Part shown: positions 1-64,000 of the stretch, in pieces
Position numbering within the stretch: position 1 is the first letter of the stretch
How the letters are laid out: each line of letters begins with the position of its first letter
Source of the DNA: Thermoplasmata archaeon
GTDB taxonomy: Archaea; Thermoplasmatota; Thermoplasmata; Lutacidiplasmatales; UBA184
Reading direction: 5' to 3'
DNA length: 64,000 nucleotides
Assembly (NCBI GenBank): GCA_035502475.1
Contig: DATJUJ010000021.1
Coordinates: 5,098 to 69,097 of the forward strand
Notes under the pieces: generated by a model
What the model was told of the DNA's origin: nothing
Database searches by the model: none
What the model saw: only the letters and a program-made list of their open reading frames with translations
Translations under genes and position numbers: made by a program

Positions 1-575
1 AGTCAAGTCCCTGCGACGAGTGTCTGCCTCCGAAACTCTGAGCGAGTACCCTAAACGGCGGCAGATTCGCGTCGCGTCGAGGACCCGCTGGCGGGACGAC
101 TTGGAGGGGCGGCCGCGAGCGGGCTCATGCCCGACGCGGCAGGCGCATCGTCGGTATGCGACCGTGCGGCTTGGGCAATCGCGCTGAACTCGCGCTCAGT
201 CCCCAATGCATACCGAACTCCGCGGTGGAGCACCCGGACCAAGCATTCAGCCGGTGCGTCGGGAGAGCTCGACCGCGGCGAACAAGTACACGTTGTCAAG
301 CCGGTCGTACTGCAGCGACGTGAACCTGGTCCACCATCGGATAGACGCGAGGGCAGACTCGGCGTTCTAGGCTTCTGCAAGATCAATCGGTACGACTGCC
401 AGAACGAGCTGGACGGTATCCCCGAGCGGGTCGTCGCCTACCAGGGAGATCTGGAGCTCCTGCGGCGAAGCGGCGCGTCGTCCGGACGCGCATCGACTCG
501 CCCGGTCCATGCCGCCGCGGACCATCAAGAGCCCGCTCGAACGAGCCCGGGTTCCGCTCGCGCCGTTCCGCCCGG

Positions 576-2141
576 CTACGGGGACGGGGCGTTCGGAGCC
601 GACTGCAACGCAGCCAGGAGCCGCATCCCGTTGGGGCTGCCCCACCCGGTACACGCGTCCCAGCCCGGCCCCGCAGTGTACCCGTCGTTGTTGCCGGAGA
701 CGATGTCCGTGAACGTCGCCGTCTCGGCCGGGTCGTAGAGCCGCGGGGTTAGGTAGCCGAGCGGGGACCCCAGCGCCTCGTTGAGGCGAGCCACGAGGGC
801 GGCCCAGAGCGGAGCGACGGCGCTGGTGCCGCCGAGCACGATCGACTGTCCGTCGACCACGACGTGGTACCCCGAGGCGGGGTCTGCGTCTCCCGCGACG
901 TCCGGCACTCCGCGTCCCACGAATCCGTTCGGCGCGGCGGGGACGCCCACGTTCGACTGGAACGACGGCCGCGCGAAGCTCTCGCTGACCCCGCCCCCGG
1001 TGGCGCCCTCGTGGATCGCGAGCTCGTTCCAGACGACCTCGGAACGGGCCGGAGTGAGCACCAGCCGGGTGCCGCCGCAGGCCACGACGTAGGGGCTCGA
1101 GGCCGGGAAGTCCACGGTCAGCGCGCCGTTCGTCGAGCCGTCGGTCGCCCCCGCGTCGCCCGCGGCGACGAGCACGGTCACCCCGAGGGCAGCCGCGTCC
1201 TCGCACGCGGCGTTCAGCGCGTTTCGCGCCTGGTCGGTCCAGGACGGCTCCGGTCCGCCCCAGCTGATCGACAGGATCGACGGTCGGTTGGTGGCGTCGT
1301 GGATCGCGGCATTCACCCCATCCAAGAACCCTTCATCGGTGTTGGGCGCGAAGTAGGCAATGAGCCGGGCGCCCGGCGCGAGGGACCCCGCGATCTCGAG
1401 GTCGAGCTCGACCTCCCCGTCGGGCCCGTCCACCGAGCCGGTCGGACTGTTCGAGGCGCCGTCGACGGGGACGACCGTGACGGTCGGAGTCGGCAGCGAC
1501 AACCGCGCGAAGAACTGGCGAAGGTCGCTCGCCGAGAACCCCCCGCCGAGCTCGAGCACCGCCAGGGCCTCGCCCGACCCGTCGGACCCGGGAGGGAACG
1601 AGTAGGCGGCCGCCACCGCGGGAGGATCGTAGGCGACGTCGGTGGGGGCCTCGGTCCGGTGCCGGATCCGGTGCGGGCGGGCTTGCGGTCGATTGTCGAG
1701 CCCGAGCACCGCCACCACGATCCCTTCGAGCTCGCGGGGCAGATGGATCGGACCTTCGCGGGCCCGGACCTCGAGCGCATTCCAGGCGACGCGGCGGAGA
1801 CGGACGGCGAACTCTTCCGACCAGCGTCGGGTGGGGCCTCGCAGGCGCACGGCACGGCCCCCCACCGACTCGCCCACGACCGCGAACCCGGCGCGCTGCG
1901 CAAACCCGGCCACGCGCTCCCGATCCGCGGCGAGCGCCCCATGGCGAGTGCGGAATTCCTCTCGGGTCAAGTAGCGGCGAGAGCCGACAGGAGGGCGGCC
2001 CGCCGCGCCGAGCTCCGTCGCCGGAGTAGGTCCCGGCGGCCGTCGGAGAACGATCGTCGCTTCGAGGAGGTCCGACTCCGGCCACGGACCGACGTCTCGA
2101 GCTCCCGGCAGGGGCGCGCGTCGGCTCCCCGTCAGCTCCAT
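576..2141 (-). CDS. S53 family (kumamolisin/sedolisin-like) serine-carboxyl peptidase with pro-domain
   Basis: 521 aa; pro-domain then EVELDLE (Glu/Asp), AAGDAG oxyanion Asp, GGTSAVAPLWA nucleophile Ser, C-terminal Ca-site GWDACTGWGSP. Confidence 0.92.
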   Translation of the reverse strand: MELTGSRRAPLPGARDVGPWPESDLLEATIVLRRPPGPTPATELGAAGRPPVGSRRYLTREEFRTRHGALAADRERVAGFAQRAGFAVVGESVGGRAVRLRGPTRRWSEEFAVRLRRVAWNALEVRAREGPIHLPRELEGIVVAVLGLDNRPQARPHRIRHRTEAPTDVAYDPPAVAAAYSFPPGSDGSGEALAVLELGGGFSASDLRQFFARLSLPTPTVTVVPVDGASNSPTGSVDGPDGEVELDLEIAGSLAPGARLIAYFAPNTDEGFLDGVNAAIHDATNRPSILSISWGGPEPSWTDQARNALNAACEDAAALGVTVLVAAGDAGATDGSTNGALTVDFPASSPYVVACGGTRLVLTPARSEVVWNELAIHEGATGGGVSESFARPSFQSNVGVPAAPNGFVGRGVPDVAGDADPASGYHVVVDGQSIVLGGTSAVAPLWAALVARLNEALGSPLGYLTPRLYDPAETATFTDIVSGNNDGYTAGPGWDACTGWGSPNGMRLLAALQSAPNAPSP

Positions 2142-2207
2142 GGGGCGGCCAGCGCACGAGTCGACATCTACCTGACGGACGACACGGCCGCAGGGCGGGA
2201 GACGCCC

Positions 2208-3437
2208 TCAGATCGGGGGCGCGGAGCTGGGCGCCGGGCGGATCGGGCTCGCGTCGAACGATCCGACGTACCGCGGGAACAGGATCGAACCGACGAGCGT
2301 GGTGACGATCGCCATGAGGAGGATCTCGCCGAGCATCTGCTGCGTGAGCACGCCGGTCGTGTATCCGACCGCGCCCACGATCAGGCCGATCTCGCCCCGC
2401 GGGATCATGCCGACCGCCACGCCGAGGGCCGGTCGTCCCTTGCCGAGCCGGCGTCGGGCGAACGGATAGACACCGACGACCTTTCCGACCGCCGCCAGGG
2501 CCGCCAGGAGGAGGCCCAGCGCGACGAGCGTGAAGTCCAAGAGCAGGCCGACGTCGAAGAGGGCCCCGACAACGATGAAGAACAGCGAGCCGAAGACCAC
2601 GACCAGGATGTCGGTGATCTGGCGGGTCCGGGTCGCCGCCACCGACTCGGCGACCGCGAGGCCCGCAATGAAGGCCCCGATGATCGGCGAGAATCCGAGC
2701 GCCAGGACGATCGCGATCAGGACGAACAGGACGGTGAACGGGATCGTCTCGACCTCCCGGAACACCTTGAGCTTCAGAAGCCGAGGGATCACGACGACCG
2801 ACGCGAGCAGCAGGACGACCCACGCGACGACCGAGGTGACGATGCTGCCCGTCAGCCGGAGCGGGTCCGTGTAACCGCTGAGGATCGCGAGCACGACGGA
2901 GAGGAGCACGAGCGCGACCACATCATCGAGCGCGGAGGCGTTCATCAGGAACTGACCCGCCCGCGTGCGGCCCGTCCCCGTGCTCGACAGCAGGGAGACC
3001 GCGGCGACCGCGCTCGTCGCCGCGGTGGCCACGGCGATGAAGAGCGCCTGGTCGAGGGAGTAGAACCGCGAGAAGACCGCGAGGGCGATCGCGAACGACA
3101 GGAGGTCCCCGGCGATCGCGGCGGCGACCGTTGGCCAGCCGGCCCGGCGGAGGGACGTGAACCCGCCCCCGAGCCCGGCGGAGAACAGGAGCAGCACGAC
3201 CGAGAAGTCGGCGAACAATAGGACGCCCGTGTTGATCGCGAACAGGTGCGTCCCGGTCGTCGCGTCGAAGATCCCCCCGATCGCGTAGCTCCCGATCACC
3301 ATCCCGGCCAGGAGGTCGGCCACGATCTCAGGGAACCCGACTTTGCGGGCGACACTGTGGAGCAGCTGCGCCACGGCGAGGAAGAGGAAGATCTCGAGCA
3401 ACTGGTAGTAGTCGCTCGGAGCCAGGAGGGGGGCCAT
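2208..3437 (-). CDS. cation:proton antiporter, CPA2/Kef-type membrane domain
   Basis: 409 aa, about 12 hydrophobic helices; LDDVVALV, GAFIAGL and MIPRGEIGLIV motifs of the Na+/H+ exchanger family. Confidence 0.85.
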   Translation of the reverse strand: MAPLLAPSDYYQLLEIFLFLAVAQLLHSVARKVGFPEIVADLLAGMVIGSYAIGGIFDATTGTHLFAINTGVLLFADFSVVLLLFSAGLGGGFTSLRRAGWPTVAAAIAGDLLSFAIALAVFSRFYSLDQALFIAVATAATSAVAAVSLLSSTGTGRTRAGQFLMNASALDDVVALVLLSVVLAILSGYTDPLRLTGSIVTSVVAWVVLLLASVVVIPRLLKLKVFREVETIPFTVLFVLIAIVLALGFSPIIGAFIAGLAVAESVAATRTRQITDILVVVFGSLFFIVVGALFDVGLLLDFTLVALGLLLAALAAVGKVVGVYPFARRRLGKGRPALGVAVGMIPRGEIGLIVGAVGYTTGVLTQQMLGEILLMAIVTTLVGSILFPRYVGSFDASPIRPAPSSAPPI

Positions 3438-3514
3438 GGACGCGTCCGGCTCTCGGTAGGCGAGCGCCTATTTCAGGCCCGGTGTTCGAGCGGAGCGAGC
3501 CGACGGAGAACGGC

Positions 3515-4825
3515 TCAGGCGGCCCACCAGTCGTCCGACGAGGGGGTCCCGCCGGCACGACCCGCCACGTTCCCGGCCGGGGCCCCAGCCCGAGACTCGT
3601 CCGCCCGATGCACGACCGTGCCCACGGTCGAGGCGAGCGGGCGCAGGGCGCGGCCCGGGCCGAGCGCCACCGCGGTGGCGAAGCCTCCCAGCACGAGGTA
3701 TTCGAGCCCCCATCGAAGGTACAGCGCCAGGCCAACGCCGAAGACCGGCGGGACCGCGCCCCAAGCGGCCGGCGCGCCGAGGACGAACAGGAGCTCGTTG
3801 CCGAACCCTTCCAGTCCGGCCGTCGCCAGCGGCGGCGGGACGCCGGCGGCGAGGGCGAGACCCCCCAGCAGCGCCGCGGCCCGCACGGCCAGGCCGATAG
3901 GGCGACGGGCCTGTCGGGCGAACCAGCCGGCCACCGGGACCGGGAACAGGGCCGCGAGCACGACGAGGATCGCCACGACCTCGTACTCGAGCAGCCATGC
4001 GGTCCACTGGCCGACCGAGGCGGTGAGCGGTGCGACGACCGTCCAGTCCGACAGCATCGCGAGGGCCCAGGCGACCCCCCCGACGAGCAACACCGCCCGC
4101 AGCACGATCCCGACGATGAACCGTCGATCGTAGCGGGGGGCGTGGAACTGGACCGCCGGAGCGGAGCCCGTCGCGCCTCGCGTCGCGCCGCGCACGCCGA
4201 TCAACTCGCCGTACACCTGGAGCAGCATCTCCTGGGCGAGCAGGGCGATCCAGACCACGACGATCTGGAAGACCCCGAGCAACCAGTTGTTCACCAGGAG
4301 CGTGTCCGTCGACGACCCGGTGAGGGAGCCGAACGCTCCAATGCCTGCGGTCGCCGCGGCGGTCGTGCCGCAGCACGCCCCGAGGGTGACGAGCGCCAAC
4401 ATCGCGGGCGTGAGGCCGGCGGCCGCCCCGTACGCGGACGGTGCGCCGGCGTGCTGGCGCCGCCGCCGGATGAGGTGGGCCGTGAGGAGGATGGCGGACG
4501 ACATGCCGATCGCGACGCCGATCGACACGAGCACCATCGTCACGGTCGCGAAGAACGGCAGGGTGACGACCCCCCAGGGCGCCCACACGATGAGCGCCGG
4601 GAAGCTCCAGACCGGTTGGGTCGGGCCGGCCGACCAGAGGATCTCCGTGTAGTAGGGTGGCGGAAGATGGGTCAGGATGAGCATCTGCCCGACCACCAGG
4701 GCTCCGAGCGCGTAGACGATCCCAAGGAACACCGTCATCGCGACGGCGTGGGACTGGCGAATGAACGCGCGGATCTCCCTCAGCGTGAGGAGTCCGACGA
4801 ACGAGGGACTCTGCGCCGCGGCCAC
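3515..4825 (-). CDS. multi-pass membrane protein of unknown function with an intramembrane Cys-Cys motif
   Basis: 436 aa, GTG start, about 9-10 TM segments, LVTLGACCGTTAAA motif; TATA-like CTTATAAG at 4847-4854. Confidence 0.7.
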   Translation of the reverse strand: MAAAQSPSFVGLLTLREIRAFIRQSHAVAMTVFLGIVYALGALVVGQMLILTHLPPPYYTEILWSAGPTQPVWSFPALIVWAPWGVVTLPFFATVTMVLVSIGVAIGMSSAILLTAHLIRRRRQHAGAPSAYGAAAGLTPAMLALVTLGACCGTTAAATAGIGAFGSLTGSSTDTLLVNNWLLGVFQIVVVWIALLAQEMLLQVYGELIGVRGATRGATGSAPAVQFHAPRYDRRFIVGIVLRAVLLVGGVAWALAMLSDWTVVAPLTASVGQWTAWLLEYEVVAILVVLAALFPVPVAGWFARQARRPIGLAVRAAALLGGLALAAGVPPPLATAGLEGFGNELLFVLGAPAAWGAVPPVFGVGLALYLRWGLEYLVLGGFATAVALGPGRALRPLASTVGTVVHRADESRAGAPAGNVAGRAGGTPSSDDWWAA

Positions 4826-4981
4826 CGCCGGTAGCTCGCCCGGAGACTTATAAGACGTAAGTACAGCCGAGCCCGCCCGCGGTCGCGAACGCTCGCGCCG
4901 TCGGAGCCTATTAGGCCCGGGCGGCTGCCGAGCCTCGCCGACGCCCGCGACGCCTCACGAGCGCCCGGCAACACGACGGGC

Positions 4982-6605
<1,624 letters not shown>

Positions 6606-6616
<11 letters not shown>

Positions 6617-7952
6617 CGGCGGCCTCAACGCGGAGTGGAAGGCAAGCGAACGCTGGAAGGGAATCGTACGCCCGTATCGCGGCGCCGACGTGGAGCGGCT
6701 CCGTGGCTCGGTGCGCATCGCCTCGACCCTCGCGACCATCGGGTCCGAGCGGCTCTGGCGCCTGATCCGGACCGAGCCGTTCGTCCCGTCGCTGGGGGCG
6801 ATGACCGGCACCCAAGCGGTCCAGATGGTCGCTGCCGGGCTGCCCGCCATCTACGCGAGCGGCTGGCAGGTCGCGGCCGACGCCAACACGGCGTCCGAGA
6901 CGTACCCCGACCAGAGCCTCTATCCGGCCGACAGCATGCCGACGCTCGTCCGGCGGATCAACAACGCGTTCCGCCGCGAGGACGAAAAGCAGCACGCCGC
7001 CGGCAAGGACGACGTCTACTGGTACGCTCCGATCCTCGCCGACGCGGAGGCCGGGTTCGGCGGGACCCTCAACGTCTTCGAGTTGACGAAGTCGCTGATC
7101 GACGCGGGGGTCGCCGGCCTCCACATCGAGGACCAACTGGCCTCGGTGAAGAAGTGCGGCCACATGGGCGGGAAGGTTCTCGTGCCGGCGCGCGAGTTCA
7201 ACCAGAAGCTCTGGGCGGCCCGGCTCGCGGCCGACATCCTGGACGTCCCGACCGTGCTGCTCGCCCGCACGGACGCGCTGAGCGCGAAGCTCCTCACCAG
7301 CGACGTCGACCCGCGCGACGCCCCGTTCCTCACGGGGAAGCGCACGCCGGAAGGGTTCTTCGAGATCACCGGCGGCCTCGATATGGCGATCGCCCGGGGC
7401 CTGGCCTACGCGCCGTACGCGGACCTCCTCTGGTTCGAGACGTCGAGCCCGGATCTCGACGAGGCGCAGCGGTTCGCCGACGAGATCCACCGGGAGTTCC
7501 CGGGGAAGTTCCTCGCCTACAACTGCTCTCCGTCGTTCAACTGGCGCAAGAAGCTCTCGCCGGAGACCATCGCGGAGTTCCAGACGACGATCGCGGAGAT
7601 GGGCTACAAGTTCCAGTTCGTCACCCTCGCCGGGTTCCACGCGCTCAACCTTTCGATGTACCGGCTGGCCCGCGGCTACGCCCAGCGCGGCATGGCCGCC
7701 TACTCCGAGCTCCAAGAAGAGGAGTTCCTCGCCGAGACCGAGGGGTATGCCGCCGTGAAGCACCAGTCGTTCGTCGGCGCGGGATACTTCGATGAGGTCG
7801 CGCAGGTCCTCTCGGGCGGGCTCACCACGACCCTGGCCATGGAAGGGTCGACCGAGCAGGAGCAGTTCCAAAAGCCACCGGCGGCCCCGCCGACCGAGGC
7901 CGGTCCGGGGGCCCGGGCCCGACGGCCCGCTCGCGGCTCGACGACCCACTGA
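6606..7952 (+). CDS. aceA: isocitrate lyase (short bacterial type)
   Basis: 448 aa; [16 protein letters not shown], signature [29 protein letters not shown]; overlaps aceB. Confidence 0.97.
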
Positions 7953-7962
7953 CCCACGCGCT

Positions 7963-8775
7963 TCAGCGCCGCCGGGCCGTGTACAGCGTCGCGACCGCGT
8001 GGAGCGTGACCCGACCCCCGAACTCCTCGTCCACGATCCGACGGACCCCGTGGAGGAACCGCTCGCGGTCGGCCCGGGGACAGACCGCAACGTTCGAGAA
8101 CGTGCCGAACAGATCGACGACCGTGCGGGAGTCGAGACGGCGGTCCCAGCGCACCACCTCCATCCGGACGCGCTCGAAGGAGCCGATCGAGCGCAGGGTC
8201 TCGAGCCGTCGCCGGTAGTGACGCCGGGTCCGCTCCCGGTCCGACAGGCGGTGCTTGCGGCTGGTCGGCAGGGCCTCGAAGAGAGGGTCGGCGGCTCGAG
8301 AGAACCGTGAGGGGCGCTCGGGGTCCCCGGTCTGGCTCCACCACATCGCCCACCAGCCGCCCGGACGGAGGAGCCGCGCGACCTTGCGAAGGCTCGTCCG
8401 CTCCCGGGTCCAGTGGAAGGACGTCGCCGCCACCCCGAGATCGAAGCTCCCGGCCGGCAGCGACGCCGCCTCGAACGTCGAGCGCACGAAGCGGACCCGG
8501 CCGGGCCAGGGCGCGAGGGTCCCCTTCAGGAAGCGGAGCATCCGCGCGTCGGGCTCGACCACCGTGAGCGGGTCCGCGCCCAGCCGCAGGAGCTGACGGG
8601 ACGCCTTGCCCGTGCCCGGGCCGATCTCGAACACCGAGGCGCCCGGCGCGAGGCCGCAGCGCGTCCGCAGGACTCGATACAGCGCCGGAGGGTAGTCGGG
8701 CCGCACCCGGTCGTAGGTCGCGGCCTGCGCTCCGAACAGTCGACGGCCGGCGGCGCGGGGGACGGAGCGGGCCAT
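7963..8775 (-). CDS. class I SAM-dependent methyltransferase
   Basis: Start moved to the ATG at 8775 (MARSVPR) inside the listed 442-aa ORF; YDRVRPDYP, FEIGPGTGKAS motif I, FHW. Confidence 0.85.
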   Translation of the reverse strand: MARSVPRAAGRRLFGAQAATYDRVRPDYPPALYRVLRTRCGLAPGASVFEIGPGTGKASRQLLRLGADPLTVVEPDARMLRFLKGTLAPWPGRVRFVRSTFEAASLPAGSFDLGVAATSFHWTRERTSLRKVARLLRPGGWWAMWWSQTGDPERPSRFSRAADPLFEALPTSRKHRLSDRERTRRHYRRRLETLRSIGSFERVRMEVVRWDRRLDSRTVVDLFGTFSNVAVCPRADRERFLHGVRRIVDEEFGGRVTLHAVATLYTARRR

Positions 8776-8824
8776 GGCGAAGCCGGCGCACCCGGGCGCT
8801 ATAGAAGACGACTCGCCCGACGGC

Positions 8825-10018
8825 TCACGCCGTCTCTCCGGGCGGCGGAGACCCGGCCGGTGGCGGGGATCGTCCCGAGCGCGGCCACAGGCGGCGGGAG
8901 GCGACGAGCAGCATGATCTCCGACGGTCCGTGGGCGATGCGCCCGCTGCGGACGTCGCGCCAGCGCTGCTCGTGGGGCAGCGCGCCCGAGTAGCCGCGCC
9001 CGCCGTGGAACTGGATGGCGTGGTCGATCGTGCGGAGGGCGACGTCCACGGCGAGCCACTTTGCGAGCGCGGCGTCGCCGTCGGACGGGAGCCCGTGCTC
9101 GAGGCGCACGAGCGTGCGCTCGACGTACAGCCAGGCCGACTCGAGCCGGGCGAGGTCCTCGACGAGCGGGAACGCCACGGCCTCCTGGGCGGCGAGCGGC
9201 TTCCCGAACGCCGCGCGCTCCCCGACGTGCTCGACCGTCTCGTCCCACGACGCGCGCGCCACCCCGAGGTAGATCGCGGCCAGGAGGGCATGCTCGCGGG
9301 TGAGCTCGCGCTGGACGTAGGAGAACGCTTCGCCCTCCTCCCCGATCCGGTGCCGGGCGGGGACGCGGACGCGGTCGTACACGATAGTCCCCCGTCGCTG
9401 CCAGCGCTCGCCGAGATCGGGGCCGGCCACCGAGCGCACGATCCCCGGGAGCTCCTGGGGGACGAGGAACGCCGAGATCCGATGGGTCCCGCTGGCGTCG
9501 GGCGAGCGGGCGTACACGATCGCCGCCTCGGCGTCCGCAGCGAATGCTGCCTCGCTCTTGGTCCCCGAGAGGAGGTAGTCGTCCCCGGCCCGCTCGGCGG
9601 TCAGCGCGATCGCGCCGGCGTCGGAACCGGCGCCCGGCTCGGTGATCTGGTTGCCGACGAGCCGCTCCCCCCGCACGAGCGGTAGGAACCAGTCCTGGAC
9701 CAGCGACTCCGAACCGTGCTCGGCGAGCACGGAGCTGAACTCGGGCTGCAGGGAGAGCTTCGCAAAGGTCGTGCCCCCGAGGTACCCCAGATGGAACAGC
9801 GCGATGCCGGTGCGGGGCAGCGAGAGCTCGCGGCCGCCCAGTCGGATCGGGGTGCGGAGCCCGAGGAAGCCGGCCTTGCCCATCGCTCGGAACTCTTCTC
9901 GAGGGAACGCCGGGTGCGCATCGAGCTCCCGGTAGCGTCGGGCGAGGGCGAGCCGTTCCGCGAGGGCTCGGACCTCGACGACGATCGGGTCGTGGGGCAA
10001 CGGGGGTCGATCGGCCAT
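8825..10018 (-). CDS. acyl-CoA dehydrogenase family protein
   Basis: 397 aa; ITEPGAGSDA, SGTK, ERAAFGKPL, QFHGGRGY, RDV..RI..G..EIM. Confidence 0.9.
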   Translation of the reverse strand: MADRPPLPHDPIVVEVRALAERLALARRYRELDAHPAFPREEFRAMGKAGFLGLRTPIRLGGRELSLPRTGIALFHLGYLGGTTFAKLSLQPEFSSVLAEHGSESLVQDWFLPLVRGERLVGNQITEPGAGSDAGAIALTAERAGDDYLLSGTKSEAAFAADAEAAIVYARSPDASGTHRISAFLVPQELPGIVRSVAGPDLGERWQRRGTIVYDRVRVPARHRIGEEGEAFSYVQRELTREHALLAAIYLGVARASWDETVEHVGERAAFGKPLAAQEAVAFPLVEDLARLESAWLYVERTLVRLEHGLPSDGDAALAKWLAVDVALRTIDHAIQFHGGRGYSGALPHEQRWRDVRSGRIAHGPSEIMLLVASRRLWPRSGRSPPPAGSPPPGETA

Positions 10019-11320
10019 CTACTGCCGACCCGTCGAGCCCGCCGGAGCATTTACCGCCGCCTTGGGGGGGTCCTCGCCCAACACGCCGCTCGCGCGCAGG
10101 GCGGCGACCCGTTCGGGCGGGTAGCTGAGGAGCTGGATGAGCACGGCCTCGTTGTCCTGGCCGAGCCAGGGCGCTCCGCGCCAGACGCCGCCCGGGGTCT
10201 CCGAGAACTTGGGCGCGACGCCGGCGCCTTGGACCGGCCCGGCAACCGGGTCCTCCCACTCAAGGAGCATCCCGCGCGCCCGGTAGTGCGGGTCTTGCGC
10301 GATGTCCGCGATGTCGAAGACGCGGGTGATCGCCACGTCGTGGGTGCGACCGATCGCCTCGAGCTCGGCCCGCGAGCGGTCCGCGCAGAACGCCGCGATC
10401 GCCGCGTCGACCGGACCCCGGTGGGCGAGCCGGAAGTCCCGGTCGTCGTACGTGGGGTCGGCGAACCCGATCACCTCGCGGAGTCGCAGCCAGGCGTCCT
10501 GGGTCGGCGCCGCGACGACCACCCAGCCGTCCTTCGCCCGGTGGACGTCGTACGGGTGGAGCCGGGCGTGGGCGGTGCCGTAGCGGCCCCGCACGACGCC
10601 CCGCATGAAGTAGTCGAGCGCGAGGTTCTCTAGGAGCATGAAGAACACCTCGTACTGGGCGACGTCGACCGCCTGCCCGTGGCCGGTCCGCTGGGCGTGG
10701 ATGTATCCCATGAGGCCGGCCGTCGCCGAGGCGAGCCCGGTGACCGTGTCGTTGAGCGCCGTGCCCGCCCGCATCGGCGGCGCCGGATCCGGCTCGCCCT
10801 GCAGCGAGAGGAACCCGCTGTACGCCTGCGCCGTGAGGTCGTAGGACGGGGCGCCGACCCGGGCCGGGTCCCCGGTGCGACCGTACCCCGAGACGTGCAC
10901 GATCGTCAGCCGGGGATTGCGCTCCCAGACCTGGGCGTCGGCGAGGCCGAGCTTGTCGTAGGTGCCGGGGCGGGACGACTCGATCCACAGGTCCGAGGAC
11001 GCGAGCAGGTCCAGGAACACGGCGCGGCCCTCCGGGCGTCGGACGTCGAGGCCGACGGAGAGCTTGTTCCGGGAGTACTGGACCCACGACTCGGAGACCG
11101 TCTCCCCCGCCGACCGGCCCGGCAGGAGCGGTCGCAGCGTCCGGGTCGCGTCCGCATACGGCGGCTCGAACGGGGGCCCCTCGACGTGGATCACCTGCGC
11201 CCCGAACTCGCCGAGGTACGTCGCCGCCCACGGGCCCGCGACGAAGCGAGCGGACTCGAGGACCCGCAATCCCGCCAGCGGACCGTACGGCGGTACGAGC
11301 GACCGAGCCCCCTCCGGCAC
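10019..11320 (-). CDS. family III (CaiB/BaiF) CoA-transferase
   Basis: GTG start at 11320 (433 aa); GPLAGLRVLE, AGPWAATYLGEFGAQVIHVE, RNKLSVGLD, catalytic Asp in ALNDTVTG, APWLGQDN. Confidence 0.9.
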   Translation of the reverse strand: MPEGARSLVPPYGPLAGLRVLESARFVAGPWAATYLGEFGAQVIHVEGPPFEPPYADATRTLRPLLPGRSAGETVSESWVQYSRNKLSVGLDVRRPEGRAVFLDLLASSDLWIESSRPGTYDKLGLADAQVWERNPRLTIVHVSGYGRTGDPARVGAPSYDLTAQAYSGFLSLQGEPDPAPPMRAGTALNDTVTGLASATAGLMGYIHAQRTGHGQAVDVAQYEVFFMLLENLALDYFMRGVVRGRYGTAHARLHPYDVHRAKDGWVVVAAPTQDAWLRLREVIGFADPTYDDRDFRLAHRGPVDAAIAAFCADRSRAELEAIGRTHDVAITRVFDIADIAQDPHYRARGMLLEWEDPVAGPVQGAGVAPKFSETPGGVWRGAPWLGQDNEAVLIQLLSYPPERVAALRASGVLGEDPPKAAVNAPAGSTGRQ

Positions 11321-11351
11321 GGCGGACGAGCCCGGGGCGGCTCGATAAACG

Positions 11352-11375
11352 CCGAGGTTCCGTACGGAACCTCGG
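11352..11375. promoter_or_regulatory. perfect 24-bp palindrome (putative operator) between back-to-back TATA-like boxes
   Basis: CCGAGGTTCCGTACGGAACCTCGG equals its own reverse complement; TTTATC on minus (11344-11349) and AAATAG on plus (11381-11386) flank it. Confidence 0.7.
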
Positions 11376-11407
11376 GTCGCAAATAGCCGGGCCCGTTCCG
11401 CTCGGCG

Positions 11408-12145
11408 ATGACGCAGGCCCCGTGGGACGAGTTCGCCGGCGAGAAGTTCCGCGACGAGCTCACGAAGTACAAGATGGCGAACCACCCGTTCGCGACCCAT
11501 CCGTTCTTCGCCCGGCTCGAGCGGGGCGAGGTGCCGAAGCCGGTCGTCCAGGCGTGGGTGAAGCAGTTCTACCCGTGGCTCGCCTGCGTGCCGATCGCGA
11601 TGGCCGAGCGGTTCTCGAACGTCACGTGGAACCCCGCGCACGACCGGTACCGGCGCATGATCCTGGACCAGCTCGTGGAGGAGGCCGGCGACCCGAAGGG
11701 CAAGGAGCCGGGCCACCCCGAGCTCTGGCTCCGGTTCTGCGAGGGGCTCGGCGTTCCCCGGTCCGAGGTCCAGGGCGCGCCGCTCCTCCCGAGCACGATG
11801 GTCGCGATCGACGATTTCCTGTACACCAACCGCGTCAACCCGTTCTACGTCTCGGCCGCGGGTTCGTCGGAGCCTCCGAACGTCGACCTCTGCGCGCGGC
11901 TCCTCCCCGCCTTCCGCACGCACTACCACGTCCCCGAGGAGAACCTCGAGTACTACCGGCTCCACGTGACCGCCGACGTCGAGCACAGCGAGTGGATCGG
12001 GCAGATCGTGGCGGGGTTCGCGAACTCCCCCGAGGTCCGCAAGCAGATGTGGGAGCAGATGCTCCGAGGATTCTCGATCCACGCGCTCCTCGTCGACGGC
12101 GTGCTGGCGGAGTCGAACGGGGCCGCCGCACCCAAGCATAAATAG
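11408..12145 (+). CDS. heme-oxygenase-like diiron enzyme (CADD/PqqC/TenA superfamily)
   Basis: 245 aa; all six CADD-type metal ligands recognisable: LVEE, HPELW, SSE, HxxxDxxH (LHVTADVEH). Confidence 0.85.
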   Translation: MTQAPWDEFAGEKFRDELTKYKMANHPFATHPFFARLERGEVPKPVVQAWVKQFYPWLACVPIAMAERFSNVTWNPAHDRYRRMILDQLVEEAGDPKGKEPGHPELWLRFCEGLGVPRSEVQGAPLLPSTMVAIDDFLYTNRVNPFYVSAAGSSEPPNVDLCARLLPAFRTHYHVPEENLEYYRLHVTADVEHSEWIGQIVAGFANSPEVRKQMWEQMLRGFSIHALLVDGVLAESNGAAAPKHK

Positions 12146-12146
12146 G
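12138..12146 (+). promoter_or_regulatory. TATA-like box for the aro/trp leader transcript
   Basis: ATAAATAGG overlapping the stop of the upstream gene; AAATAG begins 28 nt before the leader ATG, versus 27 nt for the same hexamer before ATG 11408. Confidence 0.55.
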
Positions 12147-12167
12147 TCCTCGGAGGTCCCCCGGGGG

Positions 12168-12239
12168 ATGGCGGACCGACCGGGCCGCGCCGTGCGCGAC
12201 TTCGCGGGCCCCGGGGCCGCCCACACCTGGCTCTGGTGA
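12168..12239 (+). CDS. putative Trp-sensing leader peptide MADRPGRAVRDFAGPGAAHTWLW
   Basis: ATG 12168, TGG at 12228 and 12234, TGA 12237-12239; lies in the 195-nt gap directly upstream of the aro/trp operon; too short for the ORF track. Confidence 0.65.
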   Translation: MADRPGRAVRDFAGPGAAHTWLW

Positions 12240-12268
12240 ACGGGAGGCGCCGGGAGGGCGCCGTCCCC

Positions 12269-12287
12269 GCGTGCTCCGCACGCTTTT
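12269..12287 (+). terminator. hairpin + U-tract in the aro/trp leader (attenuator-like)
   Basis: GCGTGC-tcc-GCACGC followed by TTTT, 53 nt upstream of the first operon gene. Confidence 0.5.
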
Positions 12288-12340
12288 GGGTCGACTCCTC
12301 TTGGCGCTTCCCTGAGCGATAACTCAGGAAAGAAGAGACC

Positions 12341-13093
12341 ATGTACGGCAAAACGATCCGACTGCGGCGCGTGTTCCCGGACCCGAAGCGACGCCTGTTC
12401 TCGGTGCCCCTCGACCACGCGGTGTCGATGGGCCCGATCGACGGCCTCGAGGCGCTCGCGCCGCTCGCGAACGAGCTCCAGTCGAATGGGGTCGATCTCC
12501 TCATCGTGACGAAGGGGGCGGTGCGCGAGGTCGCGCCGATCCTCCGGCCCTCGACCCTGCTGGGGGTCCATGTCTCCGCCTCGACCTCGCTCGGATCGAC
12601 GTCGAACCGCAAGGTGCTGGTCGGCACCGCGCAGGAGGCCGTGGCCCTCGGCGCCGACCTCCTTTCGGTGCAGGTGAACTTCGGCGTCCCGGAGGAGCCC
12701 GAGATGCTGGTCGACCTCGGGCGGGCGGCCGACGAGTGCCGCGCCCTCGGCCTTCCGCTGCTCTGCATGGCCTACGTCAAGAAGGCCAACGGCGGGACCC
12801 CGGACGAGTTGCGGCACGCCGCCCGGGCCGCCGCCGACACGGGCGCCGACATCGTGAAGACGAGCTACCCCGGCTCGACCGAGGAGTTCGCCCGTCTGTG
12901 CCGGACCACGCCGGTGCCGGTGTTGATCGGGGGCGGCGTTCGGCTCGACGACGAGGCGGCGTTCCTCACGCTCGTGCGCTCGAGCGTCGCGGCCGGCGGG
13001 GCCGGCATCTGCATCGGGCGGAACCTCTTCCAGCGCTCGCCCGTGGGACCCCTCGCGGCGCGGATCGCCTCCCTGCTGCACGGAGCCGGCTGA
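12341..13093 (+). CDS. aroA': 2-amino-3,7-dideoxy-D-threo-hept-6-ulosonate (ADH) synthase, class I aldolase
   Basis: 250 aa; VPLDHAVSMGPIDGL, Schiff-base VKTSY, IGRNLFQ; directly upstream of DHQ synthase II. Confidence 0.88.
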   Translation: MYGKTIRLRRVFPDPKRRLFSVPLDHAVSMGPIDGLEALAPLANELQSNGVDLLIVTKGAVREVAPILRPSTLLGVHVSASTSLGSTSNRKVLVGTAQEAVALGADLLSVQVNFGVPEEPEMLVDLGRAADECRALGLPLLCMAYVKKANGGTPDELRHAARAAADTGADIVKTSYPGSTEEFARLCRTTPVPVLIGGGVRLDDEAAFLTLVRSSVAAGGAGICIGRNLFQRSPVGPLAARIASLLHGAG

Positions 13094-13104
13094 GGCGATC
13101 GACG

Positions 13105-14133
13105 GTGGCGCGGGAGCGGATCGCCGTCGCACCGCAGGCCGCCGAGGCGGAGCTGCGTCGTGCGATCGTGGAGCGGGCCCGCCGCCGGGGGTTCGCGCGG
13201 TTCGTCGTGTCCGAGGACCAGCCGCTCTCCGCCGAGCCGGGCGAGGAGGTCCTGGTGCGCCACGCCGACGGGCTCTCGGGCTTTCCCGGGAGCCCCCGCA
13301 TCCCGATCGTCGCGATCGCCTCGGCCGAGGCGCTCGGCCGGGCGGTGGCCGCGGTCCCGGACGGCAGCACGGTCGCGATCGAGTGGGTCGGCGACCGGGT
13401 GATCCCGCTCGAGAACGCGATCGCCGCGCGGGGCCGTCGTTTCCGGCTCTGGGCCTACGCCCGCACGCCGGCCGAGGTGCCCGGCGCCCTCGGCGCGCTC
13501 GAGCACGGCGCGGACCGGGTCATCGTGGAGCTCCGGACCCCCGAAGAGGTCGATACGCTCGAGGCGCTCGTCGAGAGCGCGCTGCCCGCGGGCCTCGACT
13601 GGCAGACGGTCGCCGTGCGCGCCGTCCGCCCGGCCGGGGTCGGCGACCGAGTGCTCGTGGACACGACCTCGCTCCTCCGCCCCTCGGAGGGCCTCTTGGT
13701 GGGCAGCGCGGCCGCGTTCCTCTTCCACGTCGCGAGCGAGGCGATCGGCTCAGCGTTCAGTCGGCCGCGGCCGTTCCGGGTGAACGCGGGAGCCGCCCAC
13801 TCCTACGTGCTGCTCGCGGACGGCACCACCCGCTATCTCGCCGAGCTCGAGGCCGGGGACGCCGTGCTGGCGGTGGAACCGGCCGGCGGGGCTCGAGCGG
13901 TCCGGGTCGGGCGGATCAAGATCGAGCGGCGCCCGATGGTCGTGGTGGAGGCCGAGGTCGACGACCGCCCGCGCACGGTCTTCCTGCAGGAGGCGGAGAC
14001 GGTGCGCCTCTCCACGGACACGGGTCGGCTCGCGACCACCGAGATCCGCCCGGGCGCGCGGGTCCACGGCGTGCGACTGCCGGCGGCCCGGCATCTCGGC
14101 ACAGCGGTCCAGGAGACCATCGAGGAACGATGA
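13105..14133 (+). CDS. aroB': 3-dehydroquinate synthase II
   Basis: GTG start; IEWVGDRVIPLEN, GDRVLVDT, EGLLVGS, RPFRVNAGAAHSY, GRIKIERRP, LQEAETVRL. Confidence 0.93.
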   Translation: MARERIAVAPQAAEAELRRAIVERARRRGFARFVVSEDQPLSAEPGEEVLVRHADGLSGFPGSPRIPIVAIASAEALGRAVAAVPDGSTVAIEWVGDRVIPLENAIAARGRRFRLWAYARTPAEVPGALGALEHGADRVIVELRTPEEVDTLEALVESALPAGLDWQTVAVRAVRPAGVGDRVLVDTTSLLRPSEGLLVGSAAAFLFHVASEAIGSAFSRPRPFRVNAGAAHSYVLLADGTTRYLAELEAGDAVLAVEPAGGARAVRVGRIKIERRPMVVVEAEVDDRPRTVFLQEAETVRLSTDTGRLATTEIRPGARVHGVRLPAARHLGTAVQETIEER

Positions 14134-15632
14134 GCCGTCCCGCTCCGCTCGTCATCGTGAGCCTCCCGGGTCGGAGCGTGGAGGAGCTCCGCGACGAGGT
14201 CCGCGCCGCCGAGGCCGGGCGCGCCGATCTGGCCGAGATCCGGCTCGATCGCCTGAGCCCGGAGCAACTGCCCCGGCTGGGCGAACTGTTCCCCTCGCCG
14301 GTGCCGCTCCTCGCCACGTACCGTTCGGCGGCCGAAGGCGGGCAGGGCGCGTCGGACCCGGAGCTCCGGCGGGCGATCCTGTCCCAGGCCGCCGAGCTCC
14401 CCTTCGCCTGGATCGATCTCGAGGCGGCTCGCGACCGATCCCTCTACGAGACGATGCGCGCCGGGCCCGGTCGCACGGTCGTGCTCTCGACCCACTTCCC
14501 CGAGCTCTCCGACCTCGCGCCGCTCGCGCAGGCCGCACGGGAGCCCGTGCCGCCGCATGGCGTCCGCAAGCTCGTGGCGCCGGCGGCGGTGAGCCGCTGG
14601 CTCTTCGAGATCGTGCCGAACCTCCCGCCGCCGGGCGAGTCCCCGCTCGTGGTCGCGGCGACGGGGCCGGCGGGCCCGCTCTCGCGGGCTGAATCCCGCC
14701 GCCTCGGCGCCGCCGCGGTGTTCGCGGCCCTCCCTCGGGCCGGGCCGGGCGAGGGGCTCCGGGATGCGGTGGAGCCGAGCCAGATCCCGGTCGACCGGCT
14801 GCGTCGCTTTCTCGAGGCCACCGACGAGGCTCCGCTGTTCGGCATCGCCGGCCGGCCGGTCGCCCACTCCCGGAGTCCGGATCTCCATGGTCGCTGGATG
14901 GCCCGGGACGGTCGGAGCGGTCTCTACGTGCCGCTCGAATTCGGGCGGGACGAGGAATTCGTGCGCTGCCTTCCCGGCCTCGCGGCCGCCGGGTTCCGGG
15001 GGATCAACGTGACACATCCGTTCAAGCCGATCGCCCTCGGCGCGGCGAGCCGGGTCGAGCGGGCGGCGGAGGTCTGCGGGGTCGCCAACTGCCTCACGTT
15101 CGAGGGCGACGAGGTCGAGGCCCAGAACACCGATCTCGCCGCGATCCTCCGCCGCCTCACCGAGCTCCAACGCGCCCGGCGATGGGCCGGAGGCGACCTC
15201 GCGGTCATCGGGAACGGCGGGGCCGCGCGGGCTACGCTGGCGGCCGCCCGAGAGCTGTCCGTCCCCGCGCGCCTCTACGCCCGACGGGCGGGGGCCGCCG
15301 GGGAGATCGCCCGCGCCTTCGGCGCGACGGTCGGGGATCCCGACCACGCGTCGCACGCGTCGCTCGTCGTACACGCGACCCCGGTCGGGCGCCTCGGGGC
15401 GGGCGTGCTCGAAGTGCCGATCCACTCCCTGGTGGGCCCCGGCACGATCGTCCTCGACTGGGTCTATGCCCCGGACGACCCCGCGGTCCGGGTCGCGACC
15501 GAAGCCGGCGGAGGGACGTACGAGGACGGCTGGAGGCTCCTGGTCTACCAGGCCGCCGAGAGCTACGCGATCTGGTGGGGGGAGCCGCCGGCGGCCTCCG
15601 AGGTCGACCGGGCCGTGGCGGAGGGTCCGTGA
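14130..15632 (+). CDS. aroD-aroE: fused type I 3-dehydroquinate dehydratase / shikimate dehydrogenase
   Basis: N-terminal EIRLD, TYRSAAEGG, IDLE, RKL; C-terminal GRPVAHSRSP, NVTHPFK, NTD, LVYQAAES; ATGA overlap with aroB'. Confidence 0.9.
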   Translation: MSRPAPLVIVSLPGRSVEELRDEVRAAEAGRADLAEIRLDRLSPEQLPRLGELFPSPVPLLATYRSAAEGGQGASDPELRRAILSQAAELPFAWIDLEAARDRSLYETMRAGPGRTVVLSTHFPELSDLAPLAQAAREPVPPHGVRKLVAPAAVSRWLFEIVPNLPPPGESPLVVAATGPAGPLSRAESRRLGAAAVFAALPRAGPGEGLRDAVEPSQIPVDRLRRFLEATDEAPLFGIAGRPVAHSRSPDLHGRWMARDGRSGLYVPLEFGRDEEFVRCLPGLAAAGFRGINVTHPFKPIALGAASRVERAAEVCGVANCLTFEGDEVEAQNTDLAAILRRLTELQRARRWAGGDLAVIGNGGAARATLAAARELSVPARLYARRAGAAGEIARAFGATVGDPDHASHASLVVHATPVGRLGAGVLEVPIHSLVGPGTIVLDWVYAPDDPAVRVATEAGGGTYEDGWRLLVYQAAESYAIWWGEPPAASEVDRAVAEGP

Positions 15633-16501
15633 TCGGCACCGCGCGCACGACGGCCGCGATCACAATCGTGAACGGCCTGCCGACGGGGTTCGGTTGCGCA
15701 CTCGGCGTCGCGCTGCCGGTGCGCGCCCGGGTCGTCCTCGAGCCGGCGCCGGCCGGCCAGGAACCCTCGCTGCGGTTCTCCCGCGGAGCGGCCACCCCGG
15801 TGGTCCGGGAGACGCTGCGTCTCGCGATCGATCGCTACGCAGCCGGCGGTCCCTGGAACGCCGACCTTCACCTGCGCTCGGAGATCCCCCCGGCCCGGGG
15901 GCTGAAGAGCTCGAGTGCGGTCGCCACCGCGGTCGCGCTCGCAACCGCCCGCGCGGCCGGTCGGGAGCCCCCGGACCTCGAGATCGCACGCCTGGCGGCG
16001 GGGGCCGCCCGCACGTCGGGCATCAGCGCCACCGGAGCGTTCGACGATGCGATCGCGGGCCTGCGTTCGGGGTTCTGCCTCGCCAACAACCGCACCGACG
16101 AACTGGTCCGCCACGGGCCGGTGGACCCGCGGTGGAGGGTCTCCCTGCTCGTGCCCGGAGGCCGACACCTCCCGAGCCCCGAGTGGAAGCGCGCCTTCGA
16201 GCGCCGGGCCGCGGACTCGACGCGTGCGGTCGACGCGGCCCTCGAGGGCCGGTGGTGGGAGGCGATGGCGATCAACTCCGAGCTCGTCGAAGAGGTCGTC
16301 GGGTACGCCTATGCGACGCTCCGCGCCGACCTCGCCTCGCGGGGGGCGCTCGGCTCGGGAGTGAGCGGCCTCGGACCCGCCTTCGCCGCGATCTCCGAGC
16401 CACCCCACGAGGCCGAGGTGCTGGGTGCGATGCCGAAGGAACGGGGCACGGTCCGGGCGCTCTCCGTGGCGACCGAGGCCGACCGGGAGGACCGGTCGTG
16501 A
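15629..16501 (+). CDS. aroK: archaeal (GHMP-type) shikimate kinase
   Basis: AITIVNG, GxGCALG, PPARGLKSSSAVA, TGAFDDA, GVSGLGPA. Confidence 0.92.
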   Translation: MIGTARTTAAITIVNGLPTGFGCALGVALPVRARVVLEPAPAGQEPSLRFSRGAATPVVRETLRLAIDRYAAGGPWNADLHLRSEIPPARGLKSSSAVATAVALATARAAGREPPDLEIARLAAGAARTSGISATGAFDDAIAGLRSGFCLANNRTDELVRHGPVDPRWRVSLLVPGGRHLPSPEWKRAFERRAADSTRAVDAALEGRWWEAMAINSELVEEVVGYAYATLRADLASRGALGSGVSGLGPAFAAISEPPHEAEVLGAMPKERGTVRALSVATEADREDRS

Positions 16502-17775
16502 CCGCCGTGCGCGTCCTGCCGGGCGTCGCCCACGGTCGCCTGCTTGCGCCGCCTTCCAAGAGCTACACGCACCGGGCGCTCGTGGTCGGCCATCTCTCGG
16601 GGCGACGCTTCGTCGTCGAACGCCCGCTCGACTCGGACGATACGCGGGCGACCGCGCGAGCCCTCGGCGTGCTGGGAAGCCTCGTGACCCGCCGGTCCCG
16701 CGCGTGGACCGTCACGCCGGCGCGGCGACGGCCGTCGCGCCGGACCGGCACGATCGATTGCGGGGAGTCCGGCACCACCCTTCGGTTCGTCGCCGCGCTG
16801 GCCGCGCTCTCCGACCGCCCGACCCGCCTGGTCGGTCGTGGTCGCCTCGCCGAGCGGCCGATGCGGCCCCTGCTGGAGGCGCTGACTGCCCTGGGCGCGC
16901 GATGCGTCGAGGCCTCGCCGGACCGAGGGTTGCCCCTCACGATCACCGGCCCGATCCGAGGGGGATCGGTCCGCCTCGACGCATCGGAGAGCTCGCAATT
17001 CGCCTCGGCCCTCCTCCTCGCCCTTCCCCGGGCGGAAGGCGACTCCGTGATCCGCCTCACGGGCCCCATCGTCTCCGAGCCGTACCTGGAAGCGACCCGT
17101 GCGGTGGTCCGGGCGCACGGGATCGCCCTGGGCGGCGACCGTCGATCGATCGGCATCCGCGGGCGCCAGCGATACCGGGGCCACCGGTTCCGCGTGCCGG
17201 GCGATGCCTCCTCGGCCGCCTACCTTTGGAGCGCCGCGGCCCTGACGGGCGGCCGAGTCCGGGTGGACGGGATCCCTCCGCGCTGGCCGCAGGCGGACCG
17301 ATCGGTGCTCGACGTTCTCGAGCGCGCGGGAGCCCGCGTGACCCGAGGCCGGGACAGCGCCACGGTCGCCGGGCCCGTCGATCGCCCGTTCGTGGTCGAA
17401 CTGACCTCGGCACCCGACCTGTATCCCCTCGCCGGGGTCCTGGCCGCGGCCGTGCCCGGCACGAGCGAGCTCCGGGGCGCCCGGCACATCGCCCTCAAGG
17501 AGTCCGACCGGCGCGCCGGCACCGAACGCCTGGTCCGGGCCTTGGGAGCGCGGTGCCGGTCGACCCGGGCGGGACTCGCGATCGAAGGGACGGATCGGAT
17601 CCGACCCGTCCGACTGCTGAACCTCACCGACCACCGCATGGTCATGAGCGCGGCCGTCGGCGCCCTGGCCGCCGAGGGCCCGTCCACGATCGGAGACGCG
17701 CGCGCCGTCGCGAAGTCGTTCCCCCGGTTCTTCTCCGTACTTCGCTCGCTCTCGGGGGGTCGAACCGCCCGATGA
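16498..17775 (+). CDS. aroA: EPSP synthase
   Basis: PPSKSYTHRAL, CGESGTTLRF, RPM, SSQFASALL, PGDASSA, KESDR, DHRM, KSFPRFF. Confidence 0.95.
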   Translation: MTAVRVLPGVAHGRLLAPPSKSYTHRALVVGHLSGRRFVVERPLDSDDTRATARALGVLGSLVTRRSRAWTVTPARRRPSRRTGTIDCGESGTTLRFVAALAALSDRPTRLVGRGRLAERPMRPLLEALTALGARCVEASPDRGLPLTITGPIRGGSVRLDASESSQFASALLLALPRAEGDSVIRLTGPIVSEPYLEATRAVVRAHGIALGGDRRSIGIRGRQRYRGHRFRVPGDASSAAYLWSAAALTGGRVRVDGIPPRWPQADRSVLDVLERAGARVTRGRDSATVAGPVDRPFVVELTSAPDLYPLAGVLAAAVPGTSELRGARHIALKESDRRAGTERLVRALGARCRSTRAGLAIEGTDRIRPVRLLNLTDHRMVMSAAVGALAAEGPSTIGDARAVAKSFPRFFSVLRSLSGGRTAR

Positions 17776-18857
17776 TGGAGTTCGGCGAACGGTTCCGGGT
17801 GACGATCTTCGGGACGAGCCACGGTCCGGAGGTCGGCGTGGAGATCGCGGGGATCCCGGCGGGGACCCCGATCGATCCCCTCGCGATCCAGGCGGCGCTC
17901 GATCGACGACGCCCTGTCGGCCGCCGTCTCGCCACCAAGCGGCAGGAGGAGGATCGGCTCGTGATCGACCGAGGCTGGGCCGACGGCCGGTCCGACGGCG
18001 GACCGCTTCGGGTGCACGTCGCGAACGAGGACGTACGCCGGCAGCCGTACGATCGGATGCGCGAGACCCCTCGGCCCGGCCATGCGGACTATCCGGCACG
18101 GGTCCGCTACGGTCCCGAAGCGGACCTCTCCGGCGGCGGGATCTTCTCGGGGCGGATGACGGTCGGGCTCGTGGCGGCCGGGGCGGTCGCTCGGCAGCTG
18201 CTGGCCCCCCTGGGGATCGACGCGCTGGCGTTCACGCGGGCGATCGCCGGCATCGAGGCCGAGGTCCCCGAGGCCGGGGCGCTGGCCATTCTGCGCGAGC
18301 GGGCGGCAGGCAACGAGGTCGGATCCCCCGACGCGGCCGCCGCGGCCCGCATGGAGGAGGCGATCGCGGTCGCCCGGCGCGACGGCGACAGCGTCGGGGG
18401 CGTCGTGGAGGTCCGGATCGTGGGGGTCCCCGTGGGCCTCGGCGAGCCGTTCTTCGACTCGATCGAGAGCGAGATCGCCCACCTGGCCTTCGCGGTGCCC
18501 GCCGTGAAGGGGATCGAGTTCGGTGCCGGGTTCGGGGCCTCGCGGATGCGCGGCAGCGAACACAATGACGCGTTCGTCCTGGACCGCGGTACGATCCGTA
18601 CCGCGACCAATCACGCGGGCGGCATCCTGGGGGGACTCGCCGACGGGATGCCGATCGTCTATCGGGTGGTGGTGAAGCCGACCTCGTCGATCGCGAAGCC
18701 GCAGGCGACCGTCAACCTCGCCGATCACACCCCCGCGACGCTCACCGTGACCGGGCGGCACGACCCGTGCATCGTCCCGCGGGCGGTCGTCGTGCTGGAA
18801 TCGATCGGCCTCATCGCGATCGCGGACCTCGCCGTCCGCGGAGGTTACCTCCGATGA
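17772..18857 (+). CDS. aroC: chorismate synthase
   Basis: FGTSHG, RPGHADY, GGGIFSGRMT, GDSVGG, PAVKGIEFG, KPTSSI, GRHDPCIVPRA. Confidence 0.96.
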   Translation: MMEFGERFRVTIFGTSHGPEVGVEIAGIPAGTPIDPLAIQAALDRRRPVGRRLATKRQEEDRLVIDRGWADGRSDGGPLRVHVANEDVRRQPYDRMRETPRPGHADYPARVRYGPEADLSGGGIFSGRMTVGLVAAGAVARQLLAPLGIDALAFTRAIAGIEAEVPEAGALAILRERAAGNEVGSPDAAAAARMEEAIAVARRDGDSVGGVVEVRIVGVPVGLGEPFFDSIESEIAHLAFAVPAVKGIEFGAGFGASRMRGSEHNDAFVLDRGTIRTATNHAGGILGGLADGMPIVYRVVVKPTSSIAKPQATVNLADHTPATLTVTGRHDPCIVPRAVVVLESIGLIAIADLAVRGGYLR

Positions 18858-19927
18858 CGGACGGACGCCGCCCGGTCGCGATCCTCGGCGCGGGGGGGTA
18901 TGTGGGCCAACACTTCGCGCGGCTGCTCGCCGACCATCCGTTGTTCGAGCCGGTCCTGTTCGGCGCCGGGGACCGCACCCGGGGCCACCGGCTGGGCGAG
19001 GTCTGGCAGCTCTCCGAGCCGCCCCCGCCCCCGGTGGAGGACGCCCGACTCGAGCGGGTCCGTCCGTCCGCGCTCGCCCGCAGCCGGATCCGCCTCGTCT
19101 TCTCCGCGCTCCCGTCCGGAACCGCCGGCCCGATCGAGACCGAACTCGCCCGCCGGGGGATTGCCGTCTTCACGAACGCCTCCGACCACCGGATGGACCG
19201 CGGCGTCCCGCTGCTCGTCCCCGAGGTCAACGCCGCCCACCTGAAGCTGACCGAGCGCCGGTCCTCCGGCCGCGCGCCGATCGTCGCGAACCCCAACTGC
19301 TCCGCGGCCGGCCTGGTCCTCGCGCTCGCCCCGCTCCGGACCATCCTGCGGCCCCGGGCCGTCCACGTCACCACGTTCCAGTCCCTCTCGGGCGCTGGCT
19401 ACCCGGGGGTTCCCTCGCTCGCGATCACCGACAACGTGGTCCCGTTCATCCGGGAGGAGGAAGAGAAGCTTGACCTCGAGACCCGTCGGATGTTGGGCGT
19501 CGTGCGGGCGGGTGCCGTGGCCCCGTTCCCCGTTCCCGTGATCGCCCACTGCGCCCGGGTCGCCACCCGCGAGGGCCACCTCGAGGCGGTGACCGTGGAC
19601 GCCCGGAGCCGCCCCGCGCGAGAGCGGATCCTCGACGCGTGGAGGACCTTCGACCCGCTGCGCGATGAGCCGCTGCCCACCGCGCCGCATCCTCCGCTCG
19701 AGGTACGCTCCGAGCCCGACCGCCCCCAGCCGATCCGGGACCGGTGGGCGGGGGCGCCGGCGCGCGCCCGCGGCATGGCGGTCGTGGTGGGTCGGGTCCG
19801 GTGGGAGCCCCCGTACCTCCGGTTCTTCGTGCTCTCGAACAACGCGGTCCGCGGCGCCGCCGGCGGTTCCGTGCTGAACGCCGAACTCGCGCTCGCCGGC
19901 GGTCTGCTCGGGCCGCCGAGCGGCTAG
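18854..19927 (+). CDS. asd: aspartate-semialdehyde dehydrogenase (archaeal type)
   Basis: GAGGYVGQ, FSALP, NASDHRM, PLLVPEVN, NPNCS (catalytic Cys), QSLSGAGYPGV, NAVRGAAG. Confidence 0.94.
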   Translation: MTDGRRPVAILGAGGYVGQHFARLLADHPLFEPVLFGAGDRTRGHRLGEVWQLSEPPPPPVEDARLERVRPSALARSRIRLVFSALPSGTAGPIETELARRGIAVFTNASDHRMDRGVPLLVPEVNAAHLKLTERRSSGRAPIVANPNCSAAGLVLALAPLRTILRPRAVHVTTFQSLSGAGYPGVPSLAITDNVVPFIREEEEKLDLETRRMLGVVRAGAVAPFPVPVIAHCARVATREGHLEAVTVDARSRPARERILDAWRTFDPLRDEPLPTAPHPPLEVRSEPDRPQPIRDRWAGAPARARGMAVVVGRVRWEPPYLRFFVLSNNAVRGAAGGSVLNAELALAGGLLGPPSG

Positions 19928-19933
19928 GGGGCC

Positions 19934-21256
19934 ACGACGAGCGCTCGCAAACGGCCCATCGTGCTCAAGTTCGGCGGCGCGGCGCTCGTCGACCCCGAAC
20001 GGGTCGTCGACGACGTGCGCGCGGCGGTCCGGGAGGGAGTGCCCCTCGTCGTCGTCGCGAGCGCGGTCGAGGGGGTCACCGATCTGCTCTCCGAGGCGGT
20101 GCGCCACCCCCGAGCGCGGACCCGCCATCGGGCGATCCTGGACGCGATCCGGGCAAGGCACCCGGAGCTTCCGCTCGCGGGCCGTCGCCAGCTCGATCGG
20201 CTCCAGCGGCTCTTCACGCTCCTCGAGCGGACTCCGCGGGCGGACGCGCCGCTGGCCGACCGGGTCCTCAGCCAGGGGGAGCGGCTCGCCGTGCACTGGC
20301 TCTCCCAGCGCTTGCGGGAGCGCGGGCTTCCGGCGGTCGCCGTGGAGGCGGACCACCTGGGGCTGATCACCGACAACGCGTACGGCGCGTCGTGCATCCT
20401 CTTCGACCGGTCCCGGGCCCCGGTGCGACGCGGCCTCGGTCGGCTGCTGACGCACGGACAGATCCCCGTCGTGACCGGATACTTCGGACGCAGTCTCGAG
20501 GGCCGGGTCGCGACGCTCGGCCGGGGCGGATCGGACTACGCGGCCGCGGGGATCGGGGCCCTGCTCGGGGCCTCGCGCGTGGAGCTCGTGAAGCGCCATG
20601 TCGCGGTCCTCTCGGCCGACCCCCACGAGGTGCCCGGCGCCCGACCGATCCCCGAGCTCTCCTACGAGGAGGCCGAGGAGCTGGCGCAGTTCGGCGCACG
20701 GGTGCTCCATCCGCTGACGATCGAACCGGCGCGGGCGAGCGGTCTCGTGCTTCGCGTCCGCTCGCTCGAGGACGCCCGCGTGGTCACGACGATCGGGCCC
20801 GGCCGCGCGGACCGGCACAACCGGGCGCTCACCGTGCTCCGTCCGCTCCGGCTCCTTCGACTACGCGTCCCCGGGGGCCGCCAGCGCCCCGGGGTGGTCG
20901 CCGAGGTGGCGCAACGGCTCTCCGAGGCCCGGGTCAACGTCGTGCAGCTGTACACCTCGTCGGCGCTCCTCTGCCTCGTGCTGGAACCCGGGCAGGTCCT
21001 CCCGGGCCTCCGTGCCCTCGCCCCGCTGACGCGGGAGGCCGCCGCGATGGTCGAAGGACCGTACCGCGTGGCGCTCGTGACGGCCATCGGGGACGGCATC
21101 CTGGACGACCTGGGCCGGATCCCGGCGTCGGCGGTCGCCGGGGCGGAGGGGTTCAGCGCCACGCCCCGGGCGCTGTCGCTCGCCGTGCCCGAGGCGCGGG
21201 CGTCCGAGGTGCTGCGCGGTCTCCATCGGGCCCTGGTCGCGGAACGGAGCCCATGA
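19934..21256 (+). CDS. ask: aspartate kinase with C-terminal ACT-like region; start uncertain (ACG 19934/19937 or GTG 19961)
   Basis: LKFGG, VVASA..GVTDLL, GERLA, TLGRGGSDY, ADP, LSYEEAEELAQFGARVLHP. Confidence 0.85.
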   Translation, partial: TTSARKRPIVLKFGGAALVDPERVVDDVRAAVREGVPLVVVASAVEGVTDLLSEAVRHPRARTRHRAILDAIRARHPELPLAGRRQLDRLQRLFTLLERTPRADAPLADRVLSQGERLAVHWLSQRLRERGLPAVAVEADHLGLITDNAYGASCILFDRSRAPVRRGLGRLLTHGQIPVVTGYFGRSLEGRVATLGRGGSDYAAAGIGALLGASRVELVKRHVAVLSADPHEVPGARPIPELSYEEAEELAQFGARVLHPLTIEPARASGLVLRVRSLEDARVVTTIGPGRADRHNRALTVLRPLRLLRLRVPGGRQRPGVVAEVAQRLSEARVNVVQLYTSSALLCLVLEPGQVLPGLRALAPLTREAAAMVEGPYRVALVTAIGDGILDDLGRIPASAVAGAEGFSATPRALSLAVPEARASEVLRGLHRALVAERSP

Positions 21257-22449
21257 CCGACCCGTGGACCGAGTTCGCCTCCGCGGCGGAGACGGCGGAG
21301 TCCGCGGGGTACTTCGAGCAGGCCGCCGGACCCGGGACGCCGACCGGCTCGGCGACCTGGTTCACCGGGAAGGCCGAGACGCGCCCGATCGATCGGCGCA
21401 CGGACGTCGCCGAACTCGCCCGGGAGACGGAACGCTTCCTGCGGGGAGGGCGGACCCGCGTCGTCCTCGGCTACCTCGGCTTCGACGCCGTCGGCCTCTT
21501 CGAGCCGGCGCTCGCCTCGTTCCCGGCGGGCTCGCCGTTTCCCCTCGGGGAGGTCGCGTTCGTCGACCGGGCGGTCTCGCGACTCGGACCGCCCGCGCCC
21601 GCGCTTCGACCCCCGCGTTCGACCGGTCCGTCGCCGCCGGTCTCCGACTCGCTGCCACGCGCCCGCTACGAGGCGAGCGTCCGGCGGCTCGTCCGAGACA
21701 TCCGCGACGGCGAGGCGTTCCAGGTCGTGCTGGCGCACCGGCGGGCGTGGCCCCGGCCGCAGGACCTGCTCGAACGGGCCGGCCGGTTGCGCGCGTCCGA
21801 GCGGTACGCGTTCTTCTTCTATCTTCGCTTCGGCGATCGCGAGGTCGTCGGCGCGAGCCCGGAGTCGGTGCTCGAGGTCGACGGCGCGGTCGCCCGCATC
21901 AACCCGATCGCCGGGACGGTCCCGCTCGGTCGGGGTCGGGCCCGCCGGATGGCGCTCGAGGTCGACCCCAAGGAGCTCGCGGAGCACCGCATGCTCGTCG
22001 ACCTGGCGCGCAACGACCTGGGGGCGGTCGCCCGGCCGGGCTCGGTGCGCCTCGCCTCGGTCGAGCAGCGCGAGCGGTACGCCCGGCTCGAGCACCTCGT
22101 CAGCCGCGTCGAGGCCCGGCTGCGGCCCGGCGTCGGGCCGTGGGAGGCGCTCGCCTCGGCGTTCCCCGCGGGCACGGTGAGCGGGGCCCCGAAGATCCGG
22201 GCCACCGAGCTCCTGCGGCGCGAGGAGCGCTCGTGGCGCGGACCGTACGCCGGCACGGTCGGCCGATTGCGACCCGGGGGACGAGCCGAGTGGGCGCTCA
22301 CGATCCGGTCGGCGTTCGCGGCCCGGGAGCGCCTCTACACGGCCGCGGGCGCCGGGATCGTGCACCGCTCGCGGCCCGGGCGCGAGTTCACGGAGACCCT
22401 CACGAAGCTCTCCCACGTGGAGCGCACGCTCGCCGGAGGGCGCCCGTGA
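21253..22449 (+). CDS. trpE: anthranilate synthase component I (compact form)
   Basis: 398 aa; GEAFQVVL, GASPE, PIAGT, KELAEHRMLVDLARNDLG, HLVS, FPAGTVSGAPKIRA, IRS, AGAGIV. Confidence 0.9.
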   Translation: MTDPWTEFASAAETAESAGYFEQAAGPGTPTGSATWFTGKAETRPIDRRTDVAELARETERFLRGGRTRVVLGYLGFDAVGLFEPALASFPAGSPFPLGEVAFVDRAVSRLGPPAPALRPPRSTGPSPPVSDSLPRARYEASVRRLVRDIRDGEAFQVVLAHRRAWPRPQDLLERAGRLRASERYAFFFYLRFGDREVVGASPESVLEVDGAVARINPIAGTVPLGRGRARRMALEVDPKELAEHRMLVDLARNDLGAVARPGSVRLASVEQRERYARLEHLVSRVEARLRPGVGPWEALASAFPAGTVSGAPKIRATELLRREERSWRGPYAGTVGRLRPGGRAEWALTIRSAFAARERLYTAAGAGIVHRSRPGREFTETLTKLSHVERTLAGGRP

Positions 22450-23027
22450 AGATCGTGCTCGTCGACCACGAGGACTCGTTCGTCCACAACATCGAGCAGG
22501 CGCTCGCGTCCGACGGGGCGGAGGTGCGTTGCGTCCGCTGCACGGAGCCCGTTCGAACGGTCGTTGGGATCGACCCCGACGCGGTCGTGTTGTCGCCCGG
22601 GCCAGGGCACCCCGACGACCGACGGATCACGGGTCTCGCGCGCGGGCTCCTCGCCCGCTGGGACACCGAACGCCCGTTCCTCGGGGTCTGCCTCGGCCAC
22701 CAACTGATCGGCGCCCACTACGGCGGCCGAGTCGTCCACGCTCCGGCGCCGGTGCACGGGGAGGTGGCGCGCGTCCGCCACGACGGACGGGGGCTCTTCG
22801 CAGGACTCGACTCGCCGCTCGTCGGCGCGCGCTACCACTCCCTCGTCGTCGATCCGGGCTCGGTCCCGGACGCGCTCGAAGTCTCGGCGTGGGGGATGGA
22901 CGGGATCGTCATGGGACTCCGCCATCGCAAGCGCCCCGTGGAATCCGTCCAGTTCCACCCCGAGTCCTACCTCACGCGGACCGGGCCCCAGATGCTCGCG
23001 AACTTTCTGCGGGAGGTCCGGCGGTGA
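22446..23027 (+). CDS. trpG: anthranilate synthase component II (glutamine amidotransferase)
   Basis: DHEDSFVHNI, LSPGPGHP, LGVCLGHQ, RYHSL, VQFHPES triad. Confidence 0.94.
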   Translation: MKIVLVDHEDSFVHNIEQALASDGAEVRCVRCTEPVRTVVGIDPDAVVLSPGPGHPDDRRITGLARGLLARWDTERPFLGVCLGHQLIGAHYGGRVVHAPAPVHGEVARVRHDGRGLFAGLDSPLVGARYHSLVVDPGSVPDALEVSAWGMDGIVMGLRHRKRPVESVQFHPESYLTRTGPQMLANFLREVRR

Positions 23028-24052
23028 TCGCCCCCGTCCTCGCCCGCCTCTACGATCCGCAGCCGCTCGCGCCGTCGGACGCCCGGCGTGCGTTCGATGC
23101 CCTGCTCGATCCCGGCCGTTCCGAGGCGGAACGCGTCGCGGTGCTCGCGGTCCTGACGGCCCGACCCGATTCGACCGCGGATCTCGCGGCGTTCGCCCGC
23201 GAGATGCGCCGGAGGGCCCGGCCGTTCCCCGTCCCCCGGGGCGACGGCGCCGTCGACCTCTGCGGGTCCGGGGGCGCCCCCCGACGCTCGTTCAACGTGT
23301 CGACCGTGAGCGCCTTCGTCGTGGCCGCCGCGGGCGTGCCGGTCGTGAAGCACGGCAACCGGAGCGCGCGCGGCCCGTGCGGTTCGTCGGACGTGCTGGA
23401 GGCGCTCGGGCTCCCCGTGGTCGACGACCTCGGGTTCGCGCGCCGCAGCTATCGGAAGTTCGGCCTCGCGTTCCTCCACGCCCCGCTCTTCCACCCGGCG
23501 ACGCGGGCGGTCGGCGAGGCCCGGCGCCTGCTGGGCGTCCCCACGCTCTTCAACCGCCTCGGGCCGCTCTCCAACCCGGGGAACGTCCCGTTCCAGGTCG
23601 TCGGGGTTCCCGACCGGGCGACCGCGCGCCGCACCGCGGAGGTGCTGGCCCGGCTCGGCACGCGGCGCTCGCTCGCGATCACCGCTCCGCCGGGCTACGA
23701 CGAGTTCTCGCCGACCGGCACGACGCACGGGTTCCGGCAGGACGGCCCCCGCCTGCGACCGTTCGAGGTGCGGGCCGTCGAGTACCTGGCGCCCGACGAC
23801 CGTCGCGGCGGTTGGGGCCCGCTCGACCCTCCGCACGCCGCGGCCGAAGCGGAGCGCCTGCTGGCCGGCGGAGGGGGCGCCCGTCGGGGCTCGGTGCTGC
23901 TCACCAGCGGGGCGTCGATCTGGATCGCCGGGCGTGCCGCCACGTTGCGGGACGGGATCGCTCGCGCCCGTGAGGCTCTCGACCTCGGTCGGGTCGAGCG
24001 CCTGCTGTTCGACCTCCGAGCCCTCGCGGGCCGAACGGGGGGGCGGGGCTGA
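23024..24052 (+). CDS. trpD: anthranilate phosphoribosyltransferase
   Basis: DLCGSGG, SFNVST, KHGNRS, GSSDVLEALG, LFNRLGPLSNP, GYDE. Confidence 0.93.
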   Translation: MIAPVLARLYDPQPLAPSDARRAFDALLDPGRSEAERVAVLAVLTARPDSTADLAAFAREMRRRARPFPVPRGDGAVDLCGSGGAPRRSFNVSTVSAFVVAAAGVPVVKHGNRSARGPCGSSDVLEALGLPVVDDLGFARRSYRKFGLAFLHAPLFHPATRAVGEARRLLGVPTLFNRLGPLSNPGNVPFQVVGVPDRATARRTAEVLARLGTRRSLAITAPPGYDEFSPTGTTHGFRQDGPRLRPFEVRAVEYLAPDDRRGGWGPLDPPHAAAEAERLLAGGGGARRGSVLLTSGASIWIAGRAATLRDGIARAREALDLGRVERLLFDLRALAGRTGGRG

Positions 24053-24846
24053 TGGACTTCCTCGAGGAGATCGTACGCGAGACCCGGGCGGCCGTGGAGG
24101 ACCCGTCGTACGCCCGGGGCCTCCCTGCGCGTCCCCTTCAGCCTCGGGCGAGCCTCGCTCAGGCGATCCGGGACGCGGGCGCCGAGGGCGCGCTCGTGGT
24201 CGAGCACAAGCGCGTCTCGCCCGGCGCGAGCTCCCCACGCCTGCCCCGCCGCTCGATGGCCGACTTCGTCCGTCTCGGCGAGGCCGGACGGGCGACCGCC
24301 TTCTCGTGCCTCGCCACCCGGCCGCGCTTCGAGGGAAGCCCGGGCGATGTGGCCGACCTCTGCGCCCGAACGGCGCGACCGGTGCTGTTCAAGGAGTTCG
24401 TCATCGACCCGGTGCAGCTGCAGGTCGCGGCCCGTGCCGGGGCGAGCGCGGTGCTGCTGCTGGCCCGGCTGTCCCGGCCCGCCTACGGTGTGCCGATCCG
24501 CGACCTCGCGACCGAGGCGCACGCGCTCGGCCTCGAGGTCCTCCTCGAGCTGCACGAGCGCACAGAATTAAGTCTCATCGAGGGCGTGGCCGCCGACGTG
24601 TACGGTGTGAATACCCGGAATCTGGCGACGCTGGCCCTCGATCGCGCCGAGGTCGCGGAGACCCTCCGTCGGGCCGCGCACCTGCGCCCGATGCTCGGGC
24701 TGAGCGGGGTCGACGGGCCCGAGGAGGCGCGTCGGTTCTGGGCGCTGGGCGTGGACGGCCTCCTCGTCGGCACCGGGTTCGCCCAGGCCCAAGATCCGGT
24801 CGCCTTCCTCGACACGCTGCGCCGTCCGACCGCGGGGCGCCCATGA
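24052..24846 (+). CDS. trpC: indole-3-glycerol-phosphate synthase (divergent)
   Basis: VEHKRVSP, FEGS, PVLFKEFVIDP, GASAVLL, LELH, GVNTRNL; operon position. Confidence 0.88.
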   Translation: MDFLEEIVRETRAAVEDPSYARGLPARPLQPRASLAQAIRDAGAEGALVVEHKRVSPGASSPRLPRRSMADFVRLGEAGRATAFSCLATRPRFEGSPGDVADLCARTARPVLFKEFVIDPVQLQVAARAGASAVLLLARLSRPAYGVPIRDLATEAHALGLEVLLELHERTELSLIEGVAADVYGVNTRNLATLALDRAEVAETLRRAAHLRPMLGLSGVDGPEEARRFWALGVDGLLVGTGFAQAQDPVAFLDTLRRPTAGRP

Positions 24847-25482
24847 AGACGTTCGTCAAGCTGTGCGGGCTCCGGGACGCCGAGGCGATCCGGCTGGTCC
24901 CGGCCGGCGGGGCCGCGGGATTCGTGATCGAGGTCCCGGGCTCCCCGCGGAACCTGACCGCCGAGGCGGCCGCGGCCCTGCTCGAGCACGTCCCGACCGA
25001 GGCCGAGGCCTGGGCGGTGGTCGTGAACCCCTCGACGGAGCTGATCCACCGCCTGTTCGACGACGTGGGGGTCGATCGGGTCCAGGTCTACGGCCCGATC
25101 CCGCCCGACCTCGAGTTCCTCGAGGTGCACCACCTGGTCCCCTCGATGCCCATCGCACCGCCGGGCTCCGATCTCCCCGAACCTCCGGTCCCTGCCGCCG
25201 AGGATTTCCCGCGGGTCCACCTGGACGCCGCCGGTCAGCCGGTCCCGGGAGGGAGCGGCACCCGACCGAACTGGGAGGTCTGCGCCCGGATCGTCGACGC
25301 GCATCCCGGCCGGAAGTTCGTGCTCGCCGGCGGCCTCACTGCCGAGAACGTCGCGGACGCGCTCGCCACGGTCCGGCCGTGGGGGGTCGACGTCTCGTCC
25401 GGCATCGAGGGCGCGCCCGGCGTGAAGGACCCCGAGAAGATCCGGGCGTTCCTCGCGGCGGTCGAGCGGTTCGAGGAAGGGC

Positions 25483-25490
<8 letters not shown>
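24843..25490 (+). CDS. trpF: phosphoribosylanthranilate isomerase
   Basis: [36 protein letters not shown]. Confidence 0.92.
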
Positions 25491-26629
<1,139 letters not shown>

Positions 26630-26646
<17 letters not shown>

Positions 26647-27418
26647 GGCGCTCTCCCGGGCCCGACGCGACCGACGTCCGAGCGTCGTCCCGTACGTCCT
26701 CGTCGATCGAGCGCGGTCGCGCCGACTGGCCGCGACCGTGGCCGCGCTGCGGGACGGCGGGGCGACCGCGCTCGAGCTGGGGTTCCCGTTCTCCGACCCG
26801 ATCGCCGACGGACCGGTCCTCGAGGGCGCCCATGCGCGGGCGCTCCGGCATGGGACGCGCTGGACGGACCTCCGGGCCGCGGTCCGCGAGGCGAGTCGTT
26901 CGCTGCCCGTCGCGGTCATGACGTATGCGAATCCGGTCTGGCATCGGGGGCTCGATCGCGCGCTCGGGGAGCTCGCCGCCGCGGGCGCATCGGGGCTGAT
27001 CGTCCCCGATCTCGCGCTCGAGGAGAGCGGCCCGTTCCGTCGGGCCGCGCGCGTCGCCGGGCTCGACCTCGTGCTCCTCGCCGCGCCGGGGGTGCCCGAC
27101 GCGCGGCTCCGGTCGATCGCCCGGGCGAGCCGCGGATTCCTCTACCTCGTCTCGCGCTATGGGACGACCGGCACGACGGGGAGCGGCCCCGCCCCCGACC
27201 TCGCCCGGCTGGTCGGTCTCGCGCGTCGCGCCGCGCCGGCCCTCCCCGTGCTGCTGGGCTTCGGGGTGCGAGACCGGGCGACCGCCGCGCGCGCGCTCGC
27301 CACCGGGGTCGACGGGGTCATCGTCGGAAGTGCCGTGGAGCAGCACCTCACGGCCCCGGGGGGCGTCGCGTCCCTCGCCCCGTGGCTGCGGTCGATCGCG
27401 AGCGCCCGACGCGCCTAA
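26630..27418 (+). CDS. trpA: tryptophan synthase alpha chain; predicted ACG start at 26630
   Basis: [15 protein letters not shown] (Glu49/Asp60), [34 protein letters not shown]; the frame upstream of the listed GTG start already encodes [19 protein letters not shown] (TrpA N-terminus). Confidence 0.9.
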
Positions 27419-27443
27419 GAGGGCCGCCCCGCTGGGGTCGGCC

Positions 27444-28253
27444 ATGGCACGCGGACCCCCGTCGCCCGCGGTCTGGGTCCAGCTCGCCCAGTCGCTGGTC
27501 GCGCGCGAGCTGGTCCGGGAGTTCGGGCTCCCCGAACGACGGGCCGCCGACCTCCTGGGCCTCGCCCCGTCCGCCGTCTCTCAGTACCTCTCCGGCCGCC
27601 GGCTCGGGGGCCTCCTGGTCGGCGTCGCGGGCGACGACCACGCGCGGGCGATCGCCCGGGCGGCGGCCGAGGAGCTCGCGTCGCACCCGGAGCCGTCCGG
27701 GGAGACGCTCCGCATCGTGCTCGAGACCGCCCGGCGGCTTGCCGAGACCTCCGGCGTGCGGCCCGGACCCGCCCCCGGTCCGCCGGAGACCGCGCTGTCG
27801 GCCACCGACCGGCGGCGGCTCTCCGAAGCCCTTCGGGACCGCATCGCGCTCGAGCAGGCGGCCGTGGCGGAGTGCATGCGGCTCGCCCAGAAGTCCCGGG
27901 ACGAGCTGACGCGATCGATCTTCCGGCAGATCGCGGCCGACAGCCTGCGTCACGCCGAGATCGTCGCGTCGATCCAGACCTACCTCGACCGGGGGCTCCA
28001 TCGGCCGCTGGCGAGCGGCGTCACGCGCCACGACATCGAGGCGCTCCTCATGCGGGAGCGCGAGGCGGAGGCGCAGGGCTCGACCGACCCGGGCTCCGAG
28101 TTCGGCGGCATCATGTCGGTCCTCTGGGAGAGCATGGTCTCGGACGAGCGGAAGCACGAGGAGCTCCTGGCGCAGATGCTCGCCAGCGCCTTCGCGCCCG
28201 CCAAGGTCCGTCGGCCGACGGGTCCGCCGGCGCCCGGAACGAAACCGCCGTAG
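27444..28253 (+). CDS. HTH transcription-regulator domain fused to a ferritin/rubrerythrin-like four-helix domain
   Basis: ATG 27444; N-terminal ERRAADLLGLAPSAVSQYLSGRR HTH; C-terminal ALEQAA, DSLRH, EREAE, DERKH. Confidence 0.75.
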   Translation: MARGPPSPAVWVQLAQSLVARELVREFGLPERRAADLLGLAPSAVSQYLSGRRLGGLLVGVAGDDHARAIARAAAEELASHPEPSGETLRIVLETARRLAETSGVRPGPAPGPPETALSATDRRRLSEALRDRIALEQAAVAECMRLAQKSRDELTRSIFRQIAADSLRHAEIVASIQTYLDRGLHRPLASGVTRHDIEALLMREREAEAQGSTDPGSEFGGIMSVLWESMVSDERKHEELLAQMLASAFAPAKVRRPTGPPAPGTKPP

Positions 28254-28265
28254 GGCCGATCGGCC

Positions 28266-29330
28266 TCAGGGACGCACGCGCTCGAGCGAGAGGAACCGGA
28301 CCGACGCGTCCGGGGCGACGCCGGCGACGACGTACTCCTTCCGGACCCCCTGCGCGACGCGGACCCCGCCGGCGATCTCCGGCCACGCGGCGACGTGGGT
28401 CGCCGGGACGGCCTGGACGAGGTAGCGGGCGTGCGCATGCTCGGGGTTGCGGGGGTAGGCGCGGAAATGCGCCCCGTACTTGAACCCCGTCTTGACGACG
28501 AGGCGACGGCCCCGCAGCTCCCGGTAGGCCGCGAGCCGCTCCGCGAAGCGCCGGTCGAGCGCGCGGGCCCGTCGGTCGAGGCGCTCGGGCGGGACGGCCC
28601 GCCCCGACTTCGCGTCGCGCAGCGTGAGCTGGCCCGAGCCGACGAGGTAGGTCGCCTCGAGCAGGCTGAGCTCGAGCCGGTCCCCGACCCGGCTCCCGTA
28701 GGCGAGCGTCTTGCCGAGCTCCTGGACGGCCGCCGGATCGTGGACGGTCACCCGGTCCTCGGACAGCCAGCCCTCCGTCGGCCGGGCGAGCGGCGTCGCG
28801 GGCAGGGCGCCGTTGGGCGACGGACGACGGACCCGGTAGTACGTGAGGTCCGACTCCTCGTCGACGACCCCGATCAGGAGCAGCTTCTTCGCGGTCTGGG
28901 CACGCTCCGCGAGCTCGAACAGTCGGGCAAGGTCGAACGGGACCCGCTCGCTCAGCGCCTCGACCCAGAACCGGGACGGCGTCTTGTGGAGCGTGCCGCC
29001 GCGCGGCAGCACCGCGAACGCCACCGGGGGCGGGCTCGCCCGGACGACGTACCCGCGCTGTCGGAGGTCGCGGTAGACGAGGTACCGGACCGGGAACTCG
29101 GGATCGACCCGGACCGCGCGACGGTACACGACGGGCCACGCGACGTCCGCGCCCTTCGCGTCCGCCACCGCGAGGCGGCCCATCTCGGCCAGGTAGACCG
29201 ACTCGTACCGGTCGAGGGCGAGGCCGCCCCCGGAGGTCGGCGAGCCGAAGTAGCCCTTCCCGTAGACCTGGCTCGCTTCCGCGGCGTCGGCGACCGCGAC
29301 CGTCGCGTCCGCGCGGAGGGTCCCCGTCAC
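28266..29330 (-). CDS. endA: tRNA splicing endonuclease, two-repeat (alpha2 homodimer) type
   Basis: GTG 29330; N-terminal repeat ending VVDEESDLTYY; catalytic repeat KTGFKYGAHFRAY...HARYLV...QGVRK. Confidence 0.93.
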   Translation of the reverse strand: MTGTLRADATVAVADAAEASQVYGKGYFGSPTSGGGLALDRYESVYLAEMGRLAVADAKGADVAWPVVYRRAVRVDPEFPVRYLVYRDLRQRGYVVRASPPPVAFAVLPRGGTLHKTPSRFWVEALSERVPFDLARLFELAERAQTAKKLLLIGVVDEESDLTYYRVRRPSPNGALPATPLARPTEGWLSEDRVTVHDPAAVQELGKTLAYGSRVGDRLELSLLEATYLVGSGQLTLRDAKSGRAVPPERLDRRARALDRRFAERLAAYRELRGRRLVVKTGFKYGAHFRAYPRNPEHAHARYLVQAVPATHVAAWPEIAGGVRVAQGVRKEYVVAGVAPDASVRFLSLERVRP

Positions 29331-29881
29331 CGACGGGCTCCCAGCAGCTGGGAGAGGGTGACGAGCGCCTCCAGGCGGACCCCGACCGCGGCGAGGCGCT
29401 CGCGCGCCCCGGACTCGCGGTCGACGACCATGACGGCCCGGTCGACGGTGCCGCCCGCGGACCGAATGATCTCGATCGAGCGGAGCGAACTGCCCCCGGT
29501 CGTCGACGTGTCCTCGAGCAGGAGCACGCGGGCCCCGGCCGGGATGGTGCCCTCGTACGCCTGCTTCGTGCCGTGGTCCTTCGCGGCCTTGCGGAGGATG
29601 ACGTACGGCAGGTGCTCCCGGAGCGCGACGGCGACCACGAGCGGCACCGCCCCGAGCTCCATGCCCGCGAGCCGGTCCGGGCGGCCCACGCGGGCCGCGA
29701 GGGCGCGCGCGAGGACCTCGAGGGCGGCCGGATCCGGCCACGCGCGCTTCACGTCGATGTAGACGTCGCTCTTCTCGCCCGACGTGAGCGTGAACTCTCC
29801 GAAGCGGACCGAGCCCGAGTCGATCAGCAGGCGGACGATCTCCTCCGAGGTCGGGACCGGACCGGCGGCAGGAGTCGTCAC
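29327..29881 (-). CDS. pyrE: orotate phosphoribosyltransferase
   Basis: FGEFTLTSGEKSDVYIDVK, GMELGAVP, RKAAKDHG, LLEDTSTTGGS, VDRE. Confidence 0.93.
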   Translation of the reverse strand: MTTPAAGPVPTSEEIVRLLIDSGSVRFGEFTLTSGEKSDVYIDVKRAWPDPAALEVLARALAARVGRPDRLAGMELGAVPLVVAVALREHLPYVILRKAAKDHGTKQAYEGTIPAGARVLLLEDTSTTGGSSLRSIEIIRSAGGTVDRAVMVVDRESGARERLAAVGVRLEALVTLSQLLGARR

Positions 29882-30456
29882 CAGGGCACCTTCTTGAGAC
29901 CGAGCCAGTAGCCGATCCAGTTGAATCCGGCGTGCAGCCCGAGCGTGTAGACGACGACCCATAAGACCGCTTCCCAGCTCGCGAACGTGGCGACGAAGAG
30001 CCCCGGGTACAGGACGAGCCCGAGCACGATCGGCACGACCACGAACGGCAGCTGGTCGAGCAGGAAGGTGCGGGCCCCGCTGCCGAGCCCGAGCCGCCGC
30101 TTCACGAACGAGCCGAGCGCGTCGCCGGTCATGGCGCCGAACGTGAGCAGCAGCACGACCGGCACGGCCGCGAGCACGCTCGGGGCGAACTGGGGGACGA
30201 GCTGGAGGTTCGGAGGCGCGGCCAGGATCAGCCCCGCCTCGAGGAGGCCGATCGGCAGGGCGCCGAAGCCGGCGACCAGGAACCCCGACCAGGTCTTCGA
30301 GGCGCCGAGGACCCGACGGCCGTCGTGCCGGAGGACGCGCCCGAAGTCCATCGGCGGGCCCCAGCCCCTGGGCAGGGTCGCCATCGCATTGGCGCAGTAC
30401 GTGGGAAGCAGCACCCACAGCACCGCGAGCGCGCTCGATTCGAGGGGGCTCAGCAC
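29878..30456 (-). CDS. carS: CDP-archaeol synthase
   Basis: PTYCANAMA, PMDFGR, LGASKTWSG, GDALGSFVKRRLG, LDQLPF, LGLKKVPW. Confidence 0.92.
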   Translation of the reverse strand: MLSPLESSALAVLWVLLPTYCANAMATLPRGWGPPMDFGRVLRHDGRRVLGASKTWSGFLVAGFGALPIGLLEAGLILAAPPNLQLVPQFAPSVLAAVPVVLLLTFGAMTGDALGSFVKRRLGLGSGARTFLLDQLPFVVVPIVLGLVLYPGLFVATFASWEAVLWVVVYTLGLHAGFNWIGYWLGLKKVPW

Positions 30457-30465
30457 GGCGGGCCT

Positions 30466-32091
30466 TCAGGGTTCGCGGACGAAGCGCTCGATCGACGTCG
30501 CCACGCCGGCGATCAGGTGCGGGTCCGCGCTCTCCTCGGCGTCGTGGATGTGCGCGTTCGGGTCCATGCTGCCGAAGACGAGGGCGGGCAGCGGCTCGCC
30601 CCCCGGCGTCCGCAGCCCCCGGAGCGCGCTCGCGTCGGTGCCGCCGTACTCCCCGAGGATGCCCCGGGCGTGGAGCGTCTCCCGAAGGATCCGCTCCAGC
30701 TTGAGCGCGGCCGGGTGGTCGACCGGGAGCGCGTAGCCCGACCGGCAGCGCCCCGGCGGCGCGTCGATCCGGGCGCTCGGGCTGCGGACCGCGGCCCAGG
30801 AACGGACGTAGGTGAGCGCGGCCTCGAGCCCGCGCGAGAGCTCCATCTCGGGGACCAGCCGGAGGTCGACCGCGAAGCTCGAGGTCCCGGCGGCAGCCCC
30901 CTCGATCCATCCGCGGTCGACCGCCGCGCGGAGGAGGCGCAAGGTCGCGGGCACCGGATTGTGGCCGCGGTGTGGGTAGCCCCCGTGCGCCGCCTCGCCG
31001 ACCAGCTGGAGGGCGCGGGTGCCCGGGATCGGCGCGAGCGCGCTCGCGCCGGCGGGCTCGAGCCGGAACGGCGGGACGAGGAGCGGTTCGAGCCGGGGCG
31101 CGAGGCTCGACAGCATCGGCTCCTCGCCGGAGAACACCAGGGTGACCGCGCGCGCGATCTGGTTCGCCGCGTCGGTCTCGGCGTGGGCGGCGACGAGCCG
31201 GACCGATCCGCCGTCCGGTCGCACGTCGCGCACGTCGAACTGGGTCACGGTCGCTCGGCCGGTGATCACGGGATCGGGGGCATGGCGGTCCGGCCAGTCC
31301 GGCGACGCGTAGACCGAACGCCAGGTGCGGGCGACCTCGTGGAGCCCGACCAGGGCCTCGCCGTAGGCGAGCGCGTCGGTGAGCGGGACCGGGCCGGCGA
31401 ACGAAGCGTCCATGAACGCGACGCCGCTCGAGCCCGCGGTCGTCTCGGGGCTGCCGTCGGGGATGAGCGCCACGTCCGCCATCAGGAACCGGTCGGGGTC
31501 CCCGGGGGGCCGGGCCTCATCGTGGGCCTTGATCGCCTCGATGCCGCCCTCGCCGCCGGTCTCCTCGTCGCAGGCGGCGATGAGGCGCACGTTCGCGGGC
31601 AGCTCCTTCGACTCGGCGAGCCGGCGCATCGCGAGGAGCGACGCGACGACGCCGCTCCCGAGGTCGTCGTTCGCGCCCCGGCCGTAGATCCGGCCGTCGG
31701 AGCGGTACGTGAGCGTGTGGGGTGGGCTCCTCCAGCGGGCGAGCTGCTCGACCGGGACCGGGACGACGTCGTAGTGGGCGAGCACGAGGACCGTGGAGCG
31801 GGCGCCGACGTCGAGGTCGACGATCACGCTCGGGCGCGGGAGCCCGTGAAAGTCGCCGGGCACGTCGCCCGCCACGACCGGGTCGTAGATCCGGGTCGCG
31901 AGGCCGAAGGCGCGGGCGGCCCGCACGATCGCGTCGGACGCCCGGAGGTAGTTCGGCTTCTCCCAGCGGCCGTGGCCCGGGTCCTCGAGGTTCGTCGGGG
32001 CGATCGCGACGAGCTGGGCGAGCAGACGGAACGCCGCCTCGTCGCCGAGCGCCTGGGCCGCTTCGGGGGCCAACGGCGGCGCGTCGGTCAC
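30466..32091 (-). CDS. M20 family metallo-amidohydrolase (DapE/ArgE-like)
   Basis: AHYDVVP, GRGANDDLG, DEETGG, YGGTDA, HIHDAEE. Confidence 0.88.
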   Translation of the reverse strand: MTDAPPLAPEAAQALGDEAAFRLLAQLVAIAPTNLEDPGHGRWEKPNYLRASDAIVRAARAFGLATRIYDPVVAGDVPGDFHGLPRPSVIVDLDVGARSTVLVLAHYDVVPVPVEQLARWRSPPHTLTYRSDGRIYGRGANDDLGSGVVASLLAMRRLAESKELPANVRLIAACDEETGGEGGIEAIKAHDEARPPGDPDRFLMADVALIPDGSPETTAGSSGVAFMDASFAGPVPLTDALAYGEALVGLHEVARTWRSVYASPDWPDRHAPDPVITGRATVTQFDVRDVRPDGGSVRLVAAHAETDAANQIARAVTLVFSGEEPMLSSLAPRLEPLLVPPFRLEPAGASALAPIPGTRALQLVGEAAHGGYPHRGHNPVPATLRLLRAAVDRGWIEGAAAGTSSFAVDLRLVPEMELSRGLEAALTYVRSWAAVRSPSARIDAPPGRCRSGYALPVDHPAALKLERILRETLHARGILGEYGGTDASALRGLRTPGGEPLPALVFGSMDPNAHIHDAEESADPHLIAGVATSIERFVREP

Positions 32092-32101
32092 GGCGGCCCC
32101 C

Positions 32102-33916
32102 TCATCGCAGTGCGAAGGCGATCGCGATCGAGCTGGCGAGCAGGAGCAGGAAGGTCGCGGCGAACATGTTCGTGAACATCGAGAGCGTGTCGCCGAGCGA
32201 GGTCAAAAGCCGAGCGGTGTGACCGGGCCCGAGCACCCGCACGTTGGGCACGTCGACGCTCCCGTACCGGGCGGTCGCCGGGGCCAGGTCCGCGACGGCC
32301 GCGGCCATCACCTCCTTCGCCTCGCGGCAGAACGCCTCGAGCGAGTGGCGCTCGCCGAGGGGGTTGATCCCCCCATCGACCTCGTGGACGACGTGGTTGT
32401 CGGTCGTCATCACCTCGGCGACCGTGACGACGCCCTGCAGTGCGGCGACGATCGGATCGCGCATCTTGACCAGCAGGTTGTTGCCGTCGATGAGCAGGTA
32501 GCCGGTGGTGGTGGTACCGGTCCGGAGGACGAGCGCGCGCATCCCCTGGGGGCCGATGCCGTCGGTCCCGATCGAGTACCCCGAACGGACCGCGACGCCG
32601 ACGGAGATCGGGCCGTCGTGGGCCTGGGCGACGGCGGCGCCGACCGCCGCCCGCGCGTCCCCGAGGAGCTTCTCGGCGGTCGGGGTGCCGTACACGATGT
32701 CGCCCTGGTCCTCCACGTAGGAGTTGTGCGCGTCGATGAGGGCGACCCGGGGGCCCCCGTCCCGCGCGAGCTCCCGGACGATCCGGTCGGCGACGCTGTA
32801 CGCGATGTCGTCGGTCGGGGCCGGTGCCTGGCTCACGATCACGAGCGCGACGTCCCCGAGGAGCTGGGCTCGGGCGATCGCGCCCGGATGGGGGGAGACG
32901 AGCGGGCTCGCCCGGCCGGGGAGGTCCGCGGTGAGCCCGGTCATCACGCTCCGGGCCGCCTCGCCGATGCGCGCGACCTCGGCCTCGGTGGGCAGGTCGA
33001 GGTCGTGGTCGCACGGCGTGTGCGGCACGAGCACGGTGCCGGCGTCCGGTCCCAAGCGCTCGGAGAGCTTCCGGGGCAGGTCGCTCGCGCCGAGCGCCGC
33101 GAACGGACCGGGATGGACCGTCGGCAGCGCGACCGTCGCGTGGACCCGGCCGCCCCGGAAGAAGGCGAGGAGGCTCACCTTGAGGTCGGCGGGGATCGCC
33201 GAGCGGAGGAAGAACCCCTCGAGCTCCGCCGTGGCGTGCGGGTCGCGGCTGCTCACGTGGTCCAGGAGCGGCCGGATGAGCGCAACCCCGGACATCTGGA
33301 ACTCGCGACGCATCGGGCGATCGGACGCCCGGAGGAGCATCAGCGCGGCGAGGAAGGCGATGATGAGGAACGCGACCCCGGCGACGGCCGCCGCCGGGGT
33401 GATCGGGACCAGCGCGAAGAAGCCGAGCAGGTACAGCACCGGCTGGAGCAGCGAGACCACGAGCATCCGCCCGTGGCTGGTCCGGCCGACGCCGTAGACG
33501 CTCATGTGGCGGAACCAGAACATCGGGGCGGCGAGGAACGCGCCCAGCAGCGCGACCGGGGGCACGATCGACGGCCAGGCGTGGAGCGCCGCGATCCAGA
33601 CCAGCGCGATCGGAAGCTGAAGGAGCACGCAGAGCCATGCCAGGAACACGGAACGGTGGAACTCGAACCGGCCGCCCAGGCTCGCCGTGAGCGGGGTGGT
33701 GACACCGGCCGCGATGAGCGCCGGACCGGCGAAGACGAAGATCCAGCCTTCGACGAGGCGCGTCCCGTCCGGGTAGAAGAACAGTAGCGAGAGCGCGAGC
33801 CCGGTCGCGAGGATGAGGCCGACCGCGAGGGGCGGCGATGGGACGCTGAAGAGGAGGTGGCCCCGGCGGACCTCGCGCCGGGCATCGTCCGTCGGGAGGT
33901 CAGTTGCCGCGGGCAT
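32102..33916 (-). CDS. DUF2070-like archaeal membrane protein
   Basis: 604 aa; N-terminal TM bundle, then PTVHPGPF, PHTPCDHD, IDAHN, IDGNN, MTTDNHVV; C-terminal TM. Confidence 0.75.
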   Translation of the reverse strand: MPAATDLPTDDARREVRRGHLLFSVPSPPLAVGLILATGLALSLLFFYPDGTRLVEGWIFVFAGPALIAAGVTTPLTASLGGRFEFHRSVFLAWLCVLLQLPIALVWIAALHAWPSIVPPVALLGAFLAAPMFWFRHMSVYGVGRTSHGRMLVVSLLQPVLYLLGFFALVPITPAAAVAGVAFLIIAFLAALMLLRASDRPMRREFQMSGVALIRPLLDHVSSRDPHATAELEGFFLRSAIPADLKVSLLAFFRGGRVHATVALPTVHPGPFAALGASDLPRKLSERLGPDAGTVLVPHTPCDHDLDLPTEAEVARIGEAARSVMTGLTADLPGRASPLVSPHPGAIARAQLLGDVALVIVSQAPAPTDDIAYSVADRIVRELARDGGPRVALIDAHNSYVEDQGDIVYGTPTAEKLLGDARAAVGAAVAQAHDGPISVGVAVRSGYSIGTDGIGPQGMRALVLRTGTTTTGYLLIDGNNLLVKMRDPIVAALQGVVTVAEVMTTDNHVVHEVDGGINPLGERHSLEAFCREAKEVMAAAVADLAPATARYGSVDVPNVRVLGPGHTARLLTSLGDTLSMFTNMFAATFLLLLASSIAIAFALR

Positions 33917-34667
33917 GCCTCACCTCGGCGAGAATGCTCCGGAAGCCGTCCCCGAGACCCTGCTCCTCGGTGACGGTCCCCGTCACGAGGATGTTCGCTC
34001 CGGCGGCCAGCAGCGGGCCCGCGTCGGCGCCCGAACGGATCCCGCCCCCGACGACGAGGGGGATCGAGAGCGCCGAGCGGACGGCCCGGACCATGGCCGC
34101 CGGGACCGGCGCGGGGGCGCCGGAGCCGGCCTCGAGGTAGACGTAGCGCATCCCGAGGAACTGGGCGGCGAGGGCGTAGCCGGTCGCCCCGTCGAGGTCG
34201 TCCCGGTCCACGGGGTCCGCCTGGCCGACCTCCCCGACGCGCATGCCCGGAGCGATGACCAGGTAGCCGAGCGGGATCGGCTCGAGCCCCATCGCCCGCA
34301 CGACCGGAGCGGCCCGGGCGTGCACGCGGATCACGAGGTCGAGGCGGCGGGAGTTGAGCATGCTCATGAAGAGGACCGCGTCGGCCTCCGGCGCGAGCGA
34401 GCCCGGGCCCTCCGGGAAGATGATCACCGGAACGCTCACGGCGGCCTTCACGGCCTTCGCCGCCTGGCCCATCCCGTCCCGGGAGATCCCGGTCGACCCC
34501 CCCAACAGGATCGCGTCGCTGCCGAGCTCCACGGCCCCGCGGGCGACCGCGGCCGCCCGCTCACCGGGCGACTTGTCGGGGTCGATCAGGGTGAAATGAA
34601 CGGGCCCCCGGGCGAGGCGACCCGCGAGGTACTGCTCGACGCGGCCGGCGGGGCCTGGGGCGCTCAC
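33900..34667 (-). CDS. geranylgeranylglyceryl phosphate synthase
   Basis: GTG 34667; HFTLIDPDK, ILLGGS, VIIFP, ADAVLFMSMLNS, GYLVIAPG, YVYLEAGSGA, VVGGGIRS, VTGT. Confidence 0.93.
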   Translation of the reverse strand: MSAPGPAGRVEQYLAGRLARGPVHFTLIDPDKSPGERAAAVARGAVELGSDAILLGGSTGISRDGMGQAAKAVKAAVSVPVIIFPEGPGSLAPEADAVLFMSMLNSRRLDLVIRVHARAAPVVRAMGLEPIPLGYLVIAPGMRVGEVGQADPVDRDDLDGATGYALAAQFLGMRYVYLEAGSGAPAPVPAAMVRAVRSALSIPLVVGGGIRSGADAGPLLAAGANILVTGTVTEEQGLGDGFRSILAEVRHARGN

Positions 34668-35539
34668 CGGAACGCCACCGCCAGGAAGGCGAACAGGGCG
34701 ACCGTCATCGCGACCTTGCTCATCGTCTGCTCCTGGTGGAGCCGCTCCGGCAGATACCGGACCGACACCCCGAAGACGACGTCCGCCACGGCGACCAGGA
34801 CGAGATACATAATCCCCGCGAGGGTCGTCGGGGGCACGAACCACAGCACCGGGAGCGCGCTGAGGGCGATCGCGGCGATCACCGCGAGGCGGGCCGTCGC
34901 GGTCGCGAACGGCATCCCGAACGACTTCGGGAGCGTCGTGCGACCCACATCGCCCGCGACGTCCTCCATGTCCTTGATGACCTCCCGGCTCAGCGTCGCC
35001 AGGAAGGCCATCGCCGCGAAGGGCGCCAGCAGCACCACCGAACCCCCGACTGCGCCGCCGTAGAGGAACACGAGACCCGTGAGGAGCGCGACGACCGAGT
35101 TCCCCACGAACCCCCGGGCCTTGAACCAGAACTCGTAGCCGAGCAGCGACGCGACGGCGATGGCCAGGATGACCCCGACCAGCGGATAGACGAGGACGAC
35201 CGGCACGACCACCAGGATCCCCACTACGAACAAGCCGGTGGCGAGCCGCTTCGCCGCCCGGACGCTGACCGCGCCGGTCACGAGCGGGCGATCCGGATGG
35301 TTCGTCCGGTCGCCGTCACGGTCGAGGATGTCGTTGAGGACGTTGCCGCCGCCGGTGACGAGGGCGGTCGAGACCGCGGCGAGCACGAGGTCGACCCAGA
35401 ACATCGCGGGGAGGCTCAGCCCGGCCCCGCGGGCCGCGAGGCCCCCGACGATCGTCCCGACGAACGAGACTCCCAGGTTACCGGCCCGAACGAGGCGAAG
35501 GGCCCCCTGCACGCCCGCCGATGGCGGAGCGGCTCGCAT
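34664..35539 (-). CDS. digeranylgeranylglyceryl phosphate synthase (UbiA prenyltransferase)
   Basis: LRLVRAGNL, GNVLNDILDRDGDRTNHPDRPL, REVIKDMEDVAGD; adjacent to GGGP synthase. Confidence 0.9.
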   Translation of the reverse strand: MRAAPPSAGVQGALRLVRAGNLGVSFVGTIVGGLAARGAGLSLPAMFWVDLVLAAVSTALVTGGGNVLNDILDRDGDRTNHPDRPLVTGAVSVRAAKRLATGLFVVGILVVVPVVLVYPLVGVILAIAVASLLGYEFWFKARGFVGNSVVALLTGLVFLYGGAVGGSVVLLAPFAAMAFLATLSREVIKDMEDVAGDVGRTTLPKSFGMPFATATARLAVIAAIALSALPVLWFVPPTTLAGIMYLVLVAVADVVFGVSVRYLPERLHQEQTMSKVAMTVALFAFLAVAFR

Positions 35540-35622
35540 AACGGTTGTGTTTGAGGGGGTCTTTCCCGGCCACCGGTCCCTCCGGTCGCGGGTTATATGC
35601 GGCCTCGGCTGGGGTCCCCCCG

Positions 35623-36942
35623 ATGGTCCGTCCCGGCGTCGCGCGCCCGGCCTTCGTTCGCTTCCGGCTCCCCAACGGATTGCGGGTCCTCTTGGCGCCC
35701 CAGCCCGAGAGCCCGAGCGCGAGCGTCTGGGTCTGGTACCGGGTCGGCTCGAAGAACGAGTGGCCCGGGGTGACCGGGGCCTCGCATTGGGTCGAGCACA
35801 TGCTGTTCGAGGGCTCGCCGCGCTACGGCAAGGGCGCGATCGACCGCGCGGTCGTCAGCGTCGGCGGCGAGCTCAATGCGTTCACGGACACGGACTTCAC
35901 CGCGTACTTCACGACGGTCCCGCGGGAACACCTCGACGTGCCGCTCGACATCGAGTCGGACCGGATGACCCGCGCGCTGATCACCGATGAGGAGGTCGGT
36001 CGGGAGCGCACGGTCATCCACTCCGAGCGCGAAGGGAACGAGAACTGGCCCGAGTTCCGGGTCGAGGAGGAGCTCTACCAGCTGGCGTTCCGCGTCCACC
36101 CGTACCGCTGGGACGCCCTCGGACGGCGGTCCGACATCGAGTCGCTCACGCCCGCCCAGCTGCGGGAATACTACCAACGCTTCTACGGCCCCCGCAACGC
36201 GGTGCTGGTCGTCTCGGGAGGGTTCGATCCGCGCCCGGTGGCCCGCGACATCCGTCGTCGCTTCTCGCGGCTCCCGGCCGCCGGGGACGACGTGGCCGTG
36301 CCCGACGTCGAGCCGGAGGCGCGGGGCGAGCGGCGCGCCGAACTCTCCGGGCCCGGCACCACCCCCTACCTGCAGATCGGCTGGCGCGCCCCCGCGCTCG
36401 ACGATCCGGCGACCCCCGCCACCCTGCTGCTCGACACGATCCTCGGCGGAGAGGCGCGGCTGTTCTCGCCGAGCAGCGGCTGGGGACGGGCGGGCGAACA
36501 CCCGAGCGCCCGGCTCTACCGGGCCCTGGTCGATCCGGGGCTCGCCGTGCGGGCCACGAGCGAGTGGCGCCCCCGGGTCTACCCCGGACTGTTCACGATC
36601 CAGGCCCAGGCCGCGCGCGGGGTCTCGCTCGACCGTCTCGAGGAGGCGATCCACCGCCTCTTGACGCGGTTCGCGCGCACGGGCCCCACGACGACCGAGA
36701 TGGAAGATGTCCGGGCCAAGATCCGGCACGGGGCCGCGCTCGCCTACGAGGGCGCGACGCGCACGGGCTTCCGGCTCGGGTACTTTTCCGTCCTTCGGTC
36801 GCCCGAGTTCGAGGACGAGCTGTACCGCGCGCTGCTCGCGGTCCGGCCCCGCGAGATCGCCGAGCGCGCCCGTGCGACCTTCCGGCCCGAGGCCCGGGTC
36901 GTCGTGCGCTACACCCCGACGGACGAGGTCCCCGATGGGTGA
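35623..36942 (+). CDS. M16B zinc peptidase, catalytic subunit
   Basis: LPNGLRV, VGSKNE, inverted Zn motif HWVEH, NAFT, YGPRNAVLVVSG; TATA-like TTATAT at 35593. Confidence 0.9.
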   Translation: MVRPGVARPAFVRFRLPNGLRVLLAPQPESPSASVWVWYRVGSKNEWPGVTGASHWVEHMLFEGSPRYGKGAIDRAVVSVGGELNAFTDTDFTAYFTTVPREHLDVPLDIESDRMTRALITDEEVGRERTVIHSEREGNENWPEFRVEEELYQLAFRVHPYRWDALGRRSDIESLTPAQLREYYQRFYGPRNAVLVVSGGFDPRPVARDIRRRFSRLPAAGDDVAVPDVEPEARGERRAELSGPGTTPYLQIGWRAPALDDPATPATLLLDTILGGEARLFSPSSGWGRAGEHPSARLYRALVDPGLAVRATSEWRPRVYPGLFTIQAQAARGVSLDRLEEAIHRLLTRFARTGPTTTEMEDVRAKIRHGAALAYEGATRTGFRLGYFSVLRSPEFEDELYRALLAVRPREIAERARATFRPEARVVVRYTPTDEVPDG

Positions 36943-38212
36943 GACCGCGAATCCGCTCCGGGTCGAGTATGCCGGCGACCTCGAGGGGCTCACCGTGGTG
37001 CGGCAGGCGGCGCCCTCCGGCGCGGCCAGTTGCTCGCTCACGTACGTGGGACCGGCGGGGTGGGGCTACGAGTCGGCCGAGCGGGCGGGCATCGCTCGCC
37101 TCGTCAACCAGCTCGCGACGGCCGCGGCGGGTCCGTACGACCGGATCGCCCTCGCCCGTCGACTGGACCGGGTCGGGGCGACCGTCTCGTTCCAGACGGC
37201 TCCCGAGTCGGCCGAGGTCACGCTCTGGGGTCCCGCCGACGAGTGGGAGGCGCTGCTGCGCGTCCTCGCCGAGATGGTGCTCCGGCCGCGGTTCGACCCG
37301 GAGGACATCGAGCGGGTGCGCCGGCAGGCGTTCGAGCGGTCGCTCCGGGAGACGACCCAACCGGCCAGCCGGGCCGACAAGGAGCTCCTCCGCGCGATCT
37401 TTCCCGAAGGACACCCGTACCGGTCGACGGGGATCGGCGAAGCGACCTCGCTGAGACGGGTCCGGCGAGCGGACCTCGAGCGGTTCCATCGGGACCACTA
37501 CTCGAGCGGGGGCGCGCTCCTGGTGGTCACGGGCCCCGCCCGAGCGTCCGCGGTGGTCGCCGCGGCTCGCGGGCACTTCGAGGAGTTCGGGGCGCGCGAC
37601 GCCCCGAAGCTCCGGGTGCCGGTCGTTCGGCCGCCCGGCCCTCGGGTCGAGCGCTCGATCGACCTGCCCGGGCGCGCCCAGGTCGAGTTGCGGATGGGTG
37701 GCTCCTCGATCGCTCGGGGAGCCCCCGAGTATCCGGCGGCGTATCTCGCGAACGAGGTGCTGGGAGGTCGACCGCTCCTGTCGAGGTTGTTCCAGCGGGT
37801 CCGCGAACGCGGGGGCCTGGCCTACCACGCCTCCAGCGCCCTCGAGGCCATGCGCTTCGGCGGCTTCTGGGCCGCCCATGCCGGGACCGGCGCTGACCGA
37901 TGGAGACGGGTCGTGCCGATGGTGCGCTCGGAGATCGCCCGGATCGCCTCGCAGACGGTCCCTCCTGCCGAGTTGAACCGGATCCGCGAGAGCGCGATCG
38001 GCCAGCTCCCCTTGCTGCTCGAGTCTACGTCCGAGGCCCACGAACTTGCGGTGGACCTGGCGTACCACGGATTGCCGTCCGACTACTGGATCACCTGGCC
38101 CGCGACCCTGCGGGCGATCTCGGGTCGGGCCGTGCGCGAAGCCGCCGCGACCGCGATCGACCCCGCCGGTGCGGTGACCGTGCTGGCGGGACCCCTGCGC
38201 CGCCGGCCGTGA
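36935..38212 (+). CDS. M16B peptidase non-catalytic partner subunit
   Basis: No HxxEH; retains HPY, LGG..SRLFQRVRERGGLAY; overlaps the upstream M16 gene. Confidence 0.85.
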   Translation: MGETANPLRVEYAGDLEGLTVVRQAAPSGAASCSLTYVGPAGWGYESAERAGIARLVNQLATAAAGPYDRIALARRLDRVGATVSFQTAPESAEVTLWGPADEWEALLRVLAEMVLRPRFDPEDIERVRRQAFERSLRETTQPASRADKELLRAIFPEGHPYRSTGIGEATSLRRVRRADLERFHRDHYSSGGALLVVTGPARASAVVAAARGHFEEFGARDAPKLRVPVVRPPGPRVERSIDLPGRAQVELRMGGSSIARGAPEYPAAYLANEVLGGRPLLSRLFQRVRERGGLAYHASSALEAMRFGGFWAAHAGTGADRWRRVVPMVRSEIARIASQTVPPAELNRIRESAIGQLPLLLESTSEAHELAVDLAYHGLPSDYWITWPATLRAISGRAVREAAATAIDPAGAVTVLAGPLRRRP

Positions 38213-38289
38213 CCCTGCTCCGTCGATCGCACCGTACCGGTCGGATGCGTTCCCATACGCACATATACGTCCAGTGCAGTCGGGGGACC

Positions 38290-38547
38290 ATGCGGCCTCG
38301 CTCGAGGGTCGAAGCCCCGCCCCAGGGGATGTTGCGCAAGAACATCACCATCACACCGGAAGAGGAGCAGTTCCTCGCCCGGCACCCGGAGATCAACCAG
38401 AGCGCGCTGTTCCGCCAGATCGTGGAGAGCCTGATGCTCGCGGAGCGCTCGCCCAGCGTCGCCTCGACCCAGCAGGTCCGGCTGGGCAAGGCGGTCTACC
38501 GGTCCGGCGCGATCATGTTCCAGAAGCCGGCCGAGCGTCGCCGGTAG
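38290..38547 (+). CDS. small ribbon-helix-helix (CopG-like) DNA-binding protein; start 38290 or 38329
   Basis: RKNITITPEEEQFLARHPEINQSALFRQIVESLM has the alternating beta strand plus two helices pattern. Confidence 0.6.
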   Translation: MRPRSRVEAPPQGMLRKNITITPEEEQFLARHPEINQSALFRQIVESLMLAERSPSVASTQQVRLGKAVYRSGAIMFQKPAERRR

Positions 38548-39364
38548 GTCGCTCCCTCCGCGGCGCCTCCTGATCCCTCAGTCTCGGGCCGAGGCCCGCG
38601 AGGCTGGGGTGGTGCGCATCCTCCGCCCGGGCGAAGACGATCCCCTGCGCCCCGGGCGTCGCGTCGAGGGCCGCGCGGGCGGAAGCGGGCGTCAGCGTCG
38701 CGAGCGCGTGCCGGGAGACGATGTGACCGAACGCCCAGCGCCGGCGCAGCGTGAGGTCGGTGAAGTGCGGGGCATAGTGGCCGCCCCCGATCGCGACGGC
38801 GACCCGGTCGCTCTCGGTCGGTTCGATCCTCGGGATCACCTCCGCGAGCAGGTCGACCGCGGCCGGCGGAGGAGCGTCCGCGGTCCCGTACCCGATCTCC
38901 ACGAAGAACGCGGGAAGTTCGAGGTAGGGCCCGTGGTGCGTCGCCTCGTAGGTCGCCGCCCATCCGATCCCGCCCGCCCGCTCCGCGAGCGCGCGCAACG
39001 TCGCGGCCATCCGAGCCGGGTCGCTCGGGTCCCAGGCGCCGGGCCGCCCTCCGACGTCGGCGTCGGGACCCGGGTTACCCAGGGGATGAACCGTGAGACA
39101 GGGGACGTTCTGTTCGCTCCGGTGGATGGACGGGAAGACGAGGGTCGGACGGAGGGCTTGGAGGGAGGCCGGCAGAAGGGCGTCGAGCCGCTCGTCCTGG
39201 ATATGGAGGCGCGGACGCCTCAGCAGCAACGCGGACCGGCCGAGGCGTCGGATCGGGGCTCCCTCCACGTGATCTTCGGTCGCCGGCGGCGTGCCCCAAC
39301 GGGAGACGACGGCCGCGGCCACGGGGTCGGGCTCGGAGACGACGACCAGGTACTGGTCGCTCAC
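38513..39364 (-). CDS. dtdA: D-aminoacyl-tRNA deacylase, archaeal DTD2 type
   Basis: FPSIHRS, LTVHPLGN, YEATHHGP, FVEIG, GGGHYAP, FGHI. Confidence 0.9.
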   Translation of the reverse strand: MSDQYLVVVSEPDPVAAAVVSRWGTPPATEDHVEGAPIRRLGRSALLLRRPRLHIQDERLDALLPASLQALRPTLVFPSIHRSEQNVPCLTVHPLGNPGPDADVGGRPGAWDPSDPARMAATLRALAERAGGIGWAATYEATHHGPYLELPAFFVEIGYGTADAPPPAAVDLLAEVIPRIEPTESDRVAVAIGGGHYAPHFTDLTLRRRWAFGHIVSRHALATLTPASARAALDATPGAQGIVFARAEDAHHPSLAGLGPRLRDQEAPRRERPTGDARPASGT

Positions 39365-39468
39365 GCCCGGGGGAAGACCGGCGGACTAAAGCGTGGGGGG
39401 CCGAGGGAGTCGGCGGGGCGCGAGCCACGAGAGGCCCCCGACCCGGCCGCTGCGACGGGAGAAGGGGA

Positions 39469-39570
39469 TGCTCCCGGCGGGAGTTTCCCCGCCCGGTGTT
39501 GGCCGGTCGGTTTTGAACCCGCGTCAGAGGCTCGAGAGGCCTCTATCCTTGACCACTAGACTACGGGAGC
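39469..39570 (-). tRNA. tRNA-Glu (anticodon CUC) with an intron in the T-loop; CCA not encoded
   Basis: Acceptor GCTCCCG/CGGGAGC+A, D-arm GTCT-AGTGGTCAA-GGAT, anticodon stem GAGGC/GCCTC with loop CT-CTC-GA, T-stem GCGGG/CCCGC; 73 nt after removing a 29-nt insert. Confidence 0.93.
39483..39511 (-). other. 29-nt tRNA intron at position 59/60 with a BHB motif
   Basis: Intron ACCGACCGGCCAACACCGGGCGGGGAAAC; bulges AAA and ACT flank the helix TTCA/GGAA; removal restores the T-loop TTCAAAT. Confidence 0.85.
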
Positions 39571-39690
39571 GTCCGGGCCCCGGTAGGGACCTCCCTCTTT
39601 GAGCCTTTCGACGGCCGGTGTCGTACGGGGGCCGCGGGCCGGGTTCCGTCCGGCCCGACCGCGCCCGAAGGAGGTAAGAGCCGCCGACCG

Positions 39691-40155
39691 GTGAAGGGGT
39701 TCGTGATCCCCCCGGTCAAGGCGCGCAGCGGCCACATCCTCCTGGATCCGAAGCGGTCGTACAAGGACCTCATTCGAGTCTATCCCGAGATCCACAAACG
39801 GGTCGTCGAGATGAACCGGCCGTTCGTCAAGGAGTCCGACCCGCTGCTCCCCGAGGTGCTCCTCGAGGAGAATCTCCGCGACCTGCGGGGCGACCGCAAG
39901 CCGGCCGGCTACAACCGGCAGGACCCGTTCGGGCTCCGACTGATCTTCCCGATCGTCGACGAGAAGCGGGCGGAGTTCTACTTCACGAAGCCCGCGCGCT
40001 GCCAGGAGGTCGTGCAGATCACGGAGCAGGTATCGACGATGCTGCGGCGCCGGGGCATCAAGCACACCGTCGAGTACGACCGCCTCCCGCTCGGGCCGCC
40101 CCGGGGCCTGCCGGGGATCTTGCCGCCCGGCGCGGCGGGCTACGCGCCCTCGTAA
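39691..40155 (+). CDS. hypothetical protein
   Basis: 154 aa, host-like codon usage, globular composition; no motif recognised. Confidence 0.7.
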   Translation: MKGFVIPPVKARSGHILLDPKRSYKDLIRVYPEIHKRVVEMNRPFVKESDPLLPEVLLEENLRDLRGDRKPAGYNRQDPFGLRLIFPIVDEKRAEFYFTKPARCQEVVQITEQVSTMLRRRGIKHTVEYDRLPLGPPRGLPGILPPGAAGYAPS

Positions 40156-40162
40156 CGACCGC

Positions 40163-43100
40163 TCACGGTTCGGTCGGGGGCCGACGGAACGGCCACAGCG
40201 CACTCGTGGCCGGGGCGGGCGCCGGAGTGGCGGCGGCCGCCTCGGTCGGCGGCACCGCGCCCTCCTCCTGCAGCTTCCGGAGGGCTTCCCGCGCCTTGGC
40301 GAGCGCCTGCGCATAGTCCTGGTCGCGCAGCCGGATCGACTCGGAGAGGAGCTGGCGCGCCTCGGTGGTGTCGAGGCGTCGCTCGTGGGCCCGGGCGAGC
40401 GCGGCGTCGATGAGGTAGTGGAGGTTCATGAGCTCGCGATGGAGCGACTTCCTCAGCGCGAGATCCTCCTCGGCCGCGAGCAGCTGCCGCGCCGCCTCGA
40501 GGAGGTGCGCGTTCCGCTGGAGCTCCTCGATCTCGCGGAGGCGGTCGCGGATCGGCCCCACGCTGACGTGGAGGCCCTCCTGGGCGAACGTCACCTCGCT
40601 CTGGAGCTCCTTCGCCCGTCGCTCGAACGGATCCTGGACCGCGGGCTTGAGCGCCTCGAGCGCCTTCGCGAAGAGGCGGTCGGCCTCGTCGAGGCGGAAC
40701 GCGTCGAGCGCGCTCTTCGCCTCGCTGAACGTCTGCATCATCGGCGTCGTGTCGACGCCGAGCCGCTCCCCGACCCAGAGGCGATCCTTCACGTCGCCCG
40801 CGGTCGCCTCGATCGCCTCGCGCCGCTGCCGCCGGGCGAGGTCGAGCTCCGAGCGCACGAGGGCCAGGGCGGCGCCATACTCCTTGCGCTCCCGCAGGGC
40901 CCGGACGTCCTGCTGGACCGCCTCGCGGCGCTGCCCTTCGGCGGGGCTGGACGGCCGGCCCCGTTCGAACTCGGTGACGACCTCGCGCCACCGGCCGTCG
41001 AGGACGGCCTCGAAGACCCGTCGGCTCGAGGACTCGGCGCGCTCGACCGCTTCCCGGACCTGGGCCCACTCGCGGGCGCGGAGCGCGGCCTCGGCCTGGC
41101 CGAGGACCGCTTCGACGGGGTCGATCTCGGGACCGAGTCCTTCCTTGCGGGCCGCCTCGAGGAGTCCCCGGAGCTCGCCGAGCGGCCGGGCGAACAGGCG
41201 CTCGATCGCCCATCGGCCCCGTTCGACCGCCTCACGGGCCGCCCGCACGGCCACGGAGTACTGACCCTTCTCGACCGCCTCGCGGGCCTCGGCGAACCGG
41301 GCGCCCGCCTCGATCACCTCGGCGCCCATCGAGGCCGCCTCGGCGATCTGCGCCTCGGCCGACGCGAGCGCGTCGCGCGCGCGGCGGTGGCCCTCGCGCG
41401 CGGCCTGCAGCGTCTCGGACGCGGCGATCGCCCGCTCGAGCACTTCGGGATACTGGCGCTGCTGGAAGGCGGTCCGCGCCGCGCCGAACTCGTCCTGGGC
41501 GGTGGTCGCGACCACGCCGTCGGCCCGGGCCCGGGCGATCGATCGCTCGGTCGCCTCGAGGGACCCTTCCGCGAGCCGCCGCTGGAGATCGGCGCGCTCG
41601 AGCTCGGACTCGCTGCGGCCCGCCAGCTGGAGCGCCTCGACCGGGCGACCCTCGTCGAGCGCCATCCGGGCCTGGTGGAGGAGGTTCTCGGCGACGGCCG
41701 TCTCCCCGCCCTCGCGGTGGAGGCGCGTCACCGTCGCCTGGAAGTGGGCGAGCGTCTTCGAGACGTGCTGGTAGGTGACCTGCGAGAACTCCCGCTCGAG
41801 GGGGCCCCCGATCTCGATCACGCGGGCGTACTGCCGCGCCGCGAGCGCCTGCTCGACCCGCTCCATCTGGGCGCGCAGCCCGCCGATGTCGACGTGGAGG
41901 AGGTCGGCCTCCGCGAGCGCCTCGCGGGCGCGCTTCGCGATCCGTTCGGCGTGCTCCACGAACCCGCGGGTCGAGATGAACTCGGTGCGGGCCGTGTCGA
42001 GGAGGCTCGCCGCGCCCGCGGGCACGGGCAGCGCGACGCGGCGGCGGGCCTCGCTGAGCGGACCGAGGATCTTCTCCACGTCCACCCCGGCGGCCCGGGC
42101 GATGTCGAGGTCCCGTTCGAGCCCCCGCAGGTTCTCGTCCAGGATCGGTCGGAGGAAGCCGATCAGCTCCTCATGCAGGATGCGGGCGCCGGTGACCGTC
42201 GCGTCGACCGGGGCGGTCGCGAGTTCCGTCTTGAGCGACTCGAACCGGGCGGCGAACGGCTCCATCGGGGCCGACAGCCGACGGCCGTCCTCGAGGAGAC
42301 GACCCAAGTCGCCCATCAGCCGTTCGACCTCGAGATGCGCTTGAGCGTCCCGGAGCCGGAGCGCGATGGCGTCGATCTGCGTGCGCGCGCCGTCGAGGTC
42401 CAGGGCCTGGAAGGCGAGCCGCACGTTCCGCAGCGGCTCGTAGTACGGGCCCGGGTCGCCGCCCGCGTCGCGCAGGCGCGCCAACAGATCCTGCGCCTGG
42501 TTGATCCCTTCGAGCACGGTCTGCGCGTTCGCCCGGGTCCGAACCGCCTGCTCCTCGAGCCGCGAGGAGAGCTTGTACGCCTCGGGGTATCGGCTCGCGC
42601 GCGCCGCGGCCTGCGCCTCATCGAGCTGCACGCGGAACTTCGCGAGATCGAGGCCCATCGTCTCGAGCTCCACGAGCGACAGCTTCGCGTGCGAGACGGC
42701 CTCCTCGCTGCGCAGGAGCTGCTGCTGCTGGGCGCGCGTCCGAATCTCCTGCGAGGCCCGGGACGCCTTCACGAAGTCGCCCATGTTGAAGATCTGCTGC
42801 ACCTCGTCGATCTGGCGCTGGATCTCGTCGCTCGCGCCGCCCATCGACTCCAAGATGCGCCCCTCGTCCTCGAGCATCTCCACGAGGGCGGAGGCGTGCG
42901 TCGCGAAGACCGAGGCGAAGTCCCGCTCGGCGCGCTTCAGGCTGTCGATCGCCCCGGGGAGGTCGCCCTTGACGCGCAGCGTCACGTCCGCGTCCGCGAG
43001 GGACCGCCGCACCGGCGCCGTGAGCGTCTCGTCGGGGATGTCGGCGAACCCCTGCTCCATCTCCTCGATCCGGCGGGCCATGTAGGGGGCCGCGGACTTG

Positions 43101-44701
43101 CGGAGCTCGACCTCGGCCCGGGCGATCTCTTCGGCTCCGCCGGCGAAGTCCCCCTTGTCGAGCAACTGGCGCGCCGCGCCCAGCGCCCGCTCGGCCTCGT
43201 CGGGCAGGAACCCGCGCTCGCGAGCGTACTCCTTCACCTTGTCGAGGGCGCCCCAGCGCTGGACGAAGAACTGGAACGCCTCGCGGCCGACCTGCAGGAC
43301 GAGCTCGTGGAGCGCGGACCGGGCGGCGCCCACGTCCGCGTGCTCGACGAGGCCGCGGGCCTTGGCGATCGCCGCATCGAACGGCTCGGACGAGAAGCCC
43401 GTGAGCCGGAAGCGCGCCAGCAGCTCGTCGAGCGCGGTGAGCTCGTCCTGGACGGTCTCCAGGTCCTCGGTCAGCTGGGCGACCCGGTCGAGCGCTTCCT
43501 GGCTCGCCGCGAGCGCTTCGGAGTAGATCTTGAGCCGCAGGGCCTCGCGGGCCCGGTTCATCGCCGCGAAGACATCACTCGGGTCCCGGCCGAGCCGCCG
43601 GGCCTCGGTGATGCGCGGACGGACCTCGTCGAGGAGGCCCGCGACGACCGCGACGATCGGCTCCTCCGCGACCCGCCGGGTCTCGGAGACGAGCGAGGCG
43701 ATCTCGAGCGGTGGAAGCGTCGGGAGGCGGGCGATCGCTTCCTCGACCGCCTGCTTCGCGGGGCCGGCGTCGACCCCGAACTCGGGGGTCACCGTGAGGG
43801 TCGTGCGCAGGGCTTCCAGTACCTGGCCGGCGCGGTCCCGCAGCGTCTCGCCGACTTCGGTGTTCGCGACCTCGAGCGCGCTCACCGTCTCAGGCCACTG
43901 CTCGGGATCCGCCTCGTTGTCGGCGCGGAGGGCGGCCTCGAGCTTCGACGGGGAGACCGCGTGCTCCTTCGCCGCCTCGACGAGCTTCTCGGCGGTCTCC
44001 CGCGCCCGCTGCCGGCGCTGGACGGCCTCCGGGAGCTCGGTGCGCAGCAGATGGAGGATGGCGTCGTTCGCCTCGGCGAGCCGTCCCTCCTCGGCCGGCG
44101 CGCTGGCGGCATCCAGCCGACGGACGAATGCCTGCAGGGCCTCGCCCGAGAGACCGGCCCAGCGCGCGACGTCCTGGGCTCGGTCCCGGGCCTTTCGGAC
44201 GTACTCCGCCTCGGCTTTCTTGAGCCCCTCCTCGACGGCGACGAGCCGGCCGACGGTGTCGGTCCAGGCGGCGTCGGCCGCGGGGTGGCCCAGCGCCTCG
44301 AGCTCGGTCCGGAGCTCGGGCGGCACGAGCACGCCGCTGCCGGAGAGCCGGTCGATGGAGGCGATGGTCTTCTTGCGTCGGTCCTCGATCGTGGTCGGCA
44401 CCGACTTCGCGAGGTAGTCGAGGAGGGCCTTTGCCTCGGTCTCGACCGAGTCCCAGTCGGACCGTCGCGCGAGGTCCCGGACCCGTTGCGCCCGGTCGCC
44501 CGCCTCGGGCGGCAGGATGCCGAGCCGCTCGAGGAGCGCGACCCGCTCCTCAGCCTCCTTCTGGATCTGCTCGCCGGTCTGGCGCTTCTTCTTGAGCGCC
44601 TCGGCCTTTTCCTGGAGGATCCGCGTCAGCCGGGACGACGGCAGGGACCCTATGCCTCCCGGACCCGACGTGCTCCCGTCCTCCCTAAACCCGTCCCCCA
44701 C
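40163..44701 (-). CDS. very large all-helical repeat protein (about 60-70 aa repeats)
   Basis: 1512 aa; recurring A..xG[VL]D....L..A...L..g.Y..A...A pattern; no TM or nucleotide-binding motif; TATA-like TTATTAA near 44751. Confidence 0.8.
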   Translation of the reverse strand: MGDGFREDGSTSGPGGIGSLPSSRLTRILQEKAEALKKKRQTGEQIQKEAEERVALLERLGILPPEAGDRAQRVRDLARRSDWDSVETEAKALLDYLAKSVPTTIEDRRKKTIASIDRLSGSGVLVPPELRTELEALGHPAADAAWTDTVGRLVAVEEGLKKAEAEYVRKARDRAQDVARWAGLSGEALQAFVRRLDAASAPAEEGRLAEANDAILHLLRTELPEAVQRRQRARETAEKLVEAAKEHAVSPSKLEAALRADNEADPEQWPETVSALEVANTEVGETLRDRAGQVLEALRTTLTVTPEFGVDAGPAKQAVEEAIARLPTLPPLEIASLVSETRRVAEEPIVAVVAGLLDEVRPRITEARRLGRDPSDVFAAMNRAREALRLKIYSEALAASQEALDRVAQLTEDLETVQDELTALDELLARFRLTGFSSEPFDAAIAKARGLVEHADVGAARSALHELVLQVGREAFQFFVQRWGALDKVKEYARERGFLPDEAERALGAARQLLDKGDFAGGAEEIARAEVELRKSAAPYMARRIEEMEQGFADIPDETLTAPVRRSLADADVTLRVKGDLPGAIDSLKRAERDFASVFATHASALVEMLEDEGRILESMGGASDEIQRQIDEVQQIFNMGDFVKASRASQEIRTRAQQQQLLRSEEAVSHAKLSLVELETMGLDLAKFRVQLDEAQAAARASRYPEAYKLSSRLEEQAVRTRANAQTVLEGINQAQDLLARLRDAGGDPGPYYEPLRNVRLAFQALDLDGARTQIDAIALRLRDAQAHLEVERLMGDLGRLLEDGRRLSAPMEPFAARFESLKTELATAPVDATVTGARILHEELIGFLRPILDENLRGLERDLDIARAAGVDVEKILGPLSEARRRVALPVPAGAASLLDTARTEFISTRGFVEHAERIAKRAREALAEADLLHVDIGGLRAQMERVEQALAARQYARVIEIGGPLEREFSQVTYQHVSKTLAHFQATVTRLHREGGETAVAENLLHQARMALDEGRPVEALQLAGRSESELERADLQRRLAEGSLEATERSIARARADGVVATTAQDEFGAARTAFQQRQYPEVLERAIAASETLQAAREGHRRARDALASAEAQIAEAASMGAEVIEAGARFAEAREAVEKGQYSVAVRAAREAVERGRWAIERLFARPLGELRGLLEAARKEGLGPEIDPVEAVLGQAEAALRAREWAQVREAVERAESSSRRVFEAVLDGRWREVVTEFERGRPSSPAEGQRREAVQQDVRALRERKEYGAALALVRSELDLARRQRREAIEATAGDVKDRLWVGERLGVDTTPMMQTFSEAKSALDAFRLDEADRLFAKALEALKPAVQDPFERRAKELQSEVTFAQEGLHVSVGPIRDRLREIEELQRNAHLLEAARQLLAAEEDLALRKSLHRELMNLHYLIDAALARAHERRLDTTEARQLLSESIRLRDQDYAQALAKAREALRKLQEEGAVPPTEAAAATPAPAPATSALWPFRRPPTEP

Positions 44702-44808
44702 GAACGGGTACGTCCGGGGGACCGGGCACTCGTTTCATGCCCGGGCCCCTTTATTAATCACTCGTGAGCGCCGGAGGGGCTCTCGGGCCCCCCGCGGAGC
44801 GGTCCCGG

Positions 44809-45195
44809 CTACGCCCGGGAGATCTGCCGCCGACCCATGGCATCGAGGTACTGGACCTCGCCGCCCGGGGTCAGTTGGCCCTTGAGGGCGGGGTCCAGCG
44901 GCAAGGAGAACGTCTCGTACGTCTCGAGGTCCATCAGCTGGACCTCGGCGTCCGTGAGCGACAGCACCTGGGCCTGGCGCTTCCCGATCATCGGCACCTG
45001 GACCTTGTGCTTCACGGGGAAGACGACGCTCCGCTTCGAGCCGTCGAAGATCCCCACCGCGTCGATCCGGGCCTTCGCTTCGCCGTGCTTCCCGGGTTTG
45101 GACGTCTGAATGCTCAGGATGCGGCACGGTTCCTCGTCGATCAGCATGTACCGGCCCTCCTTCAGTTCGCGGACCTCCTGCTGCGTCCACGCCAT
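44809..45195 (-). CDS. eif5a: translation factor aIF-5A
   Basis: 128 aa; hypusine-site motif [13 protein letters not shown]. Confidence 0.97.
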
Positions 45196-45344
45196 CGGGG
45201 ATACCTCGGAGGCTCGGGGAGTGTCGGGCTCGGATAACGGTTGCTGCGACCGCGGCGGCGCGCGCGCGGGAGGGCCGCACCGAAGGGGCAGGTTTATTCT
45301 CGCGCGACCGCATCTCCGGACCTCGACGCCCGCGTCGGGACCTC

Positions 45345-48300
45345 ATGGTCGACCTCTCCGAGACGTACGACCCGGCCGCTTGCGAGCGCGACGCGCAGTC
45401 GCTCTGGGCCGGTCGGAGGTTCCGCGCGCCCGACGGGACCGTCGGGGCCGGTGAGGGACCGCGCGTCTGGCAGTTCGAGGGCACGTTCGCGCCGGGCGAT
45501 CGCCCGGAGCTCGTCGCCCAGCGGGCCGTCGCCGCCGACGTCGACGCCCGCTACCTCGCGATCGCGGGACGCCGGGCGGTGGGGACCCTCCGGGGCGAGA
45601 CGTTCCGGGGCGTGAACCCGTCGCCGGAGTTCGGATCCGTGCTCGCGTCGCTGGGCATCTGGGTCGGCGGCTCCGGCGGCTTGCCGTGGGACGGGGACGA
45701 TCGGCACGACGGGGTCCAGCGCATCGTCTCGAATCTCGCGAAGGCGGGGATCTTCGTCCTGCACGACGGGCCGCTGAGGGTCTGCCCGAATTGCGCCGCC
45801 CCCCGGTCGCCCGGCCGTCTCGTGTACCGGGACGAACTGGGGCCCACGTACCTCGTGCGGTTCGCCGTGACGATCCGCGAGCGCGAGGCCCACGCGCTCG
45901 CGTGGGTGGACGCGCCCTGGCGCGTGCTGGGCACGAGCGCCCTATTGGTCCGACCGGACGCGCTGTACGTGCTCGCCCGGTACCGCCGGAAGGACGCGGA
46001 AGAGTACGTCGTCACCTCGCTCTCGTCCCTCGCGCGGCTCGAAGCGTGGATCCCCGGGGCGGAGTTCGAGGTGATCGACCAGTTCCCCGGGCGGGAGCTC
46101 CAGTCCCTGCCGTACGCCTACCCGCTGCGCCACGAGTTCCCGATGGGAGGGACGCTCGCGGCCCCCGCCGGCACGTTCCAGGGGACGACCGAGGTGAGCG
46201 ACACCGGCACCGGCATCGTGCCGCTGGTCCCGGGACACGGCGCGACCGACGCGCCGATCGCGGAGAAGCTGGGCATCCCGGGCTGGCCGCTCGTGACGCT
46301 GCGCGGTCGGATGGACATCCTCCTGCTGCACAAGTACTCGGGCCTCGACCTGAGGACCGCGGACGAGTTCGTCATCCGGGACCTCGTGGAGAGCGGGGCG
46401 ATCTTCGCCGAGCTCAAGGTCCGTCGCGGGGTCCCGCACTGCGCGATCTGCGGGACGGCGACCGTCTGGCTGCCGTGCCGGACCTGGTGCCTCGAACCGG
46501 GGCGTCTCCCTCCGCTGCTGGCGCGCGAGTACGCGCGGCTCCTACCCACCGCCCCCCGCCTCTCGCAGATCGAGGTGGCGGCGTGGCCGGTCAGCGAGTC
46601 GACCACGACGCGCGAACCGGAGGGCATCACGCTCCGCGAGTGCAATCTCTGCGAACGGCTCGCTCCCCCCGACGCCCCGCCCGTCTGCCCGTGCGGCGGG
46701 CGGACGAAGCCGGTCTCGCGGCACCTGCTCCCTTCGATCGGAGGCGCGATCGCCGGGTGGGCGCGCCGCAATCCGCTGCCGCCGTCCGACGCGATCCGGC
46801 TCTATCTCGGGGACCGTCGGCGCGCGCCCAAGCTGGTCCACCACCTGACGGCCATCGCGGGCCTCGACGGGCCGGTCGGAGAGATCGGGCTCACCCTGCT
46901 GCCCACGACCTCCGCGGAGGACCTGACCGGGCTGCTGAGCCAGTTCGGGGCCGACGCGGTCCGCGCCGCCCTCCTGCGCACCGAAGGGCTGGAGTCGCCT
47001 TCGGCCACGCTCCCCGAGCGATGCGCGGAGGAGCGCCGGCGCTTGGAGCGCTGGTGGCGTCAGGCTCGCCGCGTGCTCCAGGCCTGCGATCCCGCCATGC
47101 TGGCGGCGTTCGCCGGCCCCATGGCCGCTTCCCTGGACGGACTGGAAACGCTCGACCGGGCGTTCGTCGCGCGCTGGGAGCGCGTCCGACTCCGGGCGCT
47201 CGCGGAATTCGACCGATGGTCCGCCACCCACGCGTTCCGCGAGGTCACCCGGTTCCTCGAGACCGATCTGCCGTTCTACCTGGATCTCGTGAAAGGCCGC
47301 CTCGCGAGCCCCGGGTCCCCGCCCACCAAGCGGGCCGCGCTTCGGACGCTCGTGCACGTCCTGCGCGGTTCGACCGTGCTGCTCGCCCCGATCGTGCCGC
47401 ACACGGCCGAGGCGATCCACCGCGTGATCGTCCCCGACCGTTCGAGCCTGTTCGAGGAACCCCCGGTCGCGGTCGACCGCTCCCTGCTCGCCGACGAGAC
47501 GGCCCGGGCGTGGGAGCGCTGGCGTTCGAGCGTGCGCGCCGTGCGTCGATTCCTCGTCCGGCGGGGCCTTGCGCGGGACACGATCCTGCCCAAGGTCGTG
47601 CTCGTGCTGCCGAACGAGGAGGAGGCCGGGCGCTACCGCGGCGAGCTCCCCGTCCTTCGGGCCCTGTTGGGCGCGTCGGAGGTGGAGATCGCTTCGCCGC
47701 AGCGTCCGTGGGCCGGTCGACGCCGCGAGCTGCGGCCGGTCGACTCCGAGATCCAGCGCGTCTATCCGCAGTACGCCTCCCAGATGGTCGCGCTGCTCCG
47801 TCGCATGCCGCCCCGGCGAGCCCAGGCTTCGGTCAACGGAGATCTGTCCGTCGTGATCGGGAGCAACTCGTACCGCATCGCCCCGGAGATGGTGGGCTAC
47901 GTCGACCTCCTGCCCGACCGGGTCGTGCCCGCCCCCTGGGGGCTCGGGGAGATGTACATCGAGCTGCCGGCCGATGCGGGAGCGGGGGCCGCGAACGTCC
48001 CGCCGCTCTCCCCCGACGCGTTCTGGCTCGTCCGGCGGCTCGCGCGCCGGCTGGCCCGGGCCCCGCCGGAGCCCGAGGGGCGTAAGCGCGTCGCGATCGT
48101 CTTCGCGGCCGATCCGCTCGCCTCCGAGCTGCTGCAGAGCCGGGGTCCGATCGCCCGGTACCTGGACCTCGAAGAGCTGCGCGTCGTCACGGCCGTGGAG
48201 GAGGTGGCCCCGGCCGGGCGGAGCCGGGGCCGCACGCGTACCGGGGCCCGCTGGTGGTTCGACGTGCCGGGCGCGCCCGCGGGCCGCCGGCCCGAGAAGC

Positions 48301-50486
48301 ACCGGGCTCCGCGGCCGCGCGCGCTTCGAGTCCCGGTGGGCGGCGCCGCGATCGGGGCGCCGCTCGAGGACTTCGCGAGCGAAGAGAAGATCGCCGAGGG
48401 CGAGGCGATCCGCTCCCTCGGTCAGGAGCTGGACTCGTTGCTGGGGGTGCCGCTGCTCGGGCCGTCCAAGGTGGCCGAGGCCTGGGATGTGGGACTTCGG
48501 AGCTTGAGCCAGTACGCCGACGCGCCGTTCGAGACGCTGGTCGCCCTGCCGGGCTTCGGTCGACCGGTCGCGGAGGCGCTGCGGCGCAGTCTCGGGCGAG
48601 AGGTGCCCGAGCGTCCGGGCCGTCCCGCCCGACCGCCGCGGCCCGTAGTTCGCGTGCCGACCACCGTCCCGTCCGAGGAGGTGCTTTCCATGCCCGATAC
48701 GCCGCGCGAAGCTGAACCCACCCCCGCGCCCGTCGGAGCGGACTCGGCCGCGCACGTGCTGCCGGTGGCCGACTCCGGGCCGCCCCCGGCCCCCGAGCCC
48801 TCGCCGGCGGAGGCGGACGCCTCCGCTCGATCGGATCAGGAAGTGCCCTCCGGGCCGGCGCCGCCGCCTCCCGAGAGCGTTCCGACCGACACCGGAGCGA
48901 CGCTGGAGCTACCCGGCCTGCCCGAGGCCACCCCGATCGAATCCGCCCCCGACGCTCCCGAACCAGCAGCCGAGTCGCCTTCCCCGGAGCCAACCCCGTC
49001 GGCCCCCGACGCCGCTCCGGGTCCGGAACCGAGTCCGTCGCCGCCCGAGTCACCCCCGCCGACTCCTCTGGATCCGGAACCCTTGGCCGCCGACGCCGCT
49101 CCCTCCTCGAGCGAACCCTCGGCGGGCGCCACGACACCTGTGGCCCACGACGAGTGGGCGGGGTCCGGCCCGTCACTTCCCCCGGCAGACGCCCTCCCCC
49201 AGAGCACCCCGTCCCAGGAGGACGTTCCCGAGCGCTCCGCCGACGTCTCCGCGGCATCCGCCTCCCCCGAGCCGGCACCGACGGCCCCAGCATCCAACAC
49301 CGAGCTGGAACCCGTCTCCCCCGAGCTGACTCCGGCGCCTCAGGCACCCGGCCCCGAGGCGGAACCCGCCCTCCTCGACGCCTCGGGTGAACCGGGCCCG
49401 CCGACGGTGCCCTCGGAGAGCATCGAGCCATCGTCCGTGCCGGAAGGGCCCGAACCTGTCCCGACCGATCTGCCGGAACCGGAACCCCCGATACCGCCCG
49501 TGGCCGAGTTGGGGCCACCGAGCCCGGAGACGTCGCTCGGCCCAACCGCCGATCCGTCGCCCGAAGGCCAGGAGATCGGGCGGTCCGGGCCCGAGGGTCC
49601 GCCGGGCGACGCGATGAGGCCGGAGCCCGAGCCCCGAACCGAGACCGGCACGCCCGAAGCGCCGGGATCCGGAGCCATGACCGAGGCTGAGGCCCCCGGC
49701 CCGTCGGAGTCTCCGGTCGCCACGACCTCAGAGTTGGAACCCGAGGCCCCGTCCTCGGCCGGACCTCCGGCCTCTCCCGGTCCGGGGGCCGAGATGGCCG
49801 CGCCGGTCAACCCCCCAGAGGAGGCCGCGATCCCCCCGGCCCCGGAACCTCCCGACGAGCCGACGGTCCCGGACCTTGCCCCGACCCTGCCGGCGGTCCC
49901 AGCGCCGGCCTTCCCCGCTGCCGAGCCTCCGGTCGCGCCCCAGCCGACCGCTCTCCCTCCACCGCCCACCCCGCCGGAGCCCCCGATCGCGCCCCCGGCT
50001 CTCGCGCCGTCGCCCGCGGGGGGTATCGAGATCGATGTCGGCAAGGCGATCGTCCCCTCGCTGCAGCCGTTCCTCGAAGCGACCGCCGCGGGCCATCGCG
50101 GGGTCTGCCTCGTTCGGGAGTCCCCCGAGCGTCTCCGGGCGCACATCGGGAGTCGGCCCGTCGACATCTACTGGCTGTCGAACCTGGGCCGGGGCCTCTC
50201 GCTGAAGCCCAGCGACCTCGAGGGGATCGGCGCGTTCTGGGAGCGCTCGCTGGCCGAGGACCGGGTCACGGCCTTTTACCTCGAGGGGATCGAATACCTC
50301 GTCCGACTGCACGGGATCGACCGGGTGCTGGATCGGTTGGTCGCCTTCGACGCGTCCGCGCGGGCCCACGAGGCGCGGGTCTGGTTGCACCTGAATCCCG
50401 ATCTCATCCCCGCCCCGGATCTCGAGCGGATCCGGGGTACGCTTCGAGGAACCGGGGCCGGTAGCCCTCCCGGCGCCCCCAACTAG
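45345..50486 (+). CDS. IleRS-like pseudo-synthetase fused to HhH repeats, a Pro/Glu/Ala-rich linker and a C-terminal DUF835-like domain
   Basis: Collinear IleRS elements (LGIWV, CPNC, CP1 WVDAPW and GTGIVPLVPGHGATD, PHCAIC, FGADAVR, LAPIVPHTAE) with no HIGH or KMSKS; LLGVPLLGP/LVALPGFG HhH; C-terminal CLVRESP..YWLS..PSDLE..LEGIEYLV. Confidence 0.8.
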   Translation: MVDLSETYDPAACERDAQSLWAGRRFRAPDGTVGAGEGPRVWQFEGTFAPGDRPELVAQRAVAADVDARYLAIAGRRAVGTLRGETFRGVNPSPEFGSVLASLGIWVGGSGGLPWDGDDRHDGVQRIVSNLAKAGIFVLHDGPLRVCPNCAAPRSPGRLVYRDELGPTYLVRFAVTIREREAHALAWVDAPWRVLGTSALLVRPDALYVLARYRRKDAEEYVVTSLSSLARLEAWIPGAEFEVIDQFPGRELQSLPYAYPLRHEFPMGGTLAAPAGTFQGTTEVSDTGTGIVPLVPGHGATDAPIAEKLGIPGWPLVTLRGRMDILLLHKYSGLDLRTADEFVIRDLVESGAIFAELKVRRGVPHCAICGTATVWLPCRTWCLEPGRLPPLLAREYARLLPTAPRLSQIEVAAWPVSESTTTREPEGITLRECNLCERLAPPDAPPVCPCGGRTKPVSRHLLPSIGGAIAGWARRNPLPPSDAIRLYLGDRRRAPKLVHHLTAIAGLDGPVGEIGLTLLPTTSAEDLTGLLSQFGADAVRAALLRTEGLESPSATLPERCAEERRRLERWWRQARRVLQACDPAMLAAFAGPMAASLDGLETLDRAFVARWERVRLRALAEFDRWSATHAFREVTRFLETDLPFYLDLVKGRLASPGSPPTKRAALRTLVHVLRGSTVLLAPIVPHTAEAIHRVIVPDRSSLFEEPPVAVDRSLLADETARAWERWRSSVRAVRRFLVRRGLARDTILPKVVLVLPNEEEAGRYRGELPVLRALLGASEVEIASPQRPWAGRRRELRPVDSEIQRVYPQYASQMVALLRRMPPRRAQASVNGDLSVVIGSNSYRIAPEMVGYVDLLPDRVVPAPWGLGEMYIELPADAGAGAANVPPLSPDAFWLVRRLARRLARAPPEPEGRKRVAIVFAADPLASELLQSRGPIARYLDLEELRVVTAVEEVAPAGRSRGRTRTGARWWFDVPGAPAGRRPEKHRAPRPRALRVPVGGAAIGAPLEDFASEEKIAEGEAIRSLGQELDSLLGVPLLGPSKVAEAWDVGLRSLSQYADAPFETLVALPGFGRPVAEALRRSLGREVPERPGRPARPPRPVVRVPTTVPSEEVLSMPDTPREAEPTPAPVGADSAAHVLPVADSGPPPAPEPSPAEADASARSDQEVPSGPAPPPPESVPTDTGATLELPGLPEATPIESAPDAPEPAAESPSPEPTPSAPDAAPGPEPSPSPPESPPPTPLDPEPLAADAAPSSSEPSAGATTPVAHDEWAGSGPSLPPADALPQSTPSQEDVPERSADVSAASASPEPAPTAPASNTELEPVSPELTPAPQAPGPEAEPALLDASGEPGPPTVPSESIEPSSVPEGPEPVPTDLPEPEPPIPPVAELGPPSPETSLGPTADPSPEGQEIGRSGPEGPPGDAMRPEPEPRTETGTPEAPGSGAMTEAEAPGPSESPVATTSELEPEAPSSAGPPASPGPGAEMAAPVNPPEEAAIPPAPEPPDEPTVPDLAPTLPAVPAPAFPAAEPPVAPQPTALPPPPTPPEPPIAPPALAPSPAGGIEIDVGKAIVPSLQPFLEATAAGHRGVCLVRESPERLRAHIGSRPVDIYWLSNLGRGLSLKPSDLEGIGAFWERSLAEDRVTAFYLEGIEYLVRLHGIDRVLDRLVAFDASARAHEARVWLHLNPDLIPAPDLERIRGTLRGTGAGSPPGAPN

Positions 50487-50542
50487 GGCCGGACAGGCCA
50501 TCCAAGGGTAGATATCGCCGAAACCGGTGGGCCCGGGGGCGG

Positions 50543-51337
50543 ATGTCGGGCGGGCGTTCCCCCGGGCGCGGAGTGGCTCTCCTCGGAATCTGCGCCCTCG
50601 CCTTCGTGCTGCTGGTGCCTTCCACGACCTGGGCCGCCCCTGCCTCGCCGGCGGCTTCCCCGGGATCGACCGGCGCCGCCCAACCGGCGGCGTCCGTGCC
50701 GAGCGTCACCTGGAACGGGGCGAACGTCAACGGCGCCAACTCCTCTTCGAGCGCGTTCACGGTCACGTTCAACGAGGCGATCAACGTCCTGTTCTCCTGG
50801 GACCCGTCGCTCTACCCCAACGTCAACGACGCGCGGCTCCAGATGATCTACTTCGGATTCCCCGTCTCGACGCGGGACGTCGCCCCACCCGCGGGCACTC
50901 CCTTGCAGCCGTCGTCCTCCGTCGCGCTCAACTGGACGGTCGGGGCGATCCAGTACGTCTTCGAGGGGACGTTCGGGATCACGGCGAGCCTGATCGCGAA
51001 CGGCTCGACGCTCTGGAGCGAGAGCTTCTACGTGCGCCTCGTCGCGCCGTTCTCCGTCTTCGCGGCCGCGCCGCTGGTGCTGATCATCCTCGGGATCTAC
51101 GAAGTGTACGCGCTCGCCCGGTCGGGCCGCCAAGCCGGGCTCCAGCGCCGGAAGAAGAGCCCGCCGCCGACGACGGCCACGCCCTCGGCCCCCGCGGGCG
51201 CTGCGCCGACCGAGCCCGGGCCGCCCGCCGGGGCGCCGCCCGCCCCCCCACCCGCGGCGCCCGCACCGGCCCCGCCCCCACCGCCCGCAAGCGAGCCCCC
51301 CGCGGGTGAGCCGCCTACGGAGGGAGGCACGTCGTGA
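50543..51337 (+). CDS. exported single-pass membrane protein with a Pro-rich cytoplasmic tail
   Basis: Signal peptide, beta-rich ectodomain with N-x-S/T sequons, TM near residue 180, APPPPP-rich tail. Confidence 0.7.
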   Translation: MSGGRSPGRGVALLGICALAFVLLVPSTTWAAPASPAASPGSTGAAQPAASVPSVTWNGANVNGANSSSSAFTVTFNEAINVLFSWDPSLYPNVNDARLQMIYFGFPVSTRDVAPPAGTPLQPSSSVALNWTVGAIQYVFEGTFGITASLIANGSTLWSESFYVRLVAPFSVFAAAPLVLIILGIYEVYALARSGRQAGLQRRKKSPPPTTATPSAPAGAAPTEPGPPAGAPPAPPPAAPAPAPPPPPASEPPAGEPPTEGGTS

Positions 51338-51552
51338 GCGCGACCTCGACCGGGGCCAGCTGCGGCGTCGTCCTGGGCATCGTCGTGGTCCTGTTGCTCC
51401 AGCAGTTCGGCTACCTCGACCTCACGAACCTCACGAACGCGCTGATCGACCTGGGCCTCGGGATCGTCGTCGGCGGCGTCCTGGGCGGGGTCATCGGCTG
51501 GGCCCTCGGGAAGCGCTACCTCAGGACCCACCCGGACGACGCCCCCGCGTAG
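51334..51552 (+). CDS. small two-TM membrane protein
   Basis: 72 aa, GTGA overlap with the upstream gene, GGAGG SD, two Gly-rich hydrophobic helices. Confidence 0.65.
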   Translation: MSATSTGASCGVVLGIVVVLLLQQFGYLDLTNLTNALIDLGLGIVVGGVLGGVIGWALGKRYLRTHPDDAPA

Positions 51553-51567
51553 CGGCGCGACGGCGCG

Positions 51568-52569
51568 CTACTCCTGGTGCACGATCGTCGTCCCCGTGAT
51601 GTCGAGCCGCACGGACTTCGGGACGAACCCGATCCCTTCGAGGGCGCGTCGCACCTCGGGCTGACGCGCGGGCGGGACGAGGAAGAAGAGGAAGCCTCCG
51701 CCGCCCGCACCGAGCAGTTTCCCACCGATCGCCCCGTGGCGCAGGGCGAGCGCGTAGGCCCGGTCGATGCGGGCGTTGGAGATCCCCGACGAGAGGCGCT
51801 TCTTGAGCTGCCAGTTCTCGTCCATGAGGCGGCCGATCTCGGGGAAGTCGAGCCGCTCGAGGGCCCGCGCGGTCTCGAGCGCGAGGACCCGCATCCGGTC
51901 GTACTCGTCCAGGTGCCGGTCGATCTCGTTCACCTGCCGGACGTGGATCTCCCCGGAGTTGCGCTCGATGCCGGTGAAGAACAGCTGGAGGTGCTGGTTG
52001 ACCGTCGCCAGCGCATCGTGGTCGACCGCGAGGCTCTGGACGGAGACGGCGCCGTCGCGGGAGACCTCGATGAGGTTGAGCCCGCCGTAGGCGGCGGCGT
52101 ACTGGTCCTGGATCCCCCCGGGCTCCTTGAGCACCTCCCGTTCGATGCGGACCGCCTCGCGCGCGAGCTGGCGCGGACCGACCCGCTCGCCCTTCCAGAC
52201 GTGGAGGGCGTTCAGCACCCCGACCGCGCAGCTGCTGGAGGAGCCGATCCCCGTGCCCCGCGACGGCATCTGGGTGGCGGTGATGATCTGGATCCCGCTC
52301 GGGATCTTGAGGAGGCGCATCGCCTCGCGGATCGAGCCGTGCTGGATGTCGTCGATGTCCCGCTTCGCATCCTCGGTGATGCGGTAGCTGACCCGCACCT
52401 CGTCCGCGTTGAAGTTCTCGACGACGAAGACGAAGATCCCCTTGTCCATCGCGCCGGCGACGCACGCGCCGGGGCCGTGGGTCCGATAGTAGTCGGGAAG
52501 GTCGGTGCCGCCGCCCGCGAACGTGAGACGGAACGGGGTCTTCGAGACCACGGCGACGCGGCCCGCCAC
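51568..52569 (-). CDS. GHMP sugar kinase, HddA (heptose-7-phosphate kinase)-like
   Basis: KTPFRLTFAGGGTDLPDYY, GTGIGSSS, GIQDQYAAAYGG, ISNARID, GKLLGAGGGGF. Confidence 0.85.
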   Translation of the reverse strand: MAGRVAVVSKTPFRLTFAGGGTDLPDYYRTHGPGACVAGAMDKGIFVFVVENFNADEVRVSYRITEDAKRDIDDIQHGSIREAMRLLKIPSGIQIITATQMPSRGTGIGSSSSCAVGVLNALHVWKGERVGPRQLAREAVRIEREVLKEPGGIQDQYAAAYGGLNLIEVSRDGAVSVQSLAVDHDALATVNQHLQLFFTGIERNSGEIHVRQVNEIDRHLDEYDRMRVLALETARALERLDFPEIGRLMDENWQLKKRLSSGISNARIDRAYALALRHGAIGGKLLGAGGGGFLFFLVPPARQPEVRRALEGIGFVPKSVRLDITGTTIVHQE

Positions 52570-52669
52570 GGAGGAGCTCCGGCGGGTTCATCGGCGGGCC
52601 GACTTAGGGTTATCGAGCGCTCGAACCGCTCCACCGGGTCCGCCCGGCCGGAGTCCCCCGGAGGGCGGC

Positions 52670-53440
52670 CTACTGTACCGGGCCGAGCTCGAGGCTGCGG
52701 AACGACAGCACCGCGAGCCCGAACGAGACGACCGCGAGGCACGACAGGACGCCGGCCGCGATGAGGTCGCTGGGACCGAACGAGTGCGTGAACGCGTCCC
52801 GGACGGTGTTCGCGGCGTAGGTGAGGGGGTTCGAGTAGACGATCCCGCGCAGCACGAGGGGCGTCGAGCTCGTGACGGGATAGTAGACCGTCGAGATGAA
52901 GATCAGGAAATACTGGAGGAACGACTGGATGGTGAAGTAGAGGTTCGCGGACCGGATCCGCCCCCCGATCGCGATCAACAGCCCGCCGAAGAAGAGGCTC
53001 CCGAGCGCGATCGTCCCGAGCACGACCAGGATCTCGGAGGCCGAGAGCGCGGTGACGCCGATGAGCGGCAGCGCGACCAGGACCATGAGACCCACGCCCA
53101 CGAGCGAGAACAGGAGCGCGGTCAGCAGCAGGGCCGCGAGGTACTCGGCGCGCAGGAACGGCCCGGAGAAGATCTGCTCCACCATCGCCCAGCGGCGGTC
53201 GAGCCAGAAGATCCGGCCCGCGAGGACCGCGCCGGTGATCATCTGCGACGCGATCATCCCGGGGACGAGGAAGGCGACGTAGGAGCCCGAAGCGCCGACC
53301 GAGGGGATCAGCTGGTTGAACATCGTGCCGAGGATCACGATGAGGAACGCCGGCTGGCCGAACATGACCAGGAGCGTGATCGGATCGAGGGTCGCGGCGA
53401 AGTTGCGCGCGACGAGACGGACGACCGCGGGCACCCTCAT
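52670..53440 (-). CDS. ABC-2 type exporter permease
   Basis: ATG 53440; about 6 TM, FLVPGMI, FISTVYYP, NPLTYA. Confidence 0.88.
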   Translation of the reverse strand: MRVPAVVRLVARNFAATLDPITLLVMFGQPAFLIVILGTMFNQLIPSVGASGSYVAFLVPGMIASQMITGAVLAGRIFWLDRRWAMVEQIFSGPFLRAEYLAALLLTALLFSLVGVGLMVLVALPLIGVTALSASEILVVLGTIALGSLFFGGLLIAIGGRIRSANLYFTIQSFLQYFLIFISTVYYPVTSSTPLVLRGIVYSNPLTYAANTVRDAFTHSFGPSDLIAAGVLSCLAVVSFGLAVLSFRSLELGPVQ

Positions 53441-54429
53441 GCGAGCTCCTCCTTGGTCTCGGGGCCCGAGGCCGGGTCCTCCGATACGAGGGTGACGAAC
53501 GCCTCCTCGAGCGAGGTCTCCCGCACGGAGAGTCGCGCGAGCTCGACCGACCGGGCGTGGGCCCAGCGGACGACTCCTCCGACCAGGTCCTCCGCGTTCC
53601 GCGCCCGGAACAGAAGGAGGCCCCCCGTGGCAGAGAGGAGCTCGAACCCTTCGCCCCCGACCCGGAGCCGGTCGAGCAACTCCCGGCGTTCCTCGTCGGT
53701 CAAGGCCCGCTCGAACTCCGCCTCGACGCTGCGGGGGCCGCGGTACCGGCGCTTGATCTCCCCCGGGGGCCCGACCGCGCGCAGGCGTCCGGCCTGCAGG
53801 ACCCCGATCCGGTCGCAGAGCTGGTCGGCCTCCTGGAGGATGTGGGTCGTGAAGACGATCGTGAGCCCCTGCTTCGCCCGCCCCGCGAGGTAGTCGAGGA
53901 TGCGCTTCCGCGTGAGGGCGTCGAGCCCCACGGTCGGTTCGTCGAGGAAGAGGAGCTCCATCTCGTGCATCAGCTCCCGGGCGACCTGGAACCGGCGACG
54001 CTCGCCGCCCGAGAGGCTCCACGGCTTGCGGTGCCGGACCGGCTCGAGCTCGAACAGTTCGAGCATCTCCTCGGCGCGGCTCTTCGCGAGCTCGCGGGGG
54101 ACGCCCCAGAGGAACGCGTACAGCGTGAGGTTCCGCTCGACGGTGACGAAGTCGAGCGACTCCGACTGGAGCACGACGCCCATCCGGGCGCGCTCCGCGC
54201 GCCCGCAGCTCTTGAGGTCCTTCCCGAACAGGAGCCCCGAGCCTTCGGTCGGCGGCAGGAGCGTCGTGAGCAGCCGGACGGTCGTGGTCTTGCCGGCGCC
54301 GTTGCGCCCGAGCAGTCCGAAGACCTCGCCCCGACGGAGGGAGAAGCTCAGGTCCCGGACCGCGAACCGCTCGGGCGTGTAGGCGAAGCCCAGTCGGTCC
54401 GTGCGCACGATCTCTTCCGGTGCCGTCGT
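53437..54429 (-). CDS. ABC exporter ATP-binding subunit; start ACG 54429 or GTG 54408
   Basis: Walker A GRNGAGKTT, LSGGE signature, Walker B LFLDEPT, H-loop TTH; C-terminal SLEEAF. Confidence 0.92.
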   Translation of the reverse strand, partial: TTAPEEIVRTDRLGFAYTPERFAVRDLSFSLRRGEVFGLLGRNGAGKTTTVRLLTTLLPPTEGSGLLFGKDLKSCGRAERARMGVVLQSESLDFVTVERNLTLYAFLWGVPRELAKSRAEEMLELFELEPVRHRKPWSLSGGERRRFQVARELMHEMELLFLDEPTVGLDALTRKRILDYLAGRAKQGLTIVFTTHILQEADQLCDRIGVLQAGRLRAVGPPGEIKRRYRGPRSVEAEFERALTDEERRELLDRLRVGGEGFELLSATGGLLLFRARNAEDLVGGVVRWAHARSVELARLSVRETSLEEAFVTLVSEDPASGPETKEELA

Positions 54430-54578
54430 GCCGAACCCTCCGTGGACGCTGCGCTGGCCGAGCGTTGCTTAATCGTTGTCGCACGTACCGCCGCGGTCGC
54501 CTCTCGGCGACGCCGGAGGCCCGCATCGGACGGTCGCGCGCCGGTCACGGCCTTATCCGACCGGGGGGTTGCCGGGCA

Positions 54579-54833
54579 GTGCGCCGCATCTCGCTGCTGC
54601 TCATCGTCTTCCCGGCGCTCGCGATCGCGTGCCTCGTCGCCTCGACCTTGGTCTTGCCGGTCTGCGGCGGAGGGCTCTCGCTGATCCTGCTCGGGGTCGC
54701 GGTCGCGTTCGGCGGACTCACCCTCCAAGTGCTCGACGCGACGTCGGTGATGCTGCTCACCGAGGTGATCGCGGCGTTCCTGCTGCTGCTCGGAGTGAGC
54801 AGCGCCCTTAGCGCGGGCTGCGGGTTCTCGTAA
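54579..54833 (+). CDS. small three-TM membrane protein
   Basis: 84 aa from GTG 54579, almost entirely hydrophobic; CCTTATC box upstream. Confidence 0.6.
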   Translation: MRRISLLLIVFPALAIACLVASTLVLPVCGGGLSLILLGVAVAFGGLTLQVLDATSVMLLTEVIAAFLLLLGVSSALSAGCGFS

Positions 54834-54844
54834 CGGGGTTAGCC

Positions 54845-55117
54845 TCACCGGTCCAAGCGTCGACGTCGATTGAGGGCCGGCGCCTTTCCCCCGGCCGATG
54901 CCACGCCGTATTCGGGCGCCTCTAGCGGGCTCACGGCCGGGTCCGATCCGAGCCTCTCGTCGACCGTCGTCCAGGTCGTCCGATCGATCAAGCCGTGAAC
55001 ATCGTTCGTCTAGACCGGGACGAGCCGTTCGACGGCCCTCCCGTCGTCGACGATGAATGGCACCCCCATCTCGCTCGGGAGCCACGCTGCGACCCGGGCG
55101 ACGTCTTCGGGATCCAT
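54845..55117 (-). pseudogene. truncated nucleotidyltransferase-like (AbiEii/MNT-type) remnant
   Basis: ATG coupled by a TAATG overlap; GVPFIVDDGRAVERLVPV*TNDVHGLI resembles the GG.AV...T.D.D signature with substitutions and an in-frame TAG at 55010-55012. Confidence 0.5.
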
Positions 55118-55680
55118 TAGAACCCCGAACCGGCCGGGTTCTTCCAGAGCTTCCGCTCCAGCGCCGCCCGGTCCGGGGCGTCGCCGTCCCGGGGGAGGTA
55201 CGGCAGGACGTCGAAGAGACGAACGAGCGTCGCCACTCGGAGCGCGTTCTCCTCCCAGATCCGCCGCGTCAGGTAGAGCGGGTCCCACCTCGGGTTCCGG
55301 TCCACGAGGGCGCGGGCGCCGATCCGGTCGAACTTGAGCATCGCGACCGCGACGTCCTCGGGACGGGGCGACCGGGCGGCCTCCTCCGACGCGAAGGGGA
55401 TCGTCGTCAGGGACGACTGGATGAGCGGGAGGACCGAACGGGCGACGACGAGGAGTGGGGGGAACTTGATCGGATAGCCGAGCGACGTCACTCGGGCCGC
55501 GTCGAGCGCGAAGAGCGGGACGTTCGCGTTCCGGGCGATCCTCGCATCGTCCTCGGAGCGGACGACGACCTTCTCGTACTGCGCGCAGGGCCGGTGCGGC
55601 TTCCGCTCCTTTGGTACGAAGATCGAGCGGGGAAGCGTCCGGTCCGTCGGCTCGCGGACAAGCGATACGTTCGCCCTCAT
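55117..55680 (-). CDS. hypothetical protein, possibly the antitoxin partner of the downstream remnant
   Basis: 187 aa; AT-rich promoter AATATATATACTTA about 30-45 nt upstream; translationally coupled to 54845-55117. Confidence 0.6.
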   Translation of the reverse strand: MRANVSLVREPTDRTLPRSIFVPKERKPHRPCAQYEKVVVRSEDDARIARNANVPLFALDAARVTSLGYPIKFPPLLVVARSVLPLIQSSLTTIPFASEEAARSPRPEDVAVAMLKFDRIGARALVDRNPRWDPLYLTRRIWEENALRVATLVRLFDVLPYLPRDGDAPDRAALERKLWKNPAGSGF

Positions 55681-56116
55681 CGAGTCGCTCGTTCGGAGGT
55701 TAGCGCTAATAAGTATATATATTAGTTTCTGACCCGAGATGCAAGAGAGACCGACCGGAACGAGGCGCCGAGCCCCCGGGGGAAACTAGTTCGACACGGC
55801 GGAGGGACGCGCGGAGGGGGAGTCCGGAGCACTCCCCGCCGCGAGTTCCTCGAGAGCCGACAGGACCTTCTGTGCCGATCCCGACGCCCGAGAGGCACAG
55901 AGTTTCGCAAGCAGCGCACGTGTGGCTTTCGCCAGGTCGCTGGTCGTGCCCACCGTTCACAGGTCCGCCACCGGCGAACCTGTCGCCTACTCGCGGCCGC
56001 CTGCCTTGAACCAAGGTTCACCTACCCAAACGGTTCAAGTAAACCGTCAGACTCGCACCCGGGAAGGTCACTGACAGTGTTCGCGGACACTCGTAGGACC
56101 TCGGGGTAGTGAGTCG

Positions 56117-56668
56117 ATGGCACAGACCTCGAACGTCGGAACGGAGTACGCCAAAGGCATGACACCAGACCGCGGGGGGGCGAAGCTCACTCCATGGAAA
56201 CTGACAGCGATCGTAGCGCTCTCCGCATTGCTTGTTCTCTCGGTCGTCATCATCCTGGCTTATCAGCCGAGTAACGGGACGACTCAGGTCGAGTGGTCCA
56301 GTTATACCATCGATGGCGGGCCGAACGTGAGCAACAACTACACGATCATCATCGGCGGCCACTTTTGTGTCCCGGCTGATGCTTCGGGAAACGGCATCTT
56401 CTCGATGGTATGGTCGGACTCGAACGAGACCGCTGTGGAGCACGTACGTCTCGTCACGATTCTACCTCCCGACCCTTCAAATCCCTCAGGAGTTGTACTG
56501 ATTCTTTACGAGGTGGAAAACAGTTCAAGTGGAGGAACCAGTTTTTCCATTCACGGACCAACGCCCTGCGACACGGCTTGGATAATCGACGTGGAGTCTT
56601 CGGTGCTCGTGACGGTCACTGCTGTCACGATGCTAGTCTACAACGTGAGCATCGCACACACCGTGTAG
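56117..56668 (+). CDS. N-terminally anchored surface glycoprotein
   Basis: TM at residues 29-49, beta-rich ectodomain with sequons NGT, NVS, NYT, NET, NSS; lower GC than the flanks. Confidence 0.7.
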   Translation: MAQTSNVGTEYAKGMTPDRGGAKLTPWKLTAIVALSALLVLSVVIILAYQPSNGTTQVEWSSYTIDGGPNVSNNYTIIIGGHFCVPADASGNGIFSMVWSDSNETAVEHVRLVTILPPDPSNPSGVVLILYEVENSSSGGTSFSIHGPTPCDTAWIIDVESSVLVTVTAVTMLVYNVSIAHTV

Positions 56669-56956
56669 CCCGCAAAAGAGGCACCCGGGCGGTGCGGGGG
56701 GCAACGTCGGCACCGAACTCAAGTGTTCGAAGGTTCACCTGCTGTTCGTCAGGGGACCGTCCTGCTCGGCTGGACTTGGATGCAAACCTGCCCCACGAAG
56801 CGACGGTCGTGGAGTCGCGTTCAAGCAGGGACCGGAGTGTACATTGCGTAGTCTTCGCGCTATGTCCACACTTTAAATGGTAGAACGGAGTTTGTGTAAC
56901 CGGCCGTGTCCGCGGCACGTGAATAAAACTCAACCATCGGGAGCGAGAACCCCATC

Positions 56957-59404
56957 ATGGCGTCGATGATCTGCGAAGTATCACGACGGCACTACGGCGC
57001 CTCAGTCTCGAGCCTGCTCGGCCCTCGCCGTGTCTTCGTTGCCTTACCGGTGGTCCTTGTGACTATTCTGACCTTCGTCCTCGTTGGATCGTCGATTGCC
57101 TGCATTGCTGGCTCGCCTCCAGCGCCCACGAACATAGGAACTATTCCGTCGGGGGCATCAAGCGGGACTGTGGAGACAATGCCGCCACCGGCCACTCCAA
57201 CCCAGGACCTAAATTCGGCTGCCTCGACCGGCCCTGTCTCGTCCAGCGTCTCGATCGAACCAACCACTTCTTTCCTGACCCTACACAATCCAATCGGTTG
57301 GGATGGTAACGGTACTATCTACCCCACGAACGATACGACTCCGTATCCACTGCCGCCGGAAGGGTCTTTCGCGTTTCAGACCGCATATAACGCGAGCTTG
57401 GGCCTGGCCGGCAGCGGGGGTGGCGTTGCGAATTCCAATCTGCTGAACGTGACAAGCGCTCCGGGGGAGGTTCCGGAATACGCAGACTTGGGCGGCGTGG
57501 ACAATATCTTCCAGATTTGGCTCTACGTCGCGGCCGTGGGCGGAGACAACCCATTCGACTACAATCAGGATGGTTGCAACGAAGTCCAAAATCTCTATGG
57601 AGCCTACGGCATCCAAGTGAGCGTCGCTCCGAGTGGACTCCCTAGCGGAGGAACAAATGAGTTTGTCACCGGCAACAACTCTGGGTACAACACGACTCAG
57701 GGAAACCTTGGCGACGGGGGCAGTTCCTCGAGCCAACTCCTCGAAGCGTTGAGTCTAGGCCTCGCTGTTGCAGCGATCTTCTTCCCGGAGGCCTTACCAA
57801 TAAGTGTCGGAGCGATTGGCGCTGCGCTCGCGGCGGAGCAACCCGATGGTCCCGTATCGAACAGCCTAGTAACTAGCTACCCCGAGGTTGATGGGAACCA
57901 GGTCGCAAGTCAAGTCGTCGGCGTCAACCCCGGAACGGGGACGGTCACCGACGGCTGCGAGCAAGTGACCGGGGGGCAGAACGTCTTCTCCCAAGCAGAT
58001 TGGGTCGAAGAACTCGTGCCGGGGAGCAGTCTGTCCACGCTCACCGGAGGAAGCCTGACTGTTTCCTCGTCTACCATTCTCGGGTTCTTCGACAACACCA
58101 ACCCGTCCGAGTCCACGGTGGCCGCTGGAGCCGCCACATCGGTCTCCTACCCGATCGCACCAGCGGCGTCAATCGGTGGCCATGTTCGACTGTATACATC
58201 CCCTTCCTGTGCCCCGAACTGTCCGGCCTTGCCCAACGCGACGGTGAGTGTGGTTCAAGATGTCGGGAGTGGACCCGCTTACCAAACAACCAACACAGAA
58301 ACCACATCTTCAGCCGGCTATTGGCACTTCTTCGCGGAGACCGGCTCACCAGTCACTCAGACAAGTTATAGTGCCTCGTGGTCGGACGCGCTAGGGACGG
58401 CGACGAGCCCGGTTTACTACATCACGCCCCAAGAGGGCTCTGACAACGAGAGCGTCGACCCCGTCGTGGACGGAGGACAGCTGTTTGGGAATGTCATGGG
58501 ATACGAGTCTGGGACCCCGAGGGGAATCTCGGGCGCAACCGTTCAGCTATGCAACAACAACGGCTGTATTTCGACAATTTCAGGTCAAGGCGGGGGTTAC
58601 GCACTCGACTACCCCATTGCAGGCTCCTCCACAGACCCCTATCAGGTCACAATCAGCCGAGCAGGGTGGGTCACAACCACTCAGAAGTCGTTGCTTCTGA
58701 CGGTTGGTCAGCCGAATGAGAAGAACGTCTACTTCACTCCGCAGTACAACGTTACCTTCTCCGAGTCGAACCTGACCGCCGGCAACTCCTGGTGCGTTAC
58801 ACTCGGAAAGCTCCCGCAGACGTGCGCCTCCTCCCCCACCGCCGTGACCCTCACGGAGCCTAACGGTAGCTACGCTTACACCGTAAAGTGTCCCGCGGGT
58901 TGGGGGGCGAGCCCCGGCACCGGGCAGGTCACTCTCTCCGGGGCAGGAGACTCGATCACAGTCCGCTTCAGCTCGGTCCCAGGATTGATCTACTTCAATG
59001 AAACTGGCCTCCCCTCCGGCTATCGCTGGAATGTAACGCTGGGTTCAGGTGGCGGGACTTCGACGGGCAGTTCGATTGAGTTTAGCGCAGCCCAGGGGTC
59101 GTTCCGATTTTCGATACAGGGCCCAGTTGTGCACTCTGGGGTCCGGACCTATGTCTTTGAAGCAACGCCCGGTAGCGGGACTGTGACGCTTTCCGGAAGC
59201 GCCGTAACTGAAAACATAACGTTCACTGAGAGAGCGGACGTCATCTTGGGGGATCGGGGACCCGCCCTTGGGGCTATCTCGCCGCTAGTGCTCGACTCGT
59301 CATCCGGGCTTATCCTCTACAGTACGGCGGCGACACTTGTCCCGTCCATCCTTTGGATCTGGCGTCGCAGGGGCGAGGTTAGCGAATTGTCTGATCCAAG
59401 TTGA
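56957..59404 (+). CDS. large surface protein: unknown N-terminal domain, carboxypeptidase-regulatory-like Ig domains, Thermoplasmata YxVTFxESGL repeats, C-terminal TM
   Basis: 815 aa; GISGATVQL...GGYAL; YNVTFSESNLTAGNSWCVTL and IYFNETGLPSGYRWNVTL repeats; terminal hydrophobic anchor plus WRRR. Confidence 0.8.
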   Translation: MASMICEVSRRHYGASVSSLLGPRRVFVALPVVLVTILTFVLVGSSIACIAGSPPAPTNIGTIPSGASSGTVETMPPPATPTQDLNSAASTGPVSSSVSIEPTTSFLTLHNPIGWDGNGTIYPTNDTTPYPLPPEGSFAFQTAYNASLGLAGSGGGVANSNLLNVTSAPGEVPEYADLGGVDNIFQIWLYVAAVGGDNPFDYNQDGCNEVQNLYGAYGIQVSVAPSGLPSGGTNEFVTGNNSGYNTTQGNLGDGGSSSSQLLEALSLGLAVAAIFFPEALPISVGAIGAALAAEQPDGPVSNSLVTSYPEVDGNQVASQVVGVNPGTGTVTDGCEQVTGGQNVFSQADWVEELVPGSSLSTLTGGSLTVSSSTILGFFDNTNPSESTVAAGAATSVSYPIAPAASIGGHVRLYTSPSCAPNCPALPNATVSVVQDVGSGPAYQTTNTETTSSAGYWHFFAETGSPVTQTSYSASWSDALGTATSPVYYITPQEGSDNESVDPVVDGGQLFGNVMGYESGTPRGISGATVQLCNNNGCISTISGQGGGYALDYPIAGSSTDPYQVTISRAGWVTTTQKSLLLTVGQPNEKNVYFTPQYNVTFSESNLTAGNSWCVTLGKLPQTCASSPTAVTLTEPNGSYAYTVKCPAGWGASPGTGQVTLSGAGDSITVRFSSVPGLIYFNETGLPSGYRWNVTLGSGGGTSTGSSIEFSAAQGSFRFSIQGPVVHSGVRTYVFEATPGSGTVTLSGSAVTENITFTERADVILGDRGPALGAISPLVLDSSSGLILYSTAATLVPSILWIWRRRGEVSELSDPS

Positions 59405-59409
59405 TAGCC

Positions 59410-60453
59410 CTAGCTGATTGAGCGCAGCTGGCGAGGGGCCTCCCAGGCGCCCCGCCATTTCTCGAACGCTTCCTCTACCGCCTCGATCACGTCCGTGAGC
59501 TTCGGGAACTACCGGTTGTGGACACGTCGCCGTCGGGTGAACTTCCCAACTCGCTCGGCACGGTTCCGTTGGAGACTGGCCGCCGGGAGCAAGGGGAGCT
59601 CGAACCTCGAGGCGACGTGCGCGCATCAGGCCCTGTGAAGGCGGGCGTGGTGATCCTGGGCGTTGTCGCTGGTCCCCACCGCTCGACGTTGTCCACGCGT
59701 ACTGCTCGATGGAACTGGTGGAGGAATCGCGTGCGGGTGGTCCGATCGAACACCCCCTCCTCGCGTCGGTAGACCGCTTCCAATCTCTCAGTCGGATCGT
59801 ACCTCAGCAACCGACCGACTTGTGGGTGTAGGCATGAAGGAGAACGAGGTCGCTCACCTCTGGAGGAACCCACATGCGATAGCAGGACGCGTGCTACTGG
59901 AAGTAGATCTCGTCCATCACCTAGCGGTCGATGGAGAGGCTCCCGCTCGGTGCCCGGAGTCCTTTTTGGGTGCCGCCTGGGCGATAGGGTCTCCCGAGGT
60001 GAGCATCGGTCGGGGCTCATGCACGCGGAACCCGGGTCGGCGTAACAGGCCCTGACACTGGCGGGTTCCGAGATCGACGGCGAACTGACGGTCAAGGTAG
60101 GTGGAGATGGGCTTGCCGCCTCGGAGGTTTCCAGAGAGCCCGTCACGCTCGGGGGGGCGTCGCAGGGCGCTCTCCGCGGAGCGCATCCAGGGCCCCGTCA
60201 GTCATAGGGGCCGGTCGGGGCGATCTCCTTCCGCGAGTCCGGAGAGCCCGTCTTGGTCGGATCGGCAGACCCCGTGCTGGACGGCCCGAGCGGAGTCCCG
60301 AGCATTCGACCCGCCTGCGTGGCCGTCATGCTCTGAGTTGCGAGGAGCAGTCCCGTGGAGTCGGTGGTCGTGGTGGGACCCGCCTAGGCGACGTCTTTCA
60401 TCGTGGGAGGAGAGCACCGCGTGCTCAGCGTCTGGCCCCGTTAGGGGACGCAT
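59410..60453 (-). mobile_element. heavily degraded IS630-family transposase
   Basis: Fragments HDHRLHG, DGLSGLAEGDRPDRP (HTH), RQCQGLLRRPGFR..PRP..GDP..KK (winged HTH, A5 run at 59963-59967), LPAASLQRNRAERVGKFTRR (cf. LPPYSPELNPIERVWK), HNR*F with TAG at 59509-59511; several frameshifts. Confidence 0.8.
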
Positions 60454-60782
60454 GGGACCTCGAGGCCCCGAGGCCCCGAGGCACTCGCAACTGTTTATAA
60501 CACTACGATTAGTGCCCGATCCGGGCGGTCCGGGCCTCGCGGATGAACTGCCGGTGCCGTTCGCACAGGAAGAACGGCACCGCGTCGCCGGAGTCCGTCG
60601 TGGGAAAGTTGTGCCACGCCGTCGAGCCCGAGCAGCTCTTCGGGTACGGGGGGTCCTCGGCCCTCGGACCTCCCAGGATCCGGCGTCGCGCGTCCTCGGC
60701 CTGGCAGGCGGTTCCACTCATCGGTCCGGCATAGCCTCCCGGCGTTCTTGAGCGTTCGGCTGGAGCGGTTGCGACGGTGCGC

Positions 60783-63308
60783 TCACGAGAACGTGACCGC
60801 GACCGTCTCGGGGATCGAGGTCAGGACGACGTGCCCGTGGTCGGGGTGGGCCGTCCGATGCCCGACCGAGGGCACCGAGTAGACGTACGCGCCCGCCGGG
60901 TCCCAGAACGTGATCGCCGGGGACGTCGAAGAGAGCTCGATCCCTCCGAGCGTCACCGACCAGAGGGCCCCGGCACGCAGTCCGGACTCAACGAACGTCA
61001 CCCGGTCGAGCGGCGGGGTCAGCGGATAGTAGTCGCCCCCGACCGTGATGAGGCCGCTGTTGTTGTAGGGCAGCACCCCGTAGGGGTTCGACGCCGTGCC
61101 GTAGTTCGACCAGTAGTTTCCGCCCTGCCAGTCGTAGCCGAGGATGTTGCCCGAGAGAGGCACGCCGTCGACGACGCGGACGTCGCTCGCGGGCTCAAGC
61201 GGTACGTTCCAGGCGTCGACGTACGTCGCGGGCTCGCAAAGGACCTGGCAGGAGAGCGGGTCCCAGACCGGGGTGATCGCCGGGAACGGCACGTCGACGA
61301 GGTTGTTGTAGAGAAGGTCGCCGGACTCGCTCTCGTTGAACGCCTGCGTCGCGTTGCCGTAGTTGAGCACGTCCGCCGGGTCGGCCGCGGCGAGCGGCGC
61401 GAGGTAGAACGAGTTCCCCCAGACGGTGTTGTCCGTGCCGCCGTAGAAGAGGAGGGCGTCGCCCTGATCCTCGAACGTGACCCCCGCGACGAGATTGTCC
61501 GTCGAGTTCCAGAACATGACGGAACCCTCGGGGAACCCTTCCAGGAAGGCGGAGAGCCATCCCGAGATCGAGCCTCCCAGCACCCGCACGTGGCTCGTCT
61601 GCCAGAACTGGAGCTGGAGGTCGTTGGTCGCGGGCAGACCGAACGCCGCGACCGTCCCCTGCATCCACCACGGGTATTCGACCTCGAACGACGGCGCCGT
61701 GACGGTCACGTAGGCCGTCGTGTCCACCAGCAGCAGTCCGGGGAATACGGGCCACTGGAAGTCGTTCCAGGCCGCGAACTCGGGATCGATCGCTCCCGGC
61801 TCGTTCCGGTCGATCGTGTAGGGGGACGCGAGGGTCCCGCTCCCGCCAGAAGAGAGGCTGGCCAGCTCGCTGTTCCCGAACGCGATCAGTGGGGTGTAGA
61901 CTCCGAGGGCCAGGTCGGGCGTCCCGGCAAAGGAGGTCCGGGTCGTGGAGTTCGCCGCCGAGCTCAGCAGGAAGCTCCCGGGCGCTTGCTCGGAGAGCAG
62001 GTACTCGATCCAGTACGCTCCGCCGTTGGGCACGAAGAAGGTCGTGGTACCGGTCGGGGAGCCGGGCACCCACTGGGCCTCGCTCTCGTTGCGGGTCGTT
62101 CCAGGGTTCACGAGGATGAACGTCGACGCGGGCGACAGTCGCTCGACGACCTCCCGAGCGCCGGCCGAGGACGACATCCCCCACAGGCCGTAGAGGAACG
62201 AGGGACCGAGGGCCAGGTGGGCCACGGCCGCCCCGGGCGCGTACGACACCTCGATCCCGTCGCTGGTCTCCCCGGTCTCCGATCCGGCGTCCATCGCGGT
62301 CGGAACGGGCACGTAGGTTCGGCTCGTCGCGTCCCACGTGGCGATCGACAGGTCGGCGTTCATGGCAGTGAAGCTCGTGGTGTCTCCGTCGTCGTTGCCC
62401 ACGACGTCCAGCTCGAGATCGTTGGGGAGTCCGACCGGGTCGAGCTGCTTGCCGTCGATCTGGAACAGCCCGGCGGGGAACGCCTTGCGGACGTGGCCCG
62501 CCGTGGCGTTGAAGACGACGTCGTCGTAGGAACCCGAGATCCGCGCGCTCGAATTCGAGACCGTATAGTTGAAGAACACCGCGGGGCGGTCGAACAGGAC
62601 GGTCGAATTCTCGTACAGTGTGAGCGTGAACGGGTAGTGGATCGTGAACGTCGGTCCGATCGCGTAGTAGTAGACGGGCGCGTAGAGCGTGCCGTTGGGG
62701 CCGGTCGCGTAGAAGACGTTCGGCGAGATGTACGCGTCGTAGTTCGAGAAGTTCCAGACGTTGTCTCCAAAGACGAGCTCCCCGGACGACGGCGTGTAGC
62801 TCACGAAGTTCTGGCACCAGAACTCGTTCGACGCATTCCCGAACACCGTCACGCCTGTGTCCACGGCGTTGAGCTGGATCCCGAACATGTCGGGCCCGTC
62901 GCCGTCGACGTTGACGGAGAGGGCGTTCGTGAGCGTGATCGTCCCCTCGACGCTCGAGGTCGTCGTGACCGAGCCCTTGAGCTTGCCCGAGACGTTGGTG
63001 AGCCCGAGGTCGGCGACGCCCATGGGCGCGGGGGCCTGGGTGTAGGTCGGTGAGACGGTCTCCCCCGCGTAGGGAGGAGCGACGGAGAGGTCGGGGAGGT
63101 GGATGTCGGTCTGAGGGATGTGGGAGCCGACGAGCTCCGCAAGGACCGTCTGCTGGCGCTCGGCTCCGGCCGAAGCCGACGCGCTCGACACCGCGGCGGT
63201 CGTGGCCGCCGGGGCGGATGGATGTCCGGCAGCGGTGCCCCCGGCCGACGCGAGCATGAGCGCGACGAGTGCGATCGAGGCGATCCCGACGACCAGAGAA
63301 CGGGCCAT
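60783..63308 (-). CDS. thermopsin family (A5) protease precursor with beta-helix and surface repeat
   Basis: Start moved to ATG 63308 (signal peptide MARSLVVG); PAPMGVADLG, GIQLNAV, FWCQNFV, DNVWNFS, TGETSDG; C-terminal RVTFVESGLRAGALWSVTL repeat. Confidence 0.88.
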   Translation of the reverse strand: MARSLVVGIASIALVALMLASAGGTAAGHPSAPAATTAAVSSASASAGAERQQTVLAELVGSHIPQTDIHLPDLSVAPPYAGETVSPTYTQAPAPMGVADLGLTNVSGKLKGSVTTTSSVEGTITLTNALSVNVDGDGPDMFGIQLNAVDTGVTVFGNASNEFWCQNFVSYTPSSGELVFGDNVWNFSNYDAYISPNVFYATGPNGTLYAPVYYYAIGPTFTIHYPFTLTLYENSTVLFDRPAVFFNYTVSNSSARISGSYDDVVFNATAGHVRKAFPAGLFQIDGKQLDPVGLPNDLELDVVGNDDGDTTSFTAMNADLSIATWDATSRTYVPVPTAMDAGSETGETSDGIEVSYAPGAAVAHLALGPSFLYGLWGMSSSAGAREVVERLSPASTFILVNPGTTRNESEAQWVPGSPTGTTTFFVPNGGAYWIEYLLSEQAPGSFLLSSAANSTTRTSFAGTPDLALGVYTPLIAFGNSELASLSSGGSGTLASPYTIDRNEPGAIDPEFAAWNDFQWPVFPGLLLVDTTAYVTVTAPSFEVEYPWWMQGTVAAFGLPATNDLQLQFWQTSHVRVLGGSISGWLSAFLEGFPEGSVMFWNSTDNLVAGVTFEDQGDALLFYGGTDNTVWGNSFYLAPLAAADPADVLNYGNATQAFNESESGDLLYNNLVDVPFPAITPVWDPLSCQVLCEPATYVDAWNVPLEPASDVRVVDGVPLSGNILGYDWQGGNYWSNYGTASNPYGVLPYNNSGLITVGGDYYPLTPPLDRVTFVESGLRAGALWSVTLGGIELSSTSPAITFWDPAGAYVYSVPSVGHRTAHPDHGHVVLTSIPETVAVTFS

Positions 63309-63451
63309 GCGACTCCTCGCGCCCCGACCCCTCGGGAGGGCGATAAGCCTTCTGACGCGAGGTCCCCCGCCCGCGCCGGGGGCACCCCGGCCGGACCCGC
63401 GGACCGCCCACAGTAATCGGCTATTAACCGCAGTATCTTGCGCCCCCGACC

Positions 63452-63931
63452 ATGTCGACCACGCGGGGTTCCGCAAACGGGGCCAACGCCGGATCATCCT
63501 CGGCGGAGGCCTCGCCGATGGGCCCCTCGGCCGTCGCTGAGGTCGAGCGGCTCCTCTCGGCCGGCCAGGCGCGGGAGGCGGTCCTGACGGCGTACCTCCG
63601 GGTCGAGCGGGACGTGATCGAAGCCTACCGGATCCAGCTGCCCCCGGAGTGGACCCATCGCGAACTCCTCTTCCAGTATCTTCGGCCGGACATGGGTCCC
63701 CTCGTGGGCCTGCTCGCGGCTCTGCACGCGCGCTTCGAGCCGGTCCGGTACGGCTCCGTCGCCCAACCTCCCGTCGACGGGTTGGTCGACCAGCTACGGG
63801 CGCTGTATGCGGAGCCGCAGTTGCGGAACGCCCGGACGTATCCGCGCCTCCCGCCCGCCGCGGCCGCGGGGCGGGTCTCCCCCTCCCACCCGCCGGTGCG
63901 CCCGGCGGAGCCGGGCCCCCGGTCGGAGTGA
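63452..63931 (+). CDS. DUF4129-like small helical protein
   Basis: REAVLTAY...PEWTHRE...FEPVRYG pattern. Confidence 0.65.
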   Translation: MSTTRGSANGANAGSSSAEASPMGPSAVAEVERLLSAGQAREAVLTAYLRVERDVIEAYRIQLPPEWTHRELLFQYLRPDMGPLVGLLAALHARFEPVRYGSVAQPPVDGLVDQLRALYAEPQLRNARTYPRLPPAAAAGRVSPSHPPVRPAEPGPRSE

Positions 63932-63934
63932 CCG

Positions 63935-64000
63935 ATGACCGCGGTCTCCGTCTTGCACGCGTTCTTCACCGACCCTACGTTCGACCTGCCGCTCGCCGTC
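63935..64000 (+). CDS. partial CDS running off the window end
   Basis: ATG 63935 after GGAG; MTAVSVLHAFFTDPTFDLPLAV. Confidence 0.45.
   Translation, partial: MTAVSVLHAFFTDPTFDLPLAV

Follow-up and report, generated by a model that had tools for sequence, protein, structure and literature searches.

On balance, our analysis points to a Trp-sensing leader peptide that controls the aro-asd-ask-trp operon of a Thermoplasmata archaeon through a two-state RNA leader operated by the ribosome. The output we favor, with similarly modest confidence and with its direction inferred, is translational attenuation, set by how long the ribosome dwells on the terminal Trp codons and extended to the whole operon by polarity. 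The presence of a Trp-ending leader ORF ahead of this operon is itself not in doubt, being far beyond what chance would produce.

The leader ORF occupies positions 12168..12239 of the window, by which we mean the whole 64,000-nucleotide stretch of DNA analyzed; this and all other features described lie on the + strand. Predicted to be leaderless, the ORF comprises 23 codons followed by TGA, encodes MADRPGRAVRDFAGPGAAHTWLW, and has its ATG at 12168-12170. At its 3' end is a sensor block, TGG CTC TGG TGA (12228..12239), that specifies Trp21, Leu22, Trp23 and stop, with the TGG codons at 12228-12230 and 12234-12236 and the TGA at 12237-12239. The promoter carries a TATA box, ATAAATAGG (12138..12146), whose TAAATA core (12139-12144) begins 29 nt 5' of the leader ATG 12168; the TAG stop (12143-12145) of the upstream TenA/PqqC-like gene sits within this box, and 195 nt separate that gene from aroA' (ATG 12341). 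A preliminary description of the window had located the ATG, both TGG codons, the TGA and the 195-nt gap, all correctly. Two of its further observations held as well: an AAATAG hexamer precedes both the leader and ATG 11408 (at 27 nt in the latter case), and the Trp leader lies before an aro/trp superoperon, whose content is as it had stated.

That operon consists of 15 genes (aro-asd-ask-trp) downstream of the leader, beginning with aroA' (12341..13093), which encodes a DeoC-family aldolase (ADH synthase), and running to trpA at about 27418. Pfam searches identified DeoC, DHQS II, DHquinase_I plus Shikimate_dh_N, GHMP kinase, EPSP synthase and chorismate synthase domains, as well as Asd, AA_kinase, Chorismate_bind, GATase, TrpD, IGPS, PRAI and PALP. 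No Pfam assignment was obtained for trpA: the frame at 26160-26921 gave none, and the scan omitted 26738-27418. The 3' end of the operon is trpEGDCFBA. Prephenate dehydratase was found in none of the 41 genomes of the genus, and prephenate dehydrogenase is largely absent from it, with weak partial hits in 7 of the 41. A sensor responding only to Trp fits this physiology, in which the operon ends in trp genes and the prephenate enzymes are absent or largely so. An earlier reader also remarked that the TrpE of this operon seems to lack its feedback site.

Among 1969 ATG-initiated ORFs of 15-40 codons, taken from all six frames of the 1.56-Mb genome, this leader alone ends in W-x-W-stop. Taken by itself, such uniqueness is only suggestive; conservation, and not the statistics of a single genome, is the decisive evidence for the leader ORF. 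Our main comparison set comprised 82 non-redundant orthologous aroA' leaders from MAGs of Ca. Lutacidiplasmatales. Acidic peat and forest soils are the source of the MAGs, the SPRUCE and Microflora Danica sites among them. In all 82 leaders, a T[AT]AATA box is followed 28-31 nt later by a single ATG, and TATA-like boxes stand at the same distance from the ATG in other genera. The distance from ATG to TGA is a multiple of three in 81 of the 82 despite indels, the leader ORFs falling into five length classes (54, 57, 66, 69 and 72 nt), and in-frame stops number 0 in the leader frame versus 12 and 3 in the other two. The body of the peptide is unconserved and resembles random GC-rich translation; its end, in this set, is W-L-W-TGA. 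The ORF, the conservation of its frame and Trp codons, and the spacing of its promoter are thereby established. The preliminary description had suggested that, were the leader genuine, orthologous loci would retain a short Trp-ending ORF while the peptide diverged, and that a leaderless transcript would begin at the ATG. The first prediction was borne out in the orthologous aroA' leaders, and the spacing behind the second held in 82/82. Its proposal of ribosome-mediated attenuation is also supported, with Trp responsiveness itself still an inference. Translation of the leader rests on a comparative signature only (a frame that is kept and free of stops, and an ATG at leaderless distance), inferred from sequence alone without ribosome or proteome data. 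A leaderless mRNA start is likewise inferred, being supported by the TATA-to-ATG spacing in the absence of a mapped transcription start.

At the level of pattern matching (at most one mismatch in the sensor block), an ORF of this predicted leaderless type, with terminal Trp, was found before aroA' in 102 of the 180 genomes of the family. This family-wide search yielded the sensor-block variants WPW, WFW, WVW and GLW, and WSW, WAW, WW and WWW occur in other genera. Endings in WxW, WW or WWW are present in five of the seven genera of the family, with diverged versions of the leader in the four besides the window's own. The TGGTGA is invariant, and TGA and a hairpin always follow the terminal Trp motif; the only constants across the family are the Trp codons, the TGA and the adjoining hairpin. 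In L026-L029 and L032, which have a different upstream gene, the element remains with aroA'; it is absent from about one third of the genomes of the genus and from two genera of the family. Genus g21 offers an example of an alternative promoter, with an aroA' that is itself leaderless. Additional leader loci in two genomes (G033 and G156) were discounted as contig-end duplicates, and L053 and L072 suggest the same of a second copy in G136, whose sequence was not retrieved. A uORF ending in YLW* before aroA' in another Thermoplasmata family (L125) was rejected as a homologue because a sister genome reads CGG instead of TGG. We also searched the whole genome for further short, leaderless ORFs preceded by TATA-like hexamers, using a crude list of promoter hexamers. 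Of the 12 candidate rows returned (10 distinct ORFs), only the present leader was enriched in a single amino acid, so the genome gives no sign of harboring more leaders of this kind.

The leader RNA contains a 5'-closing helix, P1, whose 5' arm (12169..12174; RNA nt 2-7, UGGCGG) takes in the U and G of the start codon and whose 3' arm (12217..12222; nt 50-55) is fixed 5 nt before the first Trp codon. Its pairs are canonical in 95% of cases; shuffling the partners lowers this to 85% (at most 88.5%). Positions 4:53 and 6:51 show compensatory changes, and the helix is kept in leaders of other lengths. P1 conceals part of the start codon, which could limit translation of the leader. By inferred footprint geometry, a ribosome stalled at either Trp codon would cover the 3' arm of P1, whereas one at the stop codon would just clear it. 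We found no alternative downstream partner for the P1 5' arm, native and swapped energies being equal.

Hairpin A (12242..12267) begins 2 nt past the leader stop and consists of S1 (GGGAGGCGCC, 12242-12251; SD-mimic 1), the loop GGGAG (12252-12256; SD-mimic 2) and S2 (GGCGCCgTCCC, 12257-12267), which pairs with S1. Within the genus its sequence, loop included, is nearly invariant; compensatory variants are nevertheless seen as GGCACC:GGUGCC (L133 and L134) and in further forms in other genera. The spacer between stop and hairpin keeps its 2-nt length while its sequence varies, and across all genera the hairpin starts 0-2 nt past the stop. Hairpin B (12265..12290) has an inner stem of GCGTGC (12269-12274) with GCACGC (12278-12283) and an outer stem of CCC (12265-12267) with GGG (12288-12290), the latter overlapping the lower stem of hairpin A. 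When halves were swapped among leaders, the native halves of hairpin B paired better in 79 of 84 (p = 1e-14).

Farther downstream, segment D (CTCCTCTTGGCGCTTCCC, 12295..12312) is complementary to S1 and the loop of hairpin A, and its 3' CUUCCC constitutes an anti-Shine-Dalgarno (anti-SD) sequence. The resulting long-range helix (S1 + loop : D), which we call Alt, is present in the minimum-free-energy fold of the window. Its duplex energy across leaders is -30.5 kcal/mol, whereas shuffled sequences give -20.7 kcal/mol; z averages -3.5 and is below -2 in 93% of leaders. Within the genus D covaries with S1, the GGGAAGCGCCCGGAGGG group reaching -29.7 kcal/mol with its native S1 versus -25.8 kcal/mol with the main one, and such covariation extends to genera g24, g26 and g22. 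In L133 and L134 a matching change in D (GUGCCUCCC) is evident by inspection, with a neutral energy swap (-33.9 versus -33.5), and genus g23 shows only weak complementarity for Alt (z -0.3 to -1.2). Hairpin C (12311..12328; CCTGAG / CGATAA / CTCAGG) overlaps D with its 5' arm and extends by its 3' arm into the Shine-Dalgarno (SD) region of aroA' (12326-12337). No covariation of hairpin C was detectable in the swap test because its motifs are conserved. A search for a dominant pairing partner that would explain the invariant C-UGG-CUC-UGG-UGA found none. These helices are established, as is their mutual exclusivity, which rests on computation only: hairpin A and Alt cannot form together, and the anti-SD is common to D and hairpin C.

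We propose that transcription starts at, or 1 nt before, ATG 12168 to give a leaderless mRNA, and that the ribosome translates a 23-codon leader whose sequence would be mere spacer save for the terminal Trp-x-Trp-stop. In the first of two predicted folds, hairpin A (S1:S2) would form and leave D free, whose anti-SD CUUCCC would then pair with the aroA' SD in an extended hairpin C; aroA' would go untranslated, and the untranslated operon RNA would presumably be terminated or degraded (polarity). In the second fold, the SD-mimic GGGAGG of S1 and the loop would pair with D in the Alt helix, opening the real SD. Because hairpin A begins 2 nt past the stop, a ribosome awaiting Trp-tRNA at the last Trp codon would have its leading edge in the base of this hairpin. 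Under Trp shortage, a long dwell would destabilize hairpin A and allow D to capture the SD-mimic, turning the operon ON; with sufficient Trp, passage and release would be brief, and the local hairpin A would persist or re-form, leaving the operon OFF. Finally, P1, which joins the start codon region to codons 17-19, would re-close the 5' end once the ribosome clears the Trp codons. Translation, Trp dependence, switch direction and polarity are all inferred for these uncultured MAGs, for which there are no transcript-end, ribosome or Trp-response data.

The computed folds bear on this scheme in several ways. Across the 82 leaders, the unpaired probability of the SD core was 0.19 with hairpin A enforced versus 0.44 in the free ensemble, and the same trend was seen in genera g22, g23, g24 and g26. 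The barrier from A to Alt was 21.7 kcal/mol in the free RNA, 16.7 kcal/mol with a ribosome at W23 and 10.2 kcal/mol with one at the stop codon; the model thus predicts two states that are kinetically separated, with a ribosome at the leader 3' end lowering the barrier between them. These barriers rest on nearest-neighbor energies and on an assumed footprint edge that is uncertain by about 3 nt. A simple equilibrium model, in which a stalled ribosome opens the SD, was discarded and a kinetic two-state model put in its place. At equilibrium, masking by the ribosome changed little, and with GGGAG covered the change ran the opposite way: the mean unpaired probability of the 19-nt region from SD to start (-16 to +3) fell slightly, from 0.53 to 0.45. 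It is thus on a kinetic argument, that of dwell time, that the ON direction rests. As far as computation goes, the mutually exclusive helices are suitably placed for ribosome position to select the state. In computation, the leader also satisfies one criterion for such a device, that the SD be hidden in a hairpin from which its partner can be drawn into another pairing, with the direction inferred.

Other explanations of the locus were considered. Under transcription attenuation of the bacterial type, hairpin B and the TTTT at 12284-12287 would form an intrinsic terminator, and stalling at the Trp codons would favor an anti-terminator. Archaeal RNA polymerase terminates at oligo-T tracts, the T4 directly follows hairpin B in the window, and hairpin B is a conserved, covarying helix. 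Just 13 of the 82 leaders, however, contain a run of at least four T at any position (T5+ in 1 of 82), and the positions are inconsistent; no T-run was seen in the g24 and g26 leaders; and hairpin B, being present in both the A and the Alt states, cannot be the element that is regulated. The T-run not being conserved, a bacterial-type terminator is unsupported and we judge it very unlikely; the preliminary description's suggestion of a 3' end or terminator near 12284-12287 accordingly failed as a general feature, the TTTT being specific to the window. Given this rarity of T-runs, the likely output is sequestration of the ribosome-binding site with polarity, and not intrinsic termination. Somewhat less remote, though still unlikely, is that Trp is sensed with another output, either factor-dependent termination of the FttA/aCPSF1 type in the untranslated 100 nt or 5'-end-dependent decay as P1 opens and closes. 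In archaea, polarity is conferred by FttA, and P1 is strongly supported, with a 3' arm that, by the inferred geometry, is covered by the Trp-stalled ribosome and free of the terminating one. Neither version accounts for the conserved complementarity among the three segments SD-mimic, anti-SD and SD, and the P1 5' arm lacks an alternative downstream partner.

A TnaC-like sensor of free Trp, in which the nascent ...W-x-W and free Trp would block release at UGA and the arrested ribosome would remodel the leader, could draw on the facts that Trp always forms the last residues, that the stop is always UGA, and that the computed A-to-Alt barrier is lowest with a ribosome at the stop codon. Against it, arrest at high Trp would turn a biosynthetic operon ON amid plentiful Trp; the peptide body is unconserved, whereas TnaC has the spaced residues W12, D16 and P24; and a middle residue free to vary, along with the WW and WWW variants, fits the counting of codons. 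We hold this reading to be very improbable. Very unlikely, too, is the absence of any sensor, in which case a protein or ligand would bind the structured RNA, or the peptide of 23 residues would have a function of its own, the Trp codons being incidental. The near invariance of hairpin A and its loop within the genus is typical of binding sites. Nonetheless, an Rfam cmscan of 11000-13500 (E up to 10) identified no leader or riboswitch family at the locus, only four weak unrelated matches; a frame that is kept and stop-free, with conservation of TGG alone (WxW/WW/WWW), is unexpected for an untranslated motif; and a peptide conserved in its last three residues only is unlikely to fold or to act in trans. 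With only two GAG triplets in the leader, the site is not TRAP-like. T-box-like binding of tRNA by the two UGG triplets, which are 3 nt apart and adjacent in the WW and WWW variants, was excluded by spacing and frame evidence; a T-box would call for a specifier loop and a distant UGGN bulge.

Our preferred reading, a Trp-codon sensor acting on SD access, shares features with several known systems, and the locus satisfies one criterion for a leader-peptide attenuator in the broad sense, namely at least two codons for the end product in a same-strand ORF upstream of a biosynthetic operon. Like E. coli trpL (Rfam Trp_leader), the element has a short ORF with Trp codons near its stop just upstream of trp biosynthetic genes, mutually exclusive helices that start a few nt past the leader stop, and a leader start occluded after the first round (here by P1). 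It differs in being archaeal, with an inferred leaderless mRNA and a TATA promoter; in lacking a conserved hairpin-plus-U terminator and an Rfam match; and in an apparent output of SD sequestration, with the Trp codons at the very end. Actinobacterial trp leader peptides carry runs of Trp codons before trp genes (cf. PMC1262725). They too belong to high-GC genomes, and their runs are comparable to the WWW of genus g23; however, they are bacterial and work through terminator and antiterminator hairpins. In mycobacteria, polycysteine leaderless short ORFs serve as first cistrons in Cys-sensing translational attenuation with an operon-level effect (Canestrari et al., bioRxiv 10.1101/834739). The archaeal ORF is predicted to be such a sensory first cistron, differing from these bacterial examples in that it would respond to Trp instead of Cys, and in its three-way SD-mimic/anti-SD/SD arrangement, bistable leader and 5'-closing helix, for which there are no experimental data.

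In ermC and cat attenuation, a ribosome paused on a leader ORF similarly remodels a hairpin that hides a downstream SD, with a pause that is drug-induced and dependent on the nascent peptide, whereas here it would reflect a shortage of charged tRNA-Trp. TnaC of the tna operon resembles the element in a Trp-related arrest beside a UGA stop, and differs from it in having a conserved peptide that interacts with the tunnel. At trpE of B. subtilis, TRAP promotes a hairpin that likewise sequesters an SD; the archaeal leader has no array of (G/U)AG repeats, of which 9-11 would be expected. The same pathway is controlled in archaea by TrpY (Methanothermobacter) and at Trp-repressed promoters (Haloferax). 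Those controls operate through a DNA-binding protein or at the level of the promoter, in contrast to the cis-acting RNA leader described here, whose translation is inferred.

Leader-peptide attenuation is a textbook consequence of the coupling of transcription and translation in bacteria, and characterized control of trp genes in archaea uses DNA-binding regulators. To our knowledge no case of leader-peptide attenuation has been described in archaea, and a full-text search of the literature found no precedent for an archaeal leader-peptide attenuator. We nonetheless consider it a little more probable than the reverse that this is a genuine archaeal ribosome-mediated amino-acid attenuator, in which a leaderless 23-codon peptide would act as a dwell-time sensor that flips a bistable leader and thereby sets the translation and, by polarity, the transcription of a 15-gene operon leading from aspartate to tryptophan. 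The proposal has a falsifiable anatomy (5' AUG, terminal Trp codons, 2-nt spacer, SD-mimic, anti-SD and SD), and with about 100 natural sequence variants of the element available, the question is directly testable in a heterologous host. If the proposal is correct, sensing by leader peptides either originated or survived in a domain whose transcription is eukaryote-like, and it would explain the regulation of an unusually long supra-operon in uncultured, abundant archaea of acid soils.

The leader element lies in the 195-nt gap between a TenA/PqqC / iron-containing redox enzyme family protein gene (11408-12145) and aroA' (start 12341), which encodes a DeoC-family aldolase. The preliminary description had reported a promoter-like box and a short ORF with two late TGG codons in this gap, and its account of the coordinates, ORF, TGG codons, box and gap held on re-reading the window. 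The TATA box ATAAATAGG (12138-12146) has its TAAATA core 29 nt before ATG 12168, from which 23 codons (peptide MADRPGRAVRDFAGPGAAHTWLW) run to TGA 12237-12239, with TGG at 12228 and 12234. The stop codon of the upstream gene (TAG 12143-12145) falls inside this box; in most species that gene ends ...AAG NNT AAA TAG (window 12130-12146 and orthologues), so that the end of its coding sequence, stop included, also serves as the leader promoter's TATA box. Open frames are cheap in this region because its GC content is about 0.65-0.75. Across the full 1.56-Mb assembly there are 1969 ATG-ORFs between 15 and 40 codons long; the leader is the only one among them with a W-x-W-stop ending.

Conservation of the frame was assessed in 82 non-redundant leaders, drawn from 30 orthologous aroA' loci in same-genus genomes and approximately 87 archaeal loci recovered by a pattern scan of GTDB species representatives; all genomes compared were MAGs. 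In every leader (82/82), a single ATG lies 28-31 nt beyond a T[AT]AATA box. The distance from ATG to TGA is 69 nt in 68 leaders; in 12 others it is 72 nt (five), 66 nt (five), 54 nt or 57 nt, and one further leader has tandem ATGs 69 and 66 nt from the TGA. In 81 of the 82 leaders this distance is divisible by three; the lone exception, L052 (OY970259.1, a chromosome-level MAG assembly), has one extra nucleotide (70 nt), suspected to be a long-read or assembly indel error, the sequencing platform not being known from the record. Internal stops number zero in the leader frame, versus 12 and 3 in the other two. The peptide body is unconserved, and its composition (Ala, Arg, Gly, Thr, Ser, Pro) is what translation of GC-rich sequence yields; GC1/2/3 is 0.77/0.76/0.82 here and 0.77/0.52/0.92 in the operon genes.

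The element accompanies aroA' even where the upstream gene differs (L026-L029 and L032). Of the 180 family genomes, 102 carry the block TGGCTCTGGTGA-NN-GGGRRGC, all of them in one GTDB genus (a reversed-pattern control gave 5 matches), and the leader is absent from genera g21 and g25 and from about one third of the main genus; in one genome (G061), a TAAATA box immediately precedes aroA'. Several MAGs (G033, G136, G156) contain two leader copies. As both copies lie at contig ends in G033 and G156, assemblies tend to break inside the leader and these are not extra loci; L053 and L072 alone suggest the same for G136. In four species (L012, L039, L052, L115), the aroA' start position reads ACG rather than ATG or GTG (aaaacc ACG TAC GGA AAA) with the Shine-Dalgarno (SD) sequence intact, which suggests that translation starts either non-canonically at ACG or at another site.

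Among 25 aligned hairpin-A sequence variants, TGGTGA is invariant (25/25). One-mismatch variants of the ending within the genus are WPW (four species), WFW, WVW (with a GTG start) and GLW. Beyond this genus, four genera of the family share the layout with peptide bodies that are unrelated: a TATA-like box is followed after about 29 nt by a start codon, then by 20-23 codons, TGA and, 0-2 nt past the stop, a GC hairpin. There the endings are WSW (g26), WAW (g22, g24), and WW and WWW (g23). The Trp codons are thus the conserved information, in the pattern predicted for a codon-counting Trp sensor and hard to square with a non-translated sequence motif, although both translation and the Trp response are inferred. 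In the genus, the first TGG is preceded by C in 80 of 81 leaders (window 12225-12239 and orthologues), although the residue encoded there can be T, A, S, V, I, L, P, H or Y, and the middle codon of the terminal motif is always NYC or GCY in the genus leaders. No RNA pairing partner explaining either bias was found; a decoding-context effect is possible. One candidate from another Thermoplasmata family (L125, genome G045, 53% GC), with a uORF MSSTMAFTLTKNSTVYLW plus stop, ending CTCTGGTGA 4 nt before the aroA' ATG, was rejected as probably just a GGUGA ribosome-binding site, CGG replacing TGG in a sister genome (L124).

Several helices are predicted in the leader RNA (nt n = window 12167 + n). 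P1 pairs nt 2-7 with nt 50-55, with 95% canonical pairs versus 85% for shuffled partners (maximum 88.5%, 1000 shuffles) and compensatory changes at 4:53 (G-C 47, A-U 13) and 6:51 (A-U 28, G-C 16, C-G 11); it persists when the leader length differs, always equally far from the first Trp codon. Hairpin A begins 2 nt past the leader stop and consists of arm S1 (GGGAGGCGCC), the loop GGGAG and arm S2 (GGCGCC(G)UCCC), with compensatory variants (GGCACC:GGUGCC in L133 and L134) and genus-specific forms. Hairpin B is variable in sequence and conserved as a helix, native halves outpairing swapped halves in 79/84 leaders (p = 1e-14), and its outer stem CCC:GGG overlaps the lower stem of A. Segment D (12295-12312; CUCCnnnCGGCGYUUCCC) is complementary to the SD-mimic made up of S1 and the hairpin A loop, and the resulting Alt helix excludes A. 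The Alt duplex reaches -30.5 kcal/mol versus -20.7 for dinucleotide shuffles (mean z -3.5) and is the minimum-free-energy fold of the window leader; D covaries with S1 within the genus and across genera (e.g., GGGGGAGGUGCC with GCCACCUCCCCC in g24). The 3' CUUCCC/CUCCC of D, an anti-SD, also serves as the 5' arm of hairpin C, in which it pairs with the aroA' SD (GGAGG in 35/82); no covariation was detectable in C because both motifs are conserved. One leader (L017, genome G025) has lost 10 nt just past the stop, one of two tandem GGGAGGCGCC/GGGAGGGCGCC repeats, which leaves the SD-mimic and D in place and rules out A; this could be a naturally constitutive leader or an assembly artifact.

With hairpin A enforced, the unpaired probability of the SD core was 0.19, compared with 0.44 in the unconstrained, Alt-dominated ensemble; the corresponding values in g22, g23, g24 and g26 were 0-0.2 and 0.27-0.87. 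The two states differ little in energy, and direct paths between them cross high barriers (medians 21.7-26.8 kcal/mol), which suggests a bistable leader under kinetic control. With a ribosome mask whose A site was on Trp23 or the stop, the barrier from A to Alt fell to 16.7 or 10.2 kcal/mol, respectively, and the balance shifted to Alt. Masking GGGAG left the anti-SD transiently free, and mean SD-to-start accessibility dropped from 0.53 to 0.45. Such energy-based kinetics are approximate, and the footprint edge is uncertain by about 3 nt. On the basis of the bistability, the lowered barrier and the dip in SD access under the GGGAG mask, we propose a dwell-time mechanism. Hairpin A would form first, co-transcriptionally, as the default OFF state; a ribosome held up at the final Trp codon would keep the base of A open, giving D time to invade, and on its release the anti-SD would stay with the SD-mimic, allowing aroA' translation. 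A fast-passing ribosome would leave A intact, and P1 may limit the leader to one translation round or shield the 5' end. The switch direction, footprint edge and role of P1 are inferred, as is the transcription start.

Control of the operon by a bacterial-type terminator is not supported: runs of at least four T occur in 13/82 leaders and of at least five in 1/82, and hairpin B is present in both the A and Alt states. It is not excluded that the primary output is factor-dependent termination or decay of the mRNA; this would leave the SD-mimic/anti-SD/SD design unexplained. In the case of TnaC-like arrest by free Trp, the sign is wrong for a biosynthetic operon and there is no conserved peptide body. 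For a riboswitch or protein-binding site, a scan of the locus gave no Rfam support, and the frame and Trp-codon evidence would go unexplained.

For the proposed Trp-codon switch, the nearest system in working principle is the leaderless polycysteine short ORFs of mycobacteria, which control ribosome-binding-site sequestration (10.1101/834739). Nearest in biological role are E. coli trpL and the actinobacterial trp leaders; the terminator that defines the trpL class is missing here, and there is no sequence or structure homology to it. No description of an archaeal leader-peptide attenuator was found in the literature searched (full text).

By Pfam, the operon runs ADH synthase, DHQ synthase II, aroD-aroE, GHMP-type kinase, EPSP synthase, chorismate synthase, asd, amino-acid kinase and trpE, G, D, C, F and B; the trpA frame (26738-27418) was outside the Pfam scan, and the overlapping frame that was scanned (26160-26921) matched no family. 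The source contig (C21) belongs to a MAG that is 81% complete. Public relatives with the element include UBA184, AcS1-45, AcS1-67 and SubAcS13-64, the first three of which are named in the description of Ca. Lutacidiplasmatales (PMC9287336); this archaeal group, formerly TMEG, is uncultured, lives in strongly acidic soils and has a GC content of 67-71%. Prephenate dehydratase (PF00800) was detected in none of the 41 genomes of the genus (controls positive, 14/14), and prephenate dehydrogenase (PF02153) gave weak partial matches only, in 7 of the 41. These profile results make it likely that archaea of this genus do not synthesize Phe or Tyr from chorismate, and that their shikimate route supplies tryptophan only; a Trp-only sensor over the whole aro-trp operon would therefore be sensible.

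Follow-up and report, generated by a model that had tools for sequence, protein, structure and literature searches.

Heme-oxygenase-like dimetal proteins (the HDO superfamily) are a fast-growing enzyme class, with activities that extend from alkene formation and N-oxygenation to nitrile formation and self-sacrifice. UndA converts a fatty acid to a 1-alkene and BesC fragments 4-chlorolysine, while HrmI, BelK, SznF and RohS are N-oxygenases, and AetD and FlcD are further HDOs that act on substrates. We know of no archaeal enzyme among HDOs of the UndA/BesC/HrmI type, nor of any that is paired with a CoA-transferase and an acyl-CoA dehydrogenase. In the self-sacrificing pABA synthases, the consumed residues are Tyr27 and Lys152 of CADD, or Tyr25 and Lys159 of NePabS (PMC11965152; PMC13108848). 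Formation of pABA by NePabS also requires Tyr41, the equivalent of CADD Tyr43 (PMC11965152), and the equivalent residues are essential in CADD too, at least according to those passages of the NePabS work that cite it (PMC11965152; PMC13108848).

The stretch of archaeal DNA analysed here (64,000 nucleotides from a Thermoplasmata assembly, referred to throughout as the window) contains a gene whose product resembles CADD and PqqC, and which is divergent from genes for a CoA-transferase and an acyl-CoA dehydrogenase (Table 1). The protein is an orphan, lineage-specific variant inside a known superfamily. We consider below what it is not, with what it is co-regulated, and what it may do.

Table 1. 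Features around the HDO gene (positions are those of the window)
Feature	Position	Strand	Basis or remark
Acyl-CoA dehydrogenase gene, 397 aa	8825..10018	-	Pfam Acyl-CoA_dh N, M and C domains
Family III (CaiB/BaiF-type) CoA-transferase gene, 433 aa, GTG start	10019..11320	-	Pfam CoA_transf_3, 348.7 bits
HDO/CoA-transferase intergenic spacer, 87 nt	11321-11407		
TATA-like box TTTATC (minus strand)	11344..11349	-	about 26 nt before the CoA-transferase GTG
Perfect 24-nt palindrome CCGAGGTTCCGTACGGAACCTCGG	11352..11375	.	conserved core GGTTC-N6-GAACC
TATA-like box CAAATAG	11380..11386	+	about 25 nt before the HDO ATG
HDO gene, 245 aa	11408..12145	+	Pfam, alignment, AF2 model, dN/dS
Shikimate/tryptophan (aro/trp) operon (ADH-synthase/DHQ-synthase-II)	12341 to about 27400		downstream of the HDO gene
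251-aa gene	27453-28205		downstream of the aro/trp operon; homologues 251-266 aa, conserved

The protein and its metal site

The product of the gene matches Pfam Haem_oxygenas_2 at 60.5 bits (cut-off 28.9). Its AlphaFold model, for which the input alignment held 92 sequences, consists entirely of helices (pLDDT 95.6, pTM 0.90), and when this model was compared with the PDB by Foldseek the first match was PqqC (TM 0.84) and the next C. trachomatis CADD (TM 0.76/0.86), followed by UndA, TenA homologues, HrmI and BesC (TM values for PqqC, CADD, UndA, BesC and HrmI span 0.68-0.86). Family HMM, ligand set (see below) and predicted all-helical fold agree in making this, as judged from sequence and model, a heme-oxygenase-like dimetal protein of the HDO superfamily. 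Pairwise dN/dS values against relatives are 0.10-0.33; the reading frame is a real gene, and purifying selection acts on it. There is also a match to Pfam TENA_THI-4, but it is partial (residues 29-136), and the complete metal site argues against membership of the TenA thiaminase II group.

Residues were numbered after CADD by way of the 1rcw alignment from a PDB search (in which HTFY supplies Y27, and the tenth residue after E142 is K152), and the protein was aligned with CtCADD, PDB 9pj4, PqqC and 119 outside relatives. The entry 9pj4, a 4-aminobenzoate synthase, is nearly identical to the NePabS peptides given in PMC11965152. An earlier reading of this DNA from its sequence only had proposed that all six metal ligands are present and that Tyr27 and Lys152 are replaced by Phe and Leu; both proposals were borne out. 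The CADD ligands E81, H88, E142, H174, D178 and H181 correspond to E92, H103, E155, H186, D190 and H193. At the position of the sacrificed tyrosine, Y27, stands F34 (in the motif HPFF), and at that of the amine-donor lysine, K152, exactly ten residues past the ligand E155, stands L165; a phmmer alignment of the protein to 9pj4 agrees with the multiple alignment on both. The essential tyrosine Y43 is represented by W50, and Y47 and Y141, positions of the radical path, by F54 and S154, while W92, Y48 and Y170 are kept as W107, Y55 and Y182.

Across 119 members of the family to which the protein belongs, there is no variation in the six ligands or in F34, L165, C162 and R164 (genera g4 and g5 have Lys in place of Arg at residue 164, beside L165). 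The spacing from ligand Glu to ligand His is E-x10-H, four residues longer than the E-x6-H of CADD, and there is a two-residue deletion relative to CADD ahead of E155. Since Phe and Leu at the 27 and 152 positions are flanked by F33, W50 and F54, this region is hydrophobic. In PqqC the same two positions are His and Arg, and line the substrate cavity.

Relation to CADD, and distribution

How close, then, is the protein to a pABA synthase? The CADD model TIGR04305 (NCBIfam) gives it 70.8 bits, far from the cut-off of 200, and equivalents of Tyr27, Lys152 and Tyr43 are all absent. In the same genome (1.56 Mb, 81% complete), but on another contig (C34:37750-38412), there is a 220-aa paralogue, 32% identical to it, which passes TIGR04305 with 216.7 bits against 200. 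This paralogue reads KHPFY and YAYESIFPEVAAEK, and so keeps the Tyr, the second and third Tyr, the Trp and the Lys (E+10=K). In a tree of 133 rows, the 51 Tyr/Lys proteins, CtCADD, 9pj4 and the paralogue among them, form one side; the family of the window's HDO is a clade on the opposite side (support 100, with a long stem), in the company of uncharacterised ligand-keeping groups with varied residues at 27 and 152, beside the PqqC clade. Tyr and Lys are found in 48 of the 119 outside representatives, and the EHEHDH ligand set in 105, so ligand-bearing relatives that are not self-sacrificing are common, and the present family is one such. Some of these sister orphan clades have clusters containing transporters, an amidohydrolase, an aldolase and SDRs. 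Of outside relatives for which context could be sought, P0128 and P0138 are in catabolic-type clusters without CoA genes (the contigs of P0126 and P0139 were too short to be read).

CADD and the HDO are distributed independently of each other: genus g1, to which the window belongs, has both, one genome (G278) has CADD only, another (G074, genus g4) has the HDO only, and both are missing from two g2 genomes. As far as residues, scores and tree can tell, the HDO is not the self-sacrificing pABA synthase, a role that would be filled in its own genome by the canonical CADD paralogue. The sequence-only reading had likewise held that it is no pABA synthase, and is supported by the three missing residues that pABA formation needs, by the score, by the paralogue and by the tree placement. 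Its description of the protein as CADD-like but without the sacrificed residues stands in respect of the residues; the descent from within the CADD clade that this might convey does not, as the HDO clade is not nested there. The label 'CADD-derived' would thus be imprecise for a protein whose companions in the tree are further orphan groups that bear the ligands, with PqqC as neighbour.

The HDO is very narrowly distributed. Relatives at 74-91% identity make up over 120 clusters, in which every match that bears an organism name is a Thermoplasmata/Lutacidiplasmatales MAG. When 1.84 billion representatives were searched exhaustively, a single full-length 50%-identity cluster and some fragments came up, and after these nothing above 34% identity to the protein. 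In a survey of 301 genomes of the class, the protein was found only in a single GTDB family (f1). All 29 sampled genomes of g1 have it; identity is 61-71% in g3, 55% in g4 and 53% in g5, where one genome of the two has the protein, and g2 has a fragment at a contig end. The protein thus forms a compact orphan clade that is limited to a single family of Thermoplasmata (Lutacidiplasmatales-type soil archaea). All of the comparative evidence is drawn from this one family, and is inflated by common ancestry. The Lutacidiplasmatales are acid-soil organisms with a GC content of about 69%, predicted to be aerobes or facultative anaerobes (PMC9287336), a lifestyle that fits an O2-dependent enzyme. The GC content of the window, 72%, is in keeping with theirs.

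Neighbouring genes and the shared palindrome

The CoA-transferase gene is transcribed divergently from the HDO gene, and the start of the acyl-CoA dehydrogenase gene abuts the CoA-transferase stop codon, from which we infer that these two form one operon. Among named models, the CoA-transferase comes nearest to the CaiB, succinate-glutarate and mesaconate CoA-transferases, all under their cut-offs (CaiB scores best, at 235.7 against 413), and its nearest PDB entries are CaiB and SUGCT. The best NCBIfam match of the dehydrogenase is cyclohexanecarboxyl-CoA dehydrogenase (226.8 bits, cut-off 575), with short-chain acyl-CoA dehydrogenases and CarC as the nearest PDB entries. These best matches may give a weak hint of the substrate.

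In genera g1, g2 and g3, the HDO gene lies beside the divergent CoA-transferase/dehydrogenase operon at all loci but one. Every f1 genome tested has an orthologue of the CoA-transferase, and within the order no family but f1 has one. The f1 genomes include three (G023, G168 and G278) that lack the HDO and have orthologues of both CoA enzymes at 58-60% identity, so the link is not obligatory, and the CoA enzymes work without the HDO. In G074, the CoA-transferase/dehydrogenase pair is directly divergent from the ADH synthase gene, without the HDO in between, and the HDO gene is on another contig, beside genes for an AMP-ligase, an AidB-like acyl-CoA dehydrogenase, a U32 protein and a chorismate mutase.

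On its other side, the HDO gene lies upstream of the ADH synthase gene in most g1 genomes, and the sequence-only reading had set its proposed module next to the shikimate operon. For function, this adjacency counts for little. About five relatives have no aro/trp operon at the HDO locus, and in these a homologue of the 251-aa gene, which encodes an HTH/rubrerythrin-like protein, follows the HDO gene directly, with the next genes as in the window (tRNA endonuclease, PRTase, CarS, M20, DUF2070, PcrB, UbiA). With the flanks the same, the 15-kb operon must be an insertion or a deletion. The HDO gene adjoins the CoA-transferase and dehydrogenase genes both at loci with a downstream aro operon and at those without one, and its adjacency to the shikimate/tryptophan operon looks incidental.

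Between the divergent promoters lies a palindrome that is conserved in more than 30 relatives, and which we read as a putative operator common to both. Alignment of 30 distinct relatives on the palindrome revealed just three conserved blocks, aTAA, GaGGTTCA-N4-G.AACCtC and CCAAATA; the half-sites are conserved, and the centre of the palindrome and the rest of the spacer vary. From the spacing of its TATA-like box, the HDO transcript is predicted to be leaderless, and the succession TATA-palindrome-TATA is what would be expected of a site for a dimeric regulator between two leaderless promoters.

How specific is this motif? In the window's own genome the pattern AGGTT-N8-AACCT occurs once, at this palindrome, and a position-weight-matrix scan gave two convincing operator sites, with a matrix that was blurred by a one-base asymmetry of the 19-mers. 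The looser pattern GGTTY-N6-RAACC was found 3-11 times per genome as against 0-5 for control patterns, so single sites are not significant alone. Two genomes in which the units are separated serve as natural experiments. In G074 the pattern TTCA-N4-TGAAYY has exactly two matches genome-wide (control pattern 0), one before the HDO gene and one before the CoA-transferase gene, and these two sites are identical at 21 of 26 positions, through CATTCA-N4-TGAACCT-N-TCCTGTTA. In G296, a g1 genome, the HDO gene is on contig C10 and the CoA-transferase and dehydrogenase genes are on contig C2, and each unit has GGTTC-N6-GAACC beside a TATA. In g5 the region upstream of the CoA-transferase gene reads GGTTCACCGGTGAAT, then TATA. 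The palindrome upstream of the HDO gene in G126, GAGTTC-N5-GAACTC, has a spacing unlike that of the site before its own CoA-transferase gene. Further TTCA-N4-TGAAYY matches in G126 and G278 lay in tRNA-like or AT-rich non-promoter contexts, and were taken as chance occurrences. Where the units lie apart, in G074 and G296, each has retained its palindrome, which supports co-regulation of the HDO with the CoA-transferase/dehydrogenase operon, as far as motif conservation can indicate it. The sequence-only reading had judged the HDO to be linked with the divergent CoA genes, and the palindrome, in more than 30 relatives and at both units of G074 and G296, speaks in favour.

A second conserved site, GGTTYC-(C/G)ATA-TGAACC, is found across g1 between the gene for an HTH_10 regulator and a UbiD-family gene (mqnL), and its position makes the HTH_10 protein, encoded at C34:32160-32894 in the window's genome, a candidate regulator. 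The UbiD-family gene scores 521.7 bits with the 'menaquinone biosynthesis decarboxylase' model, above the cut-off of 495.9, and is followed by a UbiA/MqnP-like gene, and a weaker site of the same type precedes sdhA. At mqnL in G074, TTCA-N4-TGAAYY is absent. With operators of this type also at the HTH_10 gene and at mqnL-mqnP, the regulon may be broader than the HDO and CoA genes, and genes under common control may belong to different pathways.

Function, rival readings and known systems

The account that we prefer, and think somewhat more probable than its negation, is that the protein is an O2-activating dinuclear-metal HDO acting on a free small molecule, and is switched together with the CoA-transferase and the acyl-CoA dehydrogenase, which would probably handle the same carboxylic acid. 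Its metal site, to judge from the conservation of the ligands, would be loaded with Fe/Fe or Mn/Fe and would activate O2, and the substrate would be an external free small molecule bound at the metals, as in UndA, BesC and HrmI. A single dimeric regulator at GGTTC-N6-GAACC would govern all three proteins: as the operator is common to the HDO promoter and the CoA-transferase/dehydrogenase operon, they would be switched together, most likely in one pathway for one carboxylic acid. The CoA-transferase would make the CoA thioester of this acid for the dehydrogenase to desaturate. The HDO might then carry out an O2-dependent hydroxylation, a desaturation, or an oxidative C-C cleavage or decarboxylation, on the acid, its CoA ester or the enoyl product. 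By analogy with other HDOs, oxygenase or desaturase chemistry on an external substrate may reasonably be supposed, and our first guess would be that the enzyme uses O2 to oxidise a small free acid or its CoA ester. The literature that we searched reported no characterised HDO as acting on CoA esters, and none linked to a CoA-transferase and acyl-CoA dehydrogenase.

A real though unlikely alternative is that the HDO belongs to a pathway apart from that of the CoA enzymes (for example, in quinone or aromatic chemistry), the palindrome being the site of a broader regulator, sensing perhaps oxygen, redox state, iron or quinone, that also presides over menaquinone genes. The conservation of GGTTC-N6-GAACC between the HTH_10 gene and mqnL-mqnP across g1, and the weaker site before sdhA, would be natural in such a regulon; the persistence of the CoA enzymes in genomes without the HDO, and the company that the HDO gene keeps in G074 (AMP-ligase, AidB-like dehydrogenase, U32 protein and chorismate mutase), would also be accommodated. 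Yet in G074 the motif has no more than its two genome-wide matches, at the HDO and CoA-transferase genes and not at mqnL, the operator has been kept at both units once they were separated, and the HDO gene stays beside the CoA genes with or without an aro operon downstream. A bolder variant would unite the two ideas, with HDO, CoA-transferase and dehydrogenase forming a new O2-dependent pathway that feeds the aromatic head group of archaeal menaquinone, and the HDO acting on a CoA-activated acid or its immediate precursor; we regard this as improbable. MqnA/D and MenB were absent from these genomes, in which MqnL and an MqnP-like gene are present. This gene complement, the common operator at mqnL-mqnP and the HDO neighbours in G074 are observations open to a menaquinone reading.

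Other alternatives start from the kinship with CADD and PqqC. Could the protein be a self-sacrificing synthase that consumes some other Tyr or Trp of its own (Y55, Y139, Y147, Y173, Y183, W50 or W107, for instance) to give a different aromatic product? It shares its ligand set with CADD, it has many invariant aromatic residues, and the hole-hopping path of CADD is partly kept (W107, Y55 and Y182). This is nevertheless very unlikely, given that invariant Phe and Leu, inert isosteres, occupy the Tyr and Lys positions, that other residues of the path are lost (Y43W, Y47F and Y141S), that the clade branches outside the self-sacrificing one, and that sister orphan clades have a catabolic-type setting, in which transporters, an amidohydrolase, an aldolase and SDRs are clustered. 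We give hardly any credence to a synthase of pABA or a folate-related compound using free tyrosine or a shikimate-pathway intermediate. Such an enzyme would account for the place of the gene upstream of the aro/trp operon (next to ADH synthase in most g1 genomes), and for the occurrence in G074 of an HDO of this type without a canonical CADD, and CADD is among the closest characterised relatives; but the operon is an indel that about five relatives lack at this locus, the score is far under the CADD cut-off with essential residues missing, and most genomes have both the HDO and a canonical CADD. That the protein might be a cofactor-less PQQ synthase of the PqqC type is suggested by PqqC being its best structural match (TM 0.84) and by JGI, which names many of its relatives 'pyrroloquinoline-quinone synthase'. 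This candidate was rejected, and can be considered effectively refuted: the PqqC model TIGR02111 (NCBIfam) gives 53.6 bits against a cut-off of 240, the ligand positions that read E/H/E/H/D/H here are H/G/E/Q/D/H in PqqC, which is without the metal site, and a search of five genomes from the family gave no PqqE above its cut-off. The absence of PqqE makes the JGI name wrong.

If our preferred account of an HDO co-regulated with CoA enzymes holds, the clade would represent an archaeal HDO with defined regulatory partners, the CoA-transferase and the dehydrogenase, a pairing that we have not found described for any HDO. The comparison also corrects a recurring mis-annotation, in which relatives are named 'PQQ synthase' or 'TenA regulator', and tells the true archaeal CADD apart from a look-alike in the same genomes. 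The palindrome and the candidate HTH_10 regulator offer a handle towards the inducer, and hence the substrate.

Set beside the known systems, the HDO shares with CADD and NePabS (TIGR04305; 1rcw, 8va9, 9pj4) a seven-helix heme-oxygenase-like fold, a 3-His/3-carboxylate dimetal site at homologous positions, the HPF motif, and the residues equivalent to W92 and Y48. Unlike them, it has Phe34, Leu165, Trp50, Phe54 and Ser154 in place of Tyr27, Lys152, Tyr43, Tyr47 and Tyr141; unlike CADD, it lies outside the Tyr/Lys clade, and coexists with a true CADD in its own genome. With PqqC (1otw) it shares the closest structural match, a Trp at CADD position 43, a small polar residue at CADD position 141 and a neighbouring branch of the tree; the difference lies in the full set of ligands, where PqqC has no metal site. 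UndA, BesC, HrmI and their like belong to the same superfamily, and their diiron site acts on free small molecules, as may that of the present protein, but the similarity is remote (Foldseek identity 12-16%; 15.7 bits with the BesC model NF042919, for which the cut-off is 500). For the CoA enzymes, scores far under the cut-offs of the named equivalogs (235.7 against 413, and 226.8 against 575) set them apart from described systems, and we know of no HDO partner described for either the CaiB/CaiA or the cyclohexanecarboxylate system. The logic of the window's operon is nevertheless that of CaiB/CaiA in carnitine metabolism, in which CoA is transferred onto an acid that then undergoes alpha,beta dehydrogenation, and the same two-enzyme logic is seen in succinyl-CoA:cyclohexanecarboxylate CoA-transferase with cyclohexanecarboxyl-CoA dehydrogenase.

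An operator-like site and quinone head-group genes

[quoted passage not shown] The UbiD-family gene passes the MqnL model ('menaquinone biosynthesis decarboxylase') and is followed by one for a UbiA/MqnP-like prenyltransferase. A weaker operator-like palindrome is found between the genes for a proteasome beta subunit and an SdhA-like flavoprotein.

How might the quinone head group be made? Whole-genome searches of six genomes of the family (G000, G010, G105, G140, G074 and G023; one of them 100% complete) gave no MqnA or MqnD (PF02621) and no MenB above cut-off. Since the searched genomes nonetheless carry MqnL and an MqnP-like gene, the early head-group steps in this lineage appear to follow a route as yet unrecognised.

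Features discussed in this part (window coordinates unless another sequence is named)
Feature	Location	Strand or orientation
Malate synthase and isocitrate lyase genes	4982-7952	
aro/trp superoperon	12341-27400	
251-aa protein gene	27453-28205	+
HTH_10 regulator gene versus UbiD-family and UbiA/MqnP-like genes	G000 C34:32160-35355	divergent
Operator-like site GGTTCCGATATGAACC	G000 C34:32918-32933	
Weaker palindrome CGGTTCACCGAGGAACCCC	G000 C1:50941-50959	
Canonical CADD gene	G000 C34:37750-38412 (= L013:1375-2037)	-
Neighbourhood of the G074 HDO orthologue	L043 (G074:C52) 8892-14011	
Outside HDO clusters	L057 4065-8636; L059 3370-6091	

The genes flanking HDO

Comparison of the window with five loci of relatives (L001, L009, L022, L026 and L028) identified the 15-kb aro/trp superoperon as an indel between HDO and a conserved gene for a protein of 251-266 residues; in relatives lacking the superoperon the flanking synteny is otherwise identical, and that gene lies directly 3' of HDO. 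Its 251-aa product in the window has only sub-threshold matches, to an N-terminal XRE-type helix-turn-helix (HTH_3) and a rubrerythrin/ferritin-like segment; it might act as a regulator that senses metal or oxygen. On the other side, the glyoxylate-shunt genes just upstream of the CoA-transferase/acyl-CoA dehydrogenase operon are consistent with aerobic growth on acids yielding acetyl-CoA.

CADD paralogues and more distant HDO relatives

Outside the window, the same genome encodes a canonical archaeal CADD-type p-aminobenzoate synthase of 220 aa, which clears the TIGR04305 cut-off at 216.7 bits. Both sacrificial residues, Tyr (KHPFY) and Lys (E+10), are retained in it, as are the accessory Tyr and Trp. 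Since most genomes of the genus carry canonical CADD, self-sacrificing p-aminobenzoate synthesis is suggested in these archaea.

The closest orphan HDO clades outside the family (27-30% identity) lie in catabolic-looking clusters, one comprising two HDO paralogues, NMT1/THI5-like binding proteins, an amidohydrolase, a class II aldolase and a 2-hydroxyacid dehydrogenase, and another with two SDRs, an M20 peptidase and an amino-acid permease. In G074, where HDO is unlinked from the CoA-transferase/dehydrogenase pair, it adjoins genes for an AMP-dependent acyl-CoA ligase, an AidB-like acyl-CoA dehydrogenase, a member of the peptidase U32 family and a type II chorismate mutase; the pairing of the last two is reminiscent of prephenate-dependent, O2-independent hydroxylases.

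Follow-up and report, generated by a model that had tools for sequence, protein, structure and literature searches.

What does the 195-nt spacer (12146-12340) between a CADD/PqqC-like gene (11408-12145) and aroA' do, and could it tie the expression of the operon behind it to the supply of tryptophan? The spacer lies in a stretch of 64,000 nt from a Thermoplasmata archaeon, which was analysed as a whole and is called the window here (GC content 73%). In this stretch aroA' is gene 1 of an aro-asd-ask-trp operon of 15 genes: DHQ synthase II, an aroD/aroE fusion, archaeal shikimate kinase and EPSP synthase lie 3' of it on the same strand, and chorismate synthase, asd, aspartate kinase, trpB and trpA follow further downstream, also on this strand. 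The original prediction, made from the letters of the window, had proposed an attenuator-like leader in the spacer, with a small ORF ending in Trp codons, mutually exclusive helices after its stop codon and a terminator hairpin with a U-tract.

The locus, its relatives and its transcript

The landmarks of the locus are the following.

12138-12145, + strand: promoter TATA box ATAAATAG (family consensus CTAAATAG), its T/A columns showing no or almost no variation across 88 sequences
12168-12239, + strand: leader ORF of 23 codons, MADRPGRAVRDFAGPGAAHTWLW and a stop, with the frame kept, no in-frame stops and only the C-terminus conserved
12228-12239, + strand: putative sensor codons, Trp-x-Trp-stop (TGG CTC TGG TGA), the first TGG present in 86 of 88 sequences and the stop always TGA
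12341-13093, + strand: aroA', 2-amino-3,7-dideoxy-D-threo-hept-6-ulosonate synthase (ADH synthase; NCBIfam NF005556, 8.4e-70)

The leader belongs to aroA' also in the relatives. When aroA' orthologues were located without using the motif in 24 genomes of the host genus, 23 had usable upstream sequence and 18 of these carried the leader block upstream of aroA'. A pattern derived from the block matched 91 stretches in a species-representative genome collection, nearly all of them labelled as Thermoplasmata MAGs and many from soil, peat or wetland samples. Each genome has one copy, and the distance from the block to the aroA' start is 91-109 nt in all 90 copies where it could be determined. With a covariance model the element was found in 118 of the 186 genomes of the host order, in five genera of one Thermoplasmata family; the counts of frame and structure given below come from an alignment of 88 distinct sequences unless stated otherwise. 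In four species the gene upstream is a different one, yet the element remains beside aroA', and therefore it is not the terminator of the upstream gene. A terminator of the CADD/PqqC-like gene was considered as a candidate and was ruled out by these four species together with the TATA box that the element has of its own.

The leader is missing from some species of the host genus (L005 and L148 (G159), and also L017, L021, L022 and L024). In L005 and L148 the CADD-like gene is followed by a remnant (GGTGATGGGAAGGCGCC...) and then by aroA', with neither TATA box nor ORF, and judged by their sequence these losses look like natural deletions that have joined the operon to the upstream gene.

The ATG of the leader ORF is invariant in the alignment and lies 22-25 nt from the end of the TAAATA box in nearly all of the 88 sequences, and because of this distance the leader mRNA would be effectively leaderless. 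The CADD-like gene at 11408 shares the geometry, as an AAATAG-type box is found 21-23 nt 5' of the ATG both for this gene (11381-11410) and for the leader ORF (12138-12170), and TATA-like hexamers have only about 10 sites in the whole 64 kb. From the shared geometry and the rarity of such hexamers the transcription start is therefore predicted about 24 nt past the TAAATA box, at the AUG of the 23-codon leaderless ORF or 1 nt before it. It seems from the sequence that leaderless mRNAs are the rule for first genes in this host.

A search for RNA runs containing the host genome gave none. Transcripts were available from a relative, a peat MAG (L047), whose locus is present in four metatranscriptomes. 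The contigs start at 3100 and 3110, which is 13-23 nt past the start predicted there (3087), run continuously through the long pairing described below and beyond the aroA' AUG (3254), and end at 3416-3467. Their depth is 14-17 compared to 0-6 over the upstream gene, with a coverage gap between the two in three runs, and one adaptor-flanked fragment covers 3165-3419. The contigs agree with a promoter belonging to the element itself and with read-through transcripts, and they neither show nor exclude short terminated RNAs.

The start of aroA' itself varies. The start codon position holds ACG in L007, L036, L048, L108 and L116, GTG in L004 and L044 and TTG in L082, and the aroA' frame of these species aligns codon for codon (xYGK...) with that of the ATG species, so that judged from the alignment ACG may serve as a start codon in this lineage. 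The Shine-Dalgarno (SD) sequence of aroA' in the window is weak (GGAAAGAAGAG). The UGGUGA of the leader itself resembles an SD, and in L025 (G033), a low-GC genome from a different family of the class, CTCTGGTGAACAC stands directly 5' of the aroA' ATG; this GGUGA is probably merely the SD of that gene.

The leader reading frame and its tryptophan codons

The part of the original prediction that concerned the small ORF is supported: selection keeps its reading frame, and Trp codons stand at its end. The aligned distance from ATG to TGA is a multiple of three in 87 of the 88 sequences: the leader is 72 nt long in 73 of them, and all fourteen length variants (60, 63, 69, 75 and 78 nt) are in frame. 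The sole off-frame leader is that of L048 (73 nt, +1), where the break may be a sequencing error or mark a decayed leader. Not a single stop occurs among 1908 codons in the leader frame, whereas the two alternative frames contain 15 and 2.

The peptide is variable apart from its C-terminus, where the two Trp codons stay while the codon between them varies (L, P, S, F, A, G) inside the genus as well as between the five genera. The host genus has W-[L/P/S/F]-W-stop, g20 has W-S-W, g16 and g18 have W-A-W (in leaders of 23 and 21 codons, respectively) and g15 has W-G-W (23 codons). The second TGG does not depend on how the elements were found, since it is present in 18 of the 18 located through aroA' alone with the motif unused. 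Two Trp codons kept around a variable middle codon, ahead of an operon with trp genes at its end, are in terms of sequence the signature of a sensor ORF, and by its frame, its lack of stops and its W-x-W end the leader appears to offer the short ORF with codons for the regulating amino acid that is expected of an attenuator.

A second small ORF, starting from the GUG that overlaps the stop (UGGUGA) and translated by termination-reinitiation, was also considered. It was ruled out, as neither its length nor the position of its stop is conserved: in 30 sequences the GUG-started frame is soon cut short, in 26 it runs to near the RBS and in 32 it continues past the AUG.

Pairing of the spacer RNA

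The RNA of the leader and of the spacer behind it is built of the following parts, partly as predicted folds.

12170-12174, + strand: 5' strand of helix P0 (the G of AUG and GCGG), paired with 12217-12221
12217-12221, + strand: 3' strand of P0 (CCGCC), 7-11 nt 5' of the first Trp codon, identified by pairing and covariation
12242-12251, + strand: segment 1 (A), GGGAGGCGCC, which mimics an SD and serves both as 5' arm of hairpin 1:2 and as base of the rod; it hardly varies and in every case lies 2 nt past the stop
12252-12256, + strand: loop GGGAG of hairpin 1:2, paired within the rod with the 5' part of strand E
12257-12267, + strand: segment 2 (B), GGCGCCgTCCC, 3' arm of hairpin 1:2, its 3' part paired with strand D in the rod
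12269-12283, + strand: hairpin 3:4, GCGTGC/GCACGC, tip of the rod, variable in sequence, with all 5 pairs changed on both sides and 70% of cells paired
12284-12287, + strand: TTTT, unconserved, U4 at this site in 2 of 88 sequences
12288-12295, + strand: strand D, GGGTCGAC, partner of the 3' part of B in the rod
12296-12312, + strand: strand E, TCCTCTTGGCGCTTCCC, partner of segment 1 and the loop, its 3' end (CUUCCC / CUCCC) being the putative anti-SD
12311-12337, + strand: hairpin CCTGAG/CTCAGG and the purine-rich aroA' RBS region, in predicted folds the other strand with which the 3' end of E can pair

The main structure is the rod. The minimum-energy fold of the whole spacer in the window has a 17-bp pairing of 12242-12258 with 12296-12312 around hairpin 3:4, and in all but a handful of the 88 sequences the minimum-energy fold from stop to AUG is likewise a single long rod, which always begins 2 nt past the leader stop. 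Segment 1 with the loop (GGGAGGCGCCGGGAGG), the SD mimic, is complementary over 16 bp to the family consensus of E, CCTCCCGGCGnCTCCC (given also as CCUCCCGGCGnCUCCC), which is CU-rich. In a structure-blind MAFFT alignment 77.3% of the rod cells are paired compared to 46-53% in slid controls, and in a model-guided alignment of 100 true-strand sequences from the five genera 80.5% compared to 44-58%. The helix between segment 1 and E holds compensatory pairs (GC61/GU19/AU18, GC55/CG14/GU9 and GC47/GU23/CG11), and genus g16 has a compensatory change between B and D (GGCUCCUUC:GAAGGAGCC). Segment 1 had been predicted to choose between two partners, and it does pair with either B or E, beginning 2 nt past the stop; its distal pairing had been placed at 12303-12312 with 10 bp, and the pairing is real but extends over 17 bp. 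An erm-like pairing of B with E was rejected: what allows it in the main genus is only that A and B are close to being repeats of each other, and in the divergent lineages, where A:E is kept, it is poor.

The rod (12242-12312 and its counterparts in the relatives) is nearly self-complementary, and the covariance model scores the reverse strand as well (E about 1e-4 to 1e-2). Mirror matches arising in this way must be removed before covariation is counted; there were 9 of them in the covariance-model alignment, and the pairs were recounted on the 100 true-strand rows.

All helices of the original prediction can be found in the letters at the coordinates given for them. Two checks had been proposed for the helices, comparison with shuffled sequence and covariation. 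The former gave a result no better than chance for the single sequence (z = -1.34 when the full spacer was folded and -1.64 for 1:2 with 3:4), and at 73% GC single-sequence z values of -1.3 to -1.6 are uninformative; the latter came out positive for the distal helix, with its compensatory changes, and negative for hairpin 1:2.

Covariation also bears on a reading at the level of DNA. The palindromic GGCGCC-N5-GGCGCC is a perfect and invariant repeat, and a dimeric transcription factor bound to it could act as a roadblock. This operator would lie about 75 nt downstream of the start site and would occur once per genome, and strand E covaries with the repeat in the RNA sense, G-U pairs included, which makes an operator barely credible.

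Hairpin 1:2 was confirmed where it had been predicted, as 12242-12251 pair with 12257-12267 in 10 bp with one bulged G. It is found in 99 of 100 sequences (-21.3 +/- 2.3 kcal/mol) with an invariant core. When its arms were swapped between lineages no covariation was detected (-20.7 native compared to -19.2 chimeric), and for minority variants the majority partner is often the better match. The rod is more stable than the best fold containing 1:2 by 9-29 kcal/mol (mean 16.5), and as 1:2 in addition lacks covariation, the switch proposed below does not require it. In L147 (G194) the GGGAGG(G)CGCC repeat is present only once (TGAACGGGAGGGCGCCGTCCC), and therefore 1:2 cannot form there; a shorter pairing with the distal strand remains. 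This genome is either a natural test of the need for 1:2 or an assembly collapse.

The block of 36 nt shows no variation, synonymous positions (CTC, TGA) included, as would also be expected of a site for a protein or a ligand. A Trp-binding protein, a metabolite or tRNA-Trp might recognise the invariant block CCUGGCUCUGGUGAACGGGAGGCGCCGGGAGGGCGCC and stabilise 1:2 over the rod, in which case the ORF would play a secondary part or provide a second input. The invariance at the nucleotide level, which includes the loop and the bulge of 1:2 as well as the synonymous sites, argues for such a riboswitch or protein-binding RNA, as does the arrangement in which the covarying P0 and rod flank conserved unpaired nucleotides like those of riboswitch aptamers, and the rod, in which the centre of B is mostly unpaired, does not explain the invariance of B. 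However, the same invariance may also follow from segment 1 having to pair with both B and E, and RNA structure alone does not explain a frame kept across indels or the absence of in-frame stops. The middle codon of W-x-W, moreover, varies while both UGGs stay. Nor does the block match any Rfam family: over 11900-12600 PreQ1 was the sole match (E = 0.86, 17 bits where the gathering score is 39), and its position, 12012-12033, does not fall within the element. We regard such an RNA as unlikely.

The hairpin 3:4 and the TTTT behind it, which had been proposed as a terminator, are present in the window at 12269-12283 and 12284-12287, but U4 directly follows the hairpin in just 2 of the 88 sequences, and 1 of 88 spacers contains a run of U5 or longer at any place. 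Together they are the only terminator-like match in 11 kb, where shuffled sequences give 2.2 +/- 1.6. The antiterminator helix 2:3 found no support, as 52.9% of its cells are paired, which is background (34-62% in slid controls). In classical transcription attenuation, 1:2 with 3:4 and the U-tract would stop transcription when Trp is plentiful and a ribosome stalled on the Trp codons would favour 2:3, and the leader ORF with its Trp codons is real and the GC hairpin of 6 bp with TTTT is the sole site of its kind in 11 kb of the window. As a core mechanism this was not upheld, since the U-tract is species-specific, 2:3 is at background and 3:4 is the tip of a larger, conserved helix. The transcript fragments of the peat relative, moreover, pass from the rod into aroA', although short RNAs ended by termination might be present without showing up in the contigs. 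Intrinsic termination in Archaea relies on tracts of oligo-U, and archaeal RNA polymerase is not known to use hairpin-dependent intrinsic termination. The leader does not offer a hairpin with a U-tract as its alternative structure in the way of trpL, and we hold classical attenuation here to be very unlikely.

Helix P0, which was absent from the original prediction, covaries strongly. Its cells are paired in 93.6% compared to 20-73% in slid controls, and both sides have changed in 61 cells compared to 21 in shuffles, with 0 of 500 shuffles reaching 61. In genus g20 it spans the entire AUG (AUGACCG:CGGUCAU). P0 would shut the leader AUG once the leader is free of ribosomes, which suggests that mainly the first, co-transcriptional ribosome reads the leader.

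A candidate switch on aroA' translation and its relation to known systems

The distal pairing had been proposed as an addition that could bring in translational control. It is conserved and covarying, and its strand E doubles as an anti-SD, but it is the main structure of the element and not an addition. Translational control is our primary reading because the distal helix is the main covarying structure and its partner strand doubles as the anti-SD of aroA'. CUCCC, the 3' end of E, which often has UUCG or the like behind it, shows complementarity to GGGAG of segment 1 as well as to the aroA' RBS. In folds with segment 1 masked, or fixed in 1:2, the RBS becomes the predicted partner of the 3' part of E. 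The predicted paired fraction of positions -16..+3 is 0.38 with the rod, 0.59 with 1:2 forced and 0.56 with segment 1 masked. The duplex of anti-SD and RBS has a mean of -10.9 kcal/mol in 87 sequences, compared to -9.9 for swapped partners (p = 2e-4). According to these models segment 1 (with B or E) and E (with segment 1 or the SD) have mutually exclusive pairings placed so that a ribosome could select between them.

The structure could also be constitutive, acting in mRNA stability, folding, ribosome standby or the translational coupling of the small ORF to aroA', without any sensing of Trp. The rod is overwhelmingly favoured at equilibrium and brings the leader stop near the aroA' RBS, and P0 caps the 5' end, all of which would suit such a role. 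It leaves unexplained, however, why two Trp codons are kept in five genera beside a free peptide and before an operon ending in trp genes, and why the 3' end of E is complementary to both segment 1 and the SD, and we find it quite doubtful.

The distances from the Trp codons to the rod set the geometry. The first UGG lies 14 nt and the stop 2 nt from the base of the rod, so that a ribosome waiting at the first UGG just misses the rod. In the model a ribosome at the second UGG covers the first 4 nt of segment 1, and at the stop it covers the first 7 nt, which are the bases that hold the anti-SD. The modelled probability that the SD is unpaired is 0.50 both for RNA free of ribosomes and for a ribosome whose A site contains the first UGG; it is 0.39 for the second UGG and 0.36 for the stop, a modest change (0.50 to 0.36). 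In the model, 47 sequences have a more accessible RBS when the ribosome stands at the first UGG than when it stands at the stop, and 11 have a less accessible one.

With a little more confidence than doubt, we propose that the element is a Trp-sensing, ribosome-mediated attenuator acting mainly on the translation of aroA', not on termination at a hairpin and U-tract. Only the end of the leader, Trp-x-Trp-UGA, would matter. In the finished RNA segment 1 and the loop would pair with E over 16-17 bp and the rest of the spacer would zip into the rod, so that the anti-SD would be occupied and the aroA' SD open. When Trp-tRNA is scarce, the ribosome would wait with the first UGG in the A site and its front edge short of the rod; the rod would stay and the operon would be translated. 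When Trp is plentiful, the ribosome at the second UGG or at UGA would open the base of the rod, the freed CUCCC would pair with the aroA' SD, and hairpin 1:2 may then trap segment 1. Lowered translation of aroA' could secondarily expose the RNA to factor-dependent termination (aCPSF1/FttA polarity), as published work on archaeal polarity suggests. That the position of the ribosome drives the switch, the direction in which it works and the part that 1:2 plays are points that we infer, and a purely kinetic, co-transcriptional folding path can give the opposite polarity. Against this attenuator speaks P0, which hides the AUG of the leader and would limit its repeated translation, as do the modest size of the modelled change at the SD, the weak SD of aroA' in the window and the invariance of the 36-nt block.

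P0 has a place of its own in a related reading, in which the W-x-W end and the invariant UGA make the ribosome dwell at the stop in a TnaC-like arrest, or sense Trp-tRNA at the UGGs, and thereby wedge the SD mimic off the anti-SD and shut the RBS, while P0 limits the reading to the pioneer ribosome. It would be a genuine archaeal amino-acid attenuator of new design and, if true, would show ribosome-mediated attenuation at work in Archaea with no terminator at all. We consider this rather unlikely.

If the proposed attenuator is true, the element would explain how a 15-gene aro-asd-ask-trp operon is matched to the Trp supply in uncultured Thermoplasmata of soil and peat. The element is a well-defined candidate for testing, with about a hundred natural variants and with strands that can be mutated (the leader AUG, the UGGs, segment 1, E and the SD), and its terminator-free architecture fits archaeal RNA polymerase. 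Leader-peptide attenuation is a textbook bacterial mechanism. In a full-text literature search we found no described example of an archaeal leader-peptide attenuator, such attenuators being described only for bacteria, and a passage of a 2021 paper names promoter recruitment as the only known target of transcription regulation in archaea.

The leader shares with trpL of E. coli a short ORF with (near-)tandem Trp codons before a Trp-pathway operon and mutually exclusive helices behind it. It differs from trpL in having no conserved terminator hairpin and U-tract, in the Trp codons lying 5' of segment 1 instead of inside it and in the leaderless mRNA, and trpL is a more distant likeness than ermCL/cat. 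With TnaC it has in common a short leader with a critical Trp, an invariant UGA and a ribosome at the stop codon, where the dwell is what is proposed here. TnaC induces a catabolic operon by blocking Rho, and its conserved residues (W12, D16, P24) are unlike W-x-W. The likeness to ermCL/cat is in the logic of four segments, in which the position of the ribosome on the leader ORF decides whether the SD is sequestered. The signal in ermCL/cat is an antibiotic-arrested ribosome and not the supply of an amino acid. In erm, segment 1 lies under the stalled ribosome, which leaves segment 2 free to pair with 3, whereas the covariation in the archaeal leader supports a pairing of the type 1:3 (segment 1:E).

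The closest described system is that of the leaderless short ORFs with polycysteine in mycobacteria (Canestrari et al., bioRxiv 10.1101/834739). Those attenuators are bacterial, carry a run of Cys codons and have been experimentally tested, whereas the archaeal leader has W-x-W directly at the stop and is known from sequence and predicted folds. In mycobacteria the stalled ribosome blocks the sequestering duplex directly, whereas the archaeal leader would work with three strands (SD mimic, anti-SD and SD), a long-range rod of 16-17 bp, the extra hairpin 1:2 and P0. Both are found in high-GC organisms, where a biosynthetic operon opens with a leaderless short ORF as its first cistron and an RNA duplex, with no intrinsic terminator, sequesters or would sequester the RBS downstream, and in both the regulatory codons are those of the pathway's final product.

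Follow-up and report, generated by a model that had tools for sequence, protein, structure and literature searches.

How a tRNA gene of a Thermoplasmata archaeon comes to be interrupted in its T-loop, and what kind of endonuclease would be needed to remove the insert, is the question raised by a gene for tRNA-Glu(CUC) in the window (the whole stretch of DNA that was analysed, 64,000 nucleotides in length). The diversity of archaeal tRNA introns is believed to have co-evolved with the architecture of the splicing endonuclease, non-canonical introns going with loop-bearing (alpha-beta)2 or epsilon2 enzymes, and the Euryarchaeota with alpha4 or alpha'2 enzymes are held to have few introns, all at 37/38 (PMC4090602, PMC5829648, PMC6379350). 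In this literature, a non-canonical position and a relaxed motif have often been merged (PMC5829648, PMC6379350). The first-pass annotation of the window described the gene as carrying a BHB intron between positions 59 and 60, called this unexpected in an apparent Thermoplasmata genome and implied an enzyme of broad specificity. The reading preferred here, to which a probability of about 0.9 is given, is that the locus represents a functional tRNA-Glu(CUC) gene and that an archaeal BHB intron of 29 nt interrupts its T-loop between 59 and 60.

The gene is encoded on the minus strand (39469-39570), and comprises 102 nt with the intron and 73 nt in the mature form, without an encoded CCA, as judged from its cloverleaf and a partial Rfam match. 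The acceptor strands are GCUCCCG and CGGGAGC, with U8 and A9 after the 5' strand and the discriminator A at 39469; the D-arm reads GUCU-AGUGGUCAA-GGAU and is followed by A26, the anticodon arm is GAGGC-CUCUCGA-GCCUC with the anticodon CUC, the variable region is UGAC and the T-stem is formed by GCGGG and CCCGC. The insert splits the T-loop as TTCAAA/T (the slash marks the cut here and below), between positions 59 and 60, so that TTCAAA (39517-39512) is separated by 29 nt (39511-39483) from the T at 39482. The 5' exon, tRNA positions 1-59 (39512-39570, minus strand), ends in GCGGG TTCAAA and is equal to the matching part of the uninterrupted genes of sister genera, and the 3' exon, positions 60-73 (39469-39482, minus strand), reads U CCCGC CGGGAGC A.

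The intron (39483-39511, minus strand) has the form A-CCGACCGG-CCAACA-CCGGGCGG-GGAA-AC and is missing in the orthologues of three genomes, G079, G081 and G103. All of its structural elements lie on the same strand. The central helix of the BHB is predicted between U54 U55 C56 A57 (39514-39517) and GGAA at intron positions -6 to -3 (39485-39488), and consists of U-A, U-A and C-G pairs and an A·G mismatch. The inner hairpin h' (39489-39510), with the strands CCGaCCGG and CCGGgCGG and the 6-nt loop CCAACA, is indicated by the minimum-free-energy fold and by compensatory changes. The 5' bulge, A58 A59/A (39511-39513), has its predicted cut between 39512 and 39511, at a junction set by the empty-site genes (TTCAAAT); the 3' bulge, A C/U60 (39482-39484), has its predicted cut between 39483 and 39482, from the geometry and the same empty-site genes. 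With a cut behind the second nucleotide in both bulges, the T-loop becomes UUCAAAU, the predicted spliced junction being ...GGGUUCAAA joined to UCCCGCC.... The coordinates and every structural detail of the first-pass annotation were found to be correct, and the cuts that it proposed as restoring TTCAAAT agree with the uninterrupted orthologues, which read TTCAAAT. An A-rich island, GAAAGGCTCAAAGAGGGA, at 39592-39609 of the minus strand, about 22-39 nt upstream of the gene, is a possible TATA/BRE-like promoter element; the genome has 72% G+C, and AT-rich islands are observed at a similar distance upstream of its other tRNA genes as well.

The expectation that standard tRNA finders may miss or mis-call such a gene was borne out. 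ARAGORN makes no call for the intact, intron-bearing gene and calls tRNA-Glu(ctc), 73 nt, on the intron-removed sequence, and the Rfam tRNA model matches the gene partially (model positions 5-66, 31.3 bits), because the start of the intron is forced into the T-arm with two mismatches. ARAGORN with introns allowed was not used for counts, since in the 72% G+C genome it reported false tRNAs by the dozen, with 'introns' of kilobase length, and still mis-called genes with T-loop introns. A vectorised SPLITS-like scan combined with ARAGORN recovered eight of the 11 59/60 genes described below, including a tRNA-His that is otherwise missed, and lost genes with imperfect inner helices. Two loose regular-expression scans, based on a split T-arm and acceptor pairing, were dominated by chance matches and were replaced by R1, a covariance model of the split T-arm. 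Gaps were misplaced at the 3' end in the MAFFT alignments A1 and A2 of the full T-arm and intron; R1 was built on the alignment A3, in which the hairpin apex was trimmed to equal length. The model scores 40.3 bits at the tRNA-Glu(CUC) site and retrieves exactly 11 true sites in the whole genome at 34-51 bits, the next match, which is the best non-tRNA match, having 18 bits. The split T-arm at tRNA-Glu(CUC) is not a chance occurrence. Elsewhere in the window, the tRNA-Pro(CGG) called by ARAGORN at 49618-49692 (minus strand) lies inside a long ORF and has no Rfam tRNA match at the gathering threshold; the G+C-rich coding sequence has probably given rise to a false call. A sound tRNA-Pro(CGG) gene is present elsewhere in the genome (C28:5710-5784).

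Taken alone, the gene permits two junctions, as TTCAAA-A...AAAC-T-CCCGC gives a 7-nt loop with the junction either at 59/60 or one base to the right, at 60/61, in which case the T-loop would be UUCAAAA instead of UUCAAAU. Comparison with the empty site decides between the two. Uninterrupted 73-nt tRNA-Glu(CUC) genes were identified in three sister genera of the family (G079, G081 and G103), with 100, 99 and 96% identity, respectively, to the predicted spliced product, and in all three the T-arm is GCGGG-TTCAAAT-CCCGC. The tRNA-Glu(UUC) of the same genome has the T-arm GCGGG UUCAAAU CCCGC, identical to that of the predicted spliced tRNA-Glu(CUC). As the empty-site genes read TTCAAAT, the junction is fixed at 59/60 and 60/61 is excluded; in addition, BHB cuts after the second bulge nucleotide lead to 59/60 in 11 of 11 genes. 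The 60/61 junction, rejected on both counts, is regarded as extremely improbable.

The same comparison bears on whether the gene is alive. No call by ARAGORN, a weak partial match to Rfam and the existence of a tRNA-Glu(UUC) in the genome are what might be expected if the locus were a decaying pseudogene or an assembly artefact and GAG codons were read by tRNA-Glu(UUC) alone. However, the tRNA-Glu(CUC) gene is matched in 58 of 61 independently assembled genomes of the same genus, nearly always in full length including the intron, and the three genomes without a match are 59-68% complete. The exons are nearly invariant in the 29 same-genus orthologues that were read base by base, with differences at one or two positions, and the intron hairpin is widely divergent in sequence and varies in length by up to 4 nt, the 3' intron segment (G/U)GAAAC being kept. 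In the 30 sequences, 92.1% of the cells are paired, as compared to 86.8% in shuffles, and the covariation score is 0.133, as compared to 0.040, neither value being reached in any of 500 shuffles; slid registers give at most 60% paired cells. The inner-helix pair 16:42, for example, is GC in 14 sequences, CG in eight, AU in two and UA in two. The first three pairs of the central helix are each present in 30 of 30 orthologues, and the fourth position is A-U in five and A·G in 25. Near-invariant exons with compensatory changes in the intron stem constitute a pattern unlike that of a pseudogene, and ten other tRNA genes of the genome, including the single-copy His, Asn and Lys(UUU) genes, share the same structure. 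No second tRNA-Glu(CUC) gene, intron-less or otherwise, was found in the assembly, which is 81% complete. A pseudogene or assembly artefact, contradicted by the comparative data, is thus rejected, with a residual probability of a few in a hundred at the most, and the interrupted gene is taken as the predicted functional tRNA-Glu(CUC).

For tRNA-Glu in the sister family f2, the segments that best match positions 1-40 (5' part) and 46-73 (3' part) are on one strand but separated by about 210 nt in G025 (C29:7602-7881) and about 430 nt in G027 (C2:133716-134213), a spacing that suggests either an intron of great length or a pair of distinct genes. The nucleotide at position 33 is near-universally U in tRNAs. 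The anticodon loops of tRNA-Glu(UUC), CCUUCGA, and of tRNA-Gly(UCC), CCUCCAA, carry C at this position instead (G000 C35:92776-92875, minus strand, and C1:39429-39531, plus strand; also L123 and L124, in G081 and G079, respectively); C33 in tRNA-Glu(UUC) is conserved in two further genera of the family, and tRNA-Glu(CUC) has the normal U33.

The intron of tRNA-Glu(CUC) is one of a set that has no mention in the first-pass annotation and was first spotted among low-scoring Rfam tRNA matches across the genome (1.56 Mb, 71.7% G+C, 81% complete). The search of the whole genome for further non-canonical introns, by the R1 scan and the low-scoring Rfam matches, gave 11 tRNA genes that are interrupted exactly at 59/60, by introns of 26-38 nt, namely Glu(CUC), Arg(UCU), Arg(UCG), Asn(GUU), Gly(UCC), Gln(CUG), Ser(GCU), Ser(GGA), Ala(GGC), Lys(UUU) and His(GUG), some of which, such as His, Asn and Lys(UUU), are single-copy isoacceptors, and two D-loop introns, in Met-CAU and Lys-UUU. 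At least four canonical introns are also present, in Met, Tyr, Glu-UUC (at 37/38) and Leu-UAA. Of some 40 tRNA genes detected, roughly 40% contain an intron and about a quarter carry one at 59/60, these totals being approximate for an assembly that is 81% complete. The D-loop intron of tRNA-Lys(UUU), of about 31 nt, occurs together with the 38-nt 59/60 intron of that gene (G000 C1:89457-89599, plus strand), and that of the CAU-anticodon tRNA has about 30 nt (G000 C8:14878-14980, plus strand). An identical tRNA-Met(CAU) with a 29-nt canonical intron occurs at the ends of two contigs (C16:2-107 and C35:146299-146404), probably because the two contigs overlap in the assembly, in which case C16 and C35 could be joined.

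All 11 introns share one layout, consisting of T-stem, UUCR, AA/N, a hairpin, four nucleotides complementary to UUCR, NN/U and T-stem, and in each of them the two 3-nt bulges lie four positions apart. The central helix has four pairs in five introns and three pairs with A·G in six, Glu(CUC) belonging to the latter kind. Position 57 covaries with its partner, G57 being opposite C in four of four introns and A57 opposite G in six and U in one. On energy alone, ViennaRNA predicts the full hBHBh' for the introns of the G57 type, of which Arg(UCG) is an example, and does not predict the weak central helix of 3 bp and A·G of the A57 type. In the Asn and Ser-GGA introns, the inner helix begins only past an unpaired stretch.

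The T-arm and the anticodon arm both consist of a 5-bp stem and a 7-nt loop, and archaeal EndA recognises the hBHBh' motif at whatever position it occurs. A single parse is common to 37/38 and 59/60: the outer helix is provided by the native stem, the first four loop nucleotides enter the central helix, nucleotides 5 and 6 make up the 5' bulge together with one nucleotide of the intron, and nucleotide 7 belongs to the 3' bulge. Canonical introns in this genome parse exactly in this manner, and those of Met(CAU) and Leu(UAA) are likewise closed by A·G at the fourth position of the central helix. As the T-arm matches the anticodon arm in stem and loop size and the intron again follows the sixth loop nucleotide, the bulge geometry of the 59/60 intron equals that of a canonical 37/38 intron with a strict hBHBh'. 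It differs in sitting in the T-arm and not in the anticodon arm, and for this reason the 3' segment of the 59/60 introns is fixed by the conserved UUCR (YGGA/RGGAA) and not by the anticodon.

In the proposed precursor of tRNA-Glu(CUC), U54-A57 of the T-loop would pair with GGAA of the intron to give a central helix of four positions that stacks on the T-stem, the native helix of 5 bp; a G+C-rich hairpin would be formed by the remainder of the intron, and two 3-nt bulges (AA/A and AC/U) would be left on opposite strands. A single alpha'2 EndA dimer would cut both bulges, and RtcB, the gene for which is present in the genome, would join the exons to form the T-loop UUCAAAU, the intron probably being circularised. 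We infer that the position is non-canonical and the motif essentially strict, which would make the precursor a predicted substrate of a strict enzyme.

The EndA predicted to cut the intron is encoded in the window itself, at 28269-29330 of the minus strand (354 aa; stop codon 28266-28268), 10 kb from tRNA-Glu(CUC), the tRNA gene lying about 140 nt past the 10-kb flank of the EndA locus; a search for the tRNA in 80 EndA loci gave no match. It is the sole tRNA_int_endo match in the genome, with no separate beta subunit gene, and Pfam identifies two N-terminal domains and two catalytic tRNA_int_endo domains in it. Among the structures in the PDB, it is matched best by the M. kandleri fused beta-alpha construct and by the A. 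fulgidus alpha'2 EndA. The C-repeat has the catalytic Tyr, His and Lys motifs (FRAY...H...VRK), whereas the catalytic Tyr is replaced by Leu in the N-repeat. As judged from its sequence, EndA is of the ordinary two-repeat alpha'2 type of the class. Broad specificity is conferred on the A. fulgidus enzyme when the loop of ARMAN-2 is inserted at E174-G176 (PMC3488258). No Lys-bearing insertion of the CSL/L1 or ASL/L2 type was found in the EndA of the window, in which YGSRVGD corresponds to YGSEKGD of A. fulgidus with the same length at E174-G176. Alignment with the EndAs of 13 other Thermoplasmata genomes revealed no insertion in the EndA of the window and no indel specific to the intron-rich family; the architecture of about 350 aa is common to Thermoplasmata families with 0-4 59/60 introns, and two Thermoplasmatales-like genomes have the known shorter form. 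In the EndAs of family f1, G-S-R-x-G occurs at the site aligned with the A. fulgidus ASL insertion point, where most other Thermoplasmata families have G-K-x-x-G, a family-specific shift of a basic residue with the length unchanged.

These data allow another account to be weighed, according to which the 59/60 introns are processed only because the alpha'2 EndA of Thermoplasmata has become less specific than its counterparts in A. fulgidus and T. acidophilum, so that a change in the enzyme and not a strict motif would be decisive. The A·G closure in six of the 11 introns of the genome and in 25 of the 30 Glu(CUC) orthologues could be taken in its favour, although the same closure occurs in the canonical Met and Leu introns; the displaced inner helices of Asn and Ser-GGA point in the same direction. 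Against it stands the constant spacing of four positions between the two 3-nt bulges in 11 of 11 introns. On the side of the enzyme, the complete N- and C-terminal subdomains kept in both repeats, as against the truncated N-repeats of A. fulgidus and T. acidophilum, and the GSRxG of f1 as against GKxxG would fit an altered specificity. However, nothing is inserted at the ASL/CSL-equivalent position, no indel is peculiar to the intron-rich family, and the same architecture of about 350 aa serves families with 0-4 such introns. A broadened EndA is accordingly considered rather unlikely. The need for a CSL/ASL-type enzyme, which the first-pass annotation had implied, is rejected in view of the loop-less plain alpha'2 EndA, the hBHBh'-like, near-strict motif and the A·G position shared with the canonical Met(CAU) and Leu(UAA) introns. 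The preferred reading, in which an ordinary alpha'2 enzyme acts on a nearly strict motif, assumes that such an enzyme would efficiently cut a T-loop BHB closed by A·G. Two observations count against this reading: in vitro, the alpha'2 enzyme of A. fulgidus barely cut the relaxed T-loop intron of the ARMAN-2 pre-tRNA-Cys (PMC3488258), and the central helix of the A57 type is not predicted by ViennaRNA.

The intron of pre-tRNA-Cys(GCA) of ARMAN-2 (Ca. Micrarchaeum), which is cut by an epsilon2 EndA (PMC3239211, PMC3488258), is similarly a T-loop intron in an uncultivated archaeon outside TACK. However, its relaxed BHB needs the ASL loop (K161), whereas the intron described here has both 3-nt bulges and a four-position helix, and the EndA has no ASL-like insert. 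The position 59/60 is among the listed non-canonical sites in Crenarchaeota (Yoshihisa 2014, PMC4090602). The 59/60 introns of Thermoproteales resemble the present ones in site, BHB logic, short length (26-38 nt here), occurrence in several tRNA genes per genome and presumably the EndA and RtcB pathway. They differ in that the Thermoproteales have a loop-bearing (alpha-beta)2 EndA, with intron sites that are scattered and motifs that are often relaxed, whereas the present host is a euryarchaeal-type Thermoplasmata with an alpha'2 enzyme without the Crenarchaea-specific loop, and has 11 introns at 59/60 and two in the D-loop.

EndA homologues place the genome among MAGs from soil and peat named 'Thermoplasmata archaeon', including UBA184 and one 'Candidatus Lutacidiplasmatales' MAG. 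This is the high-G+C TMEG lineage treated in PMC9287336, in which introns are unmentioned. The number of R1 matches per genome is 1-14, typically 4-13, in the genus of the window, and ranges from 0 to 14 in six further genera of its family; apart from one weak match, none was obtained in two additional families of the order. The host tRNAs of the 59/60 introns are largely the same across the genera of the family, with Asp(GUC) as an additional host. The 59/60 set is inherited across a family of high-G+C soil and peat Thermoplasmata (UBA184/Lutacidiplasmatales-type). In a sample of the class comprising 141 genomes, at least one R1 match was found in 25 of 60 genera, with 0-4 matches per genome outside the family of the window; the counts for low-G+C lineages are lower bounds, as R1 was trained on G+C-rich hairpins. 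Twenty of the matches outside the family were inspected, and 19 are bona fide tRNAs with a 59/60 intron, the hosts being Arg-UCU, Arg-CCG, Leu-UAA, Lys-UUU, Glu-UUC and Ser-CGA. Closed genomes account for several of them, and in many a canonical intron accompanies the one at 59/60. The tRNA-Lys(UUU) of another Thermoplasmata family (L188; G215:C25:87228-87476) has three apparent introns, in the D-loop, at 37/38 and at 59/60; no euryarchaeal tRNA with three introns is listed in the published table of tRNAscan-SE 2.0 (PMC8450103, Table S7).

The same table gives 25 non-canonical introns in 6,970 tRNA genes of Euryarchaeota, six in 138 of Methanomassiliicoccales and one in 231 of Thermoplasmatales, so that precedents exist for non-canonical introns in Thermoplasmata. 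The last two orders belong to the same class of archaea as the window, and the 1-4 59/60 introns per genome found here are compatible with those counts; the tabulated values, however, amount to about 0-2 per genome and are given without positions, as against up to 14 at 59/60, about a quarter of the tRNA genes, in the family of the window. The statement that the intron is unexpected in Thermoplasmata thus holds in part: it contradicts the textbook rule of 37/38 only (PMC4090602), yet many Thermoplasmata families have 1-4 such introns per genome and a few are already tabulated (PMC8450103). A paper describing a family with 5-14 introns at the single site 59/60 was not found in the searchable literature, and a 2026 preprint on Asgard tRNA introns contains nothing on Thermoplasmata. 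Elements of this kind are known; what appears to be new is the lineage that hosts them, their expansion at one site and their occurrence together with a loop-less alpha'2 enzyme.

Within the family, Glu(CUC) is interrupted in the genus of the window and in one other genus (G106) and is intact in three others, and hence gain and loss of 59/60 introns are ongoing. Mobile, transposing tRNA introns have been proposed for Thermoproteales, the sign being near-identical introns in tRNA genes of different identity. In a comparison across hosts, most of the 59/60 introns are no more alike than by chance; the introns of G103 Ala(GGC) and G081 Gln(CUG) have a similarity of 0.71, as compared to a maximum of 0.54 in 14,060 shuffled pairs, which ignore the symmetry of the hairpins. 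The likeness of this pair hints at transposition of the kind proposed for Thermoproteales and may serve as a lead. A wider and distinctly tentative suggestion is that T-loop 59/60 acts as a second 'canonical' site, the only other ready-made 5-bp stem and 7-nt loop available to a strict alpha'2 EndA, at which introns may still be spreading, as the gain in Glu(CUC) within the family and the related sequences in different hosts might indicate, and may be kept by breaking the T-arm/3'-end target of integrative elements or by ordering T-loop modification.

In practical terms, tRNA complements and the tRNA-based completeness estimates of these MAGs may be understated where BHB-aware software is not used. 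For the biology of the group, a large and abundant soil lineage with a loop-less alpha'2 EndA and approximately 25-30% of its tRNA genes interrupted, nearly all at one non-canonical site, challenges the rule of co-evolution between enzyme and intron. It separates the non-canonical position from the relaxed motif, and leads to the prediction that a strict enzyme would tolerate any site that mimics the anticodon arm. Glu(CUC), interrupted in two genera and intact in three, provides a natural system for the gain and loss of introns in this family.
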